Part shown: one piece after another, positions 1-64,000 of the stretch
How positions within the stretch are numbered: position 1 is the first letter of the stretch
How the letters are laid out: each line of letters begins with the position of its first letter
IMG/VR virus record: IMGVR_UViG_3300035156_000206
Location: 1-64,000 of that record
Length of the DNA stretch: 64,000 bases
Direction: 5' to 3' (one strand)
The notes under the pieces: model-generated
Seen by the model: only the letters and a program-made list of their open reading frames with translations
Database searches by the model: none
Told to the model about the DNA's origin: nothing
Position numbers and translations under genes: made by a program

Positions 1-6
1 CCAGGG

Positions 7-172
7 GGGTCGGGGCCCGGGGGGGTCGGGCGGTAGTTATTATGGGGCGGGTCGGGGTCGGGGGATGTACCGGAAGTTGGTGGTCGGGAAGGGGGGTCGG
101 GTCGGGGCCTTGTTGACCGGGGTCGGGTCGGGGGCTGGAGTTCCAATGACCAGTCGGGGTCGGGGGGGTCGG
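7..172 (+). repeat. Cluster of about 10 GGGTCGG heptamers, G-quadruplex-capable
   Basis: GGGTCGG at about 7, 23, 49, 55, 94, 99, 120, 125, 157, 166. Confidence 0.9.
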
Positions 173-426
173 ACAGTGAAGCTATTCATCCCACAGACGG
201 CTAACATGAACCTCAACTCGCCGAGTGTGATCTCATTGCCACCATCGGGCTCGGCATCGTACAGGAAGCGATAGACCTCTTCCTTATCTTCTTGTGTGGC
301 TTTGAAGTCTGTGAAGACATAGAGGATGTCTTCAAGAGCATGGTTAGGAAGTTGGTAAAGCTTCATGCTGTTGGAAAGAAGCTCACCAATCTTCTGGGAC
401 ATCAACGCAATGCGATGAGTGGTCAT
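40..426 (-). CDS. Hypothetical protein with Pro-rich C-terminus encoded by the GGGTCGG repeats
   Basis: 128-aa ORF; GGAG RBS; TTGACT-17-TATAAT promoter at 454-482. Confidence 0.65.
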   Translation of the reverse strand: MTTHRIALMSQKIGELLSNSMKLYQLPNHALEDILYVFTDFKATQEDKEEVYRFLYDAEPDGGNEITLGELRFMLAVCGMNSFTVRPPRPRLVIGTPAPDPTPVNKAPTRPPFPTTNFRYIPRPRPAP

Positions 427-453
427 GTTAATCTCCAGGGTGATGGTGAGCTT

Positions 454-483
454 ATTATACTGACTTTATTTTAGAAAGTCAAC
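454..483 (-). promoter_or_regulatory. sigma70-type early promoter, short form of the repeat
   Basis: minus strand TTGACT-17-TATAAT. Confidence 0.8.
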
Positions 484-488
484 GAGGG

Positions 489-743
489 CTAGTCGACGTA
501 CCTGAGGATGCAGCAGAAGGGGACGCTGATGATGCCCATTTCATTTTCAGGAACCCGGAACTCTGGATCGAGACGAATCATGGCCCAGTCTGCATCACCC
601 GGTTCTTCATCGTACTCCATCAAGAGACGAACAGCAGTTACGGTCCCGATCTGCTCAGGGTAGACTTCCCAGACCTTCTCTGGGTCAATGGGGGTACCAA
701 TGACCACTTTCTTGCCGGTGTCTTGTTGCGTGAGCTTCAGCAT
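489..743 (-). CDS. Hypothetical protein
   Basis: 84-aa ORF overlapping upstream gene, operon-like. Confidence 0.7.
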   Translation of the reverse strand: MLKLTQQDTGKKVVIGTPIDPEKVWEVYPEQIGTVTAVRLLMEYDEEPGDADWAMIRLDPEFRVPENEMGIISVPFCCILRYVD

Positions 744-925
744 GGGATGTGTCCTAACATATCAGCGAGGTCTTGTTTGATTTCGTCCTTGGTCTTGCAC
801 CCTTCATCGCCCTGGAGGTGAGGGATGAATGTCCCCTCATACCAGTCTGAGAAGTCCTGCTTGAACAGCATCTTGTAGATGGCCTCGTCCACGTCGCCAA
901 TATCAAGAGCCACGATAGCTCCCAT
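737..925 (-). CDS. Hypothetical protein
   Basis: 62-aa ORF overlapping neighbours. Confidence 0.6.
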   Translation of the reverse strand: MGAIVALDIGDVDEAIYKMLFKQDFSDWYEGTFIPHLQGDEGCKTKDEIKQDLADMLGHIPC

Positions 926-1325
926 CAGCCACTGCCTTCAAGGCTGCATAGTAAGCTTGGAGGGCACCTGCTTTTGCAGGACGGGTAAAAGAGGAACCAT
1001 CAATCTGGTAGGCTGTGACCACGCCTTCGATGTAGGCTTCTTCATCTTCAGTGCAGCGCTCTTGCACCACAACATTGTCGATGACGAGTGAGCGCTCACT
1101 GGCACAATCGAAGTAGGAGAAGTTGCCGCCTGGAGAAGCGATCACGAACGCCTCGATGTTGTAGACGTCCGATTCGAGACCAACGTACCACAATTCGAGG
1201 TCGCCGTCTTCACCCATCTTGTGGCACTGGTTGTGGCTGTGAATGGACAGGTCAATGTCACCATCGAACTTCATCACGGTGAACAGTGCTGCCAGGTTGG
1301 ATGCTGCTGTGATTGCGTTAATCAT
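903..1325 (-). CDS. Hypothetical protein
   Basis: 140-aa ORF directly downstream of repeat promoter and AAGGAG RBS. Confidence 0.8.
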   Translation of the reverse strand: MINAITAASNLAALFTVMKFDGDIDLSIHSHNQCHKMGEDGDLELWYVGLESDVYNIEAFVIASPGGNFSYFDCASERSLVIDNVVVQERCTEDEEAYIEGVVTAYQIDGSSFTRPAKAGALQAYYAALKAVADGSYRGS

Positions 1326-1336
1326 TTTGTACTCCT

Positions 1337-1383
1337 TCGTCAGTTGATGTAATCATTATACTGACTTTTGGAAGAAAGTCAAC
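1337..1383 (-). promoter_or_regulatory. Conserved early promoter+leader repeat
   Basis: GTTGACT-17-TATAAT GATTACATCAACTGACGAA then GGAG. Confidence 0.9.
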
Positions 1384-1391
1384 TGCAATGC

Positions 1392-1413
1392 AAAAAGGAC
1401 CCGAAGGTCCTTT
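1392..1413 (-). terminator. Rho-independent terminator, UUCG loop
   Basis: AAGGACC-CGAA-GGTCCTT hairpin with A run on the + strand. Confidence 0.85.
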
Positions 1414-1415
1414 GC

Positions 1416-1988
1416 TTAATCGTACAGCGAACGATTGCTTGGTGCTTTAGGCTTTTTGGCTTTGGTCACACCCATCTTGATCAGCCATGCTTCGAAGTCA
1501 ACCAAGGTCATCATGATTGGGCCCAGATTGATGTCATCGTCTTGATGTCCGGTGCCTTCTCTGAACTGGTTGTATGGGAGGCAGTGGCCATCATCCTGCA
1601 ACTGGATAGAGTTCTTCCACTTGATGTATGTGAGCTGGTAGAACTCAGTGGGCTTCAGGCGGCACGACAGTTGCTTGCAGATGTACTTGATGATGTCTTC
1701 ATCAGGGAGAACCACATCCTTGACTGCACCAAGGTTGGCCTTGGCCAGGAATGCATCCAGCTCATCGATCGAGGTGAAGGTCTGGCGCTTCTTGACGTTG
1801 ACAACCTCGACGTTGACAACCTCGACGTTGTATTCCTTCTTGCCCGTCAACCAGTTCTTGTCGATGTCGAGATCAATCAGAAACTGACCCTTTGGAGTCG
1901 AGGCCCGAAACACCTGCATGTCCGGAGCATCGTGATACTTAGCGCGGCGTACCAGATTGTACTTCGCTTTGAGTTCTGTGAGTGTCAT
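1416..1988 (-). CDS. Hypothetical protein
   Basis: 190-aa ORF between repeat promoter and terminator. Confidence 0.85.
   Translation of the reverse strand: MTLTELKAKYNLVRRAKYHDAPDMQVFRASTPKGQFLIDLDIDKNWLTGKKEYNVEVVNVEVVNVKKRQTFTSIDELDAFLAKANLGAVKDVVLPDEDIIKYICKQLSCRLKPTEFYQLTYIKWKNSIQLQDDGHCLPYNQFREGTGHQDDDINLGPIMMTLVDFEAWLIKMGVTKAKKPKAPSNRSLYD
1794..1830. repeat. 15-bp tandem repeat, 2.5 copies, encodes NVEVV-NVEVV
   Basis: GACGTTGACAACCTC x2 plus GACGTTG. Confidence 0.85.
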
Positions 1989-2001
1989 TTGGTTTCTCCA
2001 T

Positions 2002-2049
2002 TTCGTCAGTCGATGTAATCATTATACTGACTTTTGGAAAAATGTCAAC
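2002..2049 (-). promoter_or_regulatory. Conserved early promoter+leader repeat
   Basis: TTGACA-17-TATAAT...GACTGACGAAA. Confidence 0.9.
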
Positions 2050-2051
2050 GG

Positions 2052-2414
2052 TTACAAAATGGGGCCACGTTGTGCATACGAGTAGTTGTTGACCATATCG
2101 GATTCCATCAACTCAACAAGGGACAAGTCCTTGGCGGCGTATCCACAGTACATGTCCGTCACATCCCCTGTGATATCAAACAGGCGACCGTTGATCCTGG
2201 ACAGGATATGACAATTATTGGTCAAGCAGACAGGCTGGGCATCAAAGGCCAATGCCAACATGATGGCAAGGTTGCCGCAATTACCTTTTGAGAATATCTC
2301 GGTGATGATATTCTTGGCGCAATCATCTGGATCAAGACCAGGACACCAACTTGCATCCTGGCTCCGAAGAGCAGATAAGAACAACTGCACCTCGGCTAAA
2401 TTTATCTGTTTCAT
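2052..2414 (-). CDS. Hypothetical protein, possible Cys-His-Asp (papain/transglutaminase-like) fold
   Basis: 120 aa; GNCGNLA...HILSRINGRLFDITG spacing. Confidence 0.7.
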   Translation of the reverse strand: MKQINLAEVQLFLSALRSQDASWCPGLDPDDCAKNIITEIFSKGNCGNLAIMLALAFDAQPVCLTNNCHILSRINGRLFDITGDVTDMYCGYAAKDLSLVELMESDMVNNYSYAQRGPIL

Positions 2415-2426
2415 TCAATCTCCAAA

Positions 2427-2474
2427 TTCGTCAGTCGATGTAATCATTATACTGACTTTTGGAAATTTGTCAAC
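2427..2474 (-). promoter_or_regulatory. Conserved early promoter+leader repeat
   Basis: TTGACA-17-TATAAT...GACTGACGAA. Confidence 0.9.
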
Positions 2475-2476
2475 TG

Positions 2477-2553
2477 TGGTAGGCCGTACTGGACTCGAAC
2501 CAGTGACCAATCCATTATGAGTGAACTGCTCTAACCAACTGAGCTAACGGCCC
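2477..2553 (-). tRNA. tRNA anticodon CAT, Ile2-like (or Met)
   Basis: GGGCCGT/ACGGCCT acceptor, CT-CAT-AA loop, GGTTCGAGTCC T-arm, CCA; body resembles bacterial Ile2. Confidence 0.85.
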
Positions 2554-2563
2554 CACATACAAC

Positions 2564-2585
2564 AAAGGACCCGAAGGTCCTTTTT
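2564..2585 (-). terminator. Terminator hairpin, same as 1392
   Basis: AAAGGACC-CGAA-GGTCCTTTTT. Confidence 0.8.
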
Positions 2586-2586
2586 A

Positions 2587-2841
2587 TTACGCAGTACGCT
2601 TCTGTGCGTACTTACTGCCTTTGTTGCCCTTGCCTTCAGGCGCTTTCGACTTCGGACGCTGGGCATCGCGTTCTGCTGCCAGCGTTTCGGCTTCACGCTT
2701 GATACGCTCCAGGGCACGAACGGTCTTCACCTTGCCGTGGATCGCCTTGGTCTGAGCCGGGCCTTTTTGACCTGCCAGGTGTAGGGCCGTGAACTGCTTG
2801 GCGATGATCTTCTTCTGTACTGCTTTGTTCTGACGAGTCAT
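2587..2841 (-). CDS. Small basic hypothetical protein
   Basis: 84-aa Lys-rich ORF inside tRNA cluster. Confidence 0.75.
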   Translation of the reverse strand: MTRQNKAVQKKIIAKQFTALHLAGQKGPAQTKAIHGKVKTVRALERIKREAETLAAERDAQRPKSKAPEGKGNKGSKYAQKRTA

Positions 2842-2877
2842 GTATCTCTTTCTGACGAGTGGAACTACTAAGGAAAC

Positions 2878-2952
2878 TGGATGCGGGAGGACGAATCGAA
2901 CGTCCGGGGCTTGGCTTATGAGACCTAGTTTGCCACCAACGACATTCCCGCA
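2878..2952 (-). tRNA. tRNA-Met/fMet-like (CAT), atypical
   Basis: TGCGGGA/TCCCGCA acceptor, CT-CAT-AA, TTCGATT T-loop, CCA; mismatch in anticodon stem and weak D-stem. Confidence 0.7.
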
Positions 2953-2960
2953 CTGAAACT

Positions 2961-3036
2961 TGGTGCCCTCAGCAGGATTCGAACCCGCGACCCCCTGATT
3001 ACAAATCAGGTGCTCTACCAGCTGAGCTATAAGGGC
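2961..3036 (-). tRNA. tRNA-Thr (TGT)
   Basis: canonical cloverleaf, TT-TGT-AA loop, CCA. Confidence 0.95.
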
Positions 3037-3052
3037 GAAACTTGTATTACTT

Positions 3053-3129
3053 TGGTGCCACGAGAGGGACTCGAACCCCCAACCTCCGGCTTCGTAGGCC
3101 AGCGCTCTATCCAGTTGAGCTATCGAGGC
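3053..3129 (-). tRNA. tRNA-Arg (ACG)
   Basis: canonical cloverleaf, CT-ACG-AA loop, CCA. Confidence 0.95.
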
Positions 3130-3146
3130 AGACTGCTATTTAGTGC

Positions 3147-3269
3147 TTACCACAACTTAGCAACAAAATGGGTCACAATCCATATCACAGCAATTGCACC
3201 AACAATGGCAGTACCACCCGCAATCACAATCACCATCTCAATTGCAGTAAAGCCGTTTTGCTGATTCAT
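3147..3269 (-). CDS. 40-aa type IV prepilin-like peptide
   Basis: Hand-translated MNQQNG|FTAIEMVIVIAGGTAIVGAIAVIWIVTHFVAKLW; class III signal motif; own promoter at 3302-3330. Confidence 0.75.
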   Translation of the reverse strand: MNQQNGFTAIEMVIVIAGGTAIVGAIAVIWIVTHFVAKLW

Positions 3270-3301
3270 CTTGCTCTCGCTGTTTGTTAACCGATGAAGA
3301 C

Positions 3302-3330
3302 AGTATACGGTGGCTTCATCAGTTAGTCAA
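3302..3330 (-). promoter_or_regulatory. sigma70-type promoter for prepilin-like ORF and tRNA cluster
   Basis: TTGACT-17-TATACT inside an inverted repeat. Confidence 0.75.
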
Positions 3331-3339
3331 CAGTTTTCT

Positions 3340-3609
3340 CTACAGCTTCACCCACTCATTGTAGATCTCTTCTGCCTCTGCCTTGATGGAGGCATCAATG
3401 TCCTCGTCCGTCATATCTGCAGTTCGGTCATCGTCCCAGATGGAGTACAGCTCAGTAGCAATAGTGTTCAAAGCTGTCAGCTTCGCATCCGGATCTTTGA
3501 TGTTGATGGCCAGCTCAGGCATATCACGAAGAGTATCTTCTTCACAGCTCTGGTTGTGAACTGCACCAATCAGTGCAGACTTGAACACGCGGAATGTACT
3601 GTTTGCCAT
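3340..3609 (-). CDS. Hypothetical protein
   Basis: start moved to MANSTF after GAGGAG RBS and repeat promoter. Confidence 0.8.
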   Translation of the reverse strand: MANSTFRVFKSALIGAVHNQSCEEDTLRDMPELAINIKDPDAKLTALNTIATELYSIWDDDRTADMTDEDIDASIKAEAEEIYNEWVKL

Positions 3610-3620
3610 TTCATTCTCCT

Positions 3621-3666
3621 CATCAGTTAATACATTCATTATACTGACTTTTGGAAAAATGTCAAC
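3621..3666 (-). promoter_or_regulatory. Early promoter+leader repeat (variant)
   Basis: TTGACA-17-TATAAT...AACTGATGAGGAG. Confidence 0.85.
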
Positions 3667-4397
3667 TAGGCTTTACGCATCACAAACAGAGTCATCGTCT
3701 TGTCTGGAATCTGTTGCAGTTTGTCCTGCTTCAGTTTCCATTGCTCCATGCCGGCAGGCGTCAGGCCCGAAGGTGCTGTACGAGGCAGGGGACGTGCAGA
3801 CCACAACTTGTCATCTGGCAGGTTGCTACCGTTGTAGACGAACGGTTTGCCATTTGCGTCTGGCATTGGGACACCATCAACAATCACATTGATGACATAG
3901 CCACGTGCACCAGCGGCGAGCTTCTTCCACAACTCAGCACCACCTTGGTATTGGGTGTTGTCGCTGATGATCGTCAAGCCCATCTCAACGAGGGCAACGT
4001 ACAGCATCGCACCGTAGCCACCACGAGCCATCTTCGGATCATTTGCAACGACGAGGTCGACCTGCACCGCACCTGGCAATTTAAGGCCCGGATTGCTGTT
4101 GCTGATCATCTGCTCTTTAAAGTCCAGCGTCACGTAGACGGCTGCACCAGCGACATTGTCTGCAGGACGAGTACCGCGCTTACCAATGAATGCTCCGCTG
4201 TGGTCTTGGCGAATGTAGACGACGTAGTTCGGGTCGTCCTTCACCAGCTTGAATTCATCGGCCAAGGTCCGATCGCTAAAGAAGTGATCGAAGCTGCTGG
4301 TATCCATTTGGAGCTTTTTTGGTTTGCCATCGGCATCTTCAGGGGCGTATGGCATCTCTTTGAGCAGGTTCTCGTTAAGTATTTGGTCTAATCGCAT
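3666..4397 (-). CDS. Late protein with GNAT-like motif A and N-terminal ILNE, possible internal head protein
   Basis: 243 aa; MRLDQILNE; ARGGYGAMLY; TAAATA at 4420-4425. Confidence 0.7.
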   Translation of the reverse strand: MRLDQILNENLLKEMPYAPEDADGKPKKLQMDTSSFDHFFSDRTLADEFKLVKDDPNYVVYIRQDHSGAFIGKRGTRPADNVAGAAVYVTLDFKEQMISNSNPGLKLPGAVQVDLVVANDPKMARGGYGAMLYVALVEMGLTIISDNTQYQGGAELWKKLAAGARGYVINVIVDGVPMPDANGKPFVYNGSNLPDDKLWSARPLPRTAPSGLTPAGMEQWKLKQDKLQQIPDKTMTLFVMRKA

Positions 4398-4418
4398 TTG
4401 GGTTCCTTTGTTATGGGC

Positions 4419-4718
4419 TTATTTAGCCTCGAACTGAGACAAGAACTCCAGGCAGTCCTTCAAGCCATCACGGCCGACGAACACAATATGATCTTGATCT
4501 TCGGGGCCATAGACAACGAGGATGTTGCATTCGTCCATGTCGAGGCTCTGGCGACCATTACGATCCCCGTACACCCAGTGGCGACCATAGGCACCTGCTT
4601 TGGTGTTGATGAGCTCTTTGATCTCGTCATCATCGTATACCTTGTCCTGCGAGCCATGCGTGACGGCACCGAACACTTTAACCTCAGACAATGGAGGTGG
4701 GCTGTAGATGGTAATCAT
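4419..4718 (-). CDS. Hypothetical protein
   Basis: start moved to MITIYS after repeat leader. Confidence 0.75.
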   Translation of the reverse strand: MITIYSPPPLSEVKVFGAVTHGSQDKVYDDDEIKELINTKAGAYGRHWVYGDRNGRQSLDMDECNILVVYGPEDQDHIVFVGRDGLKDCLEFLSQFEAK

Positions 4719-4727
4719 TGAATGCCT

Positions 4728-4776
4728 TTCGTCAGTTGATATTCCTATTATACTGACTTTCTTACAAAAAGTCAAC
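4728..4776 (-). promoter_or_regulatory. Conserved early promoter+leader repeat
   Basis: TTGACT-17-TATAAT...AACTGACGAAAGG. Confidence 0.9.
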
Positions 4777-4793
4777 TGACGTAGGCTTAAAAG

Positions 4794-5087
4794 TTATGTC
4801 GCATCCGATGTGCGTCTTTGTGGCATTCTTGAGACCAGTTCTTCGAACCAGCCTGGGACGCGCTTGTAGTTGATGTACGCGGCAATGTGCTTGGGATAAA
4901 CTTGCTCCAGCTTTGCCAGGTCATCTGCATCAGCAATCCAGATCAACTCCCAGAGGGCGTTGTTGAATTTGTCTGCTGTGCCGTAGTGCTTGCATTTGAT
5001 TAGGGATAACTCTCCCTCGTCCAGATCGATGTCTGGCTTAGCATCCTCAGGACGCTGCTCTTCCTTAGGATCACCAATAATGTACAT
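4794..5087 (-). CDS. Hypothetical protein
   Basis: 97-aa ORF; GGAGG RBS; TTGACA-17-TATAGT promoter near 5120-5148. Confidence 0.8.
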   Translation of the reverse strand: MYIIGDPKEEQRPEDAKPDIDLDEGELSLIKCKHYGTADKFNNALWELIWIADADDLAKLEQVYPKHIAAYINYKRVPGWFEELVSRMPQRRTSDAT

Positions 5088-5166
5088 CTTGATACCTCCG
5101 TTGTGAGTGTCAGTAAGTCACTATACTGTGTTACGGAGGAAATGTCAACGATCACATCGCAAAAGG

Positions 5167-5186
5167 AAAAGGACCCGAAGGTCCTT
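5167..5186 (-). terminator. Terminator hairpin, same as 1392
   Basis: AAGGACC-CGAA-GGTCCTT with A run. Confidence 0.8.
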
Positions 5187-5191
5187 GTCTC

Positions 5192-5368
5192 TCAATCCAT
5201 TTCAGACTGAGTCAGTTTATCGATTGCTTGGTTGTAGCTTCGGCGCATCGCACGCATGAAAGCTTTGCGTCCTTTACGGCCGCTTGGTGCACAGCATGAG
5301 CAGTGCAAACCTCCACCACCGAGCTTGGCATGGCAGGTTTTGAGAAAGTGTTTCTTTTCGCGAATCAT
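5192..5368 (-). CDS. Small basic CxCC protein
   Basis: start moved to MIREKK after GGAG RBS; GGGGLHCSCC motif. Confidence 0.65.
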   Translation of the reverse strand: MIREKKHFLKTCHAKLGGGGLHCSCCAPSGRKGRKAFMRAMRRSYNQAIDKLTQSEMD

Positions 5369-5420
5369 GGTTAGGGTCTCCTTATAATAACCTAATGCAT
5401 GGTACGCTCCTTTCTTTTGT

Positions 5421-5617
5421 TGGGCAGGACTAGATGGAATCGCACCACCGACCTCTTGGTTAAATACCAAGCGCTCTACCATCACGGCCGTTGGTTGGAG
5501 CACCCAGGTAACGTTACCTCCCGGGCGAGTCTGACGTCGTTTCGTGATGTTGGACATTCACATTAACGAGGAGGCCTCCCCGTCGCAGCCGCAGTCCACA
5601 AACTGAGCTATAGTCCC
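5421..5617 (-). ncRNA. tRNA-like RNA (UUU anticodon) with 120-nt insertion in the D-loop
   Basis: GGGACTA/TAGTCCT acceptor, GCTC/GAGC D-stem, CTTGG/CCAAG anticodon stem, GGTGG/CCATC T-stem; insert 5481-5600. Confidence 0.8.
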
Positions 5618-5629
5618 ATTGATCTGTAA

Positions 5630-5719
5630 TGGCGGAAACGGTGGGATTCGAACCCACGGGCCCTGTTACGGGCCGCCGGTTTAGCAAACCGGTGCCTTAA
5701 GCCTCTCAGCCACATTTCC
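5630..5719 (-). tRNA. tRNA-Ser (GCT)
   Basis: class II cloverleaf, TT-GCT-AA, long variable arm, CCA. Confidence 0.95.
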
Positions 5720-5736
5720 GAACAACTATTTATTCG

Positions 5737-5827
5737 TGGCGGAAGCGGTGGGATTCGAACCCACGGAGCCCTTTCGGACTCGGCAGTTTTCAAGACTGCT
5801 GCCTTAAACCAGCTCGGCCACGCTTCC
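5737..5827 (-). tRNA. tRNA-Ser (TGA)
   Basis: class II cloverleaf, CT-TGA-AA, CCA. Confidence 0.95.
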
Positions 5828-5846
5828 TTAGTTAAGCACTACGTTA

Positions 5847-5938
5847 CCCGGAGGGAACTAGACGGATCTCCACTCTGACTGCCTTTCGGCACCTGGCGAT
5901 TTCCAAAGAGTCCGAACCTACCCTAGCCGATAACTGGG
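5847..5938 (-). ncRNA. Candidate rod-like RNA with GAAA tetraloop
   Basis: nested helices GCTAG/CTAGT, CGGA/TCCG, ACTCT/AGAGT, TGCC-GAAA-GGCA; no ORF; first unit after promoter. Confidence 0.5.
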
Positions 5939-5998
5939 AGAAATTGTTGCCATCTCCTTCAATAAATCAGAGGCCTACGCAGCGCTTCACTAATGACA

Positions 5999-6026
5999 AT
6001 TATACGCATTGCTACGTAAATGTCAA
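5999..6026 (-). promoter_or_regulatory. sigma70-type promoter for the Ser-tRNA cluster
   Basis: TTGACA-16-TATAAT. Confidence 0.75.
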
Positions 6027-6115
6027 CAGTTACTTTTCTGGATCGAGCCTACATACGATCCAGATCACAATGAGCTTGATCACTGTAACCAAGCTCACAA
6101 TTTCGAAGAACGTCA

Positions 6116-6862
6116 TTACAGACCGTGCTTGATGATCAGGCCGAACACTTCGTCCAGGGACGAGACCTCATTCACCTTGATGCTGACCTGGCGTCCGCCG
6201 GCCATCGGGAACGTCATTTCGTAGCGCGGGATGTGCGTGGCTTCGCCGATGCGATCCATGTGGTTGGGCAACTGTTGAACCGGTGCCTTTGCAACAGGAG
6301 CAGCATGCGCGCCAGAGATGGTTTCCTTGTTCTCGGCCTTGCGAGCGAGACGTTCAGCCTTCTTCGATGCCGATTCAGCTTCTTCGGCCGAGCGGTGCAT
6401 ATTCTTCTGGTACGACACTTTGCTCTTGGCCGATGTGATGGCGCGCTGATGAGTGCCGAGTTGTTCTGGCGACATGTCAGCCGTTGGAATCGCTTGCAGT
6501 GCCAGCAGGGCCGTTTGTGCTGCTTCCATCTTCGGCTTGATCTCTGCTGCGGTGGTTGTTTTGCGTGCCATGGTATTTCCTTTCGTCATTTGAGTGGAGT
6601 GTGTCCAACCCGTTGGAGGTGTGTACTCGGTCTCTGTTCCAAGTTCACTATTAATCACGATACCCAATGTATCGCGTACATGCTCCCGCGCCTTTGTCAG
6701 GTTCGGGAAAGGCTGATCGTCTACCGTCCAGCGCTTCTCCGGATGAGGCATACGTACCCCATCCGAAGTCTCCCCACGAACAATGAACTGGTCAATGTCC
6801 GGGAAGGAGCCATAGCGCTTATTGGGAAACAACCTTATTGCTGTAGTCGCACTGTTCTTCAA
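6116..6862 (-). CDS. Hypothetical protein with possible internal start MARKTT at 6571
   Basis: 248-aa ORF; promoter TTGATT-17-TATAAT near 6910-6938; internal RBS TGACGAAAGGA. Confidence 0.75.
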   Translation of the reverse strand: MKNSATTAIRLFPNKRYGSFPDIDQFIVRGETSDGVRMPHPEKRWTVDDQPFPNLTKAREHVRDTLGIVINSELGTETEYTPPTGWTHSTQMTKGNTMARKTTTAAEIKPKMEAAQTALLALQAIPTADMSPEQLGTHQRAITSAKSKVSYQKNMHRSAEEAESASKKAERLARKAENKETISGAHAAPVAKAPVQQLPNHMDRIGEATHIPRYEMTFPMAGGRQVSIKVNEVSSLDEVFGLIIKHGL

Positions 6863-6933
6863 TATATCCCCTCGTCAGCTATTTTGATCAACGCTTAGTT
6901 GATAAGGCTATTATACTGAAATTTGGAAATTAA

Positions 6934-7620
6934 TCAACTCTTTTTTGTAAGATTGTGGTAATAGGTAGACGCACCAGCTTCTGTCAATCCTGCATCACGA
7001 ACTAGCTTCTTGATGACTGTCTTGCGGCTGCGGTCTTTGTTGCGCTTGATGATCCAGATGGCTTTGTCCTTCTTGGTACCAAATGCAATCTTCTCAGGCA
7101 TAGAGGTAGGAACATGGACTGGCTCCGAAGGAACGAGTCTGGTTTTGCAAGCAACACATTGGTACTTGTCCAACATGATCTTGCGGCGCATGATGCTGGC
7201 GTAGACGTGACTATCGTCGTTGCAAGCACAAAGGAACTTGTAGGTGGTGAACTGACGTTTGCTGATGTTCGTATCCAACCCATGACACCGATCAGGCTTC
7301 AGCCCCATCAGGATCATAATTGCCTTCCATTCCTTACCATGCGCTTGGGTATCATGTCCGTGAATGTGCTCTGTGATGACGTGAGCAACCTCATGAGGTA
7401 CAATTTGGTATAGGAACGCAGAAGGGTACGCACTCAGCAATATGGGATCGAAATTGACATGGTAGTGGATACCACGAGCCCAGCCAGCAGTCGTGTAGCT
7501 ACGCTGGTAGGTGATGATAAGAGGAGGAAGGTTTAAATCAGGATACACTGCCTCCACGCGTGCGATTGAGTCGAGGACGACAGCACGAACTTGGTTGTGG
7601 AGGTCAGGAGGGATGTTCAT
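6934..7620 (-). CDS. SprT-like zinc metalloprotease with Cys cluster and C-terminal repeat-family domain
   Basis: HEVAH (HExxH), HGKEWK, CxC...CxxC; C-terminal GLTEAGASTYYHN. Confidence 0.85.
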   Translation of the reverse strand: MNIPPDLHNQVRAVVLDSIARVEAVYPDLNLPPLIITYQRSYTTAGWARGIHYHVNFDPILLSAYPSAFLYQIVPHEVAHVITEHIHGHDTQAHGKEWKAIMILMGLKPDRCHGLDTNISKRQFTTYKFLCACNDDSHVYASIMRRKIMLDKYQCVACKTRLVPSEPVHVPTSMPEKIAFGTKKDKAIWIIKRNKDRSRKTVIKKLVRDAGLTEAGASTYYHNLTKKS

Positions 7621-7644
7621 GTCCCTATTTATGGGCAACTAATG

Positions 7645-7751
7645 CCATATGGGGTGAGTTGTGGGCCCGTAATTCGCGCTTCATCGCTAGCGCCGCCAAA
7701 GGCGGCAAAGCTTGGTTCGCACTTTTCTGTTTGCACAACCCACCCCATATG
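7645..7751 (-). ncRNA. Candidate ~106-nt structured RNA
   Basis: about 18-bp closing stem CATATGGGGTG-GGTTGTG/CACAACT-CACCCCATATG plus inner hairpins. Confidence 0.65.
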
Positions 7752-7758
7752 ACACTAT

Positions 7759-7898
7759 GTAGATGACTAAAGGGTGGCCACCGAAGGCGCCTGCGAGAAG
7801 GGAAGCCTGACGAAAGGAGGAGGTCTCAGCCCGCCTTGGGGGGAAGGTGGATCTCTACTTTACGCAAGCGGCCTCGGCGCCACTCTTTAATCGACTAC
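7759..7898 (-). ncRNA. 140-nt sRNA with C-rich loops, antisense to early leader/SD
   Basis: promoter 7905-7933 predicts +1 near 7898; ends pair; hairpin contains ACCUCCUCCUUUCGUCAG. Confidence 0.75.
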
Positions 7899-7904
7899 AA
7901 GATC

Positions 7905-7933
7905 ATTTTATCACATACATCGTCAAAAGTCAA
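7905..7933 (-). promoter_or_regulatory. sigma70-type promoter of the 140-nt sRNA
   Basis: TTGACT-17-TAAAAT. Confidence 0.8.
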
Positions 7934-7949
7934 CGATTAATTCTGGGAT

Positions 7950-8213
7950 GAAGATTCAACTAGAGCTACTGCTGATGCAGGACTTAGGTAGCTACTCCCA
8001 GTCGTACACCAGCCTTCGAGTCCATCTCCGCTGACTCGCGCTCGATCCGGCATCCCCTGTCAGGGCCCTTCAACTGATTGGCTGCATGAGTGGTCTCAGT
8101 GTTCACGAACTGGTGCTCTATGCGCGGCACTCAACGAGCCGCAGAACGCGCGTTCATTAGTACTAAGCCCTACAGGCTGACAGGCCTGTTCACTCACTTC
8201 TAGTTGAACCTTC
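7950..8213 (-). ncRNA. Candidate 264-nt multi-helix RNA
   Basis: 15-bp closing helix GAAGGTTCAACTAGA/TCTAGTTGAATCTTC; CCTGTCAG/CTGACAGG; several hairpins; no credible ORF. Confidence 0.7.
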
Positions 8214-8322
8214 TTTATGAGCATGTCTCTATATAATGGCATGCGCATAAAGAAGATCCCTCTTCTTCCTAGTTTCCGTTCTAGGTTATGGGGCACTCCC
8301 CATTCGGTAACTGCAAGTTATT

Positions 8323-8475
8323 TGGTACCGGGGGCAGGCCTCGAACCTGCAAAAAAGCAAACTCAACACGGCCGTGCCTTGTTCGCCCTTACAACCCATG
8401 GCCTCCCCACTCACCTAGTCTAGCTTCACTGAGCAGGTACTAACACAGGGCGTCTACCACTTTCGCCACCCCAGC
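8323..8475 (-). ncRNA. tRNA-Leu-like RNA with about 60 extra nt in the anticodon/variable region
   Basis: GCTGGGG/CCCCGGT acceptor, Leu-type D-arm GGCGAAAGTGGTAGACGC, GCAGG-TTCGAGG-CCTGC T-arm, ACCA; 153 nt. Confidence 0.75.
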
Positions 8476-8483
8476 ATAACTCT

Positions 8484-8645
8484 TTAGTCGACGAGGTCAC
8501 CCGCGTCAACAAAACTTTCACCCCAACGAACCATCAGGCCAAGCAGGAAGCCAACAACGGCACCGATAACAGGCTCTGCCCAGACATAATGTCCAACGAC
8601 GGCACCGAGAGCAGTACTCAACACCAACAGCAAAAATGTCAACAT
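8484..8645 (-). CDS. Small membrane protein, 53 aa
   Basis: hand-translated MLTFLLLVLSTALGAVVGHYVWAEPVIGAVVGFLLGLMVRWGE...; AAGGAG RBS. Confidence 0.65.
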   Translation of the reverse strand: MLTFLLLVLSTALGAVVGHYVWAEPVIGAVVGFLLGLMVRWGESFVDAGDLVD

Positions 8646-8661
8646 GCACTACTCCTTAAAA

Positions 8662-9059
8662 TGGGTCCCCCTTTCGATGACAGGGACTAGTGAACCTTTC
8701 GGCTCAGTAGCGGGGGATTATTTCAACCCTGCAAAGTTAGTTAGGCGTAAGCCGCTACTTTGAATTGTGAGTCGTTTGCATTTACATGCTTGCATCTTTT
8801 CGCCTTACGGCCGAGGATCGCTTCTCGTGTTGTCAACCTACGGTTATCTCACCACGTCGAAACCAGGTCGCCCCCATCAGCTGCACTTTCAGGTCTATGT
8901 CTGGTGTACCAGTCCTGAGAATTGATGTTATCTCATCTTCGAAAGCGCAGTTGGTGGAGGCGGCGGGAATCGAACCCGCGTCCGCAATGCCTTCACTTTG
9001 GCATCTGGATAGGTCTTACCCTACCCCACAACAATGTATCCGTTGATTTCTCAACTGAT
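8662..9059 (-). ncRNA. ssrA: Circularly permuted (two-piece) tmRNA
   Basis: acceptor piece ending GGTTCGATTCCCGCCGCCTCCACCA at 8952 is transcribed before GGGGGCGACCTGGTTTCGAC at 8875; tag ANDSQFKVAAYA at 8741-8779; outer ends approximate. Confidence 0.9.
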
Positions 9060-9065
9060 GAAGCC

Positions 9066-9094
9066 ATTATATAGACTTCTTCAGTTGAAGTCAA
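9066..9094 (-). promoter_or_regulatory. sigma70-type promoter of the tmRNA/ncRNA operon
   Basis: TTGACT-17-TATAAT inside inverted repeat. Confidence 0.8.
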
Positions 9095-9103
9095 CAGTTA
9101 ATT

Positions 9104-9439
9104 TCACAAGAGCTGATCAGCCAGCTTGACCAACTCGGCACGGTCCAGTTCAAACTCCGGACGCAGACGCTCCTGTTTCGACGATTGTGCCTCAGGCCAG
9201 TATGCCAGCTCATGAGGAGTCTTCATGGTCGAATGGTGAATCCCAGCCAAGCGGTTCCACTTCAACTCGGTTGGATGGAAGACCGAGATGATCGCATGCG
9301 ACTGGAAGTCATACGAGTCGCTCTTGATCGAGATGGACAACTTGTGCCCCTTCATTTCGAAAACTTGATGCAGCGTCAATGACTGACGCGCTTTAAGAAT
9401 TTCGTCCTGAATCATTTTGATCTTGGATGCTTTTGCCAT
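9104..9439 (-). CDS. Hypothetical protein
   Basis: 111 aa; downstream of repeat promoter, AAGGAG. Confidence 0.8.
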   Translation of the reverse strand: MAKASKIKMIQDEILKARQSLTLHQVFEMKGHKLSISIKSDSYDFQSHAIISVFHPTELKWNRLAGIHHSTMKTPHELAYWPEAQSSKQERLRPEFELDRAELVKLADQLL

Positions 9440-9455
9440 TTTGTTCTCCTTGGGT

Positions 9456-9503
9456 TTCGTCAGTTGATATAGCTTATTATACTGACTTTTGGAAAAATGT
9501 CAA
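9456..9503 (-). promoter_or_regulatory. Conserved early promoter+leader repeat
   Basis: TTGACA-17-TATAAT...AACTGACGAAA. Confidence 0.9.
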
Positions 9504-9955
9504 CTGGCTTTCCAAGGGTTAGCTTTGGGAATCACTTCGCCATTCTTGACCTTGTAGAACTCGCTACCTTCCTGGCGGTACAGTGGACTGACCTTGGCGT
9601 CAGCTATTTCAGCATTCGCTAAATCGTCCCAGAGAGCTTCCAGGTGCTCGTAGTAGTTCTTCCGGTGATGCTTGCGGTACAGCCGGTTGACGTCTTCCAT
9701 CGTGAAGCCGTGCTTCCGCATGTACGGACCCAACTGGTCAATTGGGTCGCCACCGTCGCAGGCGTAGCCGAGGGCATTATCGGCAGCCTGATAGAGAGCC
9801 TGCAACTTCAGGTCATTGATGGCCTTGCGTTCAGCAGCGGTCTGCCTCTTAGGCGCATCATAGCTTTCGCGCCACGCTTCCACTCCCGATTGGTTCAGGT
9901 TGCGGAAGCGTTTGTAGGTGCCCGATTTATTTGGGACTTGAACGGATGAGCTCAT
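9500..9955 (-). CDS. Hypothetical protein
   Basis: start moved to MSSSVQ, ATGA overlap with upstream stop. Confidence 0.75.
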   Translation of the reverse strand: MSSSVQVPNKSGTYKRFRNLNQSGVEAWRESYDAPKRQTAAERKAINDLKLQALYQAADNALGYACDGGDPIDQLGPYMRKHGFTMEDVNRLYRKHHRKNYYEHLEALWDDLANAEIADAKVSPLYRQEGSEFYKVKNGEVIPKANPWKAS

Positions 9956-10146
9956 GGCGCAGTGTAGGTGAACAAGCACATTGCTTGTTGTTGAAGGACG
10001 GAACGACCACGGTCGCAATTGTTGATCTTGGTGACTGCCGCAATGGCAACCAAAGGATCGTCAAACGCGACGGTGATAGTATGGACAGCAACCTGACCAC
10101 CATTTGGGGTCATGGTAGTGGTCACCAGGATTTGGAATTGGCTCAT
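9952..10146 (-). CDS. Hypothetical protein
   Basis: 64 aa; ATGA overlaps on both sides. Confidence 0.65.
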   Translation of the reverse strand: MSQFQILVTTTMTPNGGQVAVHTITVAFDDPLVAIAAVTKINNCDRGRSVLQQQAMCLFTYTAP

Positions 10147-10715
10147 GCCCAGATCCCCTTGCGCAGGTTGTATTCGTACGTCGTCGCACCTGGCTTCGAC
10201 AACTGGAGTTCTTTCATGAACAGCTCGATGATCTGGTGCTTGTCAGGCATGTTCGCAATGTTCTGCTTGTACAGTGCGATACAGCGGTCTTTCTTCGACA
10301 TGCCACTCGAACGAGCGATGCGTGGCTTCTTGGCTGTGGTACCGAGTTCTTCAGCCGCAATGACTGCTTCAGCGTGCTTCTCGGCAATCACGTCAGGATT
10401 GACCCATGGGTTCTTTGCGAGGAACTCACCAGCCTTCTTCTGCGCCAGAGCAATGGCTTGGTCAATCTCCATGTACTCTTTCATGTTGTAGAAGCGGACC
10501 GATTCCTGGATCAGGTAGCCAAACACCAATTCGGCAACCTTAACATCCTTCGTTTCCACATCCTGCTCCGTGAGCTCCTTGATGTAGGCATCGAAGTTGC
10601 ACTTCAGACCTGCAGCACGCTCAATCAGGTTGTCGCGGACGAAGTACTGTGCCGAAACAAAACTGTCAGTTGGAATGCCCATCGCTTTGATACGTTCAAT
10701 GATTACTGGTACCAT
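10143..10715 (-). CDS. Protein with C-terminal repeat-family domain
   Basis: start moved to MVPVII after AAGGAG; LSKPGATTYEYN motif; promoter at 10753-10780. Confidence 0.8.
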   Translation of the reverse strand: MVPVIIERIKAMGIPTDSFVSAQYFVRDNLIERAAGLKCNFDAYIKELTEQDVETKDVKVAELVFGYLIQESVRFYNMKEYMEIDQAIALAQKKAGEFLAKNPWVNPDVIAEKHAEAVIAAEELGTTAKKPRIARSSGMSKKDRCIALYKQNIANMPDKHQIIELFMKELQLSKPGATTYEYNLRKGIWA

Positions 10716-10821
10716 GATGACTTCTCCTTCGTCGTTGGATTCAATATAGACAATTATACTCACTTTTGGAAAAATGTCAACAGTTGCTTTCCAAATAAAT
10801 AAAGCATCATAGGAGCACACA

Positions 10822-11073
10822 ATGGCAATAGAACCATCCGGCATCATATATTTGTTGAAGAAGATCGAGGTAGCGGCAGATATCGAAACGACACTGGCAG
10901 AGATTTATATCAACCTGCCAACATGCATCAATCGCGCAATTGGAACCCTCCAGTGTACTCAATTAGAAAACGAGTACCGAGGGGTCATGCAGAAACTGAA
11001 GGTCGACTTTGAGTTCGACCTTCATCAAGCTTTCAAAGACCAGGTTGGAAAGATCCTGGCCCGTCCACGTTAA
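10822..11073 (+). CDS. Hypothetical protein, probably late
   Basis: 83 aa; AGGAG RBS; TAAATA at 10796-10801. Confidence 0.65.
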   Translation: MAIEPSGIIYLLKKIEVAADIETTLAEIYINLPTCINRAIGTLQCTQLENEYRGVMQKLKVDFEFDLHQAFKDQVGKILARPR

Positions 11074-11606
11074 TGGACTGTGGTGTTCGGCGGCACTGAA
11101 GCTTCTGGCTCACCATTCTCGGCCCGCTCCTGAGCCGCCCGTCCGGCCATCATCAATGATACGATGGCTGCGACGAGTGGATGCTGCTCGCGCTCCTCTT
11201 CATCATCGTCACCATGAACCATTTGGCAACCAGGGCACCAGCCTTCAGGCTTGTCTTCATCGCCGGCCTTGGTTTTGATCTCGGCCTTCTTGCGAGCCAC
11301 GAATTCGTCAACAGCACCCTTCGTGATGATCTTGTGCTCTTCCAGGATCACGAGCATCTCGCCCATGACTTCGGACACGCCAGCAATCAAGCCAAGTGGC
11401 ATCGCAATTTGTGCGTGCCCGATTTGGTTCATGGTAAGGCCAGGTGGCGCCTGTTCCAGGATGTGTTCCATCGCATCAGCAAACTTCTCATGCAACGCAG
11501 CGGCCCCGGCCGCAACATGCAAGATGCGTTCTTCTTTTGACATACCAGCGAGGAACTCCTCGTGGTCCTTTTTCTGCTCAGCTTGCTTCTCTTTGGTCGT
11601 TGCCAT
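11070..11606 (-). CDS. Hypothetical protein
   Basis: 178 aa; GACGAAAGGG leader; promoter near 11637-11664. Confidence 0.8.
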   Translation of the reverse strand: MATTKEKQAEQKKDHEEFLAGMSKEERILHVAAGAAALHEKFADAMEHILEQAPPGLTMNQIGHAQIAMPLGLIAGVSEVMGEMLVILEEHKIITKGAVDEFVARKKAEIKTKAGDEDKPEGWCPGCQMVHGDDDEEEREQHPLVAAIVSLMMAGRAAQERAENGEPEASVPPNTTVH

Positions 11607-11737
11607 TTTATTCCCTTTCGTCTAAGTGATGTGTTCATTATAGACAGAATTTGTGTAAAGTCAACAGTAATATTGAGATAGCATTATTAAGCAAAAGCTA
11701 TTATAATGAGGGAACTATACAACTTCGGGAGTTTCCC

Positions 11738-11992
11738 ATGTCGCATGCTCTAGTGACCCTCATTGATGAGGTTTTGAAAGACGCTGAGGTTCATGATGTT
11801 GAGGTGTCAATCCAAGTCGACACCGGATCGAAGACGATGGGTGCATCTTATAAGGACGATGTTGGGATGTGCCGCTACTACGTCAATGATATCGATGCCC
11901 TGTGGTATGAGATCCAGAAGGAACTGGAAGGCGAACAAACCTCAATGATCGACGCTTTTTGGTCAATCTTGAATACCGTATATAAGATTTAA
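11738..11992 (+). CDS. Hypothetical protein
   Basis: start moved to MSHALV after GGGAG. Confidence 0.7.
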   Translation: MSHALVTLIDEVLKDAEVHDVEVSIQVDTGSKTMGASYKDDVGMCRYYVNDIDALWYEIQKELEGEQTSMIDAFWSILNTVYKI

Positions 11993-12130
11993 ATGAAAAA
12001 CCATTGAGAAATCTCAAGGGCCTTAGCAGATTACCGTTGATTTCTGATATTTCCACCGTATGATTAAGTTATCAACTCTACCGCACTCAATAGTGGGAGC
12101 GGGGAAGTTACTAACCCAAGGAGAATCAAG

Positions 12131-12463
12131 ATGGCAACCTCGAATCGTAATCACGGCTCTAAAGCACCATTGGTCCCTGAGCCACAGCACACCGGCCGCA
12201 ACGCGGAATCGTTCTCGACGCAGCAAGGCAGCAACAAAGCAGCCATTGCCCGCAAAATCTTTAACGAGATCGGTACCGACCAGCCACGCAAGGCCGTCAT
12301 CGAGCGCTTCCAGTCCGAAGCACACCTGACCCCTGCAGGCGCGGCAACCTACTACCAGAACATGAAAAAAGAAGCCGGCCTCGTCGCAGTTGGCGGCCCA
12401 GGCAACACACGCGCGCAAAACAATGCGCCGGCTGAAGGCGGCGCAGCAACGGCCAAGAAATAA
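12131..12463 (+). CDS. Small basic protein, repeat-family domain
   Basis: 110 aa; LTPAGAATYYQN motif; AAGGAG RBS; terminator follows. Confidence 0.8.
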   Translation: MATSNRNHGSKAPLVPEPQHTGRNAESFSTQQGSNKAAIARKIFNEIGTDQPRKAVIERFQSEAHLTPAGAATYYQNMKKEAGLVAVGGPGNTRAQNNAPAEGGAATAKK

Positions 12464-12509
12464 TTCACTTACCGGTGATTATCTGGCCCCCTTTATGGTG
12501 GCCATGTTT

Positions 12510-12536
12510 GGGGAGACTTCGGTCTCCCCCTTTTTT
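12510..12536 (+). terminator. Rho-independent terminator
   Basis: GGGGAGAC-TTCG-GTCTCCCC then T6. Confidence 0.9.
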
Positions 12537-12545
12537 ATCCCTACT

Positions 12546-12593
12546 GTTGACTTTCTTCCAAATGTCAGTATAATGAAATCATCGACTGACGAA
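12546..12593 (+). promoter_or_regulatory. Conserved early promoter+leader repeat, plus-strand copy
   Basis: TTGACT-17-TATAAT GAAATCATCGACTGACGAAAGGGAG. Confidence 0.9.
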
Positions 12594-12606
12594 AGGGAGA
12601 TACAAA

Positions 12607-12972
12607 ATGAAATTTAGTGACCTCACAAGCGATGTTGCACGGGTAGATTATCTGAAGGCTCAGCTGACCCAGGATGACCGGTTGATCATGCGTTGCCTAT
12701 TGGCAATCTACAATAACCAGACCTTGGATGAACAAAGCTCCAAGACTGTTAACAAGCACAATGGCATCGGCTTTAAGTCGATGGATGCGAAGATCCTCAC
12801 GGAGTATGTACAGACGGCAGAGCGTCGTCGTGTGACTGAGGCTCTGGAGAACAAGAATGTTGAATTCTGCTTGGAGCGTGTACTGTCCGAGAAGCAGGCA
12901 GCATTCCTGCGCCGTGCAATGCCAAAGTATGCCCGTCAACTTTTGAAGGTAATCAAGGAGAAACAAAAATGA
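12607..12972 (+). CDS. Conserved phage hypothetical protein
   Basis: 121 aa; LLAIYNNQT.DEQ...HNGIGF pattern. Confidence 0.8.
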   Translation: MKFSDLTSDVARVDYLKAQLTQDDRLIMRCLLAIYNNQTLDEQSSKTVNKHNGIGFKSMDAKILTEYVQTAERRRVTEALENKNVEFCLERVLSEKQAAFLRRAMPKYARQLLKVIKEKQK

Positions 12973-13250
12973 ACATCACTACCCAGGTAAGTCGTTTGGA
13001 TTCCAAATCTCGCAAAGTTGGTGGCGAGATGCAGCAAAGCACTGCCCACACCATCCAGGTTGATGGCAAAACCTTCCTTCATGGAGGACCTAAGGTAATT
13101 GTGACTGAGTACCCGAATGGGAAGACGACGATCACGGCCACCGAAGCATATGGTCGCATCTACTTGGTAGATGGGAAGGTACATCAATTTGCCTCCGTAC
13201 AAGCAGCAGCAGAAGCGCTGGTTGCAAAGGAGCTGAAACAAACTCCTTGA
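12969..13250 (+). CDS. Hypothetical protein
   Basis: 93 aa; ATGA overlap; AAGGAG. Confidence 0.75.
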   Translation: MNITTQVSRLDSKSRKVGGEMQQSTAHTIQVDGKTFLHGGPKVIVTEYPNGKTTITATEAYGRIYLVDGKVHQFASVQAAAEALVAKELKQTP

Positions 13251-13293
13251 TCTTCAGGACCTACCTCCTCTACAATGCTCCACTTAGTTCCAT

Positions 13294-13301
13294 TATAAAT
13301 A
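13294..13301 (+). promoter_or_regulatory. T4-like late promoter
   Basis: exact TATAAATA ahead of a gene-free hairpin-rich stretch. Confidence 0.6.
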
Positions 13302-13719
13302 TGGGACTACAGTGGATGTTTGTTTTTCGGGCATTATGTTTCCACTATAAAAACATAAAGAACGACGGGCCTTGGAGTAGAGCCCAATAACTACTAACCA
13401 GGTGGGGGATGTGCGAGCGACCCAATCCAACCGCTGTCGTAGCGGCGATTACAAACAGAAATGGGCAGACGGTTTATACATGATTTAGTTCATGCCGGCG
13501 TGACGGTCTCGACGATACAGAGACATGCTGATAAAACACCTTACGACCAAGATTGATCACTTCCAATCTTGAACTAGTTCTTTAGGACAGATTCCTTCTT
13601 CCAGGTTGAATTAATTTAAATTATTCCTTCCTGTTTTTGAAAAGCTCTGACCGGGTCCTAGGCTCATGTCCTGTACCCCTACGGGTTGACAAAAACCTAA
13701 GACTTCAGTATGATGCAAA

Positions 13720-14085
13720 TCAATCCTCCATGTCCTTCCATACCCCGAACTCCACTACCGAGATAGGTTGGCCGTACTCAGTCGCCGATTTGTGCCAGTG
13801 CTCGATCAGACTAACAGGCACATCAGGATATGCAGCCACTACCTGCTCAATAATCAAACTATCAAACAAGTCCTGACGCATCTGGGTCAGATACAGATTG
13901 GCCGTATCCAGAGCCAATGCCTCATCGTCAAATGCCTCACAGGTGTAACCCTTGGCCTGACCGAATGTGCTGGAGGACGACACACGATATGTGGTCCCAG
14001 CTGCACCCTCATACTTCGTGCAAGTAACATGCATCACGGTGTCACCAAACACGTGACTAAATTGCAACAGGGTTGTGGTTTTCAT
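13720..14085 (-). CDS. Hypothetical protein
   Basis: 121 aa; repeat promoter, AAGGAG. Confidence 0.8.
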   Translation of the reverse strand: MKTTTLLQFSHVFGDTVMHVTCTKYEGAAGTTYRVSSSSTFGQAKGYTCEAFDDEALALDTANLYLTQMRQDLFDSLIIEQVVAAYPDVPVSLIEHWHKSATEYGQPISVVEFGVWKDMED

Positions 14086-14095
14086 CTTTTACTCC

Positions 14096-14143
14096 TTCGT
14101 CAGTTGATGTAGTCATTATACTGACTTTTGGAAATTTGTCAAC
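14096..14143 (-). promoter_or_regulatory. Conserved early promoter+leader repeat
   Basis: TTGACA-17-TATAAT...AACTGACGAAGGAG. Confidence 0.9.
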
Positions 14144-14153
14144 GGGATGGGAA

Positions 14154-14336
14154 TTAGACGTTGTCCGCAGGACCAATGATCTGGAAGCCACCTTCAGATA
14201 CCTCAAACTCACATTCGCCATCTGTCAGGTCATCCGAGTAGCTAATGTAGTTGACCACGGAGTCCAACTCCTCATCCGTGCAACCATCCAACAACGCCTT
14301 CAGCTCACGCAGGGTCTTGAAAGTTCCTTCAGCCAT
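14154..14336 (-). CDS. Small acidic hypothetical protein
   Basis: 60 aa; repeat promoter, GGAG. Confidence 0.7.
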   Translation of the reverse strand: MAEGTFKTLRELKALLDGCTDEELDSVVNYISYSDDLTDGECEFEVSEGGFQIIGPADNV

Positions 14337-14347
14337 GATATTCTCCA

Positions 14348-14391
14348 GTAGTTGATGTAGTCATTATACTGACTTTTGGAAATTTGTCAAC
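14348..14391 (-). promoter_or_regulatory. Early promoter repeat (variant leader)
   Basis: TTGACA-17-TATAAT GACTACATCAAC. Confidence 0.85.
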
Positions 14392-14509
14392 GGGAACAAA
14401 TACCAAACGATTTAAACGCGTTATACGCGATTTGTTTTACAATCGGTAAGCAAATGCGATCGACGAAGGAAAACCGTGCAAACGTTGATCTGAACGGTTT
14501 CCGATGTGT

Positions 14510-14785
14510 TTACGTGAGGAGGACAGATAGCGGATCGATGGTCTCGATGTTCAGCTTTGTGAACACGCGTTCCATGAGCTCATCGGTGAGGTCTGGTTGA
14601 TCGGCTCCCCACATGCGGTACACTGTCCAGAAGCGGCCATTGCTTTCTTTCAGGCCGTTGATCAGCCACTCGCAGATCTGGTGCATCAAGTAGCGAGCTT
14701 CTGGTGTGTACTCTGGTGCACCGATCAGTCCGGTCTGGACATCACGGAACACCGCAATCACGTCGTCCTTGCAAGTGGCGATCAT
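14510..14785 (-). CDS. Hypothetical protein
   Basis: 91 aa; ATGA overlap. Confidence 0.75.
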   Translation of the reverse strand: MIATCKDDVIAVFRDVQTGLIGAPEYTPEARYLMHQICEWLINGLKESNGRFWTVYRMWGADQPDLTDELMERVFTKLNIETIDPLSVLLT

Positions 14786-15342
14786 GCTGTTGCCTTATCG
14801 TCTGGGTTGACGTATACTTGCATCAGCAGTTCCCGCGGTTGCATCTTGACCTTTGGGAACAGGGCATTGTGTCCCATGTTGACCACGACCGGCTTGCCAC
14901 AGTGTTCGCCACCAGCAACCACGACGCCGCTTTCGCCAGTATCAATTGTCTTCACGACCATGCCGGCCCACATTGGGAACCGAGGCGGAAGCCACTTGAC
15001 AATATCGGCGGTCCATTCGAACATCTGCAGTGCGGTGATCTTGCCCGCATCATGTGCGTGGAAGTAGTACTCGGCCAGCTCTGGAATGGTGACGCACTCA
15101 TCGACGCCCATGCCATAGTAGCCCATGCCGTACAAGGCATTCAGCCGTTCCGTAACCGATGTGGTCTGGAGGAAGATGTAGGCATCGATTACGTGGAACA
15201 GCTTCTCGTCCGAAAAGAAGTTGCCACGCCACGGCAGACCTTTGATTTGGTCCGAATTGGTGATCACGAGCTCGCCGATTGCATCCAGGCGACGTCGCAT
15301 CTCAGCAGCATTGCCGGTCAGTAGTATGGTCTTGTCAGTCAT
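14782..15342 (-). CDS. Hypothetical protein
   Basis: 186 aa; repeat promoter, GGAG. Confidence 0.8.
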   Translation of the reverse strand: MTDKTILLTGNAAEMRRRLDAIGELVITNSDQIKGLPWRGNFFSDEKLFHVIDAYIFLQTTSVTERLNALYGMGYYGMGVDECVTIPELAEYYFHAHDAGKITALQMFEWTADIVKWLPPRFPMWAGMVVKTIDTGESGVVVAGGEHCGKPVVVNMGHNALFPKVKMQPRELLMQVYVNPDDKATA

Positions 15343-15355
15343 TTTGTATCTCCGT

Positions 15356-15403
15356 TTCGTCAGTTGATGTAATCATTATACTGCTTTTTCCAAAATAGTC
15401 AAC
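15356..15403 (-). promoter_or_regulatory. Conserved early promoter+leader repeat, back-to-back with a + promoter
   Basis: TTGACT-17-TATAAT; shared palindrome GTCAACTGTTGAC. Confidence 0.9.
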
Positions 15404-15433
15404 TGTTGACTTTTCTGAGAATCCAAGTATAAT

Positions 15434-15518
15434 AGACTTACCGTGACCATAGGAGAGGGGAGGTATGGCGATACGGTTCGCAACGGGACACAACAAAAGA
15501 GGACCGAAGTCCTCTTTT
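15434..15518 (+). ncRNA. Three-copy small RNA/peptide cassette, copy A
   Basis: TTGACT-16-TATAAT then AGACTTACCG-N7-AGGAGAG-N4-GGTATGGCGATACGGTTC; terminator 15495-15518. Confidence 0.6.
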
Positions 15519-15520
15519 GG

Positions 15521-15859
15521 TTAGCGGATGATCAGGACCTTCAGGATTGGCTGGTTGCAATATTCTGCAGGCGAATCCAAATCGACCTCCTGGTCTTCGT
15601 CATCCATTGCACCGCGCAGGGCACGTTCAGCTTCTTCGACCTTCTCTTCATCCAGGGTCTGGAACTTCTCTGCGTTCGAGCACCATGCAACTGACTCGAC
15701 CGTAATCTGACCAATCTCCTCAGCCACTTCCGTCCGCCAGTAATCGCCCAGGGGCCGAGCAAAGTGAATTGGATTAGCCAACTCGTCTGGGTCCATTTGG
15801 GCCAACAGATCCATTAGTTGCTTACCGGTGATGGAACCACTTTCGCTGTGACGTGCCAT
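15521..15859 (-). CDS. Hypothetical acidic protein
   Basis: 112 aa; repeat promoter near 15893-15921, AGGAG. Confidence 0.8.
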   Translation of the reverse strand: MARHSESGSITGKQLMDLLAQMDPDELANPIHFARPLGDYWRTEVAEEIGQITVESVAWCSNAEKFQTLDEEKVEEAERALRGAMDDEDQEVDLDSPAEYCNQPILKVLIIR

Positions 15860-15925
15860 TTTAGTTCTCCTGTTTGTTTAGTCAATATAATCATTATACT
15901 GACTTTTGGAAAAATGTCAACGCTG

Positions 15926-16411
15926 TTACTCTGCGTTCCACGAACTGGTTGGCAGACCCACAAATTCGATTTCGTCGCCAATGCGCATATAGCGTTGGAT
16001 GTGGTATTGGTTCATCATGTGATCAAACCACAGGCAGGTGTTGGTACCAACATCAATACCAACAACTTCAAATTCACGGCTGGCGCCGGCCGAGCGTTGC
16101 AGGAAGTAGTCAAGGTGGTCGAATGACTCCACCCGGCCGAGGTCGTACACATGGTCCCCCTGAGCTTCCAGGGCACAGAAGGTCAGCAGTGGTACAGCAT
16201 CATTCTCGCAGCGGATGACCCCGTGCCAATCCTGAGACAACTCAACCGCGCTGATGCCCCATTCACAACCTGGCACATCATGCCAAAGAATTTGGTTCGT
16301 TTCCTGCTTCACGGCAATAGGTTCCATGCCCGTATAACCAGCAGCTTCGAATGCCTGACCTATCATGGCACAGGTCATTTCCTTTTCTACTTCCAGGCGC
16401 TTGAGTTTCAT
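15926..16411 (-). CDS. Hypothetical protein
   Basis: start moved to MKLKRL after repeat leader. Confidence 0.8.
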   Translation of the reverse strand: MKLKRLEVEKEMTCAMIGQAFEAAGYTGMEPIAVKQETNQILWHDVPGCEWGISAVELSQDWHGVIRCENDAVPLLTFCALEAQGDHVYDLGRVESFDHLDYFLQRSAGASREFEVVGIDVGTNTCLWFDHMMNQYHIQRYMRIGDEIEFVGLPTSSWNAE

Positions 16412-16421
16412 TTTATTCCCT

Positions 16422-16469
16422 TTCGTCAGTTGATGCAATCATTATACTGATTTTTCCAAAATTGTCAAC
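16422..16469 (-). promoter_or_regulatory. Conserved early promoter+leader repeat, back-to-back with a + promoter
   Basis: TTGACA-17-TATAAT...AACTGACGAAAGGG. Confidence 0.9.
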
Positions 16470-16526
16470 TGTTGACTTTATTGGCAAATTGTATTATAGT
16501 GTTTACATCAACAATAGGAGATCACA

Positions 16527-16922
16527 ATGCATGTAACAGAACATACGTTGAATGGTGAACGCACCATGACGCCATTCGTCCAGAAGCTGGTTAATGAACT
16601 GGGTGAATGCTGCCGGGAGTACCGCCTCACAGAAGAGGACGACAAGGTCACCTTTGTGTTCCCTTACATGAAGCGTCAGGGCGTGATCATGTACGATGGC
16701 GAGCTGATGTTGCTGGCAGGAGCGTACATCATCAGTTCCGATGACGACACTGAACACTACTTCATCCTTGTTGCTGGCACTATGGACGGGGACTCGTTCT
16801 TGTTCACTCCAGTCGACGAGGTACAAGAAGTCGTTGGGATGGATCTCGGCAACTTGCCTGTCCTCTACATCCAGCAACACGATATCGGCTTCGTCGATAT
16901 GCTGGCTCCACTGGTTAACTAA
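16527..16922 (+). CDS. Hypothetical acidic protein
   Basis: 131 aa; AGGAG RBS; divergent promoter. Confidence 0.75.
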   Translation: MHVTEHTLNGERTMTPFVQKLVNELGECCREYRLTEEDDKVTFVFPYMKRQGVIMYDGELMLLAGAYIISSDDDTEHYFILVAGTMDGDSFLFTPVDEVQEVVGMDLGNLPVLYIQQHDIGFVDMLAPLVN

Positions 16923-16958
16923 ACCAGCGTTGATTATCTCCCTGAAATGGGAGATAAT

Positions 16959-17038
16959 AGACTTACCGGTGAGCAGGAGAGTCGAGGTATGGGGATTCGG
17001 TTCACCCCTGGCAACAAGGAGCAACTGCTCCTTGTTGC
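16959..17038 (+). ncRNA. Three-copy small RNA/peptide cassette, copy B
   Basis: TTGATT-17-GATAAT then AGACTTACCG-N6-AGGAGAG-N4-GGTATGGGGATTCGGTTC; 12-bp hairpin 17011-17038. Confidence 0.6.
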
Positions 17039-17335
17039 TTACTTCTCCTGCGTCTCGGTAACGAACCGCCAGCCTTCCAGCTTAGGAAAGCGTTCAAGCG
17101 TCGCATCGGTCGGCTTCAAGTACCAGTCGGTCTGGTTGGCACCATACAGCGCGGTCGGGGGCCGCTTCTCATGCTGATGCACATACCATTCGGTGGTCTG
17201 CCCACCCAGGTCGACAACCTTCAATATCATGTCTGCCGACATATCAATGCCTTCCTGGTCGGCACCAAAGGACCGGACGCGGTGTTTGTGATCTGTACCA
17301 GAAGCAGCAGTGGCAAGGTTGAGTGTCGTGTTCAT
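17039..17335 (-). CDS. Hypothetical protein
   Basis: 98 aa; GGAGG RBS. Confidence 0.75.
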   Translation of the reverse strand: MNTTLNLATAASGTDHKHRVRSFGADQEGIDMSADMILKVVDLGGQTTEWYVHQHEKRPPTALYGANQTDWYLKPTDATLERFPKLEGWRFVTETQEK

Positions 17336-17391
17336 AGTACCTCCAGCAGATGGAAAAAAGGGAGCCCTCAGGCCCCCTCCTTGTTGGCTTA

Positions 17392-17658
17392 TTAGGCCGT
17401 AGCGCCCTGGCCGATCAGACCAGCTTTGCGCTTGAAGTTCTGCAGGTACGTTGCAGCACCTTTCGGGGTCAGGTCCGCAGCTGCAACAACCAGCTCCAGG
17501 ATCGCCGAACGCTTCGGCACTGGCTGCTCGCTGTAAGCCGCCTGGAAGATTTCAGCAGCCTTGGCTGCCTTCGAAACAGCCACCGGGGTGCTGATCACTT
17601 CAGCAGCGGTGCTCACTGCAGCGGTTGCGACGACTGCTTTGTTGGAGTTCTTTTTCAT
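17392..17658 (-). CDS. Small Ala/Lys-rich protein, repeat-family domain
   Basis: 88 aa; LTPKGAATYLQN motif; promoter near 17718-17745. Confidence 0.8.
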   Translation of the reverse strand: MKKNSNKAVVATAAVSTAAEVISTPVAVSKAAKAAEIFQAAYSEQPVPKRSAILELVVAAADLTPKGAATYLQNFKRKAGLIGQGATA

Positions 17659-17873
17659 GATAGTTTCTCGCTTTCTTGGTTATTCGCATCAGCATTATTG
17701 CTTCAGTCGATATATTCATTATACTTACTTTTCATCTTTTGTCAACAGTTTCTTTTTCGCTGCCACCGGTTCCTGTTAACACTTCTTCCCAACCGATGAG
17801 ATCAGTATACTTGCTTTTCAACTAAAGTCAACGGCATTCCCTTGTTGACTTCTATGGGAAGCCTCCGTATAAT

Positions 17874-17957
17874 AGACTTACCGGTCCCTAGGAGAGAGGT
17901 GGTATGGGGATTTGGTTCAGGCGGGGGAACCTGGACCAAGGACCACGGCCTAGGTGA
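17874..17957 (+). ncRNA. Three-copy small RNA/peptide cassette, copy C
   Basis: TTGACT-17-TATAAT then AGACTTACCG-N6-AGGAGAG-N4-GGTATGGGGATTTGGTTC; 3' end uncertain. Confidence 0.55.
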
Positions 17958-18029
17958 GGTTGCACCAGGACCAAGGTGCTGGCCTATGTTCAACCTGAGC
18001 CAGGACCTAGTGGTGCAGGCTCAAACCAT

Positions 18030-18385
18030 GGTCCTCCACAAATGCCCGACCCCCTGGTCCTACCAGAACCAAGATCCACAATTGGGTTTTGACAACCTGA
18101 AACTAGGTCCTCCACAAATGCCCGACCCCCCTGTACCAAACCACAATTGGGATTTTGAAGACCAAACCACAATTGGGAAAACATGGTACATTGCAATTGG
18201 CCAACCCCCTGCACCAAACCACAATTGGTCAAATGGCACAATTCCACAATTGGGATTTTGGTCGATTTCAAATGGGGGTGGACGGACCGGTCGACAATTG
18301 ACAACTGGTTGTTTCAGAACCACAACAGGAGGATGAGGTACAACTAGGGATGGCACGATATGAACGAACCAGATCCACAAATGGG
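18030..18385. repeat. Iteron-like direct repeats, putative origin or packaging/terminal signal
   Basis: CCACAATTGG at 18076, 18141, 18167, 18219, 18244; 24-bp GGTCCTCCACAAATGCCCGACCCC at 18030 and 18106. Confidence 0.85.
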
Positions 18386-18460
18386 GAATTAGGAAATCAG
18401 AATGGGACACGCAACATGACTTGTGAACCAAGACCATGGTGGTTTGAAACTAGACTGGTA

Positions 18461-18538
18461 GGGGTCGGGGGGTGAGCCTACTGAAATACAGGGGGGTCGG
18501 GGGGGTACGTAATTGCGCCTAACCACGGGGGTCGGGGG
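18461..18538 (+). repeat. Second GGGTCGG/G-tract cluster
   Basis: GGGTCGG at 18462, 18494, 18529 within long G runs. Confidence 0.85.
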
Positions 18539-18708
18539 CCTAGTATTTGGTGTTGGTACGAATCACTTGTCTCTTTCAATCTTGTGCTCGTACCAACTTG
18601 ACATCAACACCGACATATTATTCCAATCATCTAGCGGGTGGTAGGTACCGGACATCAGCGCATATTGAATTAACGTGCTGCATCTAGCCCATATGTTGAT
18701 GTCTGGTA

Positions 18709-18942
18709 TTACGCTACTGCCGAGCCACCTTCACGGGAGGTGACCATGCCGGCCTTGCGACGGCAATTCTGGTAGTAGGTCGAAGCACCCTTCTCGGTCA
18801 GGCCAACTTCTTTCTGCAGGCGCGCCAGGACGATCTTGCGACTGAACCCGATGGTATCAGAGAAGATCTTGGCTGCTTTCACAACTTTACTTTCGCCACG
18901 TGGGGTACGGATTGTGGTCGAATTGGTTGTGGGCTTAGTCAT
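18709..18942 (-). CDS. Small basic protein, repeat-family domain
   Basis: 77 aa; LTEKGASTYYQN motif; GGAG RBS; TTGACT-17-TAGAAT at 19033-19061. Confidence 0.8.
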   Translation of the reverse strand: MTKPTTNSTTIRTPRGESKVVKAAKIFSDTIGFSRKIVLARLQKEVGLTEKGASTYYQNCRRKAGMVTSREGGSAVA

Positions 18943-19132
18943 GGTGGTACTCCTTCAGGGGTTAAATAACAGGGTTTGGGTTATCTACCAGTGGAGGGAA
19001 CGAACGTGTTCTTCCTCCACCGCTAAGTAACCATTCTACTTACTACAAAAACAAAAGTCAAGGAAAACATCGAGTACCTGTTGATTAAAATCAAAATTTA
19101 CTGTAATAAACATTTCCTCTCGGAAACATCCT

Positions 19133-19582
19133 TCAGGCCATCATACCTTGACGCTTCATGTACTTAGTAACAAGCACAATGTGTTTACACGCACCTGGTA
19201 TTGCATCTCCCGGGTTCAAAGGAGCCCTCTTGGGCCTCTGCCTCAAATGGTCCGGGACAGGCACATACTTCGGTCTGTGCATTCCGAACAGCGCATGCAC
19301 CTTTCGGTTTGCCTCGCTGAACCAGAACCTAAAACTAGGACAATTGCATCGGACCACAACATTGTTCTCCTCACTGACAGGTCCTTCGACCTGGTTGAAT
19401 TGAACAACGACCTTATAGACCTTCTTGTCCGGAGATGCTACCTCCGCCCGAACAATCTTGGTCTTCACACCAAGCATGTCCGTAACATGAAAATCAAATA
19501 TGGCATAATCCTCAATCACCGCCCTATTAAATACTCCAGGCTGCAACGCTTCACCGCCTGCAACAAGATCACTAAACTTCAT
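19133..19582 (-). CDS. SWIM zinc-finger protein
   Basis: CNC...CKH pattern (VRCNCPSF...GACKHIV); promoter near 19618-19646. Confidence 0.75.
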   Translation of the reverse strand: MKFSDLVAGGEALQPGVFNRAVIEDYAIFDFHVTDMLGVKTKIVRAEVASPDKKVYKVVVQFNQVEGPVSEENNVVVRCNCPSFRFWFSEANRKVHALFGMHRPKYVPVPDHLRQRPKRAPLNPGDAIPGACKHIVLVTKYMKRQGMMA

Positions 19583-19714
19583 CTGTTCACCTGCTAATGT
19601 AATACACTATGATGATCATTATACTGATTTCTTGCTTAAAGTCAACGCTGTTCTCTTAAAAACCTAACTAATATACAATACGAATTCTCAATCGAAATTT
19701 GGAACCATACTATT

Positions 19715-20059
19715 ATGATAACCACCTCCCCGACTACCATCGATCGCTTCACAGCCATTGCAACAGAAGTCATCCAGACACTTACCAACACAGGCGTCCT
19801 CCGACTCCTTAAAGATGCGGCTGGGACCGACCCCCTAGATGCAACATCTGCTGACGGCCAACGCATCATCCGAGCCATGGCCACTAAGATCTATGATGGT
19901 GCAATCAAAGATATGAACCAACATCTCGCCCTGGACCAACCACAACCGTCCGACCCCGATGCAGACCTAATCGCCAAACAAGAACTGGACCGACAGTGGC
20001 AAGAGCAACAAGCACTACTGGGCCCCAAGCCAGGACCGGCGCGCCGGACTATCAGCTAA
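19715..20059 (+). CDS. Hypothetical protein
   Basis: 114-aa ORF. Confidence 0.65.
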   Translation: MITTSPTTIDRFTAIATEVIQTLTNTGVLRLLKDAAGTDPLDATSADGQRIIRAMATKIYDGAIKDMNQHLALDQPQPSDPDADLIAKQELDRQWQEQQALLGPKPGPARRTIS

Positions 20060-20140
20060 TAAACCTCGTTGACAAATCTGTGTAATCCTCTCTATAATAG
20101 AATTAATCGATCGGCGAGATTAATTCCATAGGGACTGACT

Positions 20141-20980
20141 ATGCATCACAATTACGAAGAACCCAGCGTCACAGCGGAACACATTGTTCAGGCCAAAAAC
20201 CTGAACATCCTTCCACTGACCATGGAACAAGCAATTATCATCCAAGGCTTCACAGGCCTCAATATCGTACCACCAGAACTGTTCGACCAGGACAAAGCCG
20301 AGCGCCTGAACGGTGGCATCGAGTTCGACACGACCCAGACACAATACCGAGAAGACTTCCTCCGGCTGGTACGTGGCGTCTACCAGAATGAAATGGACGA
20401 CTACCCAGCACTGACCAAAATGGTCTACCGCCTCATCGAACAGAAAATGGACAACGATCCATTTGCCTGCTGGGACACACGGGTCGACATCCTGATCGCA
20501 ACACACCTGAACCACAAGACCCAGGCATCCCTGCGCGTCTCCATTGAACTGGAACACCAAGGTACTATCGAGTTCACAGAACGCCCAGGGCCAACTCCAC
20601 AAACATGGATTGTGATCAACAGGCCCGATCCTACCGCAGACCAACTGAACGTCGCCATCACCAATGTCGTCGAACAGATGCATGGCGACCAGCCACTGTC
20701 GGGGACATACGAAATGATCCTCCCCATGAGCCTTCCGACCCGGGTGGAACAATCCTTCTCCGACCAGGTAAAGGCCCTGTACAAATTGGACAGCCTCGAG
20801 ATCACCAGGGGTCGGTTCACAAGGCACCAAACCAAGTTGACATTGACCAAGGGGTCGGACCTGGGAATTAACGACGGGGGGTCGGGGGCACTGGAACCAG
20901 CATTCACCGGTACCCTCAATGAGGTGCGCATCGCCTCCCAGGGTCGGGAGCACGATGAGCGAGGTTGGCAGCCTAAGTAA
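20141..20980 (+). CDS. Hypothetical protein
   Basis: 279 aa; TTGACA-18-TATAAT at 20069-20098. Confidence 0.8.
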   Translation: MHHNYEEPSVTAEHIVQAKNLNILPLTMEQAIIIQGFTGLNIVPPELFDQDKAERLNGGIEFDTTQTQYREDFLRLVRGVYQNEMDDYPALTKMVYRLIEQKMDNDPFACWDTRVDILIATHLNHKTQASLRVSIELEHQGTIEFTERPGPTPQTWIVINRPDPTADQLNVAITNVVEQMHGDQPLSGTYEMILPMSLPTRVEQSFSDQVKALYKLDSLEITRGRFTRHQTKLTLTKGSDLGINDGGSGALEPAFTGTLNEVRIASQGREHDERGWQPK

Positions 20981-21932
20981 TCATCGGCAGTAGGTTGAAG
21001 AGGTCGGAGAACAGGCCGTGAATGTTCTGGACTATGTACTGTGTGTCGGATCCATGGTACGAGGTACAGTTCATAGCCACGGCCTGTCGGGCCTCCATCC
21101 TAAGGGTCGGGTCGTACTTCCACATTCTGATGATTCGGAAGCCAGACCGTATGGCGATATGGTTCAGCTCCGACTTGCCAAGGTTGCAGATGTCCACCAC
21201 GTACACATTGGCGGGGTCGGACGGGTACTGGGCACAATACATCACAGCAACATTCTCCAACAAACCTGGTAATGGATCGTGACCTAAAAAGATCGACCAA
21301 CCACACCAGTCCGACCCATACACCTCATCAGGCCTCCATGGTAGATCACTATGGGCATAGGTCGCGCGCCACTTCAACCATTCAGGATGGTCCCTCAATC
21401 CCAGGCGCGATACAAACTTCACAGCCTCCATGAACGGCCTGTACCCGACCCCCTTGGGGAACGGAACCAAGTTGTCGATATTTCCCAGGGCCGACGGCCT
21501 ATGTTGCTTCTTCTGTCCCAAGAACTTAACCCAACCTTCCCATTCATCCTTATAGTACCTATCCGGTTGCTTCGGGATCCTATGGGGTCGGGGGGACAGA
21601 TCCTTATGAGCCTCATGGTACTGATCCATGGTCAATAGGTTCAATGGTGCAATAAGGTCCTTAGCCTCTTGGTACGACATAAAGGTTGTACCTAACCAAT
21701 CTGGCCAACCCGTCCACCGCTCCTTATAGGCTAGGTCAGGACGCTTGGGAATGTCCCCAGGCAACTTCGGACCATCACAGAACTGTTCCCAATCCTTTTG
21801 GTTCTCCAGACCTTGCCTGTGCACATATTGTAGGGCGAGCCTATACGAACGGTGCCTAAGTTTTGGTCGTCCCGGACCAGTTTGTTTCTTAGGTCTTCCA
21901 GCCTTAACAATTCGTTCCTTGGTGTTTTCCAC
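20973..21932 (-). CDS. AT-hook-like plus integrase-repeat-unit DNA-binding protein
   Basis: two GRP motifs; three repeats Y/F..A...L.L....W...P..PD..Y...W.GW..L G; TAAATA at 21970-21975. Confidence 0.8.
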   Translation of the reverse strand: MENTKERIVKAGRPKKQTGPGRPKLRHRSYRLALQYVHRQGLENQKDWEQFCDGPKLPGDIPKRPDLAYKERWTGWPDWLGTTFMSYQEAKDLIAPLNLLTMDQYHEAHKDLSPRPHRIPKQPDRYYKDEWEGWVKFLGQKKQHRPSALGNIDNLVPFPKGVGYRPFMEAVKFVSRLGLRDHPEWLKWRATYAHSDLPWRPDEVYGSDWCGWSIFLGHDPLPGLLENVAVMYCAQYPSDPANVYVVDICNLGKSELNHIAIRSGFRIIRMWKYDPTLRMEARQAVAMNCTSYHGSDTQYIVQNIHGLFSDLFNLLPMIT

Positions 21933-22127
21933 TTTTACCCCTGCTACGGTTACTGTTGTACATACGGGCTATTTATTGTGGACAAAATGTCTGGATTTGT
22001 ACTATAATGAACAATGGGTTAGGTTGTCCCCACTATACTGGTTTTTCGGCAACTTTTCAACAAATCTTCTTGACTGGTTGCAGCTATGTGTTGTACGTTA
22101 ATCGTTTTGTCTCTTTTGGGGAGTATC

Positions 22128-22337
22128 ATGGGTTCTGGTTTCTTGGATGGGTTGATGCGTGACTTGTTGATAAGTTTGCTAGCGGTTGTGTTCGCGGTTG
22201 GGTTATTGAGTGCAGGCGGTATGTATCTCTACATGAGGAGTTCTATCGATACGCCAGAGGTAGCTGCTAGTAAGTTGGCTAAGGAGCGTGCTCGTGTTAT
22301 GGAGGAATGTATTAAGGCTCGTATGGTGTGTAAGTAA
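22128..22337 (+). CDS. Small membrane protein, C-x5-VC family
   Basis: TM helix then CIKARMVC. Confidence 0.7.
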   Translation: MGSGFLDGLMRDLLISLLAVVFAVGLLSAGGMYLYMRSSIDTPEVAASKLAKERARVMEECIKARMVCK

Positions 22338-22401
22338 GACTGCTTGTCAGCCATGCGGGGGATATTGTATAATAAAGAGTTGATCTCAAAGGGAAGCTGA
22401 T

Positions 22402-23370
22402 ATGAACTGGTTGTTTGTAGGTGGTATGTTTGATGATGTAGGTGGTCGTGCTTCTGGTTACTTTGGGAAGTTGTGGCAGGCTGTGGCTGCTCTTTATCCT
22501 GGTGCTAATACGTTCGTGGTCAATGGGGGCAAGTTTAGTAAGTTGGCTGACTTGGCTACTTATAAGGCGACGCATATTGTATGGATGGTTGATGTGTCCA
22601 ATGAGTATGAGAAGTTGTTGCCTTCTATTATGGAGGCTAATCCTGGTGCTGTATTGATTCAGTCCAAATCGAACATTGGTGGGAGGTATAGTAGGGAGCA
22701 GTTGTTTGCGAGAATGCGTGCTTCTGGTGCCGAGATGTTGATTGAGTTTGATCGGGGTTGTGTTGGGCATATTACGGCTGGGTTGTTGTCTGTTAGTGGG
22801 AGGTACATTGGATACTCTGGTAGTGACATTGGGAATCTGGCTGCTGATATTGGTATTGAGGTAGATCGGATTGGGAGTTTGTTGTACCCATTGCGTAGGG
22901 AGAAGAAGTTGTTGCCTGTAAAGGATCATCCTGGTGCGTTTGGTGTTGTGCGGAAGAACCATGTGCATGAGGGGGTTGATTTGTATGGGGAGGTTGGGGA
23001 AAGTGTTGATGCGATGGAGACTGGGATTGTAGTTGGTCTTTATCAGTTCACAGGGGAGGATGTTGGTAGTCCTTGGTGGAATGATACATTTTGTGTTTTG
23101 GTTGCAGGGGAAAGTGGTGTCATCAATTATGGTGAGATACATCCTTGGTCTCCTGATTGGGTTAAGGTTGGTGACACAATTGAGAGGGGTGCGCAAGTTG
23201 GTACATTGCTGAGCGTCTTGAAGAAGGACAAGGGGAAGCCGATGACTATGTTGCATATTGAGAGGTATGTGATTGGGACAAAGCGGCATATTGATTCATG
23301 GGATTTGGACAAGGTGTGGCCGGCGAAGTTGCTGGACCCGACTGTCTTGTTAAGGAGTGCCATGTTATGA
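22402..23370 (+). CDS. M23-family peptidase with unknown N-terminal domain
   Basis: HEGVD (HxxxD) and LHIE (HxE variant) motifs in the C-terminal half. Confidence 0.8.
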   Translation: MNWLFVGGMFDDVGGRASGYFGKLWQAVAALYPGANTFVVNGGKFSKLADLATYKATHIVWMVDVSNEYEKLLPSIMEANPGAVLIQSKSNIGGRYSREQLFARMRASGAEMLIEFDRGCVGHITAGLLSVSGRYIGYSGSDIGNLAADIGIEVDRIGSLLYPLRREKKLLPVKDHPGAFGVVRKNHVHEGVDLYGEVGESVDAMETGIVVGLYQFTGEDVGSPWWNDTFCVLVAGESGVINYGEIHPWSPDWVKVGDTIERGAQVGTLLSVLKKDKGKPMTMLHIERYVIGTKRHIDSWDLDKVWPAKLLDPTVLLRSAML

Positions 23371-24245
23371 AAACTGTAGCTATTATTGGGGCTCGTGGGG
23401 TTGTATCTACGATGTTGCAGGCTAAGTTGGCTGATGACCCGGAAATTGTGGTTGCTGTTGTTGAGACTTCCTTGTTCATGTTGGCTCCCAATCCAAGGAT
23501 GGCATTAGCAGGTGCAGACTTGGTGGTTGTATGTACTGAGGAGGCTTTAAGCAGGGAAGTTGTTGCCAAAATCGATCCTGATATGGCTATTTTGGACATT
23601 AGTCCTGCGTTCAGGTGCGATTCTGAATGGGTATATGGGATGTCTACGTTGATGGGGACGAATCAGCTGATAAATGGGGCGAAGCGAGTGGCGAATCCTG
23701 GTTGTATGGCGACTGCTGCCATCTTGATTCTGCAGCCATTGGTTGAGGAGGAGTTGGTTGGTACATTTGATCCTTTGTATCTGGATGCGATGATTGGTTA
23801 TTCGGCTGGTGGTCGCAAGATGATTGCGAAGTATCAGGCTGGGGTTGCGATGAAGAAGCCACCATTTGAAATCATGACTAGTCTGGTTGAAGCGCACCCC
23901 CATGTTGGTGAGATCAAGCATGTTACTGGGTTGAGGGGTGATGTGGTATTGGCTCCGAAGATTGGTACCTACTTTAGTGGTATTCGGATGTCGATTATGG
24001 TACCAAGGACGTATGCTCCGTTCTTGTTGGGGATGTACAATTTCGCTTATGCTGGTACCGACATTGTGGTTGAGAACGACAACCCGAAGAAGATATGTGC
24101 TGATGAGATGGAGGGGAAGCCTGGAGCGATCATTCGGGTTTATCAGCATGGGGAATCGTGCCTTGTTGTGTGTACCATGGACAATTTGTTTAAGGGTGCA
24201 GTTGACACAGCCTATGAGAACATTGGGTTGATGTTAGGGATGTAA
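23367..24245 (+). CDS. argC: N-acetyl-gamma-glutamyl-phosphate reductase-like (ArgC/ASADH family)
   Basis: VAIIGARG Rossmann start, RVANPGC catalytic Cys, GYSAGG, HPHVGEI, DNLFKGA. Confidence 0.8.
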   Translation: MKTVAIIGARGVVSTMLQAKLADDPEIVVAVVETSLFMLAPNPRMALAGADLVVVCTEEALSREVVAKIDPDMAILDISPAFRCDSEWVYGMSTLMGTNQLINGAKRVANPGCMATAAILILQPLVEEELVGTFDPLYLDAMIGYSAGGRKMIAKYQAGVAMKKPPFEIMTSLVEAHPHVGEIKHVTGLRGDVVLAPKIGTYFSGIRMSIMVPRTYAPFLLGMYNFAYAGTDIVVENDNPKKICADEMEGKPGAIIRVYQHGESCLVVCTMDNLFKGAVDTAYENIGLMLGM

Positions 24246-24291
24246 GGCTGATGGTGTAGCTGCTACCTCTACCGTTATGGATGTTGTGCTA

Positions 24292-24297
24292 TAAATA
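24292..24297 (+). promoter_or_regulatory. Late promoter TAAATA
   Basis: CTATAAATAC 27 nt upstream of the fibre gene. Confidence 0.7.
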
Positions 24298-24324
24298 CAC
24301 AACATATAACGTGAGGTAGAACAA

Positions 24325-25428
24325 ATGCCAGGAATTCAATACCATATCAAATACACGGACCCGTCGATTCCAGGAAAGACGCCGTTCGTTATTGAACCAA
24401 ATACAACAAATGGGCCATTGAGCCCAATCACAGCCGTGCCTGACCTGAATGCAACGTCATACAACACGTCTGTTACTTTGCCAGGCATGGGGCTGATCCA
24501 ATATGGTGAGCGTGTTGATGAAGCAATCGTTCACATCCTTGAGAATTTTGCTAGTGCTGGTGTTCCACCTGTTGCCCCAACTGTTGGGCAATTGTGGTTC
24601 GACTATTCTGTTCGTCTTCTGAAGGTGTATTCGCACAACGGGACAACTGGTGTGTGGAACTTCGTAGGTGACAATGGTACTGGTGGTGCTGTTACGGCAG
24701 CCATTGCAGCCAAAGTTGCTCGTGCAGGTGACACCATGACTGGTTTCTTGACACTCAATGCTGATCCAACATCACCACTCCATGCTGCCACAAAGCAGTA
24801 TATCGACAACAAGGCTATGACTCCTGGTCCAGCCGGTCCTCAAGGGCCAGCAGGATTGAATAGTACTGTTCCTGGTCCTCAAGGTCCAGCTGGTGCTAAT
24901 GGGGCGAACGGCGCTAATGGGGCAACTGGTGCAACCGGACCTCAAGGGCCACAGGGACCTCAAGGACCACAAGGCCCGCAGGGACCTCAAGGTGTTACGG
25001 GAGCAACTGGTGCGACTGGTGCAGCATCATTTGTTCCTGGCCCACAAGGTCCTCAGGGAGCAACTGGTGCGACGGGTGCAACCGGAGCAGCTGGTCCTGT
25101 TCCAACTTTGGTTGCTAGTGGATCGATTGCCACCAACTTCAGCTCAACAGCTGCGGCTCGTATTCTGATTGATACCGGCGTCGACATGGGTGGTGCGTGG
25201 AACGATGCATCAACGGAAGTTTGGCATGCAAATGCTACCATCTCTGGTGGTTTTTCGAGTGGTGGTGGTTGCTACGGAGTTGGGCTAGCAAGAATAGGTC
25301 ACTTGGATGGTCTTGGTGCAGGGTATGCGGATGGTCGCATCTACATCGTATTCGAGTGGGCACGATCGGGTGGTAGTGGATCGTTAACAGCAACATCAGT
25401 TTCATGGAAATTAACAAAGGTATCATAA
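24325..25428 (+). CDS. Collagen-like tail fibre/baseplate-associated protein
   Basis: YGE...HILENFA...GQLWFD N-terminus; HAATKQYID; long Gly-X-Y run. Confidence 0.85.
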
Positions 25429-25622
25429 TGAAAGTAGATTACTTTAATATGGATGAAGAGGGAAACATGGTAGTTCGGCACGTTGAGCTACCAGATCACT
25501 TGTTGACGAAGACTTATGCCACAGCGATGTTGGCTAAGTTTGACGATCCTCAAGATGCGTATGAGGCTATGCGCATTGAGCGTGAAGCGGCAATGGTCGA
25601 TGTTGATCCGGTCGTAAAATAG
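25428..25622 (+). CDS. Hypothetical protein
   Basis: TAATG overlap; 64 aa. Confidence 0.6.
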   Translation: MKVDYFNMDEEGNMVVRHVELPDHLLTKTYATAMLAKFDDPQDAYEAMRIEREAAMVDVDPVVK

Positions 25623-25678
25623 TTGTTGACATTGTTGGTGAGAAGTTCGATCATGATGTTTTCCACTAGGAGGTTGTT

Positions 25679-25738
25679 ATGACGTTTCTCATCATCGCTG
25701 GTTTGGTAGGCTACATTGTCTACCTGAAGACCAAGTAA
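25679..25738 (+). CDS. 19-aa hydrophobic peptide
   Basis: MTFLIIAGLVGYIVYLKTK; AGGAGG RBS; hairpin terminator follows. Confidence 0.45.
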   Translation: MTFLIIAGLVGYIVYLKTK

Positions 25739-25798
25739 TAGCAGGTAAGGAGGCCTTGAGCCTCCTTTTTTATGTGTGGAGTTTTAGGAATGTGTCCA

Positions 25799-25999
25799 AT
25801 GGTAGATAGATACACGCTCTTTGGGTTGGTTTGCATTACTGCCTTGGGCATAACTGGGATATTCGTGATGGACTATGTATCAAATGGTCAACGAACTCGT
25901 GTGGAACGGATCATGGCTATTGCGGTCGAATGTTCAAAACTGGAAATTGTGTGCGTCATTGAGGAGAAGAAGGATGAACAAGGAACAAAAGGAAAATGA
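25799..25999 (+). CDS. Small membrane protein, C-x5-VC family
   Basis: TM helix then CSKLEIVC. Confidence 0.7.
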   Translation: MVDRYTLFGLVCITALGITGIFVMDYVSNGQRTRVERIMAIAVECSKLEIVCVIEEKKDEQGTKGK

Positions 26000-26159
26000 G
26001 AACCTAATGGGTACGGTCATTGGCGCTATGTTGGTGGTTGCATTTCTGGCAATAGCCCTTGTGCCTGTTGACAACACTGCAAAGGTGGATACCAAAATGA
26101 AGGTGTTCATGTTGAAGTGCAAAGAGATGAACATGGTCTGTACACCAAAGCCAAAATGA
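25974..26159 (+). CDS. Small membrane protein, C-x5-VC family
   Basis: TM helix then CKEMNMVC. Confidence 0.7.
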   Translation: MNKEQKENENLMGTVIGAMLVVAFLAIALVPVDNTAKVDTKMKVFMLKCKEMNMVCTPKPK

Positions 26160-26443
26160 TCAACCTCACCATCCATGAACTGGAACGCATGTCATACATG
26201 TTTCCAGACAACAAGCAGTTGCAGGAAGCCTTTGCCAACAGGTGCAGAGATATGGTTGAGGATGCACGTTTGGAAGTGTACAACACGCGCCATCAGGTGG
26301 GTTTAATGGCGGAGATCGCTCAGGACCTAGATGATGAACTAACTGAGTTGTATCATGACTCATTAGGGCTGTTCCGTGATCCAGCCTTGACCAAGCAATT
26401 GCAAGAAATCAGGCTGTCGATGTTGGCTAAGTTTGTGGTGTAG
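26156..26443 (+). CDS. Hypothetical protein
   Basis: ATGA overlap; 95 aa. Confidence 0.7.
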   Translation: MINLTIHELERMSYMFPDNKQLQEAFANRCRDMVEDARLEVYNTRHQVGLMAEIAQDLDDELTELYHDSLGLFRDPALTKQLQEIRLSMLAKFVV

Positions 26444-26501
26444 GATCTGGGAACCAGTAGGATAAATAAAGTTGTTGACTGGTTTGTTTTTTGTGTTGAA
26501 T

Positions 26502-26726
26502 ATGTACAACATCTTGTACACAACTTTGGATCCCCACCTCATGACCTCGAACCAACACAACCTGTATTTGCTCAAAGAATTACACGAAGAAGCGCTGGCT
26601 AATGTTGGCAGGTTTAAAGGGACGGTGGCAGAGTTGGCTTGGCAGGTAACAGCGAACTTCCTGGACTTAAAAGTCATCAATCTCGAGGCGGACATGGCCG
26701 CAGTCGAGAGGCTAAGGAACAAGTAA
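26502..26726 (+). CDS. Hypothetical protein
   Basis: 74-aa ORF; start uncertain. Confidence 0.6.
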   Translation: MYNILYTTLDPHLMTSNQHNLYLLKELHEEALANVGRFKGTVAELAWQVTANFLDLKVINLEADMAAVERLRNK

Positions 26727-26728
26727 AG

Positions 26729-27133
26729 ATGGACTGGAACAAACTCCCCCCAGGAACGCTGGCAATCAAATTGCCAGAAGCAGATTCACACGAACACACC
26801 CATCAGATTATGAAGGATCTGTTCGCTGTAGCCAAGAAGTACAACATTGTTGTGATTACCCATACCACACACAGGAACAAACCCGTGAACATCAAATTTG
26901 TAACTGTTGAAGACTACATGAAGTTTGTGGCACGATATGACATCTGCCCTAACAAAGCATGGTACCGTTTCGGTCAAGCGTTCTACAACGAAATGGTTGG
27001 TCCTGTTCTTCGTGCTCCAGGCATGCCAGAACACTCGCACCCAGAACTGTTCAATTGCACAGACCGTAAGAAGGCTGAGCAGATCATCTGGGACACATAC
27101 ATCGTTGAAAATGACACCAACTTCAAACCATAA
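26729..27133 (+). CDS. Hypothetical protein
   Basis: 134 aa from MDWNKL; operon spacing. Confidence 0.75.
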   Translation: MDWNKLPPGTLAIKLPEADSHEHTHQIMKDLFAVAKKYNIVVITHTTHRNKPVNIKFVTVEDYMKFVARYDICPNKAWYRFGQAFYNEMVGPVLRAPGMPEHSHPELFNCTDRKKAEQIIWDTYIVENDTNFKP

Positions 27134-27402
27134 TGAACTGCACCTGTATTACTGTTGATAATGCTATCATGATGTGGGATAGTGCTTGTCCAAAGCACGC
27201 AATTGGCTCAGCCTCAGAAGAGCCAATTGCGGTTCGTCCATTGACCAGATCCACAATTGAGAGATTGTGGTTGAAGTCGAAGACTGATGCAATGCGCAAC
27301 TTCTACATGGACCGCAATGGTGGTCAGAATCTGGATACCAGGGACTGCTACAAAGCATTTGCGTGGGATATCGAACGGTACATCAAGGGCGAAGACGTAT
27401 GA
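27133..27402 (+). CDS. Hypothetical protein
   Basis: TAATG overlap; 89 aa. Confidence 0.7.
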   Translation: MNCTCITVDNAIMMWDSACPKHAIGSASEEPIAVRPLTRSTIERLWLKSKTDAMRNFYMDRNGGQNLDTRDCYKAFAWDIERYIKGEDV

Positions 27403-27563
27403 AGTATCGGATTGTGGTGTGGTCTGCCGCTCTGGTTGTTGCGGCCTTGACAGCAATCTTTGTTGGACCCGATGCGGGGCAAGGCTTTGCCATCGGGTTC
27501 TTTGTTCAATATTTCTGCCTCGAAATAGGCGCTTTCATTTATGATCGGGTAAGTAAACAATGA
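27399..27563 (+). CDS. Small membrane protein
   Basis: two hydrophobic segments; ATGA overlap. Confidence 0.65.
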   Translation: MKYRIVVWSAALVVAALTAIFVGPDAGQGFAIGFFVQYFCLEIGAFIYDRVSKQ

Positions 27564-27916
27564 TCATCTACCGCATTCGTAGTCGCATGACTGGTCTTTT
27601 CTCAGCCGGTGGCCAAGAGCCACGATGGGTCAAAACTGGCAAGATCTGGAAGGGGCTTGGTCCTCTGAAACTGCACTTCAACTCATTGACTCATCGTGGA
27701 CGTAGCATCTACGATAGCCAAGATGCTGAGGTGGTTGAATACGAAGTGATCGAGACAGAAGGCAAAGCAACTGATGCTGATATCTGGATCGCAGATGTTC
27801 TGAAGCGAAAGGCCACCAAGGCGGCCGAAGTACAAGCGTACCGCGACAGCCGGGAAAAGCTGGACCGCGAAGTACTTTTCAAGAAACTGTCCAAAGAGTT
27901 TGGACCAACCAAGTAG
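27560..27916 (+). CDS. Hypothetical protein
   Basis: 118 aa; ATGA overlap. Confidence 0.8.
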   Translation: MIIYRIRSRMTGLFSAGGQEPRWVKTGKIWKGLGPLKLHFNSLTHRGRSIYDSQDAEVVEYEVIETEGKATDADIWIADVLKRKATKAAEVQAYRDSREKLDREVLFKKLSKEFGPTK

Positions 27917-27923
27917 GAGCAAC

Positions 27924-28121
27924 ATGTTACTATCAATCAGCAAGGTCACAATTGACACTAGCCACAAGGACTATGATCGGATTGGGTTTCGAGTAGCACT
28001 TCCAGCCCCCGCATCATTTCATGAATGTCCAATGGTGCTTGAGGTGCCAGTAGACAAGGGCGAAGCAGAAGCCTGGATGAAACTACATTACCCATCCATT
28101 GGGTACACTGTGGTAAAATAG
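27924..28121 (+). CDS. Hypothetical protein
   Basis: 65 aa; AGGAG RBS. Confidence 0.65.
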   Translation: MLLSISKVTIDTSHKDYDRIGFRVALPAPASFHECPMVLEVPVDKGEAEAWMKLHYPSIGYTVVK

Positions 28122-28183
28122 GCTCGTTGACAATTGGTGAAATCTGCTGTATAATTTTCACATCGACTCGTTAAGGAAGCATC

Positions 28184-28516
28184 ATGGCAAGACCTAAGTG
28201 GGCAAGTGCTGAAGCGAAAGCCAATGCTCTGAAGCTGGAACAGGAGTGGCTCGTGTTGCAGAAGAAGCATGCTTCCAAGCCTGCACCTAAGCGGAACCTC
28301 AAGAAGCCACCTGTCATGGCGTCCAATCCACGAATTGCGGAACTGCGTGCCTTGAAGAGTGTTGACACAGGAGCATCAGGTTCTGATACACCAAAGGCTG
28401 AGCCTCAAGTGTACACTGGGGACAAGATCATTGGCATTGCAACAATGCACAAATCGAACATTGTGCCGATCTTTTCTGATGATGCAGCCAAAGACGTATC
28501 ATCCATGCGTCGATAA
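28184..28516 (+). CDS. Conserved phage protein
   Basis: YTGDKIIGIATMHKSNIVPIF motif recalled from T4-like phages; own promoter and terminator. Confidence 0.8.
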   Translation: MARPKWASAEAKANALKLEQEWLVLQKKHASKPAPKRNLKKPPVMASNPRIAELRALKSVDTGASGSDTPKAEPQVYTGDKIIGIATMHKSNIVPIFSDDAAKDVSSMRR

Positions 28517-28534
28517 AGCAAATCGATTTAGACC

Positions 28535-28557
28535 AAAGAGCCTTCGGGCTCTTTTTT
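28535..28557 (+). terminator. Rho-independent terminator
   Basis: AAAGAGCC-TTCG-GGCTCTTTTTT. Confidence 0.85.
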
Positions 28558-28632
28558 ATTTGCACAAACTTGTTGTCAATGTTCTTTTCGCGTTGTACAA
28601 TTGTAATATAGAAATATTAATGGCGGTAAATA

Positions 28633-29460
28633 ATGGCTTTTCGTGGAGAATATTGGTCTTGTAGCAAATTTGCAGACAAGATCTGGAAACTGAGTGGTGC
28701 CGATCCGAAGCCATCCAGTGAAACATCTAAAGGATGGCGCGAATGGAGGGAGGATCGCAAGACGAACCACCCGATTGCGTACTGGATCGTCGAGGAAGGA
28801 CTTGGTATGGCACAAGATTTCATCAATTGGCCGATGGACAAGTACAATGACTTCAGGCATTGGTTCCGGCAGCGCTACATCAAGCAAACACACATGGTGC
28901 CAACGTACCTACCAAAAGGTGAGTATGTTGAGTTCGATACACGCCTACTGCACGCTGTGTTTGGCATGCTCCGCGACTTTGTGGAGACTGATATGGCGTA
29001 TGACCAGCTGAGCTGGGGCAGCTTTACGGTGGAAGACGGGGATGTACCTGCTCCAACGAACGAGCCTTGGTGGGTAAAGTCACGCCTGACACATTGGGGC
29101 GTCCTTCGCAGTCGTGAGCTGGGCATGAAGCGGTGCGAATGGCACATCAGCCTCGCAACACGTGCAGAAGATCCAAACGTTCGCCAAGCGGCAATGGGCC
29201 AAGAAATCAAGGACCTCTACCTTTGGTGGATGGATGTTCGTCCTAATCGGAAAGAGCCTGGCGATATCTCTGGATCCAACAAAATGTTCGAAGGCGATAA
29301 CTGGGACAGAATATTCGATGATGATGCCGAAACGCAACCATCTCGAACAGACTACCATGCGGCAATCATGCTGGATGCCGAACTGGAAAAGAAGTACAAA
29401 CAAGAGGACGAGGACATGTTGATCCGAGTCATTAAATTAAGGGAGTCGCTGTGGACGTAA
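28633..29460 (+). CDS. Hypothetical Trp-rich protein
   Basis: 275-aa ORF. Confidence 0.85.
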   Translation: MAFRGEYWSCSKFADKIWKLSGADPKPSSETSKGWREWREDRKTNHPIAYWIVEEGLGMAQDFINWPMDKYNDFRHWFRQRYIKQTHMVPTYLPKGEYVEFDTRLLHAVFGMLRDFVETDMAYDQLSWGSFTVEDGDVPAPTNEPWWVKSRLTHWGVLRSRELGMKRCEWHISLATRAEDPNVRQAAMGQEIKDLYLWWMDVRPNRKEPGDISGSNKMFEGDNWDRIFDDDAETQPSRTDYHAAIMLDAELEKKYKQEDEDMLIRVIKLRESLWT

Positions 29461-29567
29461 ATTGGGAACGCCTGATCAGTTTGGGCGTTATCGTGGTAGT
29501 GTCTGGAGCCATTATCGGCTTCGCGTTTATGACCAAAGTGGGCATTATTGCTCCTTGGGCTCAGTAA
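29451..29567 (+). CDS. 38-aa membrane peptide
   Basis: GTG start after AGGGAG; one TM helix. Confidence 0.55.
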   Translation: MDVNWERLISLGVIVVVSGAIIGFAFMTKVGIIAPWAQ

Positions 29568-29575
29568 AGGAACAA

Positions 29576-29779
29576 ATGAAAAAGTTACTTTTGCTGGCAG
29601 CAATCATACTGATCGCTGGTTGCGATTCGACCACCTACGATTTGAGTAAGCCTGACCTTGATAGGTCACTGTCGTTGTGTTCCGCAAATGGAGGCATCCG
29701 AAAGGTAGCCGTAGGCTTCAGAGCCTATGTTGTGGATTGCAACAATGATGCACGATTCATTCAACAAAAGACCTCATGA
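29576..29779 (+). CDS. Lipoprotein
   Basis: MKKLLLLAAIILIAG|C lipobox. Confidence 0.8.
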   Translation: MKKLLLLAAIILIAGCDSTTYDLSKPDLDRSLSLCSANGGIRKVAVGFRAYVVDCNNDARFIQQKTS

Positions 29780-30078
29780 AAAACCTAATTATCGCAGCCT
29801 TGCTGCTCGCCACAACCCATGCCATGGCCGGAACACAATATGTGTACGTACCAACTCCCATGCCAGTTGGTGCATCGCCTTGCTTCGTCACAGTAGGCAC
29901 TCACCTGATCAATGTAAATTTCATTTCGCGTGTCGCCAAGCACATATACAAGGACAACACGATTACCATTTACATTGCAGGTGACGACAGTGTAGCAATG
30001 ACAATGGCTCCTGGTAAGACGGTGGAGCAATCCATTGCTGACTTCCACAAATACATCCAAGCAAAGTGCCCACGATGA
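29776..30078 (+). CDS. Secreted protein, paralog of next gene
   Basis: signal peptide ending AMA; C...N.N.I pattern. Confidence 0.75.
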   Translation: MKNLIIAALLLATTHAMAGTQYVYVPTPMPVGASPCFVTVGTHLINVNFISRVAKHIYKDNTITIYIAGDDSVAMTMAPGKTVEQSIADFHKYIQAKCPR

Positions 30079-30332
30079 AAAAGCTCCTGATCATTCTGGC
30101 CTTGATGGCTAGTGCTCCAGTAATGGCGGATGAGCCTTGCTGGTTGAAGATAGAAGACACAACGTTCAATGCAAACCAACTGACTCACATGAGTGGGTAC
30201 AGGAACGGGGTATACTTCTACTTCAACAAGGAATACTTCACCGTCAATGTGCCTAACCTCGCAGCAGGGCAAAAACTGATTGCTCAGGTGGTTGAGAAGC
30301 ACAGAGCGTGCACAGCCCGTAAGGCCAAGTAA
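30075..30332 (+). CDS. Secreted protein, paralog of previous gene
   Basis: signal peptide ending VMA; C...N.N.L pattern. Confidence 0.75.
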   Translation: MKKLLIILALMASAPVMADEPCWLKIEDTTFNANQLTHMSGYRNGVYFYFNKEYFTVNVPNLAAGQKLIAQVVEKHRACTARKAK

Positions 30333-30430
30333 TGGACATGCTCGTCCTTGGATTGGCAATTGCGTTCCTGGGCGCAATCTTTGTTGCTGTCCTTGTGGTC
30401 GAAATCAAACAATTGAACCGGAGGCCTTGA
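30332..30430 (+). CDS. 32-aa membrane peptide
   Basis: TAATG overlap; one TM helix. Confidence 0.55.
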   Translation: MDMLVLGLAIAFLGAIFVAVLVVEIKQLNRRP

Positions 30431-30612
30431 TGCGCATTCGTATGGTAATCCTTGTGCTAGGACAAATAGTGATCCCTGTTGCTAGTGCAGCTACGTGTTT
30501 GGCTGTGGTAAATTACTACGGCCCGGTAGCCTTCATTTGCGCCACTGCTGTGGTAGCTTATGCTATGGTCAAGTTTGTACCACGTTTTCACAAATGGTGC
30601 GACGAAAAGTAG
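30430..30612 (+). CDS. Small membrane protein
   Basis: TGATG overlap; two TM helices. Confidence 0.65.
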   Translation: MRIRMVILVLGQIVIPVASAATCLAVVNYYGPVAFICATAVVAYAMVKFVPRFHKWCDEK

Positions 30613-30721
30613 TTGTCTGAATCGAGTGTTTGTTGGAGACTGTTCAGTAACAAGTCTTCAACAACTCTAAGGCAACTATGCAATACCTCTTCCAGCTGTT
30701 CCTCCCTTCGAAGGACCTACC

Positions 30722-31021
30722 ATGACTCGTCAAGACATCCTTGAGGGGTTCGTTGACACCACCAAGTTTGTGATCATTGCTACGGCATACTTCATAGTAC
30801 TCATGGTCTGTGGCTTCAGGTGGGCAATTGGCAAACAGGAGATTCACGTGTACGACAAAGTTGGCTTCGTAGTGATGATGGTGCTGGTAATCCCAGCTTG
30901 GTTCGTCCTGTTGTCTGTGCTGTCAACGATGGTGATGGTGGCAATGTTGTCTACCATTGCAGCCATCATTGGTGTATCATTTGCATGCATACCTCTAATC
31001 AGGTGGGTGAACAAGCAATAA
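30722..31021 (+). CDS. Membrane protein
   Basis: 99 aa, three hydrophobic segments. Confidence 0.75.
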   Translation: MTRQDILEGFVDTTKFVIIATAYFIVLMVCGFRWAIGKQEIHVYDKVGFVVMMVLVIPAWFVLLSVLSTMVMVAMLSTIAAIIGVSFACIPLIRWVNKQ

Positions 31022-31197
31022 TGGACCCGATGAAACTACTCGTCAAAGCGTTCCCGATCATACTGACGTTAGTGTTGGTGATTGGGTACTGCCTCAAACC
31101 ACTGGTTGGTCCACATATGTGCTACCCATTCGCACTGATCGTGATCATGATGATTGTATCGTGCCTGCCACCAGACGACCCTGAAGAAGAGACATGA
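31021..31197 (+). CDS. Small membrane protein
   Basis: TAATG overlap; two TM helices. Confidence 0.65.
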   Translation: MDPMKLLVKAFPIILTLVLVIGYCLKPLVGPHMCYPFALIVIMMIVSCLPPDDPEEET

Positions 31198-32048
31198 AGA
31201 TTACAACTGGACCATCACAGTTCCGCACTGAGTTCGTGTTGCAGCACAATGGCCTCAAGTGCAGTGAGGTGCAAGCCACCTTGGACGCCATGCAGGGTCT
31301 AACTGGATACAGCTATGGCTTGATCCCATTCTCAAAAGACATAACTGGTCTTGACACAATACCACGTGCAGACTATCCGATGGTAGCACTAGGGTCAACA
31401 AAGTTGGTCCAGATGCACCATGAAGGTCTGCTGCCAGACAACTGGCTGGTCTTTCACGACATGACAACATTCAGCCAGGATTACTATGGACCATTGCTTG
31501 GTTCAGAGCTACTGAACCACAAATCGACATTCATGTCCTTGGAATCAGCAATGAACCTAGGAGCATTTGATGAAATGATGTTCATCAAGCCTGCAGATGA
31601 CCTGAAAATGTTTGCTGGTGGCCTCATGTGCGAAGGTGATTCAGTAGCCAGCATGCTCAGCAACATGCAACACCAAGAGCTGGATATGGAGGCCACGGTG
31701 CTATTGGCACCTTATCAAGAACTATATCGGGAGTACCGCGTATTTGTTGTTGATGGTGTGGCTGTTGGGTTCACGCAGTACAAGGATGAGAACCAAAACA
31801 TCAAGGCAGCAACTGTATCACAAACGACCCGCGATCAGCTGTACTTCAATACGAAGCGGATCGACAAGCACTTCCGTCCTGCAGATGTGTACACAATCGA
31901 TTATGCTGAAGTTGGACCAACGAAGAAACTGAAGGTAGTTGAGTACAATTGTTTTAACTGTTCGGGCATGTACAAGGCAGATCGCAATGCCGTATTGAAG
32001 TACCTTGCAACCTATATCGACTCACTGGAGCTACATTTTGAATATTAA
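31194..32048 (+). CDS. ATP-grasp domain protein (R2K-like)
   Basis: FIKP..D.K.F.G, EYRVFVVDG, YTID, VVEYN..N.SG motifs. Confidence 0.8.
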   Translation: MKITTGPSQFRTEFVLQHNGLKCSEVQATLDAMQGLTGYSYGLIPFSKDITGLDTIPRADYPMVALGSTKLVQMHHEGLLPDNWLVFHDMTTFSQDYYGPLLGSELLNHKSTFMSLESAMNLGAFDEMMFIKPADDLKMFAGGLMCEGDSVASMLSNMQHQELDMEATVLLAPYQELYREYRVFVVDGVAVGFTQYKDENQNIKAATVSQTTRDQLYFNTKRIDKHFRPADVYTIDYAEVGPTKKLKVVEYNCFNCSGMYKADRNAVLKYLATYIDSLELHFEY

Positions 32049-32331
32049 CCAAATCAATTCCGGCCATTACCATGAAGTACTGGACCGGATTCACTGGATC
32101 AACTGCTTAATCGAGGATGCTGTATTCAAGTCCTTACCAGCTGATCACCACCCAGGCCTCAAAGCAAAGGTGGAAGAAGCAATGACGCTTCTGTCCAATG
32201 CCTACCAAATTTGCGGAGATGCTCTGTGGACCTTGGAGGACAAAGAGAAAGCCATCGAGAAGACTCGCATCATCAAAGAGTGGCACGCCAGCCAACAGTG
32301 CGAGGCAAAAACCATGCTGCCAGTGTTTTAA
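32038..32331 (+). CDS. Hypothetical protein
   Basis: TTG start assumed; 97 aa. Confidence 0.65.
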   Translation: MNINQINSGHYHEVLDRIHWINCLIEDAVFKSLPADHHPGLKAKVEEAMTLLSNAYQICGDALWTLEDKEKAIEKTRIIKEWHASQQCEAKTMLPVF

Positions 32332-32332
32332 C

Positions 32333-32527
32333 ATGACCAACAAACTCGTTCTTACCCTGAAGGCGCCTGATGCGCTAGATTATGGCATCAAGGACTACCT
32401 TGTTGACAATCCAGATGCTGACGAGGACAATATCCGTGATATTGCATCCAACTTTTTCAAGTGGGGCGAATACTGCACCATTGAGATCGATCTCATCAAC
32501 CGTACTGCAAAGGTTCTAACCAAATGA
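32333..32527 (+). CDS. Hypothetical protein
   Basis: 64 aa from MTNKLV. Confidence 0.65.
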   Translation: MTNKLVLTLKAPDALDYGIKDYLVDNPDADEDNIRDIASNFFKWGEYCTIEIDLINRTAKVLTK

Positions 32528-32841
32528 GCAACATCAACGACAAAATCTGTGTGCCTGGTATCATCGAAACTGCTGGTGATGCTTTGCATGTGGTAGCCAA
32601 ATACCGGGTGGGTACAATTCTGTACTTTGCCAACTTTGTTGCCTCCTCGGTGGCTCGACTGAAGGTAAATGCGGTACAAATCACGATCAGTTCTGATGGC
32701 AAGTATAAGGTAGCATACAGCTGCTCAGACCCGTCTCGCCCGAGCACAACAGCCACGTGGTACGATCAACAGGCACATCTGTACTTGTCCATGGAAGCGG
32801 CTGCTCAGGCCGTCTGGAAATTATCAGACCCTGTCTTGTAA
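32524..32841 (+). CDS. Hypothetical protein
   Basis: 105 aa; overlap with upstream stop. Confidence 0.7.
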   Translation: MSNINDKICVPGIIETAGDALHVVAKYRVGTILYFANFVASSVARLKVNAVQITISSDGKYKVAYSCSDPSRPSTTATWYDQQAHLYLSMEAAAQAVWKLSDPVL

Positions 32842-32844
32842 TAT

Positions 32845-33282
32845 ATGTTGACGTTTGTACAGTTTCAGGTGATACTGGATGTGTACAATGAGCAAACAAG
32901 GACAGTAATGGAAAGTAAAGAACAGCGGGCGATATTGAAGGCACGTAAGATAGTGCTTGGTATTGTTGACGCACCGAATGGCTCTCTTGCAGACCGCCTC
33001 AAGGCGGCTGAACGAGATGTCAAGGTGCTAGGAGCTGCGATTGCACTCTGGGTCGACAAGACCTCCCTTATGTATCAATATGTGGGCTGTGATCAGGATG
33101 AATGGCGCGAAGACATTCGTGCGTGGTTCGCTGCACAGCAGTTCTACGTCGATGATGACGTTAATGATGGCACAATGTTACGCTGTCATCTCAATAACGT
33201 AGGCTGGGGACGACATGTCATCCTTTCCTTCCGTTTGGGTGGTGCAAAGAAGAAAGGTACAAATCGCAATGAACCTATTTGA
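32845..33282 (+). CDS. Hypothetical protein
   Basis: 145-aa ORF. Confidence 0.7.
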   Translation: MLTFVQFQVILDVYNEQTRTVMESKEQRAILKARKIVLGIVDAPNGSLADRLKAAERDVKVLGAAIALWVDKTSLMYQYVGCDQDEWREDIRAWFAAQQFYVDDDVNDGTMLRCHLNNVGWGRHVILSFRLGGAKKKGTNRNEPI

Positions 33283-33499
33283 CGAACCAGAGTATCCAAA
33301 GCCAACAGGCTTTCGCAATGTGGCAGTTGAAGCACCAGTTGAGGAACCTGCAGTACCCATGCGAATGACTGTTGACGAGCAGGTTTGGCTTTCAGCATGG
33401 AACTCTGCCACTCTCCGGCCAGACAGCGTCGAGCCGAACTGTGCTGGATGGTGGGCAGACCACTGCCTCGATGAGTTTCACGCACGCTTCCGTAAATAA
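33269..33499 (+). CDS. Hypothetical protein
   Basis: 76 aa from MNLFDE. Confidence 0.7.
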   Translation: MNLFDEPEYPKPTGFRNVAVEAPVEEPAVPMRMTVDEQVWLSAWNSATLRPDSVEPNCAGWWADHCLDEFHARFRK

Positions 33500-33522
33500 C
33501 CAACAAAAGAAAGGTAGTACCA

Positions 33523-34161
33523 ATGAACGCCAATTTGTTATCCACCCGCTACGAATTCTCACCAGGGTTCCGCCAATACGAGAACGAAACGTTTGTAGCC
33601 ATCCTACAAAGCGCATTCGACCGTGTGTCTCACACTGCTGTGGTGAGCTCGCTACGTGACACAGACCATACCATCCGTCTGGCTGAAGCCCTACGTGAAG
33701 TAAAGAACGAGATCGAGCAGTTCCGTTTTCAGAACAGCTACCGCAAGGACGAAGTGTTCCTGACCACAGACCGCAACCTCGTCATCTCGACACGCAAACT
33801 GCTCCAATCGGCAATCTTCAAGTTCGACAGCCTGTTGAGTGATGTGAAGCTGGCCATTGAAACTCAGCTGTTCCTAATGAAACACACAGGCTCTGCAGAG
33901 TTGAACAGCCAGGTCATCATTGTCAACTCGTTCCAACAGGTAATTGATCCAGAGAACGTACTTCGTGGTGAACTGGCCGTCGACAACCTGAAGGCACTGT
34001 ACCAGTACTTCCTCAGTTTGTCGAAAAGCATGGCAATGCAAACGATCCGGGAGAACCTGGTCGAGCTCAACACCATTCAGCCAACCATCTCATTCGGTTC
34101 GAAGACCAGCAGCTCAGCCACAATGAACGAAGTAGAGTGGCCTGAAGCAGTTAAGTTCTGA
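33523..34161 (+). CDS. Hypothetical protein
   Basis: 212-aa ORF; AAGG RBS. Confidence 0.8.
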   Translation: MNANLLSTRYEFSPGFRQYENETFVAILQSAFDRVSHTAVVSSLRDTDHTIRLAEALREVKNEIEQFRFQNSYRKDEVFLTTDRNLVISTRKLLQSAIFKFDSLLSDVKLAIETQLFLMKHTGSAELNSQVIIVNSFQQVIDPENVLRGELAVDNLKALYQYFLSLSKSMAMQTIRENLVELNTIQPTISFGSKTSSSATMNEVEWPEAVKF

Positions 34162-34346
34162 TTTCAGCCCTACATCACTTCACCAGATATGTCAACTGAT
34201 ATTCGTTGATAAATTTTAAGATTTCCATTATAATAATCATATAGAGAAATTCTATGGGAATGATCAACGGTGGAAGCGTGGTTAAACACGTTTTCATCGG
34301 GGCCTTAGAGTTGTTGACTTAATGCAGGGTTGTTGGAGTAGATGTA

Positions 34347-34673
34347 ATGGGCAAAAAGACGAAAGAGGACAAGTTGAAGAACCATGGTGTTAAGAGATTT
34401 GAGGATCTCTATGGCATTGTGCTGACTCAACCACTTCACGAGATGTTGCTTGACAGGATCCGGACAAGGATCAAAGCGGAACACATTGACACCCAGAGTC
34501 ATCGGATTTCAATTTGGGCCATTACAATAACCAAAACTGATGTACCGGCTCTGCCTAAGAAGATCAAGGTGCCGGTGGTGTATGATAAACTGAGAAAGAT
34601 GGTCATCTCGGCATTGCCACCTGAGTGCGTTGACATTCATAACATCGGGAAGCATATCCACGAATGGACATAG
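34347..34673 (+). CDS. Hypothetical basic protein
   Basis: 108 aa; GGAG RBS. Confidence 0.75.
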   Translation: MGKKTKEDKLKNHGVKRFEDLYGIVLTQPLHEMLLDRIRTRIKAEHIDTQSHRISIWAITITKTDVPALPKKIKVPVVYDKLRKMVISALPPECVDIHNIGKHIHEWT

Positions 34674-34674
34674 T

Positions 34675-34992
34675 GTGAATGAGTTCAAAACGAACATTGA
34701 GATGATTGCGTTTGTACGGGCACAACTTGATGATGCATTGCCAGAGATTCGCTCCCGTGTTGAGAAACACTACCGCAATCGTAACCTGATAGCATTGCAT
34801 CACTCTTTGGGTGCCACGATACGAGACCAATTCGCATTGTGGCACCCAAGGCACCCTGTGTACAAAACCTGGCTTGCTCAAGGCTCTGATCCGGATAGCC
34901 CTTTCCACCCGGACCAGTACTCCATGGACGTAATGGCCCAAGCATGTGTATTAGCATTCGGCTCACTTCCTGAACCAGCATTGATTGACTAA
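34675..34992 (+). CDS. Hypothetical protein
   Basis: GTG start assumed; ends HPDxxS motif. Confidence 0.7.
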   Translation: MNEFKTNIEMIAFVRAQLDDALPEIRSRVEKHYRNRNLIALHHSLGATIRDQFALWHPRHPVYKTWLAQGSDPDSPFHPDQYSMDVMAQACVLAFGSLPEPALID

Positions 34993-35014
34993 AAGGCGCT
35001 ACGGCGCCTTTTTT
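34992..35014 (+). terminator. Terminator at end of plus-strand block
   Basis: AAAAGGCGC-TACG-GCGCCTTTTTT. Confidence 0.8.
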
Positions 35015-35199
35015 AATGTCCAAAGCACCCACTGGGTGCTTTTTCTTTTGTGGTTGTGTACTGCAAATAACAGAAGGATATACATTTATAACCACAATTT
35101 AACGCGATTTAACGCGTTTATACGGCGATTACAAATGATAAATGTGAATAGCTAAGAGAAGAAATTGTCAAAGAGGTGGGAATTGACGATAGACAAAAA

Positions 35200-35223
35200 G
35201 AAAGCACCCGAAGGTGCTTTTTG
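35200..35223 (-). terminator. Terminator at end of minus-strand block
   Basis: AAAGCACC-CGAA-GGTGCTTT. Confidence 0.8.
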
Positions 35224-35225
35224 TG

Positions 35226-36074
35226 TTAGGCTGCTACTGGTAACAACAAGTGCTCATCAACGACTTGGCGCTTGAGAATCTGGAAGTTGGGTTGATATGA
35301 AGGGATCTTATAGTACCCTTCGCCCAAGCAAGCAAAATACAGTTGCTCGCGCCACAGCGGCTGGCTTTGTGTCATCACATGTACAAATTCGGACTCCTCG
35401 AGTGACAACAGGAACTTGATTGGACGAACGATCAAGTGATGGTTCGGTTGCATCGCCAACTTCAGGTAGTCGTTGGTGGTCTTGATACCAGCAAAGTTGA
35501 GTTGCGCTTCAATGTCTGCACTATGGCCTTGGTAGTCGTGTTCAGCGTAGTACAGGAAGAGTGCCTTGTTCGGAAGAGCATTCTCTTCCAGAATCTGCAC
35601 CAACTTGTCTTCGTGAGTGCCAGTGATCTTAACGTCGTCGATGAACAGCAGCACCTTGCCTTCGATGAAGCCTTTGTTCAGGTAGAATTCGTCATTGTCG
35701 ATCAGTGCCCGGCGCTTTTCTTTCGGCAGGAACCCGTAGTCGTTGGTGTAACTGACTTTCCGGTGGATAATACTCCATTCGACGTGCGAGCCGTTAGCGT
35801 GCACCATCAGGTTATTCAGGTGCGAGATGAAGTGCTGTGCCATAACAGTGGCCGCGTTCTTCACGTAGTTGTAGGGACTTGGAATCACCACGCACTCATT
35901 GGCCAGCAAAATTTCGCTGTGCTCTTTGAACACGTGTTCAGCCAATTCGTAACCAAACTGGTGTGCAACCGAGTCTGATCCGAACTTGAGTTTGGAGTAG
36001 GACTCGGCACTGAATGGCAAATCTGCCATGGTGCTAAAGCGATGGACGGCACTGCTGATATGATTTGGGTTCAT
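35226..36074 (-). CDS. Type I phosphoribosyltransferase-like protein
   Basis: VLLFIDDVKITGTH PRPP-binding motif. Confidence 0.85.
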   Translation of the reverse strand: MNPNHISSAVHRFSTMADLPFSAESYSKLKFGSDSVAHQFGYELAEHVFKEHSEILLANECVVIPSPYNYVKNAATVMAQHFISHLNNLMVHANGSHVEWSIIHRKVSYTNDYGFLPKEKRRALIDNDEFYLNKGFIEGKVLLFIDDVKITGTHEDKLVQILEENALPNKALFLYYAEHDYQGHSADIEAQLNFAGIKTTNDYLKLAMQPNHHLIVRPIKFLLSLEESEFVHVMTQSQPLWREQLYFACLGEGYYKIPSYQPNFQILKRQVVDEHLLLPVAA

Positions 36075-36078
36075 TTTA

Positions 36079-36768
36079 TTATGGCATGAGGAGTTTAACG
36101 GTATCGGCCGGGTCCTTCACATACATTGGCCGCATGGATGCTTTGGTGGCACCGCCAACATCGCATATCTGGTTGTCACCCACGTGCATGACCAAGGCGG
36201 GTGCGATATTGGCCTGAGCACGAGACCTGGCATTTACCAGGATAGCATTGAAGAATGCGGAGCTCGGTTTGCTGTGGCCGAACGCATCGGAATACAGCGC
36301 AAAGTCGAATTGTGTGGGCCACTTGTCAAATAGCACATCTTGCATTGTGGCACCACTGATGAAGTTAGTGTTGCTGGCAATGCTGACATTGTAGCCTGCA
36401 CGCTTCAGTTCACCAATCATCTTTTTGATCTCTGGCAGTACGATGGGTGGGTAACGGCGAAACAGCGCACGAATCCCAGCATGTACTTCAAACATACTGG
36501 CCCTGTCATTGGGACCAATGTAATCGCCAAACTGATCGTAGAGGCGCTTCAGCACTTGTGGTGTTGATGGACCCGTACCTTCAAGTTCAGCTTCCTGGTC
36601 CACTTCTGTCTTGACCTGCGTGTACACCTGCCTGACGGTCTTATTTGTGAGACCGAGTACCATAGCAAGGTATGTGTTCCGCATCTCGGCGTACTCTGGG
36701 TTAGCACTGATCAAAGTGCCCCACACATCAAATGAGATGTGCCTGATACCAGCTAAATTGTAATTCAT
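36079..36768 (-). CDS. HAD-superfamily hydrolase
   Basis: SFDVWGTL, ASNT, KPS, HVGDNQICD motifs. Confidence 0.9.
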   Translation of the reverse strand: MNYNLAGIRHISFDVWGTLISANPEYAEMRNTYLAMVLGLTNKTVRQVYTQVKTEVDQEAELEGTGPSTPQVLKRLYDQFGDYIGPNDRASMFEVHAGIRALFRRYPPIVLPEIKKMIGELKRAGYNVSIASNTNFISGATMQDVLFDKWPTQFDFALYSDAFGHSKPSSAFFNAILVNARSRAQANIAPALVMHVGDNQICDVGGATKASMRPMYVKDPADTVKLLMP

Positions 36769-36886
36769 AGTGCTCCACTCACATTATTATAAGTTCCCAA
36801 CAACTTCTTCACTATACGGAAACTTTACAACTTTGTCAACAGTCCTCAATTAGTTGAGCACACAAAAAAGGCCCTTTCGGGCCTTT

Positions 36887-37078
36887 TTAGATGATTCTGT
36901 CACAAGCGGCGGAATCCAGAGCCTTCGCATACCCCACTCCGTATCCATGAGAGTAGCCCCGTTCGTAGGCATCTCTGCCTTTTGTCAACAGTTCCTCCTC
37001 CAGCTCAGCAATACGGGCCCGAAGCAATACTGGGTCTTCTTCCAGCTTCTCAACAAACAGGATCCTGAGGCTTTCCAT
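36887..37078 (-). CDS. Small coiled-coil protein
   Basis: start moved to MESLRI; AYERGYSHGY repeat. Confidence 0.6.
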   Translation of the reverse strand: MESLRILFVEKLEEDPVLLRARIAELEEELLTKGRDAYERGYSHGYGVGYAKALDSAACDRII

Positions 37079-37079
37079 A

Positions 37080-38429
37080 TTACACTCCGAAGTTGTGAGG
37101 GGCGATGTTAACCGAGTCGAACTCTCCACCGAATGATGGTACAGCAACTGAGTAGAACTGCGACTTCACAGAACCGTCTGGCACTTGCTTATCGGGACGA
37201 CTATGCTGACGGTCCAGCAACTGCTGTAACGATGCTGGGATGTACAAGGCAGTAACACGCATCCCACGCTGACGAGCCATATCGATGTAACGCTTTCGAC
37301 GTTTGGCACCAAGGTTGGTGTTATCTACCAAGATGTGCTTGTTGTCTTTGAACACCGCATTGATTGCCTCTGTCACATACGCATCGAACTCTTTCTCATT
37401 CGCTACCGCATATTCATAGGCGCTGTGGTAGTTGAAGCGGTTGCACTCGGGAGAGATCCCTTTCATCACGTCAACGTGGCCTAAAGCAAACTTGTAACGC
37501 AAGTCGTCAAGTGAGAACGGGACGAACCCTGGCAATGCCGCACGCAATGAAGACTTACCAGCACCTGATGGACCAATCATCATGATCATCTCAGGTGTAT
37601 CTTGTTTGTTGTTGATCTGTTCGTTCAGATGAAACACAGTAGCCCCCATGTTCTCCAGAGTAGATTGGCGTTCAGCAATCCAATCCATCATGCGACCGCA
37701 GTTACCAGCGTAGTCGTCCGAATCGCGTCCTTCTGTATCGCCCTTCAGCATGTTGAAGAACACCTCTGGTCCATTAGGCAAGAAGGTCATTACCAACGAC
37801 TTGTCAAGTGCCAGTACTTTGTCCTTGTTCTTCAGGCCGTAAGGCAAGTGATGCTCGATCATCCATGTGATGACATACACGTCCCAGATCGTGATCAGAC
37901 CTTCGAACATCGCCCAGTTGTCGATCACGTAGCCTTCGAACCTGCGGGCAGACTCAGCTTCGTGGCCAGCATATGAACGGTATTCACCACGCTCATCGGA
38001 GATCTTTGTTACTTCCGCTGCAGGCTTGCCTGTATCGTGGAACAGCAAGGCCAGCGATACCAGAACGATGTGGCGACGATTGAACCAGTTGTGCTCTTCT
38101 GCTACCCTGCGTTCACCTGAGGCAGCATTCAATCGTTCGATGTTGCCTGGTGAGAACGTATCCACACACTCCATCTCAAAACGCTTCAGCAATTGCTCAC
38201 GTTCCGAGTCATATTCAACCAGTGTTGGCTTTGGGAAGTGCTTGGCAGCTGCTACCAGAGTCATCTCGGTATGGAAAGCCACATTGGCTTCACGGTGCCA
38301 AGGAGAGTCCTCGACAGTGTTCTGCATCTCTTTCCAAAAATCTGTCAGCTTGAATTCCCCGATTAACGCTTGTAAACGCGTTAAATCGTATTCTAAGCGT
38401 GGTTTTGCTGTGGAATCAGTAGTAGTCAT
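37080..38429 (-). CDS. HD-domain plus P-loop (AAA_33/PNK-like) kinase fusion
   Basis: WH.E..V..HT and LFHDTGKP; GPSGAGKS and LVDNTN motifs. Confidence 0.85.
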   Translation of the reverse strand: MTTTDSTAKPRLEYDLTRLQALIGEFKLTDFWKEMQNTVEDSPWHREANVAFHTEMTLVAAAKHFPKPTLVEYDSEREQLLKRFEMECVDTFSPGNIERLNAASGERRVAEEHNWFNRRHIVLVSLALLFHDTGKPAAEVTKISDERGEYRSYAGHEAESARRFEGYVIDNWAMFEGLITIWDVYVITWMIEHHLPYGLKNKDKVLALDKSLVMTFLPNGPEVFFNMLKGDTEGRDSDDYAGNCGRMMDWIAERQSTLENMGATVFHLNEQINNKQDTPEMIMMIGPSGAGKSSLRAALPGFVPFSLDDLRYKFALGHVDVMKGISPECNRFNYHSAYEYAVANEKEFDAYVTEAINAVFKDNKHILVDNTNLGAKRRKRYIDMARQRGMRVTALYIPASLQQLLDRQHSRPDKQVPDGSVKSQFYSVAVPSFGGEFDSVNIAPHNFGV

Positions 38430-38588
38430 TTGAATCCCTATTCTTTATCAATTGGTTGTTGTTTCTTGATGCGAATCATACGCAAACAGAAGCAAGAAGT
38501 CAACCGATAAAAACAAGACCAGCACCTACTAGGGACGAAAAAAGAGCCCACCGAAGTGAGCTCAAGTCCTACTGCGAGAAACTAGGTT

Positions 38589-39656
38589 TTACAGCGCGAT
38601 TTCTACCGCACCAAAGAACGCACGCTCAGGTGAGCTGAATGGTGACTCGGCGATGTTACTGCCGATGTTTTGCACTTGGTCAGAAGCACAGTTGCGACGG
38701 AACACCAGTTCGTTAGCCAGCTTCTGCAAGCCAGCATCCGAGGAGTTGCCAGTTGGTGCGTAGTGAGTACACACTTCCGTGGCGATGTTCCATGCATCCA
38801 TCACAGTCAGATGGCTTGGCAACTGAGCCGCAATGGCACGGTTGTCGAGTGCTTCCATCTTGTAGTGACCCATCAAGTGGGCGTATGGATCAACGATCTT
38901 GTACATCCGATGGAGGCCGATGTTGTCTTGGTCCCCATCAGCCTTTTCCAGGCGGCCAGTAATGTGCTTGTCGAGGATCATCAGATCTGCAACAGACGCA
39001 CGTTGGATGGCCATTTCGCCCAGACGGGTTTGGATCTTGGTGTTGATTTTGTTCTGGAGTTGCAGGTTTGCGATCTCCAGGTGCTCATCCCAACGGTTCA
39101 CCAACGGGATCTGCATGTTGATGAACGGTGCGGTATTCACCATGTCGTTCATGCAGGCCACGCGACTGAGACGGAACACCGAACTCACGTTCTTCGCGAA
39201 CGGGTTCCAGTTGAATGACAGAATGGAGAAGAACTCCCCACCAGTCTTCATCATCGGGATTTCGATTTCGTCCTTGCTCCACACTTTACCGAGGCCGATG
39301 TCTTGGCTTTGGGTTCGGTTGAGCATACGGTGCGTCGCACGGTCCTGCTTGGTGGTGATCTCGGTATAGCCAATGACCTTCATCAGGTTGTCCAGAGCGT
39401 CGTCCGAGTGACTGAACCCAACATAGTTCTGGTCACGGAAGTCGACGAGCTGATCGTCCAGGAAGAAGTAATCACCACCAGTCAGGCGCTTGGCCAATTC
39501 GTTTGGCATGACCAGCTGCAGCTGTTGCGAAATCCGGCTGCTTGCTGAAAACTGGTGTTGATATTCGTCATTGACGGTAATGAGTGCGCAGACACCGGCA
39601 TGGCTGTCTACTGCTTCTACTTGAACATTAGCGTCGCGAATCATGGCATGTTGCAT
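38589..39656 (-). CDS. DUF932-like protein
   Basis: 355 aa; FRLSRVACMNDM resembles R.vC.NG motif. Confidence 0.6.
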   Translation of the reverse strand: MQHAMIRDANVQVEAVDSHAGVCALITVNDEYQHQFSASSRISQQLQLVMPNELAKRLTGGDYFFLDDQLVDFRDQNYVGFSHSDDALDNLMKVIGYTEITTKQDRATHRMLNRTQSQDIGLGKVWSKDEIEIPMMKTGGEFFSILSFNWNPFAKNVSSVFRLSRVACMNDMVNTAPFINMQIPLVNRWDEHLEIANLQLQNKINTKIQTRLGEMAIQRASVADLMILDKHITGRLEKADGDQDNIGLHRMYKIVDPYAHLMGHYKMEALDNRAIAAQLPSHLTVMDAWNIATEVCTHYAPTGNSSDAGLQKLANELVFRRNCASDQVQNIGSNIAESPFSSPERAFFGAVEIAL

Positions 39657-39732
39657 TTGTGTACCCCTTTGTGAAAATCGGAGATCTGAAATGACATCCG
39701 ATTTAGTAATCTTACAGGGTTTTCACAAAAAG

Positions 39733-40305
39733 TCAACGGAACCTTTTCAAGAGAGCCTTGAATTTTCGCATACCAGCAACCATCGGCCGGATTTTGGCAA
39801 CAGCAGCAGGTTCAGGTGCGCACGGATGCAGGCACGTCTTCGCACCTTCCACGGCTGGCTTTGGTACTTGGTAGTAATCGAACCGGTAGCATGGATAACC
39901 ACTGGACGAATTACAGTACTCGATGATGTGAATCAGAATCAACTTCGGATCATCGAAGTAGTCACGCAGGAAGTTCTGCATCGCCGTCCCGTCGTGGTAG
40001 CTGCTGTTGGCTTGGCGAACGTGTTTGTTCTCGCAGTCTTGGTACTTTTTGTAGTCCCAGGACTGCATACGATCGTGGTATGCCGAGCCATTAGCTTTCA
40101 CCTTGGCACCATAGTGGATGTACTGGACGATTGGGTCATAGCTGTACGGATGAGACTGCTTGGTCCGTTTGGCAACAACACCTTTCTCGTCCGTGTACCC
40201 GATTACCGGTTGGATAGGACCATCCCATTCAACATGGTCAATCATGTTCCCATGCAGATCGAACTTCATGTTGTAGATGTTCGTGTACTTACGTGATGTG
40301 GACAT
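39733..40305 (-). CDS. Hypothetical protein
   Basis: 190 aa; SHPYSYDP motif. Confidence 0.8.
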   Translation of the reverse strand: MSTSRKYTNIYNMKFDLHGNMIDHVEWDGPIQPVIGYTDEKGVVAKRTKQSHPYSYDPIVQYIHYGAKVKANGSAYHDRMQSWDYKKYQDCENKHVRQANSSYHDGTAMQNFLRDYFDDPKLILIHIIEYCNSSSGYPCYRFDYYQVPKPAVEGAKTCLHPCAPEPAAVAKIRPMVAGMRKFKALLKRFR

Positions 40306-40307
40306 GG

Positions 40308-40583
40308 CTATCCTTTCGGGTTCGGCCAGAGTGAATGTTCCGATGCGTAGATGGTTACGCCCTTGCTGTTGTATTCTAGCCGGTGCTTGCCACTCATGGC
40401 TTCGGCTGCATGCCTAGGATCTACCTGCAACATCCCATTGTGGGTCATAACGGCCTGCGTCAAGATACGCGTCATGAACGCGTTCTCGCGTAACAGCATC
40501 CTGTTTGCTTCCAGGATTGCTGTTATGTGGTCAACGCTTTGTTGAAGCTGATCGTTGACCTTGATGATGTCTCCGTGTGCCAT
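40308..40583 (-). CDS. Hypothetical protein
   Basis: 91 aa; AAGGA RBS. Confidence 0.75.
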   Translation of the reverse strand: MAHGDIIKVNDQLQQSVDHITAILEANRMLLRENAFMTRILTQAVMTHNGMLQVDPRHAAEAMSGKHRLEYNSKGVTIYASEHSLWPNPKG

Positions 40584-40591
40584 GTGGTTCC

Positions 40592-41710
40592 TTATTCTGC
40601 GTAGTACAGTTCTTTGGCCTTGGTAATATCAAAGACCGGCGGAATGGAAAGGTCTTCGTTGACGAACAACGAAGACATCTTGGTGCTCGTGCTGTGGAAC
40701 ATGCCCTTGGTCGTCAGGTACTTGATGACGGCCCGGACAGTGATGTATTCTTGAAGCGTTTGTGTCTGGTTAAGCAGTCCCATCAACCACGTAAGACCAT
40801 GCGAAGGCCGGAGGCCGATGCTGAAGGTGGACTTGATCGCTTTGGACAGTGCCGGGATGTTCACGGTAGACAACTGCAACATGATCTCTGGCAACTGCAA
40901 CGGCTCAACAGCATCAAAGCCGAAGATGTTGGAGATCGCTTTCGCACTATTGAGTGTGAAGTTGAGGTTCAGGTTGTAGTTCTTGTCCAGCGAATCGATC
41001 AGGATCGACAGGCGCTCTTCTGTAACTGTGATTGCAGCCGAACCATCAAGATAGTCCTCACGTTCCGAACGCGAATCGGTTTCGACTGTTGCGCTGCTGC
41101 CGATTGCATCCACGTTCTTCCAGATGGGCGGCGTCATGCAGAACGCTTCACCCGAAACGAAAGCCAGCACGCCACGTTCTTCGCTGATGATGCCGGTACG
41201 GAAGACAGGTTTGTTAGCCTCGTACAAGTCCACACAATCGACCTTCATCGTGCGGAACTTGCCATCGCGGCTGATTGGAATTGGGTAGTCGTCACTCTTG
41301 AGGCGGTCAAGTGCGTCTTGCTCGACGTTGTAGACATAGCGACCATCGAAATACCAGGTCTGTTCACCCAGCTTGTTGTCGAGGTGATCGGTTACGAAGG
41401 TTTCGATCTTGGAGGTCCACTTCTGACCTGCTTCTTGGTTCAGGATGCCAGTTGCCAAGTCGCGTTCGATGTTGATTACTTCACCATCGTAACGGAGCAC
41501 GGCAATCTCTACCGGCTTCAGGTACTTGGTGAACTTCGTCTCTGCTACGAACTTCCGCATCACTGCGAATGGAACATCGACTTTGACCAACGCTTCGGTC
41601 CCTGCAGGAGCAGTACGGTCGATGATGTGCATCGAACCCCCAAGAGCCGTAGTGCAGCTCTTGAGCAGTTCGTAGTTGACGGTCAACAGCTCGCGGTTGA
41701 ATGGAAACAT
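40592..41710 (-). CDS. Hypothetical protein, 372 aa
   Basis: start moved to MFPFNR after CTGACGAAAGGG leader and promoter 41748-41775. Confidence 0.85.
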   Translation of the reverse strand: MFPFNRELLTVNYELLKSCTTALGGSMHIIDRTAPAGTEALVKVDVPFAVMRKFVAETKFTKYLKPVEIAVLRYDGEVINIERDLATGILNQEAGQKWTSKIETFVTDHLDNKLGEQTWYFDGRYVYNVEQDALDRLKSDDYPIPISRDGKFRTMKVDCVDLYEANKPVFRTGIISEERGVLAFVSGEAFCMTPPIWKNVDAIGSSATVETDSRSEREDYLDGSAAITVTEERLSILIDSLDKNYNLNLNFTLNSAKAISNIFGFDAVEPLQLPEIMLQLSTVNIPALSKAIKSTFSIGLRPSHGLTWLMGLLNQTQTLQEYITVRAVIKYLTTKGMFHSTSTKMSSLFVNEDLSIPPVFDITKAKELYYAE

Positions 41711-41720
41711 GGTAAACCCT

Positions 41721-41776
41721 TTCGTCAGTTGTTCAGATATGCTTATCATTATAAACATATTCTCAGAATTGTCAAC
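41721..41776 (-). promoter_or_regulatory. Distant variant of early promoter+leader repeat
   Basis: TTGACA-16-TATAAT...AACTGACGAAAGGG. Confidence 0.75.
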
Positions 41777-41796
41777 GTGTTTTTTGCTGATCAAAT

Positions 41797-42438
41797 TCAG
41801 TCAACTGGGCTCACTTTACCCCACGTACGATGCACTTCTCGTACACGATGTGTGATGTCTTCAAGACGTTCTTGGTATGCATCGACGAGCTTCTTCTTTT
41901 CAGCCCACTTCAGATCTTTGAAGGTCGCCACTTTACGTGGATCGGTTTCAAGTACCGCTCGGTATCGTGCCATCACATCAGCAATATGGTTAGTACGCTG
42001 GTTTGTTTCTGGAGCACGGAAGTCCCCATGGAGGCTGTCTTCCGAGCCGAGCAGTTTGCTACCGAATGCAGTTCCTGCAGCCAGTACCACTGACCACATC
42101 AGATCACAGTACACTGAAGTTTGATGGCTCATGTTCCAGTCCATGAACGTGAACGAAATAGTAGGCCACCATGTATCCAGTTCCGATTGGAAGAACACTG
42201 CATCGATTACAAACAGCAGAATCATGCCCAATACGTACACAATACACCACATCGTAGTGAATTGCATGGCGAAGTACGCTCGTTCCCGAAGCGTAACAGC
42301 ATTCTTGACACGTTTCCAGTACACTGGAAGCAAAGCACCAGCCAAGCCCAGTGTACCAAAGAACACTGCCATCGCGAACAGATTCGATATCAGTGTGATT
42401 GTGTTCAGGAACGGGATCTTGCTTTCTTGATTATGCAT
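41797..42438 (-). CDS. Membrane protein
   Basis: 213 aa; three hydrophobic segments. Confidence 0.8.
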   Translation of the reverse strand: MHNQESKIPFLNTITLISNLFAMAVFFGTLGLAGALLPVYWKRVKNAVTLRERAYFAMQFTTMWCIVYVLGMILLFVIDAVFFQSELDTWWPTISFTFMDWNMSHQTSVYCDLMWSVVLAAGTAFGSKLLGSEDSLHGDFRAPETNQRTNHIADVMARYRAVLETDPRKVATFKDLKWAEKKKLVDAYQERLEDITHRVREVHRTWGKVSPVD

Positions 42439-43594
42439 GTTGAACCAAACCTTTCCGGTTGCCAGTTTCTGGCATTACATTCGATTGAGCCACGTAAGCA
42501 AACTCGCGCTCTACCCAGTTGCCAACACGCTGGAACAACAACCGATGCGTTTCTGGCGTACCTACGATGACCGTGGTATCTTTGTTCTTACCGGACAGCG
42601 GATTGATCAGTTCCCAGACATTGCAGGCACTGTCTGGACGAGCCGCTCGTCCGATAACCTGATTCAGTTGCGTGTAGCTGCCGTACTGGCGACCCAGCAA
42701 CACATCAGTACAACCTTTTACGTCAACACCTTCGTTGATCTTGTTGCAGTTGACGATGAACTGAATGTTCCCACCTGCTGAGAAATCATCCAGAACTACG
42801 TTGACTGCTGCTTCTGATTGTTTGGAGATCAGAGCACTTTTGTAGCCCAGTTCTGTCAGATACTCGTGAATCTCGGTCGCTTCCTTGACGGTCTTCACAA
42901 AAACCATCGTCTGTCCCATCTCGTGGCCGAAATGAGAAATGACTGATTTGATAATAGTGGCTTTGCTGCCTGTCGTTGGATCAACGATTGAATGCAGACG
43001 CGTTGGAGCCAAGAAGCCTTGTTCAACTGCTTCTTCGCGTGTAATCGGTTCAACAATCTTTTCGAACTTGATGACGCAACCGTCTGCACGCTCGTCCGTA
43101 GCCGTCAGGCCGATGATTGGATAGTCGCCCATCACCATCAGCTGACGCTGGATCGTCATCATTGCTTCGTGGTGTGCTTCATCGATCACGATGATGTCGA
43201 TACCTTCATCGACTACATGTTGTGGGATTGGCGAGAATGCCGATTGGTAGATGACGTCGACGCCGTTCTCTTCTGCAAACGTCCGCTCCGCCTGGGTCAA
43301 CAGGCGATGCTTGTGCGCTACAAACAGAACACGCATGCGACGATCCATTGGAATACCAAGGATGCGATGCAGTTCAGGATTGTTCAGAGTGAACGTGATG
43401 GTGATCGTCTTACCGGTGCCAGTAGGCTGCTTGATCAGGATCCGGCGGAACCCTTGGGAGAAGTACTGAATCGCAGCATTGCATGACGCGATTTGAAACC
43501 AGCGAACTTGTTTCTCGCCGTAGTACACATCCAGGTTGTCTTCGACATTGTCGATCATTTCAACCATGCTGGTGTCGTCGCCTACTGTGCTCAT
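42431..43594 (-). CDS. Superfamily 2 (DEAH) helicase
   Basis: PTGTGKT, DEAHH, LTAT, QVIGRAAR motifs. Confidence 0.9.
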   Translation of the reverse strand: MSTVGDDTSMVEMIDNVEDNLDVYYGEKQVRWFQIASCNAAIQYFSQGFRRILIKQPTGTGKTITITFTLNNPELHRILGIPMDRRMRVLFVAHKHRLLTQAERTFAEENGVDVIYQSAFSPIPQHVVDEGIDIIVIDEAHHEAMMTIQRQLMVMGDYPIIGLTATDERADGCVIKFEKIVEPITREEAVEQGFLAPTRLHSIVDPTTGSKATIIKSVISHFGHEMGQTMVFVKTVKEATEIHEYLTELGYKSALISKQSEAAVNVVLDDFSAGGNIQFIVNCNKINEGVDVKGCTDVLLGRQYGSYTQLNQVIGRAARPDSACNVWELINPLSGKNKDTTVIVGTPETHRLLFQRVGNWVEREFAYVAQSNVMPETGNRKGLVQHA

Positions 43595-43621
43595 GTAGTT
43601 CTCCTCGTGAAATTTGCATAT

Positions 43622-43667
43622 CAAAATTGAATAACCCCATTGTATAGGGAATATTCAATTTTGTCAA
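43622..43667 (-). promoter_or_regulatory. Helicase promoter inside 12-bp inverted repeat
   Basis: TTGACA-17-TACAAT; CAAAATTGAATA...TATTCAATTTTG. Confidence 0.75.
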
Positions 43668-43688
43668 CGAGGAATTTTGCGAATCGAT

Positions 43689-44228
43689 TTAGCCCTTTAT
43701 ATGAGGCCTCAGCGTCCGCTCATACAGTTTGATCACCTCACGTGCGAATTTACCTATGGTGTGGACGTTTGCTATCCCAGCCAGGTCAATGGTGACACCA
43801 TTCAATTCAGGGACTTTTGTCAGAGCCACAGCAAGAGCCAGATTGTCATTGAATAGCTTTTGCCCCAAAGAGTCGAGATGCTCTGGGCTAAATGGCACCA
43901 ATGGCTCGGCAAGGACGGGTGCGGGAGCAGGCGTCTTTCTTGGGCGTGGCATTTGCACATTGATCAGTGGGATGGCATTAGGTGGGCCACCAATTGACCA
44001 AATGCAGCTATGCCGAACGCCATTCAACATATACACATTTTCGACTACATGGAGTGAGTTGTGCATCTCAATGGGTTGCATGTGTTCAAGATGCTCTTCC
44101 CACACTACCGTAGCAGCAGCGTCAGATAACTTCGTGTCTACCCACTTACCGAAGATCGAATCCAGTTGGTCTTCCGTAAAGCCACCAGCTGGCACAGCAT
44201 ATGGATTAGGCTTCTGTTCCTTGCTCAT
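43689..44228 (-). CDS. Hypothetical protein
   Basis: start moved to MSKEQK, overlap with coaD stop. Confidence 0.75.
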   Translation of the reverse strand: MSKEQKPNPYAVPAGGFTEDQLDSIFGKWVDTKLSDAAATVVWEEHLEHMQPIEMHNSLHVVENVYMLNGVRHSCIWSIGGPPNAIPLINVQMPRPRKTPAPAPVLAEPLVPFSPEHLDSLGQKLFNDNLALAVALTKVPELNGVTIDLAGIANVHTIGKFAREVIKLYERTLRPHIKG

Positions 44229-44767
44229 GGTGCCACCTGTGTATAACATTGATTCTTGAAGCTCTGCTTGGCGCGGAGGAGACCAAATGTGTTGTTGTGA
44301 ACGTAAGGACGAACCCGCTCTTCCCAATTAGCCAATCCCACCAAACCACGAATGGCTGAGGAACTGATCTTGGCCACATCAGGAGGTGGCATCAGGAATA
44401 CGGTGCTGATGTGGGGAGCAAAGTCGTTATTGAACTGCTGCATCCCTTGTTCGTACGTGAAGTCTGCCGAATTACGAAGCCCACGGAACATTAAGGTGGC
44501 ACCATGCTTGTCACACAGGTCCACGATCATGCCGTTATCAGCATATACCACAATTACCTTCTTGGCGTCATCCCAAGGCAACTCTTCCTCAATTGCCGAA
44601 TTGACGGTAGCCCAGCGTTCCTTGTCCGTAAAGTAGGGTACGCCCTTGTCTGCATTGCGTGCAATCGCGACATACAAGGTGTCAACCATCTTGACGGCAC
44701 TCTTGATTACGGCCAAGTGACCTTTGGTGATGGGGTCATACGACCCTGATACGAGACCGATAGTCAT
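44225..44767 (-). CDS. coaD: Phosphopantetheine adenylyltransferase
   Basis: GSYDPITKGH, RGLR...DF.YE, ISSS motifs. Confidence 0.92.
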   Translation of the reverse strand: MTIGLVSGSYDPITKGHLAVIKSAVKMVDTLYVAIARNADKGVPYFTDKERWATVNSAIEEELPWDDAKKVIVVYADNGMIVDLCDKHGATLMFRGLRNSADFTYEQGMQQFNNDFAPHISTVFLMPPPDVAKISSSAIRGLVGLANWEERVRPYVHNNTFGLLRAKQSFKNQCYTQVAP

Positions 44768-46023
44768 GGTGCTCCTCCATCACGTGCACTGTTCTTGTTA
44801 AGATCAACAACCAGTTTCATGCGTTCCAGGATACCAACAATGTTTGCACGCGCTGGCTCTTCCAGATGTGCGTACGTCTCGGTATGGAACAATTTCGGGC
44901 GGTTCAGGAAGGCTGACATTGCCTGGATGCGACCAGTCGCAAACTGAAGATCGCTGTACTGGCTAAATTCGGCCCTGATCTGTTCATCTGACTCGATAAT
45001 GTCTGCTGTACTGCCCATACCGAGGCCACACAAATCCATATCCAGGAACAGCCCACAATCGTTCAGCAACTCAGGACGACTGAGAATGTAAGGCGACCTG
45101 ATCTGGTGGCCCTTTGTCGCACAGATCATTTCAGCAGCAATCTGTGCCGACCGCTTGGAGTGTTGTGTCAACTGACCATTGTGGTACGCGGTGAGTTGTT
45201 GGAACATCACATGTGCGCTGTCGTACTCACTGAGAGGGTACGATTCAGGATCTGTGCTGTACACGTAATCGTGCCACCAAATGGCAATCTCGACTGCTAG
45301 CGGATCGTGCATCAGCGGCTTGACCTTGTCGAACTGCTCAAAAATGTTGACGAGGTGCATGAGACCGTGGTAATGGCGGTGTTCTTCTGTGTAGGCAGCT
45401 TGGAGTTGCAACCACAAATCATGATTCCCAAATGTATTCAGAAATCGCAGTTCGAGAAGATCCATCTTCACGCCATTAGCAACTTCCGTAGCGTACTCGG
45501 CCATTTGCTCCAACGACTGATTAGTGTCAACAGCAATATCAGCCAAGGCTGCCTTCATTGTGCTGCTAAATTGTTCAGCCATAATGGCCTCAGCCTTTTC
45601 AACGCTGAAGCGGCCACGTTCGGCGATCCGTTCGCGTTGTGTGTCAATATCACAGAATACTGTGACCACAACTGCACCTTGATCGGCAAACATGATTGGG
45701 CCATCATGCTCGAAGTACAGAGGGAAGTCGAAGATGGTGTTATTGCCAATCATGGCATCGTGCATCCGCTGCTGCAGGTATTGCTTGGAGAGCCTTTCCA
45801 GCCATTCGCGGTGGATCTCATTCTTGAACACGAATGTTGAAATCTCGGCGCGGTCCGTGGTGCCAAAGCGGCCTTTCAGGGACTTGCAGAACATGTCGTC
45901 CAAGTACAGCTTGTGAATTTCGGCATCCACATCGAAAAGCTTATAATGTGGAAGACGGTCAGTGAGCATCTTGGTGAAGGTGCTCTTACCACAACCGATG
46001 TTGCCGGTGATAATGATGTTCAT
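44764..46023 (-). CDS. coaE: Dephospho-CoA kinase fused to HD-type phosphohydrolase
   Basis: ITGNIGCGKST, DAEIH, DRAEI, R...R.R, Q; C-terminal RHYH.L.H and WWHDYVY. Confidence 0.85.
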   Translation of the reverse strand: MNIIITGNIGCGKSTFTKMLTDRLPHYKLFDVDAEIHKLYLDDMFCKSLKGRFGTTDRAEISTFVFKNEIHREWLERLSKQYLQQRMHDAMIGNNTIFDFPLYFEHDGPIMFADQGAVVVTVFCDIDTQRERIAERGRFSVEKAEAIMAEQFSSTMKAALADIAVDTNQSLEQMAEYATEVANGVKMDLLELRFLNTFGNHDLWLQLQAAYTEEHRHYHGLMHLVNIFEQFDKVKPLMHDPLAVEIAIWWHDYVYSTDPESYPLSEYDSAHVMFQQLTAYHNGQLTQHSKRSAQIAAEMICATKGHQIRSPYILSRPELLNDCGLFLDMDLCGLGMGSTADIIESDEQIRAEFSQYSDLQFATGRIQAMSAFLNRPKLFHTETYAHLEEPARANIVGILERMKLVVDLNKNSARDGGAP

Positions 46024-46024
46024 G

Positions 46025-46624
46025 CTATGCCTTTGGTTCTGGTGGTACATAACCACGGAATGTGAAACTTACTCGTTCGCCACACTGGAACCCTGCTTTA
46101 GGAATCCTGTGGACGTGTGAAATCTGCATCCCTGGCTGCATCAGGCAGAGGCTGCCGTGTTCAAGCTTCAGGGACGTAACGTCCTTCTTGTCTTCATACG
46201 GAGCGAAATGAATCTCGCGTTCCGCACCGAAGGTGATCAACGCGATTGGGCGCGTGTGATCCATGATTGGGCTATTGTCAGCGTGCCAGCCAAGCCAATT
46301 GCGCTCATTCATATAACGATTGAGGAACAATACCTCAAATTGGGTACTGTAGAAATCTTGTACCGCAACTTGTGCACCACGCAAGAATGGTGTCCACTCC
46401 TGCTGTTCGTACGTGCGCTCCCCAACGCCTTCACCATAAGTGTAGGCGCCATCAATGTCAGCCACAAAGTATTCCATCCGTGTTGGAGTGCGGTCAGCCC
46501 AATCCAGTGTACCCAGGTGTGCAATGACGTTGTCACGCGTCACTTCTGGCATCCAAACCACACGGCCGGCTTCATCGAACGCGAAGTCCTTGAAATATTC
46601 AACTGGTACATTAGGGATCAACAT
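46025..46624 (-). CDS. alkB: AlkB-family 2OG-Fe(II) dioxygenase
   Basis: GWHAD (HxD), L.HGSL..M, H.IPK, RVSFTFR. Confidence 0.9.
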   Translation of the reverse strand: MLIPNVPVEYFKDFAFDEAGRVVWMPEVTRDNVIAHLGTLDWADRTPTRMEYFVADIDGAYTYGEGVGERTYEQQEWTPFLRGAQVAVQDFYSTQFEVLFLNRYMNERNWLGWHADNSPIMDHTRPIALITFGAEREIHFAPYEDKKDVTSLKLEHGSLCLMQPGMQISHVHRIPKAGFQCGERVSFTFRGYVPPEPKA

Positions 46625-46694
46625 AATTGTTCTTCTTGATTTGTATAGGAATTCTGCGATCTTAATATGTCAGAGTGAAAAAGTCAACAAAAAG

Positions 46695-47879
46695 TTAACG
46701 ACCTAACCGTTCGGCAATGTCTGCTATTTCACGAACCACGTTTTGCTGGTTGTGGTCAACGTACTTGATACCTAATTTGAGTGCACATGCTGTGTAATCT
46801 GGAACAAACAATACCGCATGCAACGTGTGCTGCAAATTGCGGCGCATGGTAAAGTCTGGGATCAGCGTCCCGTTCCCCACAGCAACAAGTCGCATGGCTT
46901 GCATATATTGCTCCATCTGAGTTGGATTACCAAGAACAGGTACTCCATAGTACACGCAAGCCGACACCAGACCATGAGCAGCATGAGACACTACCAGATT
47001 ACAGGTAGGCAACAACGCATCGAGGCGTACGGGAGTTGTGTGCAATACCATATTTGGTGAAGCGTACTGCTCCTTGATGTCATCCGGGAGACCTGGAATG
47101 TAACAAATTACATTGAGGTCAATTGCGGTCAGCGCATCGAGTAGGTTGCACACAGACTCATTGTACTGTACATACACAAATACGTTTTTCTGGCCACCTG
47201 CAGGCCACTTCACATCAAGTCCATGCTCCACGTCAAACAGAGGACCAAAATACTTTCCGTCCTGCCGATCAGGGTAGTGGTCAAACTCTGGAAACGTGAG
47301 CAGAGCCTCTTCGTCAGCGCGCATGCACGACGGAAGGTTGCTGAACATTGACCTACCATACATCAGCGCAATGGTATTAAGTATCCCTACTATCTGATCT
47401 TCTCCCAGCTTCAATGCCTCTTTGTTGGCTTTGTGCCGAAAGATTGGATATGTGCGATCCCATTTTGGTGGAATCTCGAAGCCAGTACCAATGTTGAAAG
47501 TAGGAATCCCAGCCATGCGTGCTGCAAAGAGGGCGGCGGGTGAATGGTCAAGCAGTACCACGTCAGGTTCTTCTGCTAGGAATATGTCGATCCAAGCAGC
47601 GATGGTGGGCTCCATCACATCAATCCTGCCGAACCCTTTGGACAACAGGATGTCGCCATAACTGGAAATCTTCCGCCCTGCTGGGCGCTGATCGATCAGC
47701 AAATGTGGAATGGTACCATATTCAAACCTATCCTCTCCTAGCACCGTGTGAGCAATTTCCATATCCTTCAGGAAGAAGATGATGGTATGACCACGTGAAC
47801 GCAACTCACGAGCGATCAGGCGTTGGCGAAGGATGTGGCCTAGATTGGCACCCAGTTCCCACGCAAATAGGAATTTCAC
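46695..47879 (-). CDS. GT-B glycosyltransferase (GT1/GT28-like)
   Basis: WELGANLGH, VVSHAAHG, GVPVLGNP...EQ motifs. Confidence 0.85.
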   Translation of the reverse strand: MKFLFAWELGANLGHILRQRLIARELRSRGHTIIFFLKDMEIAHTVLGEDRFEYGTIPHLLIDQRPAGRKISSYGDILLSKGFGRIDVMEPTIAAWIDIFLAEEPDVVLLDHSPAALFAARMAGIPTFNIGTGFEIPPKWDRTYPIFRHKANKEALKLGEDQIVGILNTIALMYGRSMFSNLPSCMRADEEALLTFPEFDHYPDRQDGKYFGPLFDVEHGLDVKWPAGGQKNVFVYVQYNESVCNLLDALTAIDLNVICYIPGLPDDIKEQYASPNMVLHTTPVRLDALLPTCNLVVSHAAHGLVSACVYYGVPVLGNPTQMEQYMQAMRLVAVGNGTLIPDFTMRRNLQHTLHAVLFVPDYTACALKLGIKYVDHNQQNVVREIADIAERLGR

Positions 47880-48058
47880 TAGTAGCCCTCGATTTTGAAG
47901 TACTGCAACATTTTTAAGGTCTCGCTCTCATACTGACTCGACAAGAAGAGCTGTGAGCCATCCAGTAGGTGGAGGAACCAACCACCACTAGGTGCAGGCT
48001 CGAGCCGCATGATTGCGGTTGCAGGAATATAGAAGTGCCCTACACGAATGGCTATCAT
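47879..48058 (-). CDS. Hypothetical protein, 59 aa
   Basis: hand-translated MIAIRVGHFYIPATAIMRLEP...; fills operon gap. Confidence 0.6.
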   Translation of the reverse strand: MIAIRVGHFYIPATAIMRLEPAPSGGWFLHLLDGSQLFLSSQYESETLKMLQYFKIEGY

Positions 48059-48249
48059 GATACGGACATTGATATCACAAATGGAGCATGGGTGATGCTG
48101 TAGTACAGAATGAATCCACCGATCAAGCCTGGGATGATTGCTAACTTCTCCATGCTACCAAAAGCATGGGACACAAGTAGCATCGTGAAAGACCACCAAC
48201 AGAGGTAGCAGCCAATGAGGATCAGGATAAGGAAACCAAAGATTGCCAT
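48055..48249 (-). CDS. Small membrane protein
   Basis: 64 aa; two TM helices. Confidence 0.7.
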   Translation of the reverse strand: MAIFGFLILILIGCYLCWWSFTMLLVSHAFGSMEKLAIIPGLIGGFILYYSITHAPFVISMSVS

Positions 48250-48356
48250 GTGAGTCTTTCAATGTTGTGGAGGAATACAACAATCATACACAAACTTATG
48301 TTTGCAGACAACAAAAAACCCGCCGAAGCGGGTTGGGTGCTGCAGGAGATGACTTG

Positions 48357-49418
48357 TTATACCGTTACTGCCTCATAGAGGAATGTGGTATCACCGATCA
48401 GCTTGCGGTTGTTTGACGTCGATTGGACGAACACCGTATACCGCTCACGGTCAAATGTAGGCTTGATGTCGACGCTTTCGCCTTCTGGGAGACCCAGGAC
48501 TTCGCGTGCGGCACTACCTTGGTACATGTCACCAGTTTCCTTGTCCAGGATGACGATCTCTTTCTTCGCCTGGATAGTTTCTCGCTTGGTGAACTCGTAG
48601 AAGCCACGACCGGTCTTGAATACGAGACCACTCGCCTCTACCAACTGCTTGATCGGTTGATCGTAATCAACCGGGATTTGCTGGAAGCGACCTTCTGCCA
48701 CAGCCTTAGCATCAACCTTGCGGTAGCGACCTTTCGAGTCACGCTTGTTGAGGCTATCGAAGATTGACGACATAGTACGTGTCATGCGCTTCGATGTGGT
48801 TACTTCTTCCTCGTACTTCTGCAAAGCTTCTGGGCTCTGTTGTTGATATACAACTGCCAGGAACATCTCTGTAGCTTCACTAAATTGTGACAGCTTGATG
48901 TGTGCACCGCCTGAGCGGTGGGCAAGTTCAGCATAGAATGCGGTAGCTTGACCTTCATTCAATGCTTGCACACCATGGACCAGAACGCCTTTGGAGGTAA
49001 GCGTGTCCAACTCTTTGCGCCAGTCGAGACGCTTTGGGTTATGTGCAGGAGGGTGGGGAATAGCATCACCGATAACAGCAAGTACTCGCTTGCTATCCGG
49101 GCGCCATTGAACAACAGAGTGGGCTTCATGCAAGACCAGCTCGTAGCACTCAGGCCAATCGCCACCGCCGGTAGACGAGACGTGATTAACGAAGTGCGAT
49201 ACCGCTTCAGGGTCGCTGGTCAATTGCAAGTGTTTGGTAACGTAGGTACTACGCTCATCACAGTAGTCACCGTGGGCGATCAGTCCGATACGTAAATTGG
49301 GAACATCATTGAAGAGGCGCTTGGCCGTTGCTGCGATCTCGCGGCGCACTTGGGCGAGACACGGATACATGGATCCGGTGGTGTCAAAAGAGAATACGAT
49401 GTCAATAGGTTGATTCAT
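48357..49418 (-). CDS. von Willebrand factor A domain protein
   Basis: DIVFSFDTTGSM MIDAS, GGGD.PE, IGDA.PH. Confidence 0.9.
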   Translation of the reverse strand: MNQPIDIVFSFDTTGSMYPCLAQVRREIAATAKRLFNDVPNLRIGLIAHGDYCDERSTYVTKHLQLTSDPEAVSHFVNHVSSTGGGDWPECYELVLHEAHSVVQWRPDSKRVLAVIGDAIPHPPAHNPKRLDWRKELDTLTSKGVLVHGVQALNEGQATAFYAELAHRSGGAHIKLSQFSEATEMFLAVVYQQQSPEALQKYEEEVTTSKRMTRTMSSIFDSLNKRDSKGRYRKVDAKAVAEGRFQQIPVDYDQPIKQLVEASGLVFKTGRGFYEFTKRETIQAKKEIVILDKETGDMYQGSAAREVLGLPEGESVDIKPTFDRERYTVFVQSTSNNRKLIGDTTFLYEAVTV

Positions 49419-49549
49419 AATACATTTTCCAGTCTAAAAGGTCTGTTTAAGTTCTAAAATTAGTGTACAACTAGCATGTCGCACACGCTAAGTAAGTATT
49501 TATACTGAAAAACACCAAGGTTTTGGGGTTCCTTGGTGTTTTATTTGAA

Positions 49550-49873
49550 TCAATCGCCGCTGTCTATCGATTTTGTTGCTGTGCATTTTGAGCACTTGTA
49601 CTTCGTCATGCCGCTAGCACTCTTTGTGGTTTCCCACTTGTGAGTCCCTGGTGCGCACAGGGCTGCTTTCTCTTTGGCCTTTCGTTCTTCGTTGGCCTTC
49701 CGAGCTGCTGCACCCTTTTCTGCCAGTGCATCATCAATCTTCTTTTGTTCCTCAGCGGTCTTACGCTTTGGTACTTTGCCGTCAGCTTCTGCCCGTGCCC
49801 ACTGATCGGCTAGTGTATCAGGGCGCTTTAGCGACTGACGGTCTTCTTCATTCAAAATTTCGGTGATCTTCAT
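49550..49873 (-). CDS. Late protein with MKITEILNE N-terminus and Cys cluster
   Basis: TAAATA at 49900-49905; GAGG RBS. Confidence 0.75.
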   Translation of the reverse strand: MKITEILNEEDRQSLKRPDTLADQWARAEADGKVPKRKTAEEQKKIDDALAEKGAAARKANEERKAKEKAALCAPGTHKWETTKSASGMTKYKCSKCTATKSIDSGD

Positions 49874-49923
49874 AGTTACCTCGTAGTTGTTGGGTAGCGT
49901 ATTTATCGCACAGACGGGTAAGG

Positions 49924-50196
49924 TTAGGTTTTGTAGTTGATTTGGTTGTCCAACACAAAAGATATTACCACCTCACAGGTACGAATTGGCGCACTCCCAT
50001 TTAGAACTTCGCAACTATGTGTATTATCGTCGAAGTTATTGCAGTTCTTGCAAGTGGAATCGTGTCCCCAGTATTTGTCCCAATGATCCTGGGCTAGGGA
50101 AACACCACTACACTTACCACCACCAAAGCGGTGCGGGAATCTATACGCCCTGCAATCACAGACGTACTCCCCGGTTCGGCTCTTTCTAGCTTTCAA
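49924..50196 (-). CDS. Cys-rich putative zinc-binding protein
   Basis: CDC...H...C, CKNC...C. Confidence 0.7.
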   Translation of the reverse strand: MKARKSRTGEYVCDCRAYRFPHRFGGGKCSGVSLAQDHWDKYWGHDSTCKNCNNFDDNTHSCEVLNGSAPIRTCEVVISFVLDNQINYKT

Positions 50197-50374
50197 TTGT
50201 GATTAGCTCTACATCAATGTACCGCTGAAAAGTACCAGGGTCCAATTCCACAAAATGTCCAGGTACAGAATCGGTAGGCTGTATCACTAAGTAGTAGTTC
50301 CCACTCTCCGTGAGGAATCGAATGTCCCCTTGCTGTGGCCCAAGCATGAACTTCTGGCCGACTGAATATGGCAT
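50186..50374 (-). CDS. Hypothetical protein
   Basis: start moved to MPYSVG. Confidence 0.55.
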   Translation of the reverse strand: MPYSVGQKFMLGPQQGDIRFLTESGNYYLVIQPTDSVPGHFVELDPGTFQRYIDVELITIES

Positions 50375-50378
50375 GGAT

Positions 50379-50963
50379 CTAGCAGTCACAGTGTGATGAT
50401 GGCATTGTGCCACGTGGATCAAACGTCTTGTCAAAGTAGACGGTGTAGAAGTGCTTTGGCTCTTCACCATATTCTTCCATAAATGCATCGATCACTTCCT
50501 GCTCATCCTTTGGATTGAGCACACTGACGCACTCGTGAGTGTACCGAACAGCCGTAGTGATCTGGTTCAGATGTTTCTTCGGAGCAACTGGAGGTGCAGC
50601 CGCTGCACTGTCACCAACGATCCTTATCAGGACCTCGTCGCTCATATCGTCTTGGTCGAACTCCATGTTGGCAAATTGCTCTTGGGTGATCTCTTTGACT
50701 CCCATGTAGCAATGGGCAAACCAGTGAAAGCGTTCCCAGGTGGGTGTGTTGTTTTTGAACATCACGGTATTGAACCGCTTGTTGGGGAATTCTTCGAACG
50801 TCACGGTTGAAGAAGATTGGCTTACGTCAATGCGAGCGACCGTCAGCTCATCGCCCACTTCTAGCAGTAGGTTGGCATTAGTTACGTCGCTGTCGTAACC
50901 ACCTTTACCGGTGTACACTACCTTACCACCAGATGCTGTGTTGATATCCATCAGATTCTCCAA
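50379..50963 (-). CDS. Hypothetical protein
   Basis: 194 aa; FNTVMF motif. Confidence 0.8.
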   Translation of the reverse strand: MENLMDINTASGGKVVYTGKGGYDSDVTNANLLLEVGDELTVARIDVSQSSSTVTFEEFPNKRFNTVMFKNNTPTWERFHWFAHCYMGVKEITQEQFANMEFDQDDMSDEVLIRIVGDSAAAAPPVAPKKHLNQITTAVRYTHECVSVLNPKDEQEVIDAFMEEYGEEPKHFYTVYFDKTFDPRGTMPSSHCDC

Positions 50964-51012
50964 TTCAAAAACGTCACCCTAGACAAAAAGAAAAACAAAA
51001 ACAACAGTTATT

Positions 51013-51615
51013 TTAGGCCCACCACTTGTCGAGAGACAAGTTAGAGTCAAACACTGTCGATTCGATCTTGGTCTCTAGCACTTCAATATCGATTCCCCGA
51101 GCAGCATTCCTGCCTTTGAGACGATTGGAGTCCTTCATGATCTGGTAGTCAATCCAGCGCACGTCCCCTTTGTAGTAGCGGGCATTGACAAAGACGGTCT
51201 CCATATCGCCCTTCACTTCCATTGGGTTGGAAGATTGGACAAAACCATCTGGCATGAATATCTCTTGTCCCACCTTTTTGCGCACCTTGATATGGCATTC
51301 ACGATACGTAGTTAGCCCCACAGGAAGTGTTGGTAGGGATTCGTGCTCCAGCTTCTGGCGAATCACAGTATGCCCATCGTCTGTTAGAGCTAGCGCTGTG
51401 TTACGCACGCTGTGCATCATACTAGTCACGTCAGGCGTCTTGATAGTATCTGTCACGTAATGGCGGGTGATCATCACGTCTTTCTGCTTCCGGTCGCCTT
51501 TTGCTAACAGGATGATCGTTGTCTTCCAGCCTGGTGGTGCAACGAACTTGTCGTCGTCTGTCAACAGGGTAATGTGGGCATGAAATTTGCCCTTGAGGTC
51601 TGCAACTGCCGTCAT
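51013..51615 (-). CDS. Hypothetical protein
   Basis: start moved to MTAVAD; H.H...K.E...E pattern, CYTH-like possible. Confidence 0.75.
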   Translation of the reverse strand: MTAVADLKGKFHAHITLLTDDDKFVAPPGWKTTIILLAKGDRKQKDVMITRHYVTDTIKTPDVTSMMHSVRNTALALTDDGHTVIRQKLEHESLPTLPVGLTTYRECHIKVRKKVGQEIFMPDGFVQSSNPMEVKGDMETVFVNARYYKGDVRWIDYQIMKDSNRLKGRNAARGIDIEVLETKIESTVFDSNLSLDKWWA

Positions 51616-51616
51616 A

Positions 51617-52033
51617 TTATGCTTTCGGTGTGATTGGTTTGCCGTAGTAGCGATACCATCCAGGCTTCTGACTGATACGGAGTTTGATTCGTTCGCGAAC
51701 AACGTTCTTGTCTGCTTCGCTTGCTTCCCAGTTCTTGTACAAATGGTCAGGCCACTTCTCTTTGGGGAATGGGTGCTGGGGTTCAAAGCCACGGGTGCGC
51801 ATCTCAGCAGTGAGACTCTCATACCGCTCGTGCAAGTACAACCCCTTATTATAGAAGAAGTAGCAGTGGCCAGCATTCAGTGTGAACTTCTTGGGAACCT
51901 TCTTCTCAACATACCCAAGGCTACTATCAAGCGTGCGCTGGAGGTTAGCGCAAAGCAGTCGCATTTCCCGGTACTCGGCAATCAGATGCTGATCCATCAG
52001 TTCTTTTGGCTCGACAAGGTTAATTCTGGTCAT
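51617..52033 (-). CDS. denV: Pyrimidine-dimer DNA glycosylase, T4 endonuclease V-like
   Basis: MTRINLV...L.DQHL.AEYRE, FTL..GH..FFYNK, RI..KP.WY. Confidence 0.95.
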   Translation of the reverse strand: MTRINLVEPKELMDQHLIAEYREMRLLCANLQRTLDSSLGYVEKKVPKKFTLNAGHCYFFYNKGLYLHERYESLTAEMRTRGFEPQHPFPKEKWPDHLYKNWEASEADKNVVRERIKLRISQKPGWYRYYGKPITPKA

Positions 52034-52162
52034 ACAAACTCCGGTGCATATCAAGATTCAACATTATATACGTCAAAAAATAATCCAACAACTGTTGCTT
52101 TTTGTTGGTTCCTTCTGTACAATGAAACACATCATCACAACCCTCAACCATTCTTACGGCAC

Positions 52163-52480
52163 ATGAAACTTACAAACGAGCAACTATTGCAGCAACTGAA
52201 AGACAACATCAACAAGGTAGTATCGGATATGGTCACCTTGAGCCTTCATGATTATGAAACAACAGGGAAGGGACTGATTGTTGGCGACAAGCCACTAGTC
52301 ACACCAGAACTGGTAGTGGATTTGTTTGAGGCTCATGTCAAACGCGTATTCAATCCAGAATATGTCTTGCCCACTCTGAACTCACTGGCAATCTTCCGCT
52401 TGATGAAGTATGATCCTGTGCAAGAAGTGTTGCATTGGAACAAAACCGCCTCTTCAATCTACGTAAAGCAGAACCCATGA
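52163..52480 (+). CDS. Hypothetical protein
   Basis: 105 aa from MKLTNE. Confidence 0.7.
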   Translation: MKLTNEQLLQQLKDNINKVVSDMVTLSLHDYETTGKGLIVGDKPLVTPELVVDLFEAHVKRVFNPEYVLPTLNSLAIFRLMKYDPVQEVLHWNKTASSIYVKQNP

Positions 52481-53133
52481 AATACAATACCAAAGTCATC
52501 AACATGTTCGGGGGCCCAGGTGCTGGCAAAAGTGTTGCCGCAATGGAGCTGACGGCACGGTTGAAGCGTGCTGGCAAGACTGCAGAATATGTTACAGAAG
52601 TAGCAAAAGATCTTGTTCATGAAGATACGACAGTTTTGTATCGCTACCAAGATTGGATTTCTGCAGAGCAAAATCGTCGTCAGGGCCGTTTAATTGGACA
52701 ATACGAATACATCGTCACAGACAGTCCTCTCCTGCTAGGAATCTTCTACTGTCCTCCAAATTACTATCCATCTTTCAAACAGTTGATTCTGGAGAAATTC
52801 TGGTCTTACGACAACATCAACTTCTACCTGCACCGCAATAGCCCATACGAAGCAATCGGCCGGTATCAAGATGAAAATGGTGCCAAGCGACTGGATCTGC
52901 AAATCCAATCGTACCTACGTCACAACGGCATTCAATTCCAGAACATCACATCGGATGACAACATTGGACAGAACCTAATGGATGCAATGTTCCCACCGGC
53001 TCCTGTTATCGTGCCACCACGATTCAAACCAGAGCACGTAGCAGCAGCTCGGAACATATGTGCCTCGTCCACGATAGAACGACCATGGCCATTCCCGGAG
53101 CCAGCCAAGTTCAAGAGCAACGACGGAGCGTAA
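52477..53133 (+). CDS. P-loop NTPase/kinase (AAA_28, NadR-like)
   Basis: GGPGAGKS, E.AK, VTDSPL motifs. Confidence 0.85.
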   Translation: MKYNTKVINMFGGPGAGKSVAAMELTARLKRAGKTAEYVTEVAKDLVHEDTTVLYRYQDWISAEQNRRQGRLIGQYEYIVTDSPLLLGIFYCPPNYYPSFKQLILEKFWSYDNINFYLHRNSPYEAIGRYQDENGAKRLDLQIQSYLRHNGIQFQNITSDDNIGQNLMDAMFPPAPVIVPPRFKPEHVAAARNICASSTIERPWPFPEPAKFKSNDGA

Positions 53134-53134
53134 G

Positions 53135-53542
53135 ATGACACAATTCTTCTTGGACTTCATCGTCCTACCAATTGCAGTGCTGTTCTATCTTGCGTTCTCC
53201 TGGATCGACTACGCTTTGGCCAAGGTTAAAATAGGCATATTTTATGCTCAGTGCTCCATTGGCTACCATAAGACTGTAGAGTGTGGGCCTCATCGTCAGC
53301 AGTGTTCGTGCTGCAACAAACACTTCGATATTGATTTGATGGCTACAAACCTGGAACAGTCCCGCATTGGCTTCACCGAGCAAACAATTCGCTTGGGTTC
53401 GTGCGGCAAGATCGATGAGCTGCCTTGGGTCAACGAATTGACTGGCGGCAAAGGCAACCTGTTATCTGAACTGTACCGCACATACGACATACTGTGGGTT
53501 ATGTGGCATGATGGGATGCACAACTTTAGGAATGACCAATGA
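53135..53542 (+). CDS. Hypothetical protein with N-terminal TM helix and Cys/His cluster
   Basis: 135 aa. Confidence 0.7.
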   Translation: MTQFFLDFIVLPIAVLFYLAFSWIDYALAKVKIGIFYAQCSIGYHKTVECGPHRQQCSCCNKHFDIDLMATNLEQSRIGFTEQTIRLGSCGKIDELPWVNELTGGKGNLLSELYRTYDILWVMWHDGMHNFRNDQ

Positions 53543-54177
53543 TCGATACAACATACCTCTGGATCAACGAATCAATCAGCATATCCATCGAACACTCCCA
53601 GATGGAAATCTACCGCAACAAGTTCGTCCAGTACATTACAGATGGGTGTCTCGTGATTACTGGTACGGGTGGATATCGAATAGGTACTCCAGGTAATGGC
53701 AACATGATGCGGGTGTACGAGATGATCTCCCTTGCTGGGTATGTTGTTGGTGACCAGACATCATTCATGATGGAATTGGCACGCCAAGTAGGCCCGTCTA
53801 ATGAGCACCTGTTGAACTGGGATACCATTGGCCACCAGCTGTTCAAGCTTTTGGCGTCCGATCGAATGGTAGTTCGCGCAATCAAAGACTATGTGGCTGC
53901 TACTCAACGTGAACGTCGTGAGGAGATCATGTTTGCCCAAGGCAGAGTGCAACATCAATTGAGGATGCGTTACGATGACGATTGTGGCATTGAGCCTCAA
54001 TTCATCATCCCTGATGCTAACCCACACCAATTGTACTTCATTGTGGGCTCAGAACTGCGGTATATCCCGGAGGTACGCGGATGGATTCGTGATGGGAGTG
54101 ACGTGACGATCGGAAATATCTCAAATGGTGTTGATCTATCTGTTGCTTCAAAGGAAGATGAATCGGATGAAGAATAA
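53539..54177 (+). CDS. Hypothetical protein
   Basis: 212 aa; ATGA overlap. Confidence 0.75.
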   Translation: MIDTTYLWINESISISIEHSQMEIYRNKFVQYITDGCLVITGTGGYRIGTPGNGNMMRVYEMISLAGYVVGDQTSFMMELARQVGPSNEHLLNWDTIGHQLFKLLASDRMVVRAIKDYVAATQRERREEIMFAQGRVQHQLRMRYDDDCGIEPQFIIPDANPHQLYFIVGSELRYIPEVRGWIRDGSDVTIGNISNGVDLSVASKEDESDEE

Positions 54178-54188
54178 CAAGGACTAAC

Positions 54189-55205
54189 ATGAACGTTTTA
54201 CTGACAATGCCATTCGGCTCGCGCTTGTATGGCACGTTCGATGAAAACTCGGATTGGGACTGGAAGAAGCTGGTACTTCCTGAGATTGAGGACCTCTTGG
54301 TTGGTGTGCCCATCAAGAACAAGTTCTTCTCCTCGGCTTCGGACACTGTAAAGAATACCTCTGATGATACTGACACAGAGATCATTCACCTGCAGACGTT
54401 CGCTCGTGATGTACTAGCTGGTCAGACGTATGCTCTCGAGATGATGTTTGCTGTCCTCAAGGGCCCGCGTCACATCAAGGGCATGGAACTTCACGATGAT
54501 CGTCTCCAGACTTTCTGTGGTGTGCTGTACGACGAATTCTTGACAAGCAACATCAACGCGATGGTGGGCTATGCTTACCACCAAGCCGAACTGTACAGTG
54601 ATAAGGGCAACCGACTGGATAAGCTGCACCAGTTTGAAGCACTGCTGCGGGAAGCAATGATTAAGGTTCCGATGACCAAGGAGTCGAAGCTGGAAGTGTT
54701 GATCGGTAGACCGGAACTGTGGGAACCAATGGTGGACAAGATGTTCTACCTGACTGAGGCACCGAACCCAGATGGTAGTGTTCAAATCTGTTTCAACTTG
54801 CTGGAGAAGCTGTACCCAGAAGGTATTACAATTCTGGAAGCACAGAAGCGTGTCAATTCGCACATCAGCAAATACGGCCGCCGTGCGAACCAAGCCATGG
54901 AGAACAAAGGGAAAGATTGGAAAGCAATTTCCCACGCTGTCCGTGTCACCATGGAAGCTGTCAGCGTGCTCCAGAACAAATGGATGGAACTACCGTTCTA
55001 CCAAGATGAAATCGAACTGCTCAAGAAGATCAAGTACGGCTTGATGCCTTGGGAAGAAGTCCAACCAATTCTTGTTGGTAACATTGACAAGCTGGCTGTA
55101 CTGCAGCGAGACTGCAACCTGCCTGTTTCAAGCCCCGAACTCAATGCGAAGTTTGAGGCATGGCTCAGGGAAGAAATGATGTACTTTTATGGAGTAAGAA
55201 AATGA
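54189..55205 (+). CDS. DNA pol beta-superfamily nucleotidyltransferase
   Basis: FGSRLYGT...SDWD motif; DWKAISHAVR. Confidence 0.85.
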   Translation: MNVLLTMPFGSRLYGTFDENSDWDWKKLVLPEIEDLLVGVPIKNKFFSSASDTVKNTSDDTDTEIIHLQTFARDVLAGQTYALEMMFAVLKGPRHIKGMELHDDRLQTFCGVLYDEFLTSNINAMVGYAYHQAELYSDKGNRLDKLHQFEALLREAMIKVPMTKESKLEVLIGRPELWEPMVDKMFYLTEAPNPDGSVQICFNLLEKLYPEGITILEAQKRVNSHISKYGRRANQAMENKGKDWKAISHAVRVTMEAVSVLQNKWMELPFYQDEIELLKKIKYGLMPWEEVQPILVGNIDKLAVLQRDCNLPVSSPELNAKFEAWLREEMMYFYGVRK

Positions 55206-55375
55206 TTGACCCAACCCGCGTTCAGTTCTACGTAAAGACCCCTTCGGGGGTTCTAGGCCCATTCCCATCCAAGTTTGTGGCCGACATGGCAGTGCTGGCA
55301 CAACCAGCAGATGTCCAATCACAGTGCATCGTCGAAGGTAAGACCGACGACGGCAAAAACATTCTACTGGGATAA
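55202..55375 (+). CDS. Hypothetical protein
   Basis: 57 aa; ATGA overlap; ends ILLG. Confidence 0.65.
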   Translation: MIDPTRVQFYVKTPSGVLGPFPSKFVADMAVLAQPADVQSQCIVEGKTDDGKNILLG

Positions 55376-55377
55376 CC

Positions 55378-55662
55378 ATGGTCACCGTTACCAGCGACGC
55401 TGATTTACCTTGGTACGTTCTTCCACCAAAGGATGATCCTATGCACAATACGGTATTCAAAGCCCTCACAGCATTTGGCGTTGCACAAAGTGCTGGTGAG
55501 GAGTTGGATGCCGAGAACACTCAAGTCCTGGTAACGGCACGGAAGGTGTTCTATCAGCGTGCAGAGCGCCAACTTGATCGCCAGATGCAAGAACAACTTG
55601 CAGCAATGCTGGAAGATGACGGCGATCTGTTGGATGTACTTGAGCTTTACTGGGGCGACTGA
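55378..55662 (+). CDS. Hypothetical protein
   Basis: 94-aa ORF. Confidence 0.7.
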   Translation: MVTVTSDADLPWYVLPPKDDPMHNTVFKALTAFGVAQSAGEELDAENTQVLVTARKVFYQRAERQLDRQMQEQLAAMLEDDGDLLDVLELYWGD

Positions 55663-55964
55663 TGGACCAAAACATCACACTTCCATTTCCATTGGAACAG
55701 CAAGAGCAGGCTGAGTGGGACGCCTTCACAAAACAAAAGGCTGACGAGCTCGACGAGGAGATAGTACAGGACTTGTTGAAACTTGTCAATGAAGGCAAGG
55801 TATCAGCTTGTGCGTGTATGGGACCTCTCCGTGGGGATCCGTACTGCTTCTGTGAGATGAACCGAAGAGGGCTGACGCCTACTCCGTCTAGCCCTGAAGA
55901 AGACGCACAACTGAAAGCCGCATTGGCCAAAATGTTTGGCTGGGAGGAAGTAAAACGTGGATAA
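55662..55964 (+). CDS. Hypothetical protein with CACMGP...CFC cluster
   Basis: 100 aa; TGATG overlap. Confidence 0.7.
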   Translation: MDQNITLPFPLEQQEQAEWDAFTKQKADELDEEIVQDLLKLVNEGKVSACACMGPLRGDPYCFCEMNRRGLTPTPSSPEEDAQLKAALAKMFGWEEVKRG

Positions 55965-56127
55965 TCGAATCGTCCGAGCCTATCACTTGGTAGTATCAAG
56001 TACCCAATCAGGATTGACTGAAGAGGTCAATTTTAGGATTGACCATGGATTTCAACCATTTGGCAGTGGCTATTACAATAGTGCTGGTGGATATTATTGC
56101 CAGCCCATGGTGACATATGAAGATTAG
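55957..56127 (+). CDS. Small DUF1737-like protein
   Basis: hand-translated 56 aa ending GFQPFG...YCQPMV. Confidence 0.55.
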   Translation: MDNRIVRAYHLVVSSTQSGLTEEVNFRIDHGFQPFGSGYYNSAGGYYCQPMVTYED

Positions 56128-56374
56128 TCCTCATATCACAAGCATTCGATTCTCCTCTGCACCTGAGCGCAAACCCGCTCTCAAGACAGGTACAACTAAG
56201 TTCTTCAAAGGGACTGGTCACAAAAAGGGATGGTATATCTTGAAGCACGAGAAGTACCATAACTTCAGAGGTGAACCGTTAGGGTACGTCAGTAATGGTC
56301 GAGGTGGGCTCAGAACAGAGTGGGTAAAAATGGATCCCCAGCCGGAAGCACCTGTAAATGTCAGCTCAAGTTGA
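56117..56374 (+). CDS. Hypothetical basic protein
   Basis: 85-aa ORF. Confidence 0.65.
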   Translation: MKISPHITSIRFSSAPERKPALKTGTTKFFKGTGHKKGWYILKHEKYHNFRGEPLGYVSNGRGGLRTEWVKMDPQPEAPVNVSSS

Positions 56375-56417
56375 GTAACTGATAAATACCCCTTTAAAAC
56401 AATCCACTGGAGAAAAT

Positions 56418-56927
56418 ATGGACTTCCTTAAAAGCATTCTCGAGACGGCGTCAGAGCTGGATCAAAAGAAACTGTACGAAGCGATCGAAGCTGACATCAC
56501 TGCTGCTTTCGGCAAATGTGTGGAACTGGCTAAGTCACAAAACGAACACCTGGACGAAGAAGTGGCTGACGATGTTGTGTCAACCATGGGCATGGACAAG
56601 CTGGACGAAGTGTCACGTCAAGATGATGAAGGCATCAATCTGAATCTCGGCGAATCTGTTGACGCAGCGTTCCAATCGGATGTAGACTTACTGGAAAGTG
56701 TTTCAGATGCAACTATTGTTGGTATCTACGACATCATGACCGAGACATTCGAGCAAGCTGTACAACGCATCGAGAAGTCAGACCGCAAACTGCGTATGAC
56801 CTCAAAAGATGGCAAAACCAAATACAAGACTCGTCGTCGTGCAGCAGAAGCTTGTGCTGCAGCATCGATGGCTGCTGTATTCGGCAAAAAAGGTGTAAGT
56901 GCCAAAGCGAAGCGCGGCAAGGCCTAA
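56418..56927 (+). CDS. Late acidic protein, possible head protein
   Basis: TAAATA 56383-56388; GGAG; MDFLKSILE, several LxE sites. Confidence 0.75.
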   Translation: MDFLKSILETASELDQKKLYEAIEADITAAFGKCVELAKSQNEHLDEEVADDVVSTMGMDKLDEVSRQDDEGINLNLGESVDAAFQSDVDLLESVSDATIVGIYDIMTETFEQAVQRIEKSDRKLRMTSKDGKTKYKTRRRAAEACAAASMAAVFGKKGVSAKAKRGKA

Positions 56928-57012
56928 TTTGTAAACAAAGGCACTTGGGAAACCGAGTGCTCTTTCGAGAATATATAATGGGACAACTTAGTATGAATAC
57001 CGGAGCAACATT

Positions 57013-57204
57013 GTGAATTCTCAAAAGGAAGACAAGAATACCGTGGCCCAAGATAGTCTCATCAAGAAATTGAAGGTCATGGTGGTAACACTGCAACGGT
57101 CACTCCAAATCAATGATTTAAAGATGCGGAGGCAGGCTCAAGAAATCAGGGAGCTAAAGGCCGAAAACACGTCCTTAAAAGAGAAGGTAAAACGACATGG
57201 GTAA
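57013..57204 (+). CDS. Small coiled-coil protein
   Basis: 63 aa; GGAG RBS. Confidence 0.65.
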   Translation: MNSQKEDKNTVAQDSLIKKLKVMVVTLQRSLQINDLKMRRQAQEIRELKAENTSLKEKVKRHG

Positions 57205-57637
57205 CATTTTTGAAGCAGCAGTACAATCAGCAATGCCTTGGTACGTACGTCACTGGCGTACCATTTTGGTAGTGTTGGCAGCGATCGTAGTTACGGTCTA
57301 TATCAACGTTCTCCAGGGCAAGCTCGATCAACAAGCAATCGAGTTGAAAACCGCAAGTGATGCACTAGTTCGTGCAACTACTCAGTACCAGTCTGATCTA
57401 GCTTACCTGAAGGCTTCGATCTACAAGCAGAACTTAGCCATCACAGAAGCGGAACTGGCCGCAAAACAAGCCAAGACTGAACTTGCTTACGCAGCTACTA
57501 AAAGTAGCACACTGAAAGCGAATGCAGATCGCCAAGTGAATCAGATTCTGCAGCAACCCAAGCCAGCCAACGCCGATGCAGCAATCACATCGCTCGTCGT
57601 TGGTGTGTCTTACTTACAGTGGGATCAAATCAAATGA
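57197..57637 (+). CDS. i-spanin (Rz-like)
   Basis: N-terminal TM then coiled coil; overlaps a lipoprotein gene. Confidence 0.75.
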   Translation: MGNIFEAAVQSAMPWYVRHWRTILVVLAAIVVTVYINVLQGKLDQQAIELKTASDALVRATTQYQSDLAYLKASIYKQNLAITEAELAAKQAKTELAYAATKSSTLKANADRQVNQILQQPKPANADAAITSLVVGVSYLQWDQIK

Positions 57638-57954
57638 AACAATACGCCCTCATCCTCGCCGTGTTGCTGACCGGATGTGCTAGTGTGGGAGGTGGTCAAA
57701 ACGTTGTTCCTACACGTGTTGACACCGTTGAAGTCAAGGTGCAGGTTATGGTACCTATTCCAGCACCACCTGTCACAGCTCGGCCTGCACTTGTGATCTT
57801 TGATCTCAAGGAAGCAGACAAGAAAGACCCGGGCAAAGTCGCGCTTGCTTATCAAGCCACAATCAAGCAGCTTCAAGGATATGCGTTACAATTGGAAACG
57901 GTTGTAGAGAGCTATCGCAAGCTATCAAAGGAGAAACCGAATGAAGGTAAATGA
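57634..57954 (+). CDS. o-spanin (Rz1-like lipoprotein)
   Basis: LLTG|C lipobox; Pro-rich segment. Confidence 0.75.
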   Translation: MKQYALILAVLLTGCASVGGGQNVVPTRVDTVEVKVQVMVPIPAPPVTARPALVIFDLKEADKKDPGKVALAYQATIKQLQGYALQLETVVESYRKLSKEKPNEGK

Positions 57955-58252
57955 GATTTTCGGTCTCAATGAGGCTGGTCCAGTGGATCAGTCCGAATTG
58001 GATGATACCACTTACGATGCCATCAAGCACGAGCTAGATGTACTATCGAAAGAAGAGGAGCGCGAGTTTCCAACGGCACTTGCCTTGGTACATGCTGCTT
58101 ATGAGGCGACCGATGTTGAACGTCCAACGCCTGCCATGCGAGGTGGTTGGATTCAGTACGAGACATTGATCACCCTAGCTGTACAAATCCTTGCCAAGAA
58201 CCGTCCTGATGGTAATTGGCGTCTGACTACTGCTACATCGAAAGCAAAATAA
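57941..58252 (+). CDS. Protein with MKVNEIFGLNE N-terminus, possible head protein
   Basis: 103 aa; AAGGAG. Confidence 0.75.
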   Translation: MKVNEIFGLNEAGPVDQSELDDTTYDAIKHELDVLSKEEEREFPTALALVHAAYEATDVERPTPAMRGGWIQYETLITLAVQILAKNRPDGNWRLTTATSKAK

Positions 58253-58572
58253 TGGGCTTCATCAGCAAGATCCGCGAACACTTCACAGAGAAGAAGGCAG
58301 AACGAGAATACCTAGAGGCGAAGGCAATGCTTGAAAGCCCAGACCTCTTCTCAAAAGCGCAGCGTGCTGCCCTGTATGAGTTGTTCCCAAAAGCCTGGAC
58401 CCACATGGATAACTTCACTCAAGAAGAGATCTTCCGGATCGCAGTAACAATGGCCTTGTTTGGAATGGCATGTGACACTCCACAAAAGTTGAAAAATGCA
58501 ATGGACCTATTGCTGGTCCAGAAGATTTACTTCGTTGATGGTGGTAATCCAAACGTTCTCAAGCGGGCGTAA
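58252..58572 (+). CDS. Hypothetical protein
   Basis: TAATG overlap; 106 aa. Confidence 0.7.
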   Translation: MGFISKIREHFTEKKAEREYLEAKAMLESPDLFSKAQRAALYELFPKAWTHMDNFTQEEIFRIAVTMALFGMACDTPQKLKNAMDLLLVQKIYFVDGGNPNVLKRA

Positions 58573-58603
58573 TAAATAACACTAACTATCACTTGGAGTA
58601 ACT

Positions 58604-59128
58604 ATGGATCTCAAACGCATGAAACAACTGGCTGGATTGAACGAAGCCAAAGAAGAAGGTATGCAACCTCTGGAAAAGAGCGATGCAGGTAAGAAGAGTG
58701 CCGTTGAGGCAATCAAAAAAGGTATCCCACCAGGTACTGAGCACGAAACAGAAGACCATGATGTCGTTCTGGACGACCGTGGCAATGTCAAGGTCAGCAA
58801 CGAAAAAGTCATTACCAAAACTGGTGGTGAGCCAGCTAAAGTCACTGCCCCAGGCAAACTGAAGCTGAAAGAAGCATTCTTCGAACTTCTGGAAAACAGC
58901 GTAGCAGCCGCTAAGGCAAAGCGCGATGGTGACCGTAAAGCTGCTGAAGAACTGCACAAGAAGGAAGCTAGCGACCTGAACTTCACGTCGTATGGTGCCT
59001 GGGCTGCTGCAGTTAAGAAGCGTGGCGGGACGATCGATGGTGACTCAGAGAACGCAACTGCCCATGCTGGTGACCACCGCATTGGCGATTGGGATGCTGA
59101 AGATGGTGGTATTGTCCACCGCGTATAA
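58604..59128 (+). CDS. Late protein with LAGLNE N-terminus, possible head protein
   Basis: TAAATA 58573-58578; GGAG; MDLKRMKQLAGLNE. Confidence 0.8.
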   Translation: MDLKRMKQLAGLNEAKEEGMQPLEKSDAGKKSAVEAIKKGIPPGTEHETEDHDVVLDDRGNVKVSNEKVITKTGGEPAKVTAPGKLKLKEAFFELLENSVAAAKAKRDGDRKAAEELHKKEASDLNFTSYGAWAAAVKKRGGTIDGDSENATAHAGDHRIGDWDAEDGGIVHRV

Positions 59129-59140
59129 CAAAGGAAACAA

Positions 59141-59332
59141 ATGTCAATTCTCATTAGCCTTATTGTGTATCTGATCGTCTTCGGACTGATCTGGTGGCTG
59201 ATCTCATTCCTGCCATTGCCACAACCAGTTGCACAAATCGTTCAGGTGTTGTTTATCATCATCATGATCCTGATTGTGTTGTCTGCATTTGGCTTCATCC
59301 CAGGTGGGCATCTGCCTGCACTACACTTGTAA
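59141..59332 (+). CDS. Small two-TM membrane protein
   Basis: LLPLPQP-type hinge between helices. Confidence 0.8.
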   Translation: MSILISLIVYLIVFGLIWWLISFLPLPQPVAQIVQVLFIIIMILIVLSAFGFIPGGHLPALHL

Positions 59333-59357
59333 CTTGCTGTTTGACAGCACCGTAGTT

Positions 59358-59386
59358 TTGAAGGTCCTTCGGGACCTTCCTTTTTA
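59358..59386 (+). terminator. Rho-independent terminator
   Basis: GAAGGTCC-TTCG-GGACCTTC then T run. Confidence 0.85.
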
Positions 59387-59409
59387 TAACCATACCATAT
59401 AGGTACACA

Positions 59410-59703
59410 ATGCCCTTTTTTCGCGTCAAACCAGTAGTAGTTAAAGCCACCCGTTGGAATCACATGGGTGATCATGACTCCGTTGAATACGGCCTTGCCA
59501 CCCCAGAAGGATTGGTAACCGGTCTCGACAATGTAGCAGTTTGGCAAGGCGCTCATGGCGTCACAGAAGTATTCGTGCTCTTCACCCCACAAGGTGCAGC
59601 GTACGTCAACCCAGGCGACTGGATCGTCCGCAATCAAGACGGATCATACAGCGTCTTCAATCCCGAGCAGTTTAACCAGTTGTACGAATTCGCAGCGGAG
59701 TAA
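59410..59703 (+). CDS. Conserved phage protein, PGDW/PGDYG-type motif
   Basis: TPQG...VNPGDWIVRNQDG. Confidence 0.8.
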   Translation: MPFFRVKPVVVKATRWNHMGDHDSVEYGLATPEGLVTGLDNVAVWQGAHGVTEVFVLFTPQGAAYVNPGDWIVRNQDGSYSVFNPEQFNQLYEFAAE

Positions 59704-59705
59704 CA

Positions 59706-59957
59706 ATGAAAACATCAAACATCAACAAAATGACCCTCAAGGGTGCTGAAGAACTCCTCAAAACACTGAAGGCAAAGCTGACCGCAGATGAAGATATGTG
59801 GGAAGGTGAAGATTGGCGCACCGAGATTGGTTACGAAGATGACCACGACGAGAATTCCATCTACAATCTGAGCAATCTGGTAGACTGTCTGGAAAACTAT
59901 TGTGAAGATGGCGATGAGTTCGGTACAGAGGGCTGGCAACATCGGTACGATTTCTAA
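59706..59957 (+). CDS. Acidic hypothetical protein
   Basis: 83 aa; GGAG RBS. Confidence 0.7.
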   Translation: MKTSNINKMTLKGAEELLKTLKAKLTADEDMWEGEDWRTEIGYEDDHDENSIYNLSNLVDCLENYCEDGDEFGTEGWQHRYDF

Positions 59958-60175
59958 GTTCTGCCAGGGAGAGGCGTTGAACCCTCTCCTTTCCTTGCAC
60001 AAAAGATTCACCTAAATATTTTCATCGAAAGTAGTTGACTGGTTTGCTGAAGTTGTTGAATATGGACAACATTGATGCAAACGACCGGGGATTCCGGTGC
60101 ACAGTAAACACTTCACCCAGTTTTGTAGTACCGTCCAGGATAGACCTGAACGTTTTTATTATAGAGGATTTCTAT

Positions 60176-61387
60176 ATGTCACATGCAACAACTCCCGCCC
60201 TCAAGAAATACGATGTCATCTTTTTCATTTGCCGTGCCCAGCCATTTACAAATGGCCACAAGCACAACATTGATCAAGCGCTTGAACAAGCCAATCGTGT
60301 TGTAGTTGTCCTGGGTTCAGCCCACCGGGCGCGCGATGTCCGCAACCCATTCACATACGAAGAGCGCAAGGCAATGATTCGCGATGTGTATCGTGCTGAA
60401 GGCATCGACCACCGCATTTCGTTCCGCCCGCAACGCGACTATCCATACAGTGATACAATGTGGGCATCGTATATACAGAAGACTGTTAGCGACTACTGCT
60501 CGACTTACCATATGGGCCGAACGGACGTCAAGGTCGGCCTAATCGGCCACATGAAGGAAGACACTTACTACCTGAATCTGTTCCCGCAGTGGGACTTTGT
60601 TCCAGTGCAAGGCATGGGTGACACATCGGATATGAATGCGACGAATGTTCGCAAGGCGTACTTCGAAGAATCTACGTTCCATGGCCGCGAAGGTGCCGAG
60701 TATAGCCTGCTCGACTATATCGAGCAAGTGACCAATCGTGTTCCTGCCCTTGTCAGCTATTTTTTATATGAATTCAAGTACGGCGTGAAGCCAGGTAACA
60801 TCAGCTACGCAGAGCTGACCAAACCACGCACAGACGGACCAACTCCTGTGTGGCCTGCGCCTGAGACACTGACGGATCAGTATCGCAACCTCAAAAATGA
60901 GCACTTCCACATCAAGAAGTACCGTGCAGCATGGGATGCAGCGCCATATGCACCGATGTTTGTTACGTGCGATTGCCTGATCGTGCAAAGTGGTCACGTA
61001 CTGCTGATCCAGCGCAAAGCGGCACCAGGCAAAGGTCTCTGGGCAATCCCAGGTGGCTTCCTAAACCAAGGCGAACGGATCGTTGATGGTATCTTCCGTG
61101 AGCTGAAGGAAGAAACAGTCATCAAGGTACCAATGAAGGTACTTCGTGGTAGCCTGGTTGGCCAACATGTTTACGACCACCCTCAGCGTTCACAGCGCGG
61201 CCGTGTGATTACGCATGCAGGCGTTGTGCACCTCGAAGACGGTCCACTGCCGAAGGTAAAGGGTTCAGACGATGCTGCCAAGGCAAAGTGGTTCCCAATC
61301 AACGAAGTGTACAAGATGCAAGACCAATTCTTCGAAGACCACTTCTTCATCATTGAAGACCTTCTGAACCGTTTCCCAAAGAAGTAA
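60176..61387 (+). CDS. nadM: Bifunctional NMN adenylyltransferase / ADP-ribose Nudix hydrolase
   Basis: RAQPFTNGH, GSA...RNPF...ER; Nudix box GGFLNQGE...RELKEET. Confidence 0.92.
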   Translation: MSHATTPALKKYDVIFFICRAQPFTNGHKHNIDQALEQANRVVVVLGSAHRARDVRNPFTYEERKAMIRDVYRAEGIDHRISFRPQRDYPYSDTMWASYIQKTVSDYCSTYHMGRTDVKVGLIGHMKEDTYYLNLFPQWDFVPVQGMGDTSDMNATNVRKAYFEESTFHGREGAEYSLLDYIEQVTNRVPALVSYFLYEFKYGVKPGNISYAELTKPRTDGPTPVWPAPETLTDQYRNLKNEHFHIKKYRAAWDAAPYAPMFVTCDCLIVQSGHVLLIQRKAAPGKGLWAIPGGFLNQGERIVDGIFRELKEETVIKVPMKVLRGSLVGQHVYDHPQRSQRGRVITHAGVVHLEDGPLPKVKGSDDAAKAKWFPINEVYKMQDQFFEDHFFIIEDLLNRFPKK

Positions 61388-61396
61388 GGCACAGCC

Positions 61397-61648
61397 ATGA
61401 AATTCTTACCGACTGAAGTGCTCGATTCAGTATTGGCAAAACACATCCTCCAGATCAACGAGGATTCGACTGTGATGGAGGTGTTTCGCATCTACGACGA
61501 GATTACTCTGATGCGGGACCGGGACCCAGTAGTATCGTACCGCATCATCGCCAAGATCAAGGATTTCCTGGACAAAGCGATGGTTCGTGACAACATGACG
61601 CTCAAAGAGCTGGGTAACCGCGCCATGTGGCGCGATGAAGACAATTAA
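61397..61648 (+). CDS. Hypothetical protein
   Basis: 83-aa ORF. Confidence 0.7.
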   Translation: MKFLPTEVLDSVLAKHILQINEDSTVMEVFRIYDEITLMRDRDPVVSYRIIAKIKDFLDKAMVRDNMTLKELGNRAMWRDEDN

Positions 61649-61659
61649 GGAACAGTACC

Positions 61660-61929
61660 ATGGCTACAGAACTTTCGCGCGACGAGCGCATTGACTTGGC
61701 AGTATGTTATTATGGTTGGTACACATTCGGCATGGCTGCAACTGACTCGGAACGATGTGATGAGGACTGTGCCATGGACAATGGAGGAGTACCACGATAT
61801 GCAGATCAACTGACTGAAAAACACATCGAGGTGCTGGATCGATTGAAACGGGTACCAGCCCATCCAATTGAATCCATTGATGCTATATTAGCACGCCACC
61901 CAGAGTGGAAGCTTCCACCTCTCAACTAA
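61660..61929 (+). CDS. Hypothetical protein
   Basis: 89 aa; AAGGA RBS. Confidence 0.7.
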   Translation: MATELSRDERIDLAVCYYGWYTFGMAATDSERCDEDCAMDNGGVPRYADQLTEKHIEVLDRLKRVPAHPIESIDAILARHPEWKLPPLN

Positions 61930-61940
61930 GGAACGTTATC

Positions 61941-62186
61941 ATGGCAATCCAACCAACAACATTTGCACTCGTCGACATGACAGACCATTCGTTCCTCAAC
62001 TGGAACCTACCGTCGTGGAAGGCAGCAATGAACTTCCATGCTGATTACGTGAACAAACACAACATCGGCATTGTAAAGATTCACAACCGTGTGGTTGTGA
62101 CTGAGATGAGCAAGAACGCAAACAGGCCTACACGCAGACAACGCATCAACCTGGCACTTGCTCGTACGAAATACCCTTTGCGATAG
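61941..62186 (+). CDS. Hypothetical protein
   Basis: 81 aa from MAIQPT; AAGGA RBS. Confidence 0.7.
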   Translation: MAIQPTTFALVDMTDHSFLNWNLPSWKAAMNFHADYVNKHNIGIVKIHNRVVVTEMSKNANRPTRRQRINLALARTKYPLR

Positions 62187-62224
62187 ACGCACTGGGCCTA
62201 CCAATTTGTTAAAGGAGTTTTAAC

Positions 62225-63862
62225 ATGAACACCATCGAAACCAAAATGAACACCATTGCAGCATCAGTCCGTCACGGATTTGAATCCATTCAAGACCAAA
62301 TCCAATCACTGCGCGGTGCATTGACAAGCGACTACAACGTTGCTCTTGATACCGATAGCTACAAACCATCGCACTTCCTGCAGTACCCGCCTAACACGGA
62401 ATACGTGTTCTCGTACGTCGAAGCTCGTGGATCGAGCGACAAGCCGTCGTCGAAGATCATGAAGTCCTTGGAAAACTACCTAACGCCAGAGATGCTGAAG
62501 CTGTTCAAGGCAGAGAATACCACTCAGCCATTCAACTTCACACTGATGTTCGGTCTCCAGTACATCAACAAAATGTACCTGAGCAAGCGCGTCACCAAAG
62601 AAATGGTCGATTACGCTGCCAAGGAATGGAAAGCTCACGGCGAGCCATTCAACTACGACGGTTGGATGTACATTGTCAATGAGCTGGAAGGCAAGTTGCC
62701 AGTTCGCATTCGTGCAGCCAAAGAGGGAGCCATCATCCCTCTCAAGAACGCGCTGATCACAGTTGAGAACACCGATCCCAAATGCTTCTGGCTGACTTCG
62801 TACATTGAGCCAGCAATCCTCCGCGTATGGTATGGCATCACTGTTGGTACACTCAGTTGGACCATCAAGCAGATCATTGCTGCATACCTGCGCAAGAGCT
62901 CAGATACCATGGATGGCCTGCTATTCAAGCTGCACGACTTCGGCTCACGTGGCGTCAGCTCGTACGAAAGTGCGGGCATTGGTGGTGCTGCTCACTTGGT
63001 CAACTTCATGGGCAGTGACACAATGCGTGCCATCCAGGTGCTGAAAGAGATCTACAATGTGGGCGAGGATGAAATGCCTGCATACTCGATCCCAGCTGGT
63101 GAACACAGTTCGTTCACTTCATGGCGCAAGGAATTCGAGAAAGAAGCTTACCGCAACATGATCGTCCAGTTTGGTAAGCCAGGCGCCTTGTTTGCTGCAG
63201 TGTCTGACTCGTACGACATCTTCAATGCAGTCGACAATATCTGGGGCAAAGAGCTGAAAGACGAACTGATTGCATCCGGTGCCACCGCAGTCATTCGCCC
63301 TGACAGTGGCGAACCAAAGGACATCGTCCTCAAAGTTGTGCAACTGCTGGACAAGAACTTCGGTTCGACCATCAACAGCAAGGGATACAAAGTGTTGCAC
63401 CCTTCAGTGCGTGTCATCCAAGGGGATGGCATTAACCTGGATAGCGTTAGCGAAATCTACGACACGCTGCTGGCTGCTGGCTATAGTGCAGACAACGTCG
63501 CCCTGGGAATGGGTGGTGGACTGCTGCAAATGGTCAATCGTGACACATTGCAGTTCGCAATGAAGTGCTCGGCTGCAAAGGTTGCTGGCGAATGGGTTGA
63601 CGTATACAAAGACCCAATCACCGACAGTGGCAAGCGCAGCAAGCGTGGCCGTGTTGGTCTGTTCCAGAACACGGTAACCAGCGAATATGCCACCATTCGC
63701 CTGGATGAAGTCACAGAGCTGAATGGAGAATTCGAGCACAAGGGCGAGATCTACATCGATGCGATGGACACCGTATTTGAGAATGGTGAAGTGCTTGTCG
63801 ATGAAAAGCTGGATGTCATCCGGGCACGATCGAACGATCACTACTTTATCGTCAGCCGTTAA
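62225..63862 (+). CDS. nadV: Nicotinamide phosphoribosyltransferase
   Basis: DTDSYKPSH, HDFGSRG, SDSYD, IRPDSG, VIQGDG motifs. Confidence 0.95.
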   Translation: MNTIETKMNTIAASVRHGFESIQDQIQSLRGALTSDYNVALDTDSYKPSHFLQYPPNTEYVFSYVEARGSSDKPSSKIMKSLENYLTPEMLKLFKAENTTQPFNFTLMFGLQYINKMYLSKRVTKEMVDYAAKEWKAHGEPFNYDGWMYIVNELEGKLPVRIRAAKEGAIIPLKNALITVENTDPKCFWLTSYIEPAILRVWYGITVGTLSWTIKQIIAAYLRKSSDTMDGLLFKLHDFGSRGVSSYESAGIGGAAHLVNFMGSDTMRAIQVLKEIYNVGEDEMPAYSIPAGEHSSFTSWRKEFEKEAYRNMIVQFGKPGALFAAVSDSYDIFNAVDNIWGKELKDELIASGATAVIRPDSGEPKDIVLKVVQLLDKNFGSTINSKGYKVLHPSVRVIQGDGINLDSVSEIYDTLLAAGYSADNVALGMGGGLLQMVNRDTLQFAMKCSAAKVAGEWVDVYKDPITDSGKRSKRGRVGLFQNTVTSEYATIRLDEVTELNGEFEHKGEIYIDAMDTVFENGEVLVDEKLDVIRARSNDHYFIVSR

Positions 63863-63868
63863 GAACCA

Positions 63869-63893
63869 GAGAGCCCGCAAGGGCTCTCTTTTT
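63869..63893 (+). terminator. Rho-independent terminator
   Basis: GAGAGCCC-GCAA-GGGCTCTC then T run. Confidence 0.85.
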
Positions 63894-64000
63894 ATCTGGA
63901 GCTCCCATGCTATCCTTTCTTGGTAATATTGCTGGACTGTTGTGTTTGATGATTTTTATGTTTACAATCTTTCCTGCGATCACTATATTACAGATGACAT

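What the first reader, a model, noticed from the sequence alone, without database searches (positions are those of the whole stretch)
8323..8475. tRNA-Leu-like RNA with an expanded anticodon region
Seen: acceptor, Leu-type D-arm, T-arm and ACCA are intact, but about 99 nt lie between D- and T-arms instead of about 40. CUGUG can pair with CACGG; removing about 60 nt after U33 would give loop UU-CAA-GG (Leu CAA), but that register is my inference. Possible roles: spliced tRNA, LeuRS decoy (LeuRS largely ignores the anticodon, so it could still be charged), or scaffold.
Basis: partly seen in the sequence, partly recalled or inferred. Interest (0 to 1): 0.75.

Follow-up and report, generated by a model that had tools for sequence, protein, structure and literature searches.

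The report
Oversized leucine-tRNA-like gene in phage
A large soil phage carries a 153-base gene with the outer parts of a leucine tRNA and an oversized, unrecognisable middle; it is real and has relatives in kind in other phages, but nothing tested here shows that it is spliced into a working tRNA.

Summary
On the minus strand, 8475 to 8323, lies a 153-nt gene with a paired acceptor stem, a Leu-type D-arm, a canonical T-arm, A73 and an encoded CCA. Ninety-nine nt sit where about 35-40 are expected. It lies in the tRNA/tmRNA cluster of a 292-kb phage record from a biocrust metagenome.

The proposed splice (remove 60 nt to give Leu-CAA) is only one of many registers that ARAGORN accepts. Its CUGUG/CACGG stem is no better than chance. 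With the tRNA frame enforced, that stem has about zero probability and costs 14 kcal/mol. The resulting variable region is unpaired. No group I, bulge-helix-bulge (BHB) or other known ribozyme signal is present.

The favoured fold is a class-II cloverleaf in which both the anticodon arm and the variable arm are elongated. A decayed Leu(UAG) anticodon arm is still in place.

A second interrupted gene lies at 5618 to 5421: a tRNA-Lys(UUU) with about 120 nt in its D-loop, the phage's only Lys tRNA. Its insertion shares two 9-mers with this one (P about 3.5e-4).

No homologue of the middle region and no RNA reads were found, so the function is inferred. My ranking: unspliced non-decoding tRNA mimic 0.4, inert relic 0.3, spliced tRNA-Leu 0.2. 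The closest precedent is the 'enigmatic' tRNA introns of megaphages.

The parts
8323..8475 (-). Whole 153-nt tRNA-Leu-like gene. Its 5' end is at 8475 and the CCA ends at 8323.
   Evidence: Sequence; ARAGORN with introns allowed; whole-record frame scan.
8469..8475 (-). Acceptor 5' strand GCUGGGG. It pairs with 8327-8333 (CCCCGGU), with wobbles G1.U72 and U3.G70.
8450..8466 (-). Leu-type D-arm GCG-AAAGUGGUAGA-CGC, with G18 G19 present.
   Evidence: The exact 19-mer occurs at 44 places in bacterial genomes, about 37 of them in an ordinary tRNA-Leu. It matches the phage's own tRNA-Leu(UAG) at 18 of 19 positions.
8433..8449 (-). Decayed anticodon arm in its original place: CCUGU-GUUAGUA-CCUGC. 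Only 2 of 5 stem pairs remain and the loop still carries UAG.
   Evidence: 11/17 identity to CCAGG-UUUAGGU-CCUGG of the phage's own tRNA-Leu(UAG) after a 1-nt shift; stem count.
8395..8449 (-). Elongated arm 1, in the anticodon-arm position. It consists of helix A CCUGUG/CAUGGG, an internal loop UUAGUA/GAGGC, and hairpin B CCUGCUCA/UGAGUGGG with a 16-nt apical region (loop) that holds minor internal pairs.
   Evidence: Constrained fold; pair probabilities 0.91-0.99.
8400..8408 (-). Motif 1, GGGGAGGCC. It occurs only twice in the 292-kb record; the other copy is inside the insertion of the Lys gene.
8353..8390 (-). Elongated arm 2, in the variable-arm position. It is a 38-nt hairpin C: a 10-bp lower stem, an AA/GA internal loop, and an upper stem GGCAC/GUGUU closed by a GGCC loop.
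   Evidence: Constrained fold; pair probabilities 0.68-1.0.
8367..8375 (-). Motif 2, ACGGCCGUG (part of the palindrome CACGGCCGUG). It is shared with the insertion of the Lys gene, where it ends 2 nt before the 3' exon.
8334..8350 (-). T-arm GCAGG-UUCGAGG-CCUGC with a canonical T-loop.
8323..8333 (-). Acceptor 3' strand CCCCGGU, discriminator A73 and the encoded CCA. Together with the T-arm this makes a 29-nt stretch that is identical in unrelated metagenome contigs L232, L233, L234 and L237.
8484..8645 (-). 53-aa hydrophobic ORF with a strong AAGGAG ribosome-binding site. It lies between the tmRNA and the Leu-like gene, in the same inferred transcription unit.
   Evidence: no family hit.
8650..9044 (-). 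Permuted (two-piece) tmRNA gene with tag peptide ANDSQFKVAAYA, upstream in the same unit.
   Evidence: ARAGORN; Rfam RF04321, 108 bits.
9066..9094 (-). Sigma-70-type promoter TTGACT-17-TATAAT (11 of 12 positions). It is the only promoter-like site upstream of tmRNA, ORF53 and the Leu-like gene.
   Evidence: This is a consensus match only; expression is inferred.
5421..5618 (-). Companion gene: tRNA-Lys(UUU) split by an insertion of about 120 nt in the D-loop. The insertion spans 5600-5481, with junctions uncertain by 1-2 nt. Non-canonical A33 and G55.

Best explanation
This is a gene derived from a tRNA-Leu, probably of the UAG type. It has kept the parts that make a tRNA-shaped body: acceptor stem, D-arm, T-arm, A73 and CCA. 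It has lost a working anticodon stem and has acquired about 65 extra nucleotides.

It is most likely transcribed from the promoter ahead of the tmRNA gene. It would then be cut out by the ordinary tRNA end-processing enzymes and would persist UNSPLICED as a roughly 153-nt RNA. That RNA folds as a class-II cloverleaf whose anticodon arm (55 nt) and variable arm (38 nt) are both elongated.

I take it to be a non-decoding tRNA mimic. It would act through its tRNA body, for example by being bound or charged by LeuRS, or by occupying host enzymes that attack or handle tRNA. It would not read codons.

The extra sequence is related to the insertion that splits the D-loop of the phage's only tRNA-Lys gene.

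Shown here: the anatomy, the fold preference, the shared motifs and the genomic setting. Inferred: transcription, processing, absence of splicing, charging and any decoy role.
For: - The frame is intact and unmistakably Leu-type.
- The frame is conserved selectively. The acceptor stem differs completely from that of the paralogous tRNA-Leu(UAG) yet is fully paired, and the D-arm matches at 18/19. By contrast, the anticodon-arm remnant in its original place keeps only 2 of 5 pairs.
- With the frame enforced, the ensemble strongly prefers two elongated arms, with pair probabilities of 0.9 or more. The linkers are 0, 4 and 2 nt, which is class-II tRNA topology.
- The insertion shares two 9-mers, in the same order, with the insertion in the Lys gene. 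P is about 3.5e-4, and GGGGAGGCC occurs nowhere else in the 292 kb.
- The gene sits in a stable-RNA unit behind a near-consensus promoter.
- A single capped scan of viral contigs returned 48 other distinct genes that have a Leu-type frame around a 90-120-nt non-tRNA middle. Most cannot be read as decodable tRNAs.
- One such family keeps its central hairpins through compensatory changes.
- The phage carries a tRNA-repair kit, Rnl1 and a polynucleotide-kinase-like domain. This fits a phage in conflict with its host over tRNA.
Against: - No homologue of the 99-nt middle was found anywhere, so there is no covariation or conservation test.
- The fold is not significantly more stable than shuffled sequence: z = -0.9 for the whole RNA and -1.2 for the middle.
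- There are no RNA reads.
- In DNA contigs from an aquatic metagenome, a roughly 85-90% identical relative covers the flanks but not 8170-8637. This hints that the stretch is dispensable or variable, but the contigs are tiny.
- Two wobble pairs in the acceptor stem and three disruptive changes in the anticodon stem also fit simple decay.
- The Lys companion gene, with clean exons, argues that in this phage such insertions may be removed.
Confidence: 0.4

Rival explanations
1. Inert relic. A duplicated or captured tRNA-Leu gene was hit by an insertion, possibly a small mobile or recombined segment of the same kind as the one in the Lys gene. It is now decaying, and the RNA, if made at all, does nothing.
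For: - The anticodon stem in its original place keeps 2 of 5 pairs, and no variable-arm hairpin survives.
- The acceptor stem has two wobble pairs.
- The Rfam tRNA model gives no hit at all here. It does pass its gathering score on interrupted Leu genes of other phages: L141 at 39 bits and L182 at 37 bits.
- Folding is no better than shuffles.
- The phage already has tRNA-Leu(UAA), tRNA-Leu(UAG) and an odd CAG-bearing tRNA-like gene.
- No homologue exists, and a relative's contigs leave a possible gap over this stretch.
Against: - There is not one disruptive change in the roughly 57 nt of frame, against three in the 10 nt of anticodon stem.
- The CCA, A73, G18G19 and the T-loop are all canonical.
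- The motifs shared with the Lys insertion are unlikely by chance.
- The extra sequence folds into two arms that respect cloverleaf topology.
Confidence: 0.3
2. Intron-containing tRNA gene. An internal segment of about 60 nt is removed from the transcript and the halves are rejoined into a decoding tRNA-Leu (CAA in the reader's register). Because no self-splicing core is present, an unidentified endonuclease would have to cut, and the phage's polynucleotide kinase and Rnl1 ligase would heal and seal.
For: - ARAGORN calls tRNA-Leu(caa) after the 60-nt deletion.
- The companion Lys gene becomes a clean tRNA-Lys(UUU), with a canonical GCUCAGUU|GGUAGAGC D-arm, once about 120 nt are removed. Lys is the only amino acid without an ordinary tRNA among the 29 tRNA genes found.
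- The two insertions share motifs.
- Other huge phages carry tRNA-Leu genes with 62-73-nt inserts in the anticodon loop. Some of these pass the Rfam tRNA threshold.
- Megaphage tRNA 'introns' are on record (PMC6784885; PMC13037316).
- Rnl1 and a PNK-like domain are encoded.
- UUG is the second most used Leu codon, at 17 per thousand.
Against: - The register is not unique and ARAGORN does not discriminate.
- The stem is at chance level and thermodynamically disfavoured by 14 kcal/mol in the precursor.
- The variable region would be 21 unpaired nt.
- The supposed intron starts inside ancestral anticodon-arm sequence.
- Motif 2 would be exon here but intron in the Lys gene.
- There is no group I or other ribozyme hit and no BHB beyond chance.
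- The record encodes no EndA and no RtcB.
- No spliced reads are available.
Confidence: 0.2

Closest known systems
'Enigmatic' introns in tRNA genes of Lak megaphages (Devoto et al. 2019, PMC6784885), also reported for jumbo phages in PMC13037316
   Same: A phage tRNA gene that is longer than expected and missed by bacterial tRNA finders. It is recognisable only when an internal stretch is skipped, it has no known splicing mechanism, and it lies in a large phage with many tRNAs.
   Different: - Those introns were supported by identical copies across cohorts and by alignment with intron-less alleles. Here no relative is available.
- Those phages use an alternative genetic code. This one uses the standard code: long ORFs are open under table 11, and the stop codons used are TAA 59, TGA 18, TAG 4.
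- Here the exons do not give a clean tRNA. The excess seems to lie in both central arms, not in the anticodon loop alone.
Ordinary bacterial class-II tRNA-Leu
   Same: Acceptor stem, D-arm (an exact 19-mer match), T-arm, A73 and CCA. The five-arm topology with a long variable arm is also shared.
   Different: The anticodon arm is 55 nt instead of 17 and has no apical 7-nt anticodon loop. The variable arm is 38 nt instead of 13-21. The Rfam tRNA model is silent.
Cyanobacterial and plastid tRNA-Leu(UAA) genes with a group I intron
   Same: A tRNA-Leu gene interrupted in its central part. Two other phage genes found here, L122 and L141, carry their 62-71-nt insert at or beside the U34/A35 site that is classical for this intron (the U34/A35 site itself is from my own knowledge; the insert positions are).
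   Different: The insert is far too short for a group I core.
Interrupted tRNA-Leu genes of other IMG/VR phages (L141:8714-8859, L182:2526-2674, L122)
   Same: The same Leu-type frame, a total length of 146-156 nt, and a location in phage tRNA arrays.
   Different: - Those have well-formed anticodon stems and variable arms.
- L141 and L182 pass the Rfam tRNA gathering score.
- The L122 and L141 inserts share a core, GACGGUGCGAAUCCGGAAUCC, and fold like a nested mini-tRNA.
- None shares sequence with the window's insert.
tRNA mimics that work through a tRNA-like body (tmRNA; bacterial Y-RNA-like YrlA)
   Same: An RNA with an acceptor and T-arm module fused to a non-tRNA domain. A tmRNA gene lies 175 nt upstream.
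   Different: There is no Rfam match to either family. No Ro/Rsr (TROVE) gene is in the record. Unlike YrlA, the ends of this RNA form the acceptor stem. Unlike tmRNA, it has a full D-arm and no reading frame.

Membership tests
Canonical tRNA (Rfam RF00005) | Scores at or above the family's gathering score (29 bits) against the covariance model. | tested here: not met
   No hit at the gathering score. No hit at E up to 10 on 8200-8600.
Canonical tRNA (Rfam RF00005) | Acceptor stem, D-arm with G18G19, T-arm with a UUCRANN loop, discriminator base and CCA. | tested here: met
   Read directly from the sequence; ARAGORN drawing; D-arm 19-mer shared with cellular tRNA-Leu.
Canonical tRNA (Rfam RF00005) | A contiguous 5-bp anticodon stem closing a 7-nt loop with U33. 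| tested here: not met
   The arm in its original place, CCUGU-GUUAGUA-CCUGC, keeps 2 of 5 pairs. The distant CUGUG/CACGG pairing has probability about 0.
Group I intron in tRNA-Leu | A group I catalytic core (match to the Rfam Intron_gpI model; natural examples are about 200 nt or more). | tested here: not met
   No such match at E up to 10. The insert is only 60-77 nt.
Archaeal/eukaryal protein-spliced tRNA intron | A bulge-helix-bulge (BHB) motif at the two junctions. | tested here: not met
   My own BHB scan found 1 motif in the Leu-like gene and 2 in the Lys gene. About 1.3 are expected in shuffles, and none lies at a plausible junction.
Archaeal/eukaryal protein-spliced tRNA intron | A splicing endonuclease (PF01974) and an RtcB ligase (PF01139) are available. 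| tested here: not met
   Neither is found in the 292-kb record. The record is about 84% complete and the host genome is unknown.
Megaphage 'enigmatic' tRNA introns (PMC6784885) | A phage tRNA gene that is too long for bacterial finders but is called once an internal segment is skipped. | tested here: met
   The test is weak, because ARAGORN accepts a third of arbitrary deletions.
Megaphage 'enigmatic' tRNA introns (PMC6784885) | The insert is conserved among related phages, and alleles without the insert define its junctions. | not testable with these tools
   No relative carrying this locus was found in phage, viral-contig, metagenome or run collections.
Y-RNA-like tRNA mimic (YrlA) | An Rfam match, and association with a Ro/Rsr (TROVE) gene. 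| tested here: not met
   No Rfam match. No TROVE domain in the record.

The most novel reading that the evidence does not exclude
This phage matures two of its tRNA genes by a protein-dependent cut-and-rejoin pathway of its own. An unidentified endonuclease would recognise the shared GGGGAGGCC ... ACGGCCGUG element. The phage's polynucleotide kinase and Rnl1 ligase would then heal and seal the ends. The pathway would remove insertions from non-canonical sites: the D-loop of tRNA-Lys and the central region of tRNA-Leu. That would be enzymatic tRNA splicing in a bacterial virus. It would also give phage tRNA-repair enzymes a constitutive substrate.
Probability: 0.12. Interest if true: 0.85.

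Novelty: new variant of a known kind. Interest (0 to 1): 0.55.

Why it matters
Bacteria and their viruses are thought to have only self-splicing introns in tRNA genes. Over-long phage tRNA genes have been reported once or twice and left unexplained.

This window adds a standard-code soil phage with two such genes whose inserts are related to each other. One insert sits in a D-loop; I know of no D-loop insert in a bacterial or phage tRNA gene, though I did not search the literature for that point specifically.

One capped scan also shows that Leu-type tRNA frames around large foreign middles are common in viral contigs. If these RNAs are spliced, a new processing pathway exists. If they are not, phages make a class of tRNA-shaped RNAs that could be charged or could act as decoys in the conflict over host tRNA-cleaving defences.

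Either way, routine annotation misses them.

Tried and rejected
**Searches for homologues of the locus or its middle. All found nothing useful.**
- GenBank phages, near and distant modes.
- Exact and gapped DNA patterns in viral contigs. The gap range (70-100) could not have matched the window's own 102-nt spacing, which I noticed later.
- Forty phage records that carry a related NAMPT gene.
- Metagenome and genome contigs searched with the 3' half.
- Neighbouring proteins, SprT-like and the 111-aa ORF, followed to their contigs. The closest relative, L114, has ordinary tRNAs Gln, Met, Cys and His upstream of SprT instead.

**Reads.** No RNA run holds the locus. DNA contigs of three other metagenomes do not cover 8170-8637.

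**Known RNA families.** None matches in either insertion.

**Splicing signals and enzymes.** No BHB motif beyond chance. No RtcB, no splicing endonuclease and no TROVE domain.

**Copies elsewhere.** The insertion has no other copy in the genome.

**Alignment of the two insertions.** The score is not above shuffles (p 0.09-0.2). Only the two shared exact 9-mers are significant.

**An alternative excision.** Removing 77 nt between the GUGUU direct repeats leaves a 76-nt RNA with anticodon GAG. Its stem is poor and ARAGORN does not call it.

**Chimera idea.** I considered a chimera of a Leu 5' half with the 3' module seen in L232-L235. I did not adopt it, because the same T-arm also occurs in ordinary Leu and Met tRNAs.

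**ARAGORN as a judge of splice registers or permuted halves.** Rejected: it accepts hundreds of arbitrary joinings.

Full report
**Setting.** The window is the first 64 kb of a 291,967-bp linear IMG/VR virus record, about 84% complete by CheckV. The only sequencing run that holds nearly all of this stretch is a biocrust metagenome. Long ORFs are open under the standard code, and the stop codons used are TAA 59, TGA 18, TAG 4. ARAGORN finds 29 tRNA genes and a permuted tmRNA, all on the minus strand. They are split between 2.4-9 kb and 258-272 kb. Rfam confirms the permuted tmRNA at 108 bits. The genes of the cluster are interspersed with small ORFs behind strong TTGAC-N17-TATAAT promoters. No close relative exists in GenBank phages.

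**The observation.** The element lies on the minus strand, 8475 to 8323. It has:
- a 7-bp acceptor stem GCUGGGG/CCCCGGU, with two G.U pairs;
- a D-arm GCG-AAAGUGGUAGA-CGC;
- a T-arm GCAGG-UUCGAGG-CCUGC;
- A73 and an encoded CCA;
- 99 nt between the D-arm and the T-arm.

The D-arm 19-mer is found exactly at 44 places in bacterial genomes, about 37 of them in an ordinary tRNA-Leu. Many are Leu(UAA) genes of Gemmatimonadota, and several of those carry the same T-stem. So the frame is beyond doubt derived from a tRNA-Leu. Default ARAGORN and the Rfam tRNA model both miss it, the latter even at E up to 10. ARAGORN with introns allowed reports a 93-nt tRNA with a 60-nt intron.

**The splicing register.** Deleting 60 nt after U33 gives a sequence that ARAGORN calls tRNA-Leu(caa). 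This carries little weight, for these reasons:
- With the frame intact, ARAGORN calls a tRNA for 529 of 1653 arbitrary deletions in the middle. Eighteen are called Leu, with five different anticodons. It also accepts hundreds of arbitrary joinings of unrelated halves.
- A perfect 5-bp partner at a permissible distance is expected by chance about once in three to five tries (my estimate). Such stems appear in many unrelated sequences.
- The spliced product would have a 21-nt unpaired variable region.
- With acceptor, D-stem and T-stem enforced, the CUGUG/CACGG stem has ensemble probability of about zero. The best structure containing it is 14 kcal/mol worse than the optimum.
- No Rfam intron or ribozyme family matches.
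- A scan for bulge-helix-bulge (BHB) motifs gives only chance-level hits, away from any junction.
- The record has no splicing endonuclease and no RtcB.

**What the middle looks like.** The constrained fold gives two arms:
- Arm 1, RNA positions 27-81: helix A CCUGUG/CAUGGG, an internal loop UUAGUA/GAGGC, and hairpin B CCUGCUCA/UGAGUGGG.
- Arm 2, positions 86-123: a 38-nt hairpin with a GGCC loop.

Pair probabilities are mostly above 0.9. The linkers are 0, 4 and 2 nt. This is the topology of a class-II tRNA in which both the anticodon arm and the variable arm are elongated. The stability is not significantly above shuffles (z -0.9 and -1.2), so the fold is a best description and not a proven structure.

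Positions 27-43 (CCUGU-GUUAGUA-CCUGC) align 11/17 with the anticodon arm of the phage's own tRNA-Leu(UAG), CCAGG-UUUAGGU-CCUGG, after a 1-nt shift. I estimate p at about 2e-3, allowing for three shifts. Only 2 of 5 stem pairs survive. The ancestral anticodon arm thus seems to be still in place but degenerate. The excess sequence lies mostly 3' of it.

**A companion gene.** A whole-record scan for T-arms followed by an acceptor strand with an upstream complement finds only two long frames. The second runs from 5618 to 5421 on the minus strand, directly after two tRNA-Ser genes and behind a 12/12 consensus promoter at 6026-5999.
- Its exons are clean: GGGACUA-UA-GCUCAGUU | insertion | GGUAGAGC-G-CUUGG-UAUUUAA-CCAAG-AGGUC-GGUGG-UGCGAUU-CCAUC-UAGUCCU.
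- Deleting about 120 nt from the D-loop restores a canonical D-arm, and ARAGORN calls tRNA-Lys(ttt) for all five junction choices tried.
- The Rfam tRNA model gives a partial hit to the 3' two-thirds, 19 bits.
- Lys is the only amino acid without an ordinary tRNA in the set. The record is incomplete, however.
- The gene has non-canonical A33 and G55.

**Shared motifs.** The two insertions share GGGGAGGCC and ACGGCCGUG in the same order. GGGGAGGCC occurs nowhere else in the 292 kb. Two separate shared 9-mers arise in 0.035% of dinucleotide shuffles. Overall alignment scores are not significant. In the Lys gene, motif 2 ends 2 nt before the 3' exon. In the Leu-like gene it forms the top of arm 2. 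The two insertions therefore seem related, by origin or by a common binding partner. They sit at the two places where tRNAs naturally vary in length: D-loop position 17 and the variable region. That these are the variable places is established knowledge; the link to these insertions is my inference.

**The wider picture.** Forty-eight distinct genes among them are not explained by neighbouring ordinary tRNAs. They are heterogeneous:
- A few are convincing interrupted tRNA-Leu genes with 62-73-nt inserts in the anticodon loop: L122, L141/L184, L182, L224. Two of these pass the Rfam tRNA gathering score across the insert.
- The L122 and L141 inserts share a core and fold like a nested mini-tRNA.
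- Most of the others have a Leu frame around a middle that cannot be read as a tRNA.
- One family (L142 and L203) keeps central hairpins through compensatory changes.

None resembles the window's middle in sequence. The literature holds a direct precedent. Lak megaphage tRNA genes carry 'enigmatic' conserved introns, one of which may encode another tRNA (PMC6784885). A 2026 survey reports the same in jumbo phages with alternative genetic codes (PMC13037316). Neither paper offers a mechanism.

**Other context.** The phage encodes a T4 Rnl1-type RNA ligase (PF09511 at 72 bits; phrog_562 at E 8e-87) and a protein with a polynucleotide-kinase-like P-loop domain. This is the heal-and-seal pair that T4 uses against anticodon nucleases (established knowledge). 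It fits a phage engaged in conflict over tRNA. It could also in principle rejoin cut tRNA halves.

**Weighing the explanations.** Three readings remain.

(a) Unspliced, non-decoding tRNA mimic, 0.4.
- For it: the frame is kept selectively while the anticodon stem decays; the extra sequence preserves cloverleaf topology; motifs are shared with the Lys insertion; Leu frames with foreign middles are abundant in phages.
- LeuRS does not read the anticodon (established knowledge), so a Leu frame is the natural chassis for a chargeable RNA with an arbitrary middle. This is an inference and was not tested.

(b) Inert relic, 0.3.
- For it: degenerate stem; no variable arm; no CM score; no significant fold; no conservation data.
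- A relative's contigs cover both flanks but not this stretch. That evidence is weak, because the contigs are 150-260 nt long.

(c) Spliced decoding tRNA-Leu, 0.2.
- For it: the Lys companion, the cases in other phages and the precedent keep it alive.
- Against it: all the points listed above under 'The splicing register'.

No homologue of the locus and no RNA reads could be found. None of the three readings is therefore excluded, and a simple RNA experiment would decide among them.

**Verdict.** It is best filed as a new variant of the poorly understood over-long phage tRNA genes, and the companion D-loop-interrupted tRNA-Lys makes the pair more interesting than either gene alone.

Noticed in passing
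window 5421-5618 (-), insertion about 5481-5600: A tRNA-Lys(UUU) gene is split by about 120 nt in the D-loop (GCUCAGUU | ... | GGUAGAGC). It has non-canonical A33 and G55. Lys is the only amino acid without an ordinary tRNA in this phage. Default ARAGORN misses the gene, and ARAGORN with introns allowed mis-models it as His with a 99-nt intron.
   Followed up: yes
window 8650-9044 (-): A phage-encoded permuted (two-piece) tmRNA gene with tag peptide ANDSQFKVAAYA. It sits behind a near-consensus promoter at 9066-9094. Among cellular organisms this gene arrangement is known, to my knowledge, from alphaproteobacteria, some betaproteobacteria and some cyanobacteria; this may hint at the host.
   Followed up: partly
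window 8484-8645 (-): A 53-aa ORF with two hydrophobic stretches and a strong AAGGAG ribosome-binding site is wedged between the tmRNA and the Leu-like gene. It has no family match.
   Followed up: partly
same record, outside the window: 245240 down to 244980 (-); also L235:5868-5930: T-arm + 3' acceptor strand + ACCA modules are each followed, 7-40 nt downstream, by the complementary 5' acceptor strand and a D-arm. Examples: CCGGCCA...UGGCUGG-UA-GCUC; ACCCCGC...GCGGGGU-UG-GUG; and in L235, CCCCGGU-ACAACGA-GCCGGGG-UA-GCCC. This is the gene order of circularly permuted or two-piece tRNA-like RNAs, as in permuted tmRNA. ARAGORN cannot judge it.
   Followed up: partly
same record, outside the window: about 269315, 268834, 267966 and 266834 (-): Four tRNA-like genes of 72-80 nt have good T-arms and paired acceptor stems, and two end in ACCA. 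ARAGORN does not call them. The one at 266834 has an anticodon loop CUCAGAA (CAG, Leu) and an oversized D-loop.
   Followed up: no
L118-L231 (viral contigs): At least 48 distinct phage genes have a Leu-type tRNA frame around a 90-120-nt middle. Subgroups include a conserved acceptor GUCAGG/CCUGAC without an encoded CCA, internal extra T-arm-like modules (L118, L124, L231), and giant regions after an intact stem-loop (L169, L207).
   Followed up: partly
L002-L013 (viral contigs): A recurrent tRNA-like family of about 145 nt carries a hairpin inserted in the D-loop (GGCGGAAGG-UUAGGGAUUUCCCUGAC-GUGGUAGACGC). It has a variable structured middle with GNRA loops and ends in CCUGACUACAA. It is not in Rfam 15. 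The pair L005 and L007 shows compensatory changes by eye.
   Followed up: partly
L122:7826-7990, L141:8714-8859: Genuine tRNA-Leu(UAA) genes of huge phages carry 62-71-nt inserts at or beside the U34/A35 site. The inserts share the core GACGGUGCGAAUCCGGAAUCC and fold as a closed three-hairpin, mini-tRNA-like unit. One hairpin has the loop CUUAGUA.
   Followed up: partly
L232, L233, L237, L234 (metagenome contigs) against window 8323-8351: The 29-nt T-arm + acceptor + ACCA of the Leu-like gene is identical in GC-rich, phage-like contigs. There it ends a different, poorly tRNA-like 91-125-nt element, about 1.3 kb from a tRNA-Thr.
   Followed up: partly
window 37080-38429 (-); record 68911-70137 (+): A polynucleotide-kinase-like P-loop domain (in a 449-aa protein whose N-terminal half is unknown) and a T4 Rnl1-type RNA ligase. 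Together they form a tRNA heal-and-seal kit.
   Followed up: partly
window 60035-63862 (+): NAD salvage genes: an NMN adenylyltransferase-Nudix fusion and a nicotinamide phosphoribosyltransferase. Related copies of the second gene occur in well over 100 viral contigs.
   Followed up: partly
window 3600-5150 and 7905-7933 (-): A repeated early-promoter cassette (A)GTTGAC(A/T)TTTT...AGTATAAT stands ahead of successive small ORFs. The one before the SprT-like gene is conserved in two distant relatives, L114 and L117.
   Followed up: no

What the first reader, a model, noticed from the sequence alone, without database searches (positions are those of the whole stretch)
8741..8779. tmRNA tag ends AAYA: a stop-to-Tyr change appears to mask the C-terminal AA degron
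Seen: GCA AAC GAC TCA CAA TTC AAA GTA GCG GCT TAC GCC TAA = ANDSQFKVAAYA. TAC sits in the hairpin loop (GGC-UUAC-GCC) where the UAA stop usually lies, so the tag is a normal ...VAA extended by YA. Established: ClpX reads the terminal Ala-Ala-COOH. Inference: ribosomes are rescued while tagged products escape or slow ClpXP degradation.
Basis: partly seen in the sequence, partly recalled or inferred. Interest (0 to 1): 0.6.

Follow-up and report, generated by a model that had tools for sequence, protein, structure and literature searches.

The report
Phage tmRNA with conserved AAYA tag
A 292-kb phage carries its own two-piece ribosome-rescue RNA (tmRNA) whose tag ends Ala-Ala-Tyr-Ala instead of the usual Ala-Ala; this ending is real and shared by a small clade of phage and prophage tmRNAs, so it probably changes what happens to rescued proteins, but that has not been tested.

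Summary
Window 8650-9044 (minus strand) is an intact circularly permuted tmRNA gene with the tag ANDSQFKVAAYA, and UAC lies in the loop of a GGC-UUAC-GCC hairpin. The window is the start of a 292-kb viral record from a biocrust metagenome, so this is a phage tmRNA.

The base is not an error. A second assembly of the likely source run matches exactly. Five other two-piece tmRNAs from different samples carry the same 15 nt, GCG GCU UAC GCC UAA, although they are only 54-60% identical to ours overall. One lies in a prophage-like element of Massilia eurypsychrophila, which also has its own one-piece tmRNA (tag ANDNSYALAA), a canonical ClpX and SspB.

The six form a clade even with the tag masked. 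About 70 other virus-borne two-piece tmRNAs end in AA.

The "stop became Tyr" history is plausible. The betaproteobacterial model aligns its UAA to our UAC without gaps. However, the sister tmRNA has a sense codon there and the same downstream stop, so any change is old.

Weaker ClpXP recognition is a reasonable inference from published E. coli data. It is untested, and redirection to another protease or adaptor-dependent degradation remain open.

This is a new variant of a known kind, of moderate interest.

The parts
8650..9044 (-). Circularly permuted (two-piece) tmRNA gene of the phage
   Evidence: ARAGORN tmRNA*; RF04321 108 bits; RF01850 79.8 bits at 8678-9087
9066..9094 (-). Sigma-70-like promoter TTGACT-17-TATAAT (11 of 12) just upstream of the gene
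   Evidence: Consensus scan; a pattern match only, function not shown
8952..9011 (-). Acceptor piece: 3' half of the tRNA-like domain, with T-arm GGGUUCGAUUCCC and an encoded CCA end (A at 8952)
   Evidence: Rfam alignment; sequence reading. Contigs of many other organisms pile up on 8951-8985
8876..8951 (-). Intervening segment between the two pieces, presumably removed in processing
   Evidence: Unaligned insert in both Rfam alignments; its removal is inferred from known two-piece tmRNAs
8650..8875 (-). Coding piece. It starts 5'-GGGGGCG, which pairs with ...CGCCUCC-ACCA to give G3.U70. It holds the tag frame and the downstream helices
   Evidence: Sequence reading; alignment A1 shows the acceptor stem covarying in relatives while G3.U70 is kept
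8741..8779 (-). Tag reading frame GCA AAC GAC UCA CAA UUC AAA GUA GCG GCU UAC GCC UAA = ANDSQFKVAAYA*
8747..8749 (-). Tyr codon UAC, at the position of the consensus stop in both Rfam tmRNA models
8744..8753 (-). Mini-hairpin GGC-UUAC-GCC, invariant in all six AAYA tmRNAs; the sister has GGC-UGCG-GCC
8733..8761 (-). Outer helix AAAGU (8761-8757) paired with ACUUU (8737-8733), enclosing the mini-hairpin and the stop; relatives have AAGGUC/GACCUU
   Evidence: RNAalifold and MFE fold
8484..8645 (-). Small hydrophobic ORF (53 aa) with AAGGAG before its ATG, directly downstream; possibly co-transcribed
   Evidence: ORF list and sequence; its link to the tmRNA is not tested

Best explanation
This is a functional phage-encoded two-piece tmRNA of the betaproteobacterial type. 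It is transcribed from its own sigma-70-like promoter, charged with alanine by the host AlaRS (G3.U70 is present), and used with host SmpB to free ribosomes stalled during infection. The phage encodes no SmpB of its own. It belongs to a small clade of mobile-element tmRNAs whose frame runs two codons past the usual stop position, so rescued proteins end ...KVAAYA-COOH rather than ...AA-COOH. Because ClpX reads the terminal Ala-Ala-carboxylate, a penultimate Tyr most likely weakens direct ClpXP recognition. Rescue would then be partly uncoupled from the host's main degradation route. The AAND..F start of the tag, the part that binds SspB in E. coli, is kept, so any remaining degradation may depend on the adaptor or on other proteases. 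Shown: the gene, its integrity, the tag, its conservation and its restriction to mobile elements. Inferred: expression, processing, use in trans-translation and the effect on proteolysis.
For: The gene is intact: and the acceptor stem covaries across relatives with G3.U70 kept. A promoter-like site lies upstream. The record has no SmpB and no Clp-type ATPase. The ending is conserved: six tmRNAs carry AAYA and an identical final 15 nt, despite 54-60% overall identity to ours and synonymous changes elsewhere in the tag. They stay a clade with the tag masked, support 0.84. The carrier genomes share almost no proteins, and G000 and G002 share none at E<=1e-5, so there is no shared phage-encoded reader of the tag. 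Mobile-element restriction: a pattern scan of one genome for each of 185,579 species found the permuted AAYA form only in a prophage-like element of Massilia. That host has its own tmRNA with tag ANDNSYALAA, a ClpX with intact GYVG, SITRDV and RKH motifs, and SspB. About 70 other virus-borne permuted tmRNAs end in AA. Literature: mutating the penultimate or last Ala raises KM for ClpXP (PMC7652416), and terminal Ala-Ala was critical in a random C-terminal tag screen (PMC10862746).
Against: There are no expression data: no RNA run holds the locus. No biochemical data exist for a ...AYA end. ClpX tolerates penultimate Val (FKLVA is degraded like YALAA, PMC10862746), so Tyr might be tolerated too. 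The invariant 15 nt also forms a hairpin, so RNA-level constraint could explain the conservation without selection on the peptide. The host of this particular phage is unknown. Four of the five other members were first found with patterns that required the AAYA-type end. The tag-independent scans added no new clade members.
Confidence: 0.5

Rival explanations
1. Protease switch: AAYA is still a degradation signal, but for a different reader (Lon, ClpAP, FtsH or Tsp). This would parallel the aromatic-Ala tag ends of Mollicutes, which are read by Lon. Tagged proteins are destroyed by another route.
For: Mollicute tags end NYAFA and are recognised mainly by Lon (PMC9382460, PMC8403727). A 1.6-Mb uncultured bacterium has, as its only tmRNA, one with the tag ...PLAAYA. 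Its small-genome relatives have tags ending FA, YA, LA or VA, so aromatic-Ala ends serve as native tags elsewhere.
Against: Lon recognition of Mollicute tags co-evolved with their own Lon. Nothing shows that Lon of a betaproteobacterial host reads AAYA. The E. coli screen found no strong short C-terminal degrons independent of ClpXP (PMC10862746).
Confidence: 0.2
2. Neutral by-product: the selected feature is the RNA hairpin or simply ribosome release. The two extra residues have little effect on the fate of tagged proteins.
For: The conserved 15 nt coincide with the mini-hairpin and its flank. Ribosome release, not tagging, is the essential tmRNA function in several bacteria (PMC8403727). LVA-type ends are still ClpX substrates (PMC10862746).
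Against: Nearly all other virus-borne two-piece tmRNAs keep an AA end, which argues that the tag end is under selection in phages too. Hairpin loop bases, including the wobble C of UAC, are invariant across six diverged genes, although six sequences is a small sample.
Confidence: 0.2
3. Sequencing or assembly error, or a recent private mutation of this genome.
For: It is a single metagenome-assembled record. Only contigs, not raw reads, could be laid on it.
Against: The second assembly is identical at depth about 22. Five other sequences from different samples have the same codons.
Confidence: 0.01
4. Decoy or inhibitor: the phage RNA competes with host tmRNA for SmpB to damp host trans-translation rather than to tag proteins.
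For: A tRNA-like-domain-only tmRNA of mycobacteriophage DS6A is reported to inhibit host tmRNA (PMC4131195, PMC11915505).
Against: Here the full reading frame, resume context, stop and downstream helices are kept and conserved, which a pure decoy would not need.
Confidence: 0.05

Closest known systems
Betaproteobacterial two-piece tmRNA (Rfam RF01850 beta_tmRNA; Sharkady and Williams 2004, as cited in PMC9004378)
   Same: Permuted gene order, tRNA-like domain, resume context UAAAU-GCA-AAC-GA, and a 10-codon AND..F..AA core that aligns codon for codon.
   Different: The score of 79.8 bits is just under the curated 84. The consensus stop position is a Tyr codon and the frame ends two codons later. 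The gene is carried by phages and a prophage, not as the cell's own tmRNA.
Phage-encoded two-piece tmRNAs (Methylophilales phage Melnitz and pelagimyophages, PMC9004378; Stenotrophomonas phage Marzo; many IMG/VR contigs)
   Same: Large T4-like phages with tRNA sets carry a permuted tmRNA although they encode no SmpB. Contig L192 shares a syntenic T4-like replication block with this phage and also has a tmRNA.
   Different: Those tags end LAA, IAA, MAA, QAA or AAA. No glutamine riboswitch was found here. Only this clade ends AAYA.
Mollicute tmRNA tags ending NYAFA, read by Lon (PMC9382460, PMC8403727)
   Same: A natural tag with an aromatic residue before the last Ala, and a departure from ClpX's Ala-Ala rule.
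   Different: Those are the cell's only tmRNA, in lineages without active ClpXP, and the tags are long. Here the one identified host has canonical ClpX, SspB and its own LAA tag.
Engineered weakened ssrA tags (LVA, AAV and ASV variants, PMC9382460; YALAS and YALAD, PMC10862746)
   Same: Changing the last residues tunes ClpXP KM while rescue and tagging chemistry stay the same. The SspB-binding start of the tag is retained.
   Different: Those are laboratory constructs. This is a natural, conserved variant, and its kinetics are unknown.

Membership tests
tmRNA, permuted (two-piece) form | tRNA-like domain with T-arm, acceptor stem with G3.U70 and a CCA end | tested here: met
   RF04321 at 108 bits against a cut-off of 47. 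5'-GGGGGCG pairs with CGCCUCC-ACCA, giving G3.U70. The stem covaries in relatives with G.U kept.
tmRNA, permuted (two-piece) form | Acceptor piece encoded upstream of the coding piece, with an intervening segment | tested here: met
   ARAGORN tmRNA*; the order is seen in both Rfam alignments.
tmRNA, permuted (two-piece) form | Short tag frame starting at a conserved resume codon and ending in a stop | tested here: met
   GCA resume codon after GUAAAU, as in 24 relatives; in-frame UAA at 8743-8741.
tmRNA, permuted (two-piece) form | Tag ends in Ala-Ala-COOH (typical, but not universal) | tested here: not met
   The tag ends Ala-Ala-Tyr-Ala.
tmRNA, permuted (two-piece) form | Expressed, cut into two pieces and active with SmpB | not testable with these tools
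   No RNA run holds the locus. No SmpB in the phage record, so host SmpB would be needed.
Rfam RF01850 beta_tmRNA | Score at or above the curated gathering threshold of 84 bits | tested here: not met
   79.8 bits, E 1.8e-24, full-length match 1-331. It resembles the family but is a divergent relative.
ClpX ssrA-type degron | [quoted passage not shown] | tested here: not met
   The penultimate residue is Tyr. The requirement is taken from PMC7652416 and PMC10862746. The actual effect on binding is not measured.
Lon-read aromatic-Ala tags (Mollicute type) | Degraded by Lon through the C-terminal aromatic-Ala motif | not testable with these tools
   Only the resemblance ...YA to ...FA is seen.

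The most novel reading that the evidence does not exclude
Phages and prophages of betaproteobacteria carry a dedicated orthogonal tmRNA. It frees ribosomes in the infected or lysogenic cell but writes a tag that the host ClpX does not read directly. The mobile element thereby controls the fate of rescued proteins, by stabilising them, making their turnover depend on an adaptor, or sending them to another protease. It would also avoid clogging ClpXP during the surge of broken host mRNAs.
Probability: 0.3. Interest if true: 0.65.

Novelty: new variant of a known kind. Interest (0 to 1): 0.5.

Why it matters
tmRNA tags are the textbook example of a C-terminal Ala-Ala degron, and phage tmRNAs are known but their purpose is unclear. 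This is a conserved tag variant restricted to mobile elements, found beside a host that keeps the normal tag, ClpX and SspB. It gives a natural experiment on whether viruses want ribosome rescue, protein destruction, or rescue without destruction. It is directly testable, because one carrier, Massilia eurypsychrophila JCM 30074, is a cultured strain. If the tag proves orthogonal to ClpXP it would also be a useful natural degron variant.

Tried and rejected
- **Exact-tag scans.** Back-translation patterns of the tag found nothing in viral contigs or JGI metagenome contigs.
- **Flanking protein.** A protein-based search with the neighbouring 234-aa ORF found no related viral locus.
- **Cultured phages.** None match the tmRNA beyond the conserved T-arm, and none match the first 25 kb beyond tRNAs. 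The closest topoisomerase II is at most 36% identical, so no host can be named for this phage.
- **Tag-independent scans for clade members without AAYA.** These returned only known members or more distant phage tmRNAs with LAA ends.
- **Metagenome pattern hits.** 35 of 37 were unrelated protein-coding sequence.
- **Reads.** Only assembled contigs were available. Runs X2 and X3 hold identical fragments of the phage but do not cover the tag. Run X4 holds a diverged relative lying on 8658-8791, with no listed difference inside the tag, but its letters could not be inspected.
- **Literature.** My recollection that Coxiella burnetii has a tag ending EAYA could not be verified, so I do not rely on it. 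The tmRNA database supplement held no AAYA entry as text. PMC2570983 (Gur and Sauer 2008) is not held.
- **Not used.** No alternative genetic code, no structure prediction and no complex prediction: the element is an RNA, and a 12-residue tag is outside the complex tool's range.

Full report
**What is there.** The finding sits inside a circularly permuted (two-piece) tmRNA gene on the minus strand.
- ARAGORN calls it at 8650-9044 with the tag ANDSQFKVAAYA*.
- Rfam's tmRNA_permuted model scores 108 bits at 8747-9011.
- The betaproteobacterial two-piece model RF01850 matches full length at 8678-9087 with 79.8 bits, E 1.8e-24, just under its curated 84 bits.
The Tyr codon is 8749-8747 and the stop is 8743-8741.
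- The acceptor stem (5'-GGGGGCG with CGCCUCC-ACCA) has the G3.U70 pair that alanyl-tRNA synthetase needs. The T-arm and CCA are encoded.
- A near-consensus promoter-like site, TTGACT-17-TATAAT, lies directly upstream at 9094-9066.

The window is the first 64 kb of a 291,967-bp IMG/VR virus record (CheckV 84% complete, GC 48%).
- The record has 29 tRNA genes, T4-type topoisomerase II, ribonucleotide reductase and NAD-salvage genes.
- No cultured phage is close.
- The sequencing runs that hold it are biocrust metagenomes.
- The record has no SmpB and no Clp-type ATPase. It has one ClpP-like gene.
- So this is a phage tmRNA that must work with host SmpB, AlaRS and proteases.

**Is the base real?** Yes.
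- Logan's separate assembly of run X1 covers 6500-8979 at depth about 22 with no difference. X1 is probably the source sample and only contigs were available, so this is a second assembly, not a second experiment.
- The stronger evidence comes from relatives. Pattern scans that left the third base of the Tyr codon free or allowed either Tyr codon found five more permuted tmRNAs:

| Source | Tag |
|---|---|
| Complete 60-kb viral contig (G002/L121) | ANDAQFKVAAYA |
| 20.6-kb viral contig (G003/L122) | ANDAEFKVAAYA |
| 58.5-kb metagenome contig (L169) | ANDAEFKVAAYA |
| 1.5-kb groundwater contig (L175) | ANDAQFKVAAYA |
| Contig 28 of Massilia eurypsychrophila JCM 30074 (L124) | ANDAEFKVAAYA |

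- All six share the identical 15 nt GCG GCU UAC GCC UAA. Elsewhere in the tag they differ by synonymous changes (GAC/GAT, AAA/AAG, GUA/GUC) and by S/A and Q/E replacements.
- Ours is only 54-60% identical to the other five over the whole gene.
- In a tree of 70 virus-borne permuted tmRNAs the six form one clade with support 0.92, or 0.84 when the tag columns are removed.
- The carrier genomes share almost no proteins.

**The Massilia carrier.** In Massilia the gene lies in the first 15.6 kb of the contig.
- That stretch holds primase, helicase, ParB-like, KilA-N and Arc-like genes and is bounded by a tRNA-Pro gene. The rest of the contig is ordinary chromosome. It is therefore a prophage-like island.
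- The same genome has its own one-piece tmRNA at 211 bits, with tag ANDNSYALAA.
- It has a ClpX whose GYVG, SITRDV and GGRKH loops match those of ClpX in solved structures, and it has SspB.
- Among one genome for each of 185,579 species, this was the only permuted tmRNA with an AND...AAYA tag.
- The variant therefore looks specific to mobile elements and coexists with a normal host system.

**How unusual is it?** About 70 permuted tmRNAs on viral contigs end in LAA, MAA, QAA or AAA.
- The same holds for two more phage tmRNAs found with a tag-independent motif and for Stenotrophomonas phage Marzo.
- Phage two-piece tmRNAs as such are known: 402 of 18,146 phage genomes carry a tmRNA, and 53 of the 133 unique tmRNA structures among them are two-piece (PMC9004378). 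See also PMC4131195 and PMC11915505.
- Tags ending in an aromatic residue plus Ala are not unknown in bacteria. Mollicute tags end NYAFA and go to Lon (PMC9382460, PMC8403727).
- A 1.6-Mb uncultured bacterium has ...PLAAYA as its only tmRNA tag, and its small-genome relatives have FA, YA, LA and VA ends.

**Structure and history.**
- The single-sequence fold and the alignment fold agree on the structure. An outer helix forms between the Lys-Val codons and the bases after the stop (ours AAAGU/ACUUU, relatives AAGGUC/GACCUU). It encloses an invariant mini-hairpin GGC-UUAC-GCC, and the real stop follows the hairpin.
- In neighbouring clades the corresponding hairpin (GCAGC-CUAAAC-GCUGC) has UAA in its loop.
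- RF01850 aligns its 10-codon consensus tag to ours without a gap, with its UAA over our UAC.
- This supports the view that the Tyr codon occupies the old stop position.
- However, the sister tmRNA (L014, tag ANDSNFEMKAAA) has the same 12-codon length, the same GCC-UAA end and a GGC-UGCG-GCC hairpin with a sense Ala codon in the loop.
- The extension therefore predates the clade. Whether UAA changed directly to UAC cannot be decided.

**Function.** What is shown: an intact, conserved tmRNA gene with a conserved non-canonical tag end, carried by phages and a prophage. What is inferred: it rescues ribosomes in the infected cell and writes a tag that host ClpX reads less well.
- The basis is published E. 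coli work. The terminal Ala-Ala-carboxylate is the main ClpX determinant, and changing either Ala raises KM with little effect on Vmax (PMC7652416).
- In a random C-terminal tag screen the terminal Ala-Ala was critical, but FKLVA was degraded like YALAA (PMC10862746). A penultimate substitution therefore need not be fatal to recognition.
- The AAND..F start of the tag matches the part of the E. coli tag known to bind SspB (my knowledge of Flynn et al. 2001, not tested here). Adaptor-dependent degradation is therefore possible.
- Since G000 and G002 share no protein at E<=1e-5 and the other carriers share almost none, any reader of the tag must be host-encoded.
- Rivals: redirection to another protease such as Lon; a neutral by-product of selection on the RNA hairpin; a decoy role.
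- The near-universal AA end in other phage tmRNAs argues that phages do select on the tag end, which speaks against pure neutrality.

**Limits.**
- No RNA data and no raw reads were available.
- The host of this phage is unknown.
- Four of the five relatives were first found by patterns that required an AAYA-type end. The tag-independent scans added no new clade members.
- Run X4, an aquatic metagenome, holds a diverged relative lying over the tag with no listed difference there, but I could not read its letters.

**Verdict.** It is not an error but a fixed feature of a small clade of mobile-element tmRNAs. The evolutionary reading is plausible but the change is old. The functional reading is reasonable and untested. 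This is a new variant of a known kind, of moderate interest, and it is readily testable in a cultured Massilia strain.

Noticed in passing
G000 95355-96158 (+), outside the window; L192 12125-12679 (-): The phage encodes a ClpP-like serine protease (PHROG 1827, E 6.6e-56; Pfam CLP_protease 34 bits) whose Ser, His and Asp align to the ClpP triad. In the related contig L192, a tmRNA with an LAA tag lies directly upstream of the homologous gene.
   Followed up: partly
window 2477-5827 (-); G000 258286-271723: Six tRNA genes lie in the window and 23 more near the other end of the record. ARAGORN reports one 'tRNA-???' with an odd two-base anticodon call at G000 268847-268922.
   Followed up: no
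window 7640-8480: About 840 bases have no ORF of 70 aa or more and no Rfam match at E<=1. A promoter-like site lies at 7933-7905 (-). This might hold an undescribed RNA or small genes.
   Followed up: partly
window 60035-61387 (+) and 62225-63862 (+): An NAD salvage pair: a cytidyltransferase/nicotinamide-nucleotide adenylyltransferase-Nudix fusion and a nicotinamide phosphoribosyltransferase (PHROG 448, E 9.5e-150).
   Followed up: no
window 22000-24000: GC skew jumps to +0.40, with long overlapping ORFs on both strands (22312-23289 -, 22402-23370 +), next to a tail-fibre-like gene with collagen-like tail-protein matches at 24325-25428.
   Followed up: no
window 1-200; G000 last 120 bases: The record starts with G-rich GGGGTCGGG-type repeats and ends in a (GGCGTT)n run. 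These could be contig-end artefacts or repeat-rich genes.
   Followed up: no
window 6934-7638 (-): A 234-aa ORF with an HEVAH (HExxH-type) motif. No related locus was found in viral contigs. It was not scanned against family libraries.
   Followed up: no
L145 (Massilia eurypsychrophila contig 28) 1-15655: A prophage-like island bounded by tRNA-Pro(ggg) carries a second, permuted tmRNA beside primase, helicase, ParB-like, KilA-N and Arc-like genes. The island runs off the contig end, so its full extent and integrase were not seen.
   Followed up: partly
L195 and L198-L226 (small-genome bacteria related to G004): tmRNA tags in these 0.8-1.7 Mb genomes end in very varied ways (FA, YA, LA, VA, HA, AAA), so the Ala-Ala rule is relaxed across this whole lineage.
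   Followed up: partly

What the first reader, a model, noticed from the sequence alone, without database searches (positions are those of the whole stretch)
8662..9059. Phage-encoded circularly permuted two-piece tmRNA
Seen: order is promoter, acceptor piece (CCA at 8952), a 76-nt self-pairing spacer (CUGCGCUUUC/GAAAGUGCAG), then the coding piece from GGGGGCG at 8875. Cross-piece helix-2 pairings are present (CGUGGUG/CAUUGCG, GUAGGUU/GACCUAU). Established: permuted tmRNAs occur in alphaproteobacteria, some betaproteobacteria and some cyanobacteria. No smpB lies in the window. Inference: a host clue, and a way to control ribosome rescue during infection.
Basis: partly seen in the sequence, partly recalled or inferred. 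Interest (0 to 1): 0.75.

Follow-up and report, generated by a model that had tools for sequence, protein, structure and literature searches.

The report
Jumbo phage two-piece tmRNA gene
This is a real circularly permuted (two-piece) tmRNA gene in an uncultured 292-kb soil-crust phage, but such genes are already catalogued in related phages, so it is a divergent new member of a known kind whose only odd feature is a tag two residues longer than usual.

Summary
ARAGORN calls a permuted tmRNA on the minus strand at 9044..8650 with tag ANDSQFKVAAYA. Rfam tmRNA_permuted scores 108 bits against a cut-off of 47.

The record is a jumbo myovirus from a biocrust metagenome. It has 29 tRNAs and no SmpB, AlaRS, RF-1/ArfB or integrase. 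The gene sits behind TTGACT-17-TATAAT, one of 23 such sites in the window against 0.06 expected.

It subtypes nearest the beta-proteobacterial model but falls below its cut-off (79.8 bits, cut-off 84).

- The second "cross-piece" helix (GACCUAU/GUAGGUU) is not conserved. A local hairpin and an outer UGUUGU/ACAACA helix are.
- The "host clue" is weak. Beta-type permuted tmRNAs occur in phages of Xanthomonas and Ralstonia, and other permuted ones in phages of Bordetella and an acidobacterium.
- The kind is known. Buchholz 2022 lists 53 two-piece phage tmRNAs, including XacN1 and PHB04.

Unusual points are a two-codon tag extension (UAA position reads UAC, then GCC UAA), shared in form with one other huge phage, and two extra hairpins. 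Expression and processing are untested. Interest is modest.

The parts
9066..9094 (-). Sigma-70-type promoter: -35 TTGACT (9094..9089), 17-nt spacer, -10 TATAAT (9071..9066). The predicted transcription start is near 9059.
   Evidence: (11/12 match). It is one of 23 exact TTGAC-N16-18-TATAAT sites in the window against 0.06 expected, 20 of them in the first 20 kb and 17 of those on the minus strand.
8952..9059 (-). Acceptor piece. Its 5' end is not determined; its 3' end is the encoded CCA at 8952. It contains the outer P2 strand UGUUGU (9033..9028), an inserted local hairpin (9026..9007), the P2a strand CAUUGCG (8989..8983), the T arm (8979..8963), the acceptor 3' strand CGCCUCC (8962..8956) and ACCA (8955..8952).
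9007..9026 (-). Lineage-specific local hairpin GGGUAGG-GUAAGA-CCUAUCC, inserted between the outer P2 strand and P2a.
   Evidence: A hairpin sits at the same position in L007 (UGCGUAG/CUACGCG) and L129 (GGUUUGG/CCAAAC) with different sequences that still pair. It is absent from L004-type relatives.
8876..8951 (-). 76-nt intervening segment, predicted to be excised. It is closed by an 11-bp stem (8950..8940 with 8891..8881) that stacks on the acceptor stem, and 5 nt (CUGAU) precede G1.
   Evidence: The position of the stem is conserved and its sequence covaries in 46 of 51 relatives.
8658..8875 (-). Coding piece. It contains the acceptor 5' strand GGGGGCG (8875..8869, with G3 pairing U70), the D-loop analogue ACCUGGUUUCGA (8868..8857), P2a CGUGGUG (8856..8850), outer P2 ACAACA (8833..8828), the P3 hairpin (8827..8812), an extra GCC-GUAA-GGC hairpin (8811..8802), the tag frame and a 3' tail. 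The 3' end is not determined.
8741..8779 (-). Tag reading frame: resume codon GCA (8779..8777), 12 codons giving ANDSQFKVAAYA, and stop UAA (8743..8741). Codons 11-12 (UAC GCC, 8749..8744) are an extension beyond the position where the beta consensus and the nearest relative L129 stop.
   Evidence: There are no sequence variants at about 22x DNA depth.
8658..8687 (-). Weak terminator-like element: hairpin GUCCCU...GGGGGAC (8687..8665) followed by UUUU (8661..8658). The consensus scan did not call it a terminator.
   Evidence: no terminator found; the fold.
8484..8657 (-). Downstream 53-aa hydrophobic ORF (8645..8484) with Shine-Dalgarno AAGGAG (8657..8652). It may be co-transcribed with the tmRNA precursor. 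It is context, not part of the tmRNA.

Best explanation
This is a genuine circularly permuted tmRNA (ssrA) gene carried by an uncultured jumbo myovirus of about 292 kb from a biocrust.

Host RNA polymerase probably transcribes it early, from one of the phage's many sigma-70-type early promoters, as a precursor of about 400 nt. The order is acceptor piece, 76-nt intervening segment, coding piece.

A conserved 11-bp stem in the intervening segment stacks on the acceptor stem and presents the two tRNA-like ends. Host RNase P would cut before G 8875, and 3' trimming would stop at the encoded CCA (8952), releasing two RNAs. These stay together through the 7-bp acceptor stem, helix P2a (CAUUGCG/CGUGGUG) and an outer P2 helix (UGUUGU/ACAACA).

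Host AlaRS would charge the RNA (G3:U70, discriminator A). Host SmpB and EF-Tu would deliver it to stalled ribosomes, because the phage encodes neither SmpB nor AlaRS. Translation would resume at GCA 8779 and add ANDSQFKVAAYA.

What is shown: the gene, its parts, its phage setting, its family relations and the absence of partner genes. What is inferred by analogy with the Caulobacter two-piece tmRNA: transcription, cleavage into two pieces, charging, tagging and any benefit to the phage.
For: - Detection: ARAGORN permuted call with tag. RF04321 at 108.1 bits against a 47-bit cut-off, E = 4e-20. RF01850 aligns over its full length at 79.8 bits, E = 2e-24, the best of its clan.
- Structure: all tRNA-like-domain helices are intact and covary with L007 and L129, and G3:U70 is kept in all three. 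The resume context GUAAAU-GCA-AAC-GAC is shared with about 50 viral relatives.
- Spacer: the closing stem is conserved in position and covaries in 46 of 51 relatives.
- Promoter: an 11/12 match that belongs to a promoter family enriched from 0.06 expected to 23 sites.
- Phage setting: an IMG/VR viral record; tail sheath, tail fibre, thymidylate synthase, NAD ligase, topoisomerase II and phage-only PHROGs; 29 tRNAs. The nearest tail sheaths are in Stenotrophomonas, Xanthomonas and Ralstonia jumbo phages, three of which carry permuted tmRNAs.
- Assembly: DNA coverage is even at about 22x with no variants.
- Partner genes: no SmpB, AlaRS, RF-1/ArfB or integrase in the record.
Against: - There is no expression or processing evidence. 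No RNA run holds this gene; only the conserved T-arm words match, plus two short contigs from relatives.
- It scores below the curated cut-off of the beta model (79.8 against 84).
- The second stem of pseudoknot PK1 could not be established.
- No canonical terminator was found, so the 3' end is uncertain.
- The tag ends AAYA. The usual ending is xAA, seen in 49 of 61 distinct viral tags here, so coupling to ClpXP-type proteolysis is uncertain.
- The record is 84% complete, so a phage smpB in the missing part cannot be excluded.
Confidence: 0.82

Rival explanations
1. It is a decoy or inhibitor. The RNA mainly titrates host SmpB (or AlaRS/EF-Tu) and so damps host trans-translation rather than tagging proteins, as reported for the tRNA-like-domain-only RNA of mycobacteriophage DS6A.
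For: The phage brings no SmpB, so its tmRNA must compete for the host's. PMC4131195 and PMC11915505 report that a TLD-only phage RNA inhibits endogenous tmRNA in E. coli. The tag terminus is atypical.
Against: The complete mRNA-like part is kept: the resume context, an open 12-codon frame and a stop. Its first six residues follow the family pattern ANDS(Q/H)F. A pure decoy would not need this and would be expected to decay, as DS6A's has.
Confidence: 0.1
2. It is a rescue RNA with an altered degron. It rescues ribosomes, but the two-residue extension (AA to AAYA) uncouples tagging from ClpXP or redirects tagged proteins to another protease or adaptor.
For: The beta consensus stop aligns with UAC, followed by GCC UAA. 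L007, from a 281-kb phage that shares only about 17 distant genes with this one, has the same form, AAC GCC UAA, giving AANA. These two endings are unique among 61 distinct viral tags. There are no variants in the reads. It is established that ClpX reads the last residues and the free carboxylate of the ssrA tag, and that Mycoplasma tags ending FAFA switched to Lon (from my own knowledge of Flynn 2001 and Gur & Sauer 2008; not read here).
Against: The sister sequence L129 stops at the normal place, so the extension may be a neutral, recent read-through that arose twice. The penultimate residue differs between the two phages (Y against N). No protease or adaptor gene that would go with it was found; the single ClpP-family hit may be a prohead protease (its function was not tested). 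The last residue is still Ala.
Confidence: 0.2
3. It is not a phage gene at all: either a cellular contig wrongly called viral, or a host ssrA fragment picked up at an integration site.
For: ssrA is a common integration site, and prophages often carry 3' ssrA fragments (PMC9004378; PMC12595487).
Against: The record encodes tail sheath, tail fibres and many phage-only families. The gene is complete, has its own phage-type early promoter and lies in the phage tRNA array. No tyrosine integrase was found. Two scans of 185,579 species' genomes for its 5' motif found nothing.
Confidence: 0.02

Closest known systems
Phage-encoded permuted tmRNAs of jumbo and large myoviruses: Xanthomonas phage XacN1, Ralstonia phage RsoM2USA, Xanthomonas phage Xoo-sp13 and Bordetella phage PHB04, plus about 50 IMG/VR contigs with ANDS... 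tags
   Same: They share the gene order, the closing stem in the spacer, the resume context and an ANDxxF-type tag. They lie among phage tRNA genes and come without SmpB. The tail sheaths of XacN1, Xoo-sp13 and RsoM2USA (not PHB04) are among the nearest to this phage's. XacN1 and PHB04 are already listed as 'Permuted' in Table S1 of PMC9004378.
   Different: Core identity is only about 60-66%. This tmRNA, with L007 and L129, has an extra hairpin in the acceptor piece. It and L007 also have an extra tetraloop hairpin after P3. The tag is 12 residues ending AAYA, not 10 ending xAA. It falls below the RF01850 cut-off that XacN1 and RsoM2USA pass.
Betaproteobacterial two-piece tmRNA (Rfam RF01850 beta_tmRNA; Sharkady & Williams 2004)
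   Same: It is the best-scoring subtype model and aligns over its full length, promoter region included. The tag aligns codon for codon with the consensus ANDEHFAMAA.
   Different: It scores 79.8 bits, under the 84-bit cut-off. The terminal hairpin of the model is not matched. Insertions lie in the acceptor piece and after P3, and the stop codon position is read through. It sits in a virus, not a cell.
Caulobacter crescentus two-piece tmRNA (Keiler, Shapiro & Williams 2000), the experimentally characterised case
   Same: Both have a permuted gene, a precursor with an intervening segment, and two pieces predicted to be held by the acceptor stem and P2.
   Different: It belongs to the alpha lineage with a 14-residue tag, and it is cellular with its own SmpB. 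Processing and function are shown there and only inferred here.
OM43 phage Melnitz and pelagimyophage two-piece tmRNAs (PMC9004378)
   Same: They are phage-borne permuted tmRNAs placed behind an early promoter, with a tmRNA type that does not match the host's.
   Different: Those are alpha-type and carry a glutamine riboswitch in the 3' domain. No riboswitch or other Rfam family is detected here.
One-piece tmRNAs of mycobacteriophages (Bxz1 group) and Bacillus phage G; the TLD-only RNA of phage DS6A (PMC4131195)
   Same: They are tmRNA genes carried by large phages without SmpB.
   Different: They have the standard, unpermuted gene order. DS6A lacks the tag frame, whereas this gene has a complete one.

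Membership tests
Permuted (two-piece) tmRNA, Rfam RF04321 | Score at or above the curated gathering cut-off of the covariance model | tested here: met
   108.1 bits against 47, E = 4e-20, model positions 1-213 of 213.
Permuted (two-piece) tmRNA, Rfam RF04321 | Circularly permuted order: the 3' tRNA-like half with CCA lies upstream of the 5' tRNA-like half and tag frame, with an intervening segment between them | tested here: met
   CCA at 8954..8952, a 76-nt segment, then G1 at 8875.
Permuted (two-piece) tmRNA, Rfam RF04321 | Alanine identity: G3:U70 in a 7-bp acceptor stem, discriminator A, and a T arm with a GGUUCGAUUCC-type loop | tested here: met
   GGGGGCG/CGCCUCC pairs 7/7 with G:U at position 3. 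ACCA is present, and the T arm pairs 5/5. The same holds in L007 and L129, with compensatory changes.
Permuted (two-piece) tmRNA, Rfam RF04321 | Cross-piece P2 helices that hold the two RNAs together | tested here: met
P2a pairs 7/7 and outer P2 6/6, and both are conserved in L007 and L129.
Permuted (two-piece) tmRNA, Rfam RF04321 | Resume codon in the conserved context, followed by a short tag frame ending in a hydrophobic, Ala-rich C-terminus | tested here: inconclusive
   The resume context and frame are met. The C-terminus is AAYA, not xAA, and only L007 (AANA) is comparable among 61 distinct viral tags.
Permuted (two-piece) tmRNA, Rfam RF04321 | Pseudoknot PK1 upstream of the resume codon | tested here: inconclusive
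   The P3 hairpin CGAG/CUCG is present. I looked for the second stem by eye and found only 3-4 possible pairs. The covariance models do not model it.
Permuted (two-piece) tmRNA, Rfam RF04321 | The precursor is cleaved into two stable RNAs | not testable with these tools
   No RNA run holds the locus.
Permuted (two-piece) tmRNA, Rfam RF04321 | Works with SmpB in trans-translation | not testable with these tools
   There is no SmpB in the record or in relative G001, so host SmpB would be needed. The host is unknown.
Betaproteobacterial two-piece tmRNA, Rfam RF01850 | Score at or above the curated gathering cut-off | tested here: not met
   79.8 bits against 84. It is the best of clan CL00001. 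Many phage relatives pass, scoring 92-174 bits. I therefore file it as nearest to this lineage but not as a curated member.
Phage-encoded gene (not cellular) | The record carries virion and phage-only genes, and the gene uses phage regulatory signals | tested here: met
   Tail sheath, tail fibre and phrog_1735, an IMG/VR viral record and the phage early-promoter family.

The most novel reading that the evidence does not exclude
The two-codon extension of the tag gives ...AAYA here and ...AANA in L007, an unrelated-looking 281-kb phage. It may be a selected change that removes or re-targets the ClpXP degron. These phages would then rescue stalled ribosomes without sending the products to the host's usual ssrA proteolysis, or would send them to a different protease.

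A second, more likely point is that beta-type permuted tmRNAs form a lineage that circulates among large phages whatever form of tmRNA the host has.
Probability: 0.2. Interest if true: 0.55.

Novelty: new member of a known kind. Interest (0 to 1): 0.3.

Why it matters
- **Annotation.** This adds one more case, from a soil crust, of large phages carrying their own ribosome-rescue RNA together with a near-complete tRNA set.
- **Annotation gaps.** GenBank records of cultured relatives (XacN1, RsoM2USA, PHB04) leave the same gene unannotated; for Xoo-sp13 I did not check the annotation at the locus.
- **Host prediction.** The form of a phage tmRNA is a poor guide to the host.
- **A cheap test.** The one feature worth an experiment is the extended tag end. 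Fusing the tag, with and without the last two residues, to a reporter would show whether phage tmRNAs can separate ribosome rescue from proteolysis.

Tried and rejected
- **Relatives in the genome search.** They cannot be drawn for a virus. 'of' needs a G handle. An E. coli locus gave only a W handle with no relatives. I could not sample cellular permuted tmRNAs or check host tmRNA forms, so those statements rest on the literature.
- **First viral pattern.** A 40-70 nt gap excluded the 76-nt spacer and found nothing.
- **Metagenome scan.** A scan for ANDS(Q/H)F tags gave 5 loci, none with the extension.
- **Global alignment.** A MAFFT plus RNAalifold alignment of 57 joined sequences was too heterogeneous to recover P2. 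I replaced it with explicit helix checks in the three closest sequences.
- **Energy folding.** The minimum-energy cofold recovers the acceptor stem and T arm but not P2a. Energy folding alone is not a guide here.
- **tmRNA tree.** The tree has weak support. The group of this tmRNA with L129 and L007 has SH-aLRT 82-91, so whether the tag extension arose once or twice is open.
- **Kinship of G000 and G001.** They share only about 17 ORFs at 23-68% identity with no synteny. They are not close kin.
- **RNA evidence.** There is none for this locus.
- **The 840-nt ORF-poor stretch downstream.** It has no Rfam hit, no BLAST match in the loci held or in the phage collection, and no GOLLD match, although XacN1 has GOLLD in the same relative position.
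- **Sharkady & Williams 2004** is not held.

Full report

Yes. ARAGORN finds one tmRNA in the window, flagged as permuted, on the minus strand at 9044..8650, with tag ANDSQFKVAAYA. Rfam's tmRNA_permuted model (RF04321) matches 9011..8747 at 108.1 bits against a 47-bit cut-off, E = 4e-20 for the whole window.

ACCA lies at 8955..8952, the intervening segment is 8951..8876 (76 nt), and GGGGGCG lies at 8875..8869.

The promoter TTGACT-17-TATAAT lies at 9094..9066, an 11/12 match. It begins 10 nt after the stop codon of the upstream ORF. That places the transcription start near 9059.

**2. Anatomy**

All coordinates are on the minus strand.

Acceptor piece:
- outer P2 strand UGUUGU, 9033..9028
- a local hairpin, 9026..9007
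- P2a strand CAUUGCG, 8989..8983
- T arm, 8979..8963
- acceptor 3' strand CGCCUCC, 8962..8956
- ACCA

Spacer: an 11-bp closing stem (8950..8940 with 8891..8881), then CUGAU before G1.

Coding piece:
- GGGGGCG, with G3 pairing U70
- D-loop analogue ACCUGGUUUCGA
- P2a strand CGUGGUG, 8856..8850
- outer P2 strand ACAACA, 8833..8828
- P3 hairpin, 8827..8812
- an extra GCC-GUAA-GGC hairpin, 8811..8802
- GUAAAU, then resume codon GCA at 8779
- twelve sense codons and stop UAA at 8743..8741
- a structured tail ending in a weak terminator-like hairpin (8687..8665) plus UUUU (8661..8658)

The consensus scan calls no terminator. A 53-aa hydrophobic ORF with a good Shine-Dalgarno sequence follows at once, so the 3' end is uncertain and read-through is possible.

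**3. Comparative support and one correction**

Pattern scans of IMG/VR brought in 142 viral loci. Of these, 117 carry a tmRNA, and more than 70 of those tmRNAs are permuted.

A small, weakly supported clade holds this tmRNA, L007 (a 281,566-bp contig, tag ANDSHFLQAANA) and L129 (a 132,836-bp contig, tag ANDSQFRAAA) (SH-aLRT 82-91). Core identity to any relative is only about 60-66%.

In these three sequences the acceptor stem, T arm, P2a and outer P2 all pair, with compensatory changes, and G3:U70 is kept.

In L007 and L129, however, no such partner exists. All three instead form a local hairpin at the same place with unrelated stem sequences: GGGUAGG/CCUAUCC, UGCGUAG/CUACGCG and GGUUUGG/CCAAAC. 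This hairpin is an insertion relative to L004-type relatives and the Rfam consensus.

In 46 of 51 distinct spacers there is a run of at least 7 pairs (median 11, against 5.8 for shuffled controls). It starts 0-1 nt after the CCA and ends 4-5 nt before G1, and its sequence differs freely between relatives. That is what a processing or presentation helix should look like.

**4. Setting**

The window is the first 64 kb of a 291,967-bp IMG/VR viral record rated 84% complete.

The record encodes a tail sheath, collagen-like tail fibres, thymidylate synthase, NAD-dependent ligase, topoisomerase II, an NAD-salvage pair and phage-only families. It has 29 tRNA genes, all on the minus strand, in a long array at 258-272 kb and shorter clusters at 2.4-5.8 kb, with the tmRNA just beyond the latter at 8.65-9.04 kb.

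It has no SmpB, AlaRS, RF-1/ArfB domain or tyrosine integrase. The one ClpP-family hit lies in a 271-aa ORF among the DNA-metabolism genes at 85-100 kb; I guess it is a prohead protease, but I did not test this.

The window holds 23 exact TTGAC-N16-18-TATAAT sites against 0.06 expected. Twenty are in the first 20 kb, 17 of them on the minus strand, and most share a long consensus. This is an early-promoter family read by host RNA polymerase, and the tmRNA promoter is a divergent member. Early transcription is therefore a reasonable inference.

The DNA comes from a biocrust metagenome. Coverage across the locus is even at about 22x with no variants.

**5. Which kind of permuted tmRNA, and does it point to a host?**

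Among the older subtype models, the betaproteobacterial one (RF01850) is the best. It aligns over its full length, but at 79.8 bits it is under the 84-bit cut-off. PMC11915505 recommends exactly this use of the older models for subtyping.

Most viral relatives pass that cut-off with 92-174 bits. They include the cultured Xanthomonas phage XacN1 (107.8 bits, two copies) and Ralstonia phage RsoM2USA (92 bits). This tmRNA, L007, L129 and Bordetella phage PHB04 do not pass.

The phage's tail sheath is nearest to those of Stenotrophomonas, Xanthomonas and Ralstonia jumbo phages, at 41-57% identity.

So this is a divergent branch of a beta-type permuted tmRNA lineage that is common in large phages. 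Those phages infect Xanthomonas and Ralstonia; other permuted tmRNAs sit in phages of Bordetella and even an acidobacterium (Tunturi_4). Melnitz carries an alpha-type tmRNA in an OM43 host (PMC9004378). The permuted form is therefore not a reliable sign that the host itself has a two-piece tmRNA.

That these hosts have one-piece tmRNAs is my own knowledge and the literature's three-clade statement. I could not test it here.

The best host guess is a beta- or gammaproteobacterium of the soil crust. It rests on the relatives of the phage and the ANDxxF style of the tag, and my confidence in it is low.

**6. What is unusual**

Aligned to the beta consensus tag (ANDEHFAMAA, then stop), the stop position reads UAC here and is followed by GCC UAA. 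This adds Tyr-Ala.

L129 stops at the normal place, with GCCUAA lying out of frame just downstream. L007 reads AAC GCC UAA, adding Asn-Ala.

Among 61 distinct viral tags, 49 end in AA and 6 in VA. Only these two end in YA or NA.

G000 and the L007 phage share about 17 distant ORFs and no synteny. The shared form is therefore either old and kept, or it arose twice. The tree cannot decide.

ClpX is known to read the last residues of the ssrA tag, so the change could alter the fate of tagged proteins. This is an untested idea, and I rate it at about 0.2.

The two extra hairpins (after outer P2, and after P3) are lineage-specific ornaments of unknown role.

**7. How it most likely works**

By analogy with the Caulobacter two-piece tmRNA, the steps would be:
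1. early transcription by host polymerase
2. folding of the precursor, so that the spacer stem stacks on the acceptor stem
3. RNase P cleavage before G 8875 and 3' trimming to the CCA at 8952
4. two RNAs held together by the acceptor stem and P2
5. alanylation by host AlaRS
6. delivery by host SmpB and EF-Tu
7. tagging with ANDSQFKVAAYA and release at UAA

The benefit to the phage would be to keep ribosomes free while host mRNA is degraded and phage messages dominate. That fits the phage's large tRNA set.

None of these steps is shown here. No RNA library holds the locus. Two short contigs in wastewater and soil RNA libraries are about 93-95% identical over 8762..8867. They come from relatives and prove nothing about this gene.

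**8. Rivals**

- An SmpB-titrating decoy is possible, because the phage must share host SmpB and a TLD-only phage RNA inhibits tmRNA. The intact and conserved tag frame argues for real tagging.
- A misclassified cellular contig or an att-site relic is excluded for practical purposes.

**9. Novelty and verdict**

Phage-encoded two-piece tmRNAs are known. PMC9004378 counted 53 among 133 unique phage tmRNAs, and its Table S1 lists XacN1 and PHB04 as permuted. PMC11915505 lists 79 phage tmRNA sequences. Huge phages with tmRNAs are noted in PMC7162821.

This is a new and rather divergent member of that kind. The host inference and one helix are not, and the interest was overrated.

Noticed in passing
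window 1-20000, mainly minus strand (e.g. 2021-2048, 3638-3665, 9476-9503, 15893-15920): A family of near-identical sigma-70-type promoters with consensus TTGACATTTTTCCAAAAGTCAGTATAAT. The window holds 23 exact TTGAC-N16-18-TATAAT sites against 0.06 expected. This marks an early-gene region read by host RNA polymerase.
   Followed up: partly
window 7640-7900, minus strand (promoter-like TTGACT-17-TAAAAT at 7933..7905): A 261-nt stretch folds at -123.7 kcal/mol, z = -7.2 against shuffles. It lies inside an ORF-poor region of about 840 nt (7640-8483) downstream of the tmRNA. It has no Rfam hit and no BLAST match in the phage collection or the loci held. It is a candidate structured non-coding RNA, or a long leader of the SprT-like gene at 6934-7638.
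   Followed up: partly
window 8323-8350, minus strand: A look-alike of a T arm, an acceptor 3' strand and ACCA (GCAGG-UUCGAGG-CCUGC, CCCCGGU, ACCA) with no matching 5' strand nearby. ARAGORN and the Rfam tRNA model are silent, and the region's fold is unremarkable (z = -0.4). It may be a decayed tRNA or tmRNA fragment.
   Followed up: partly
L170 2840-3253 (Xanthomonas phage XacN1, AP018399.1, about 38.6-39.0 kb; the terminal repeat should hold a second copy): A GOLLD RNA (RF02032, 227 bits against a 150-bit cut-off) lies about 950 nt downstream of XacN1's permuted tmRNA. That is the same relative position as the unexplained ORF-poor stretch in this window, which does not match GOLLD.
   Followed up: partly
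L146 (MF663786.1), L170/L173 (AP018399.1), L171 (MG752970.1), L172 (MN047793.1), L147 (PP885687.1): Permuted tmRNA genes are unannotated in the GenBank records of Bordetella phage PHB04, XacN1 (two copies), RsoM2USA and Tunturiibacter phage Tunturi_4. Xoo-sp13 also has a permuted tmRNA, but I did not check its annotation. In Tunturi_4 the tmRNA lies next to a gene annotated as an RF-1-domain release factor (ArfB-like). ARAGORN miscalls the RsoM2USA tag; by eye it reads ANDSRYAVAA.
   Followed up: partly
G000 2477-5827 and 258286-271723, minus strand: There are 29 tRNA genes in a long array at 258-272 kb and shorter clusters at 2.4-5.8 kb, near the two ends of the record. One has an irregular anticodon-loop call (268847-268922). 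The layout suggests a contig opened inside or near a repeat or a circular permutation point. XacN1 keeps its tRNAs and tmRNA in its terminal repeats (PMC5852040).
   Followed up: no
window 60035-63862, plus strand: An NAD-salvage pair: an NMN adenylyltransferase/Nudix fusion (450 aa) and a nicotinamide phosphoribosyltransferase (545 aa). The latter is about 50% identical to those of Ralstonia and Xanthomonas jumbo phages.
   Followed up: partly
window 8762-8867: Short contigs in a wastewater RNA library and a soil RNA library (164 and 151 nt) match the coding piece at about 93-95% identity. This hints that close relatives of this tmRNA are present, and perhaps transcribed, in other environments.
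   Followed up: no
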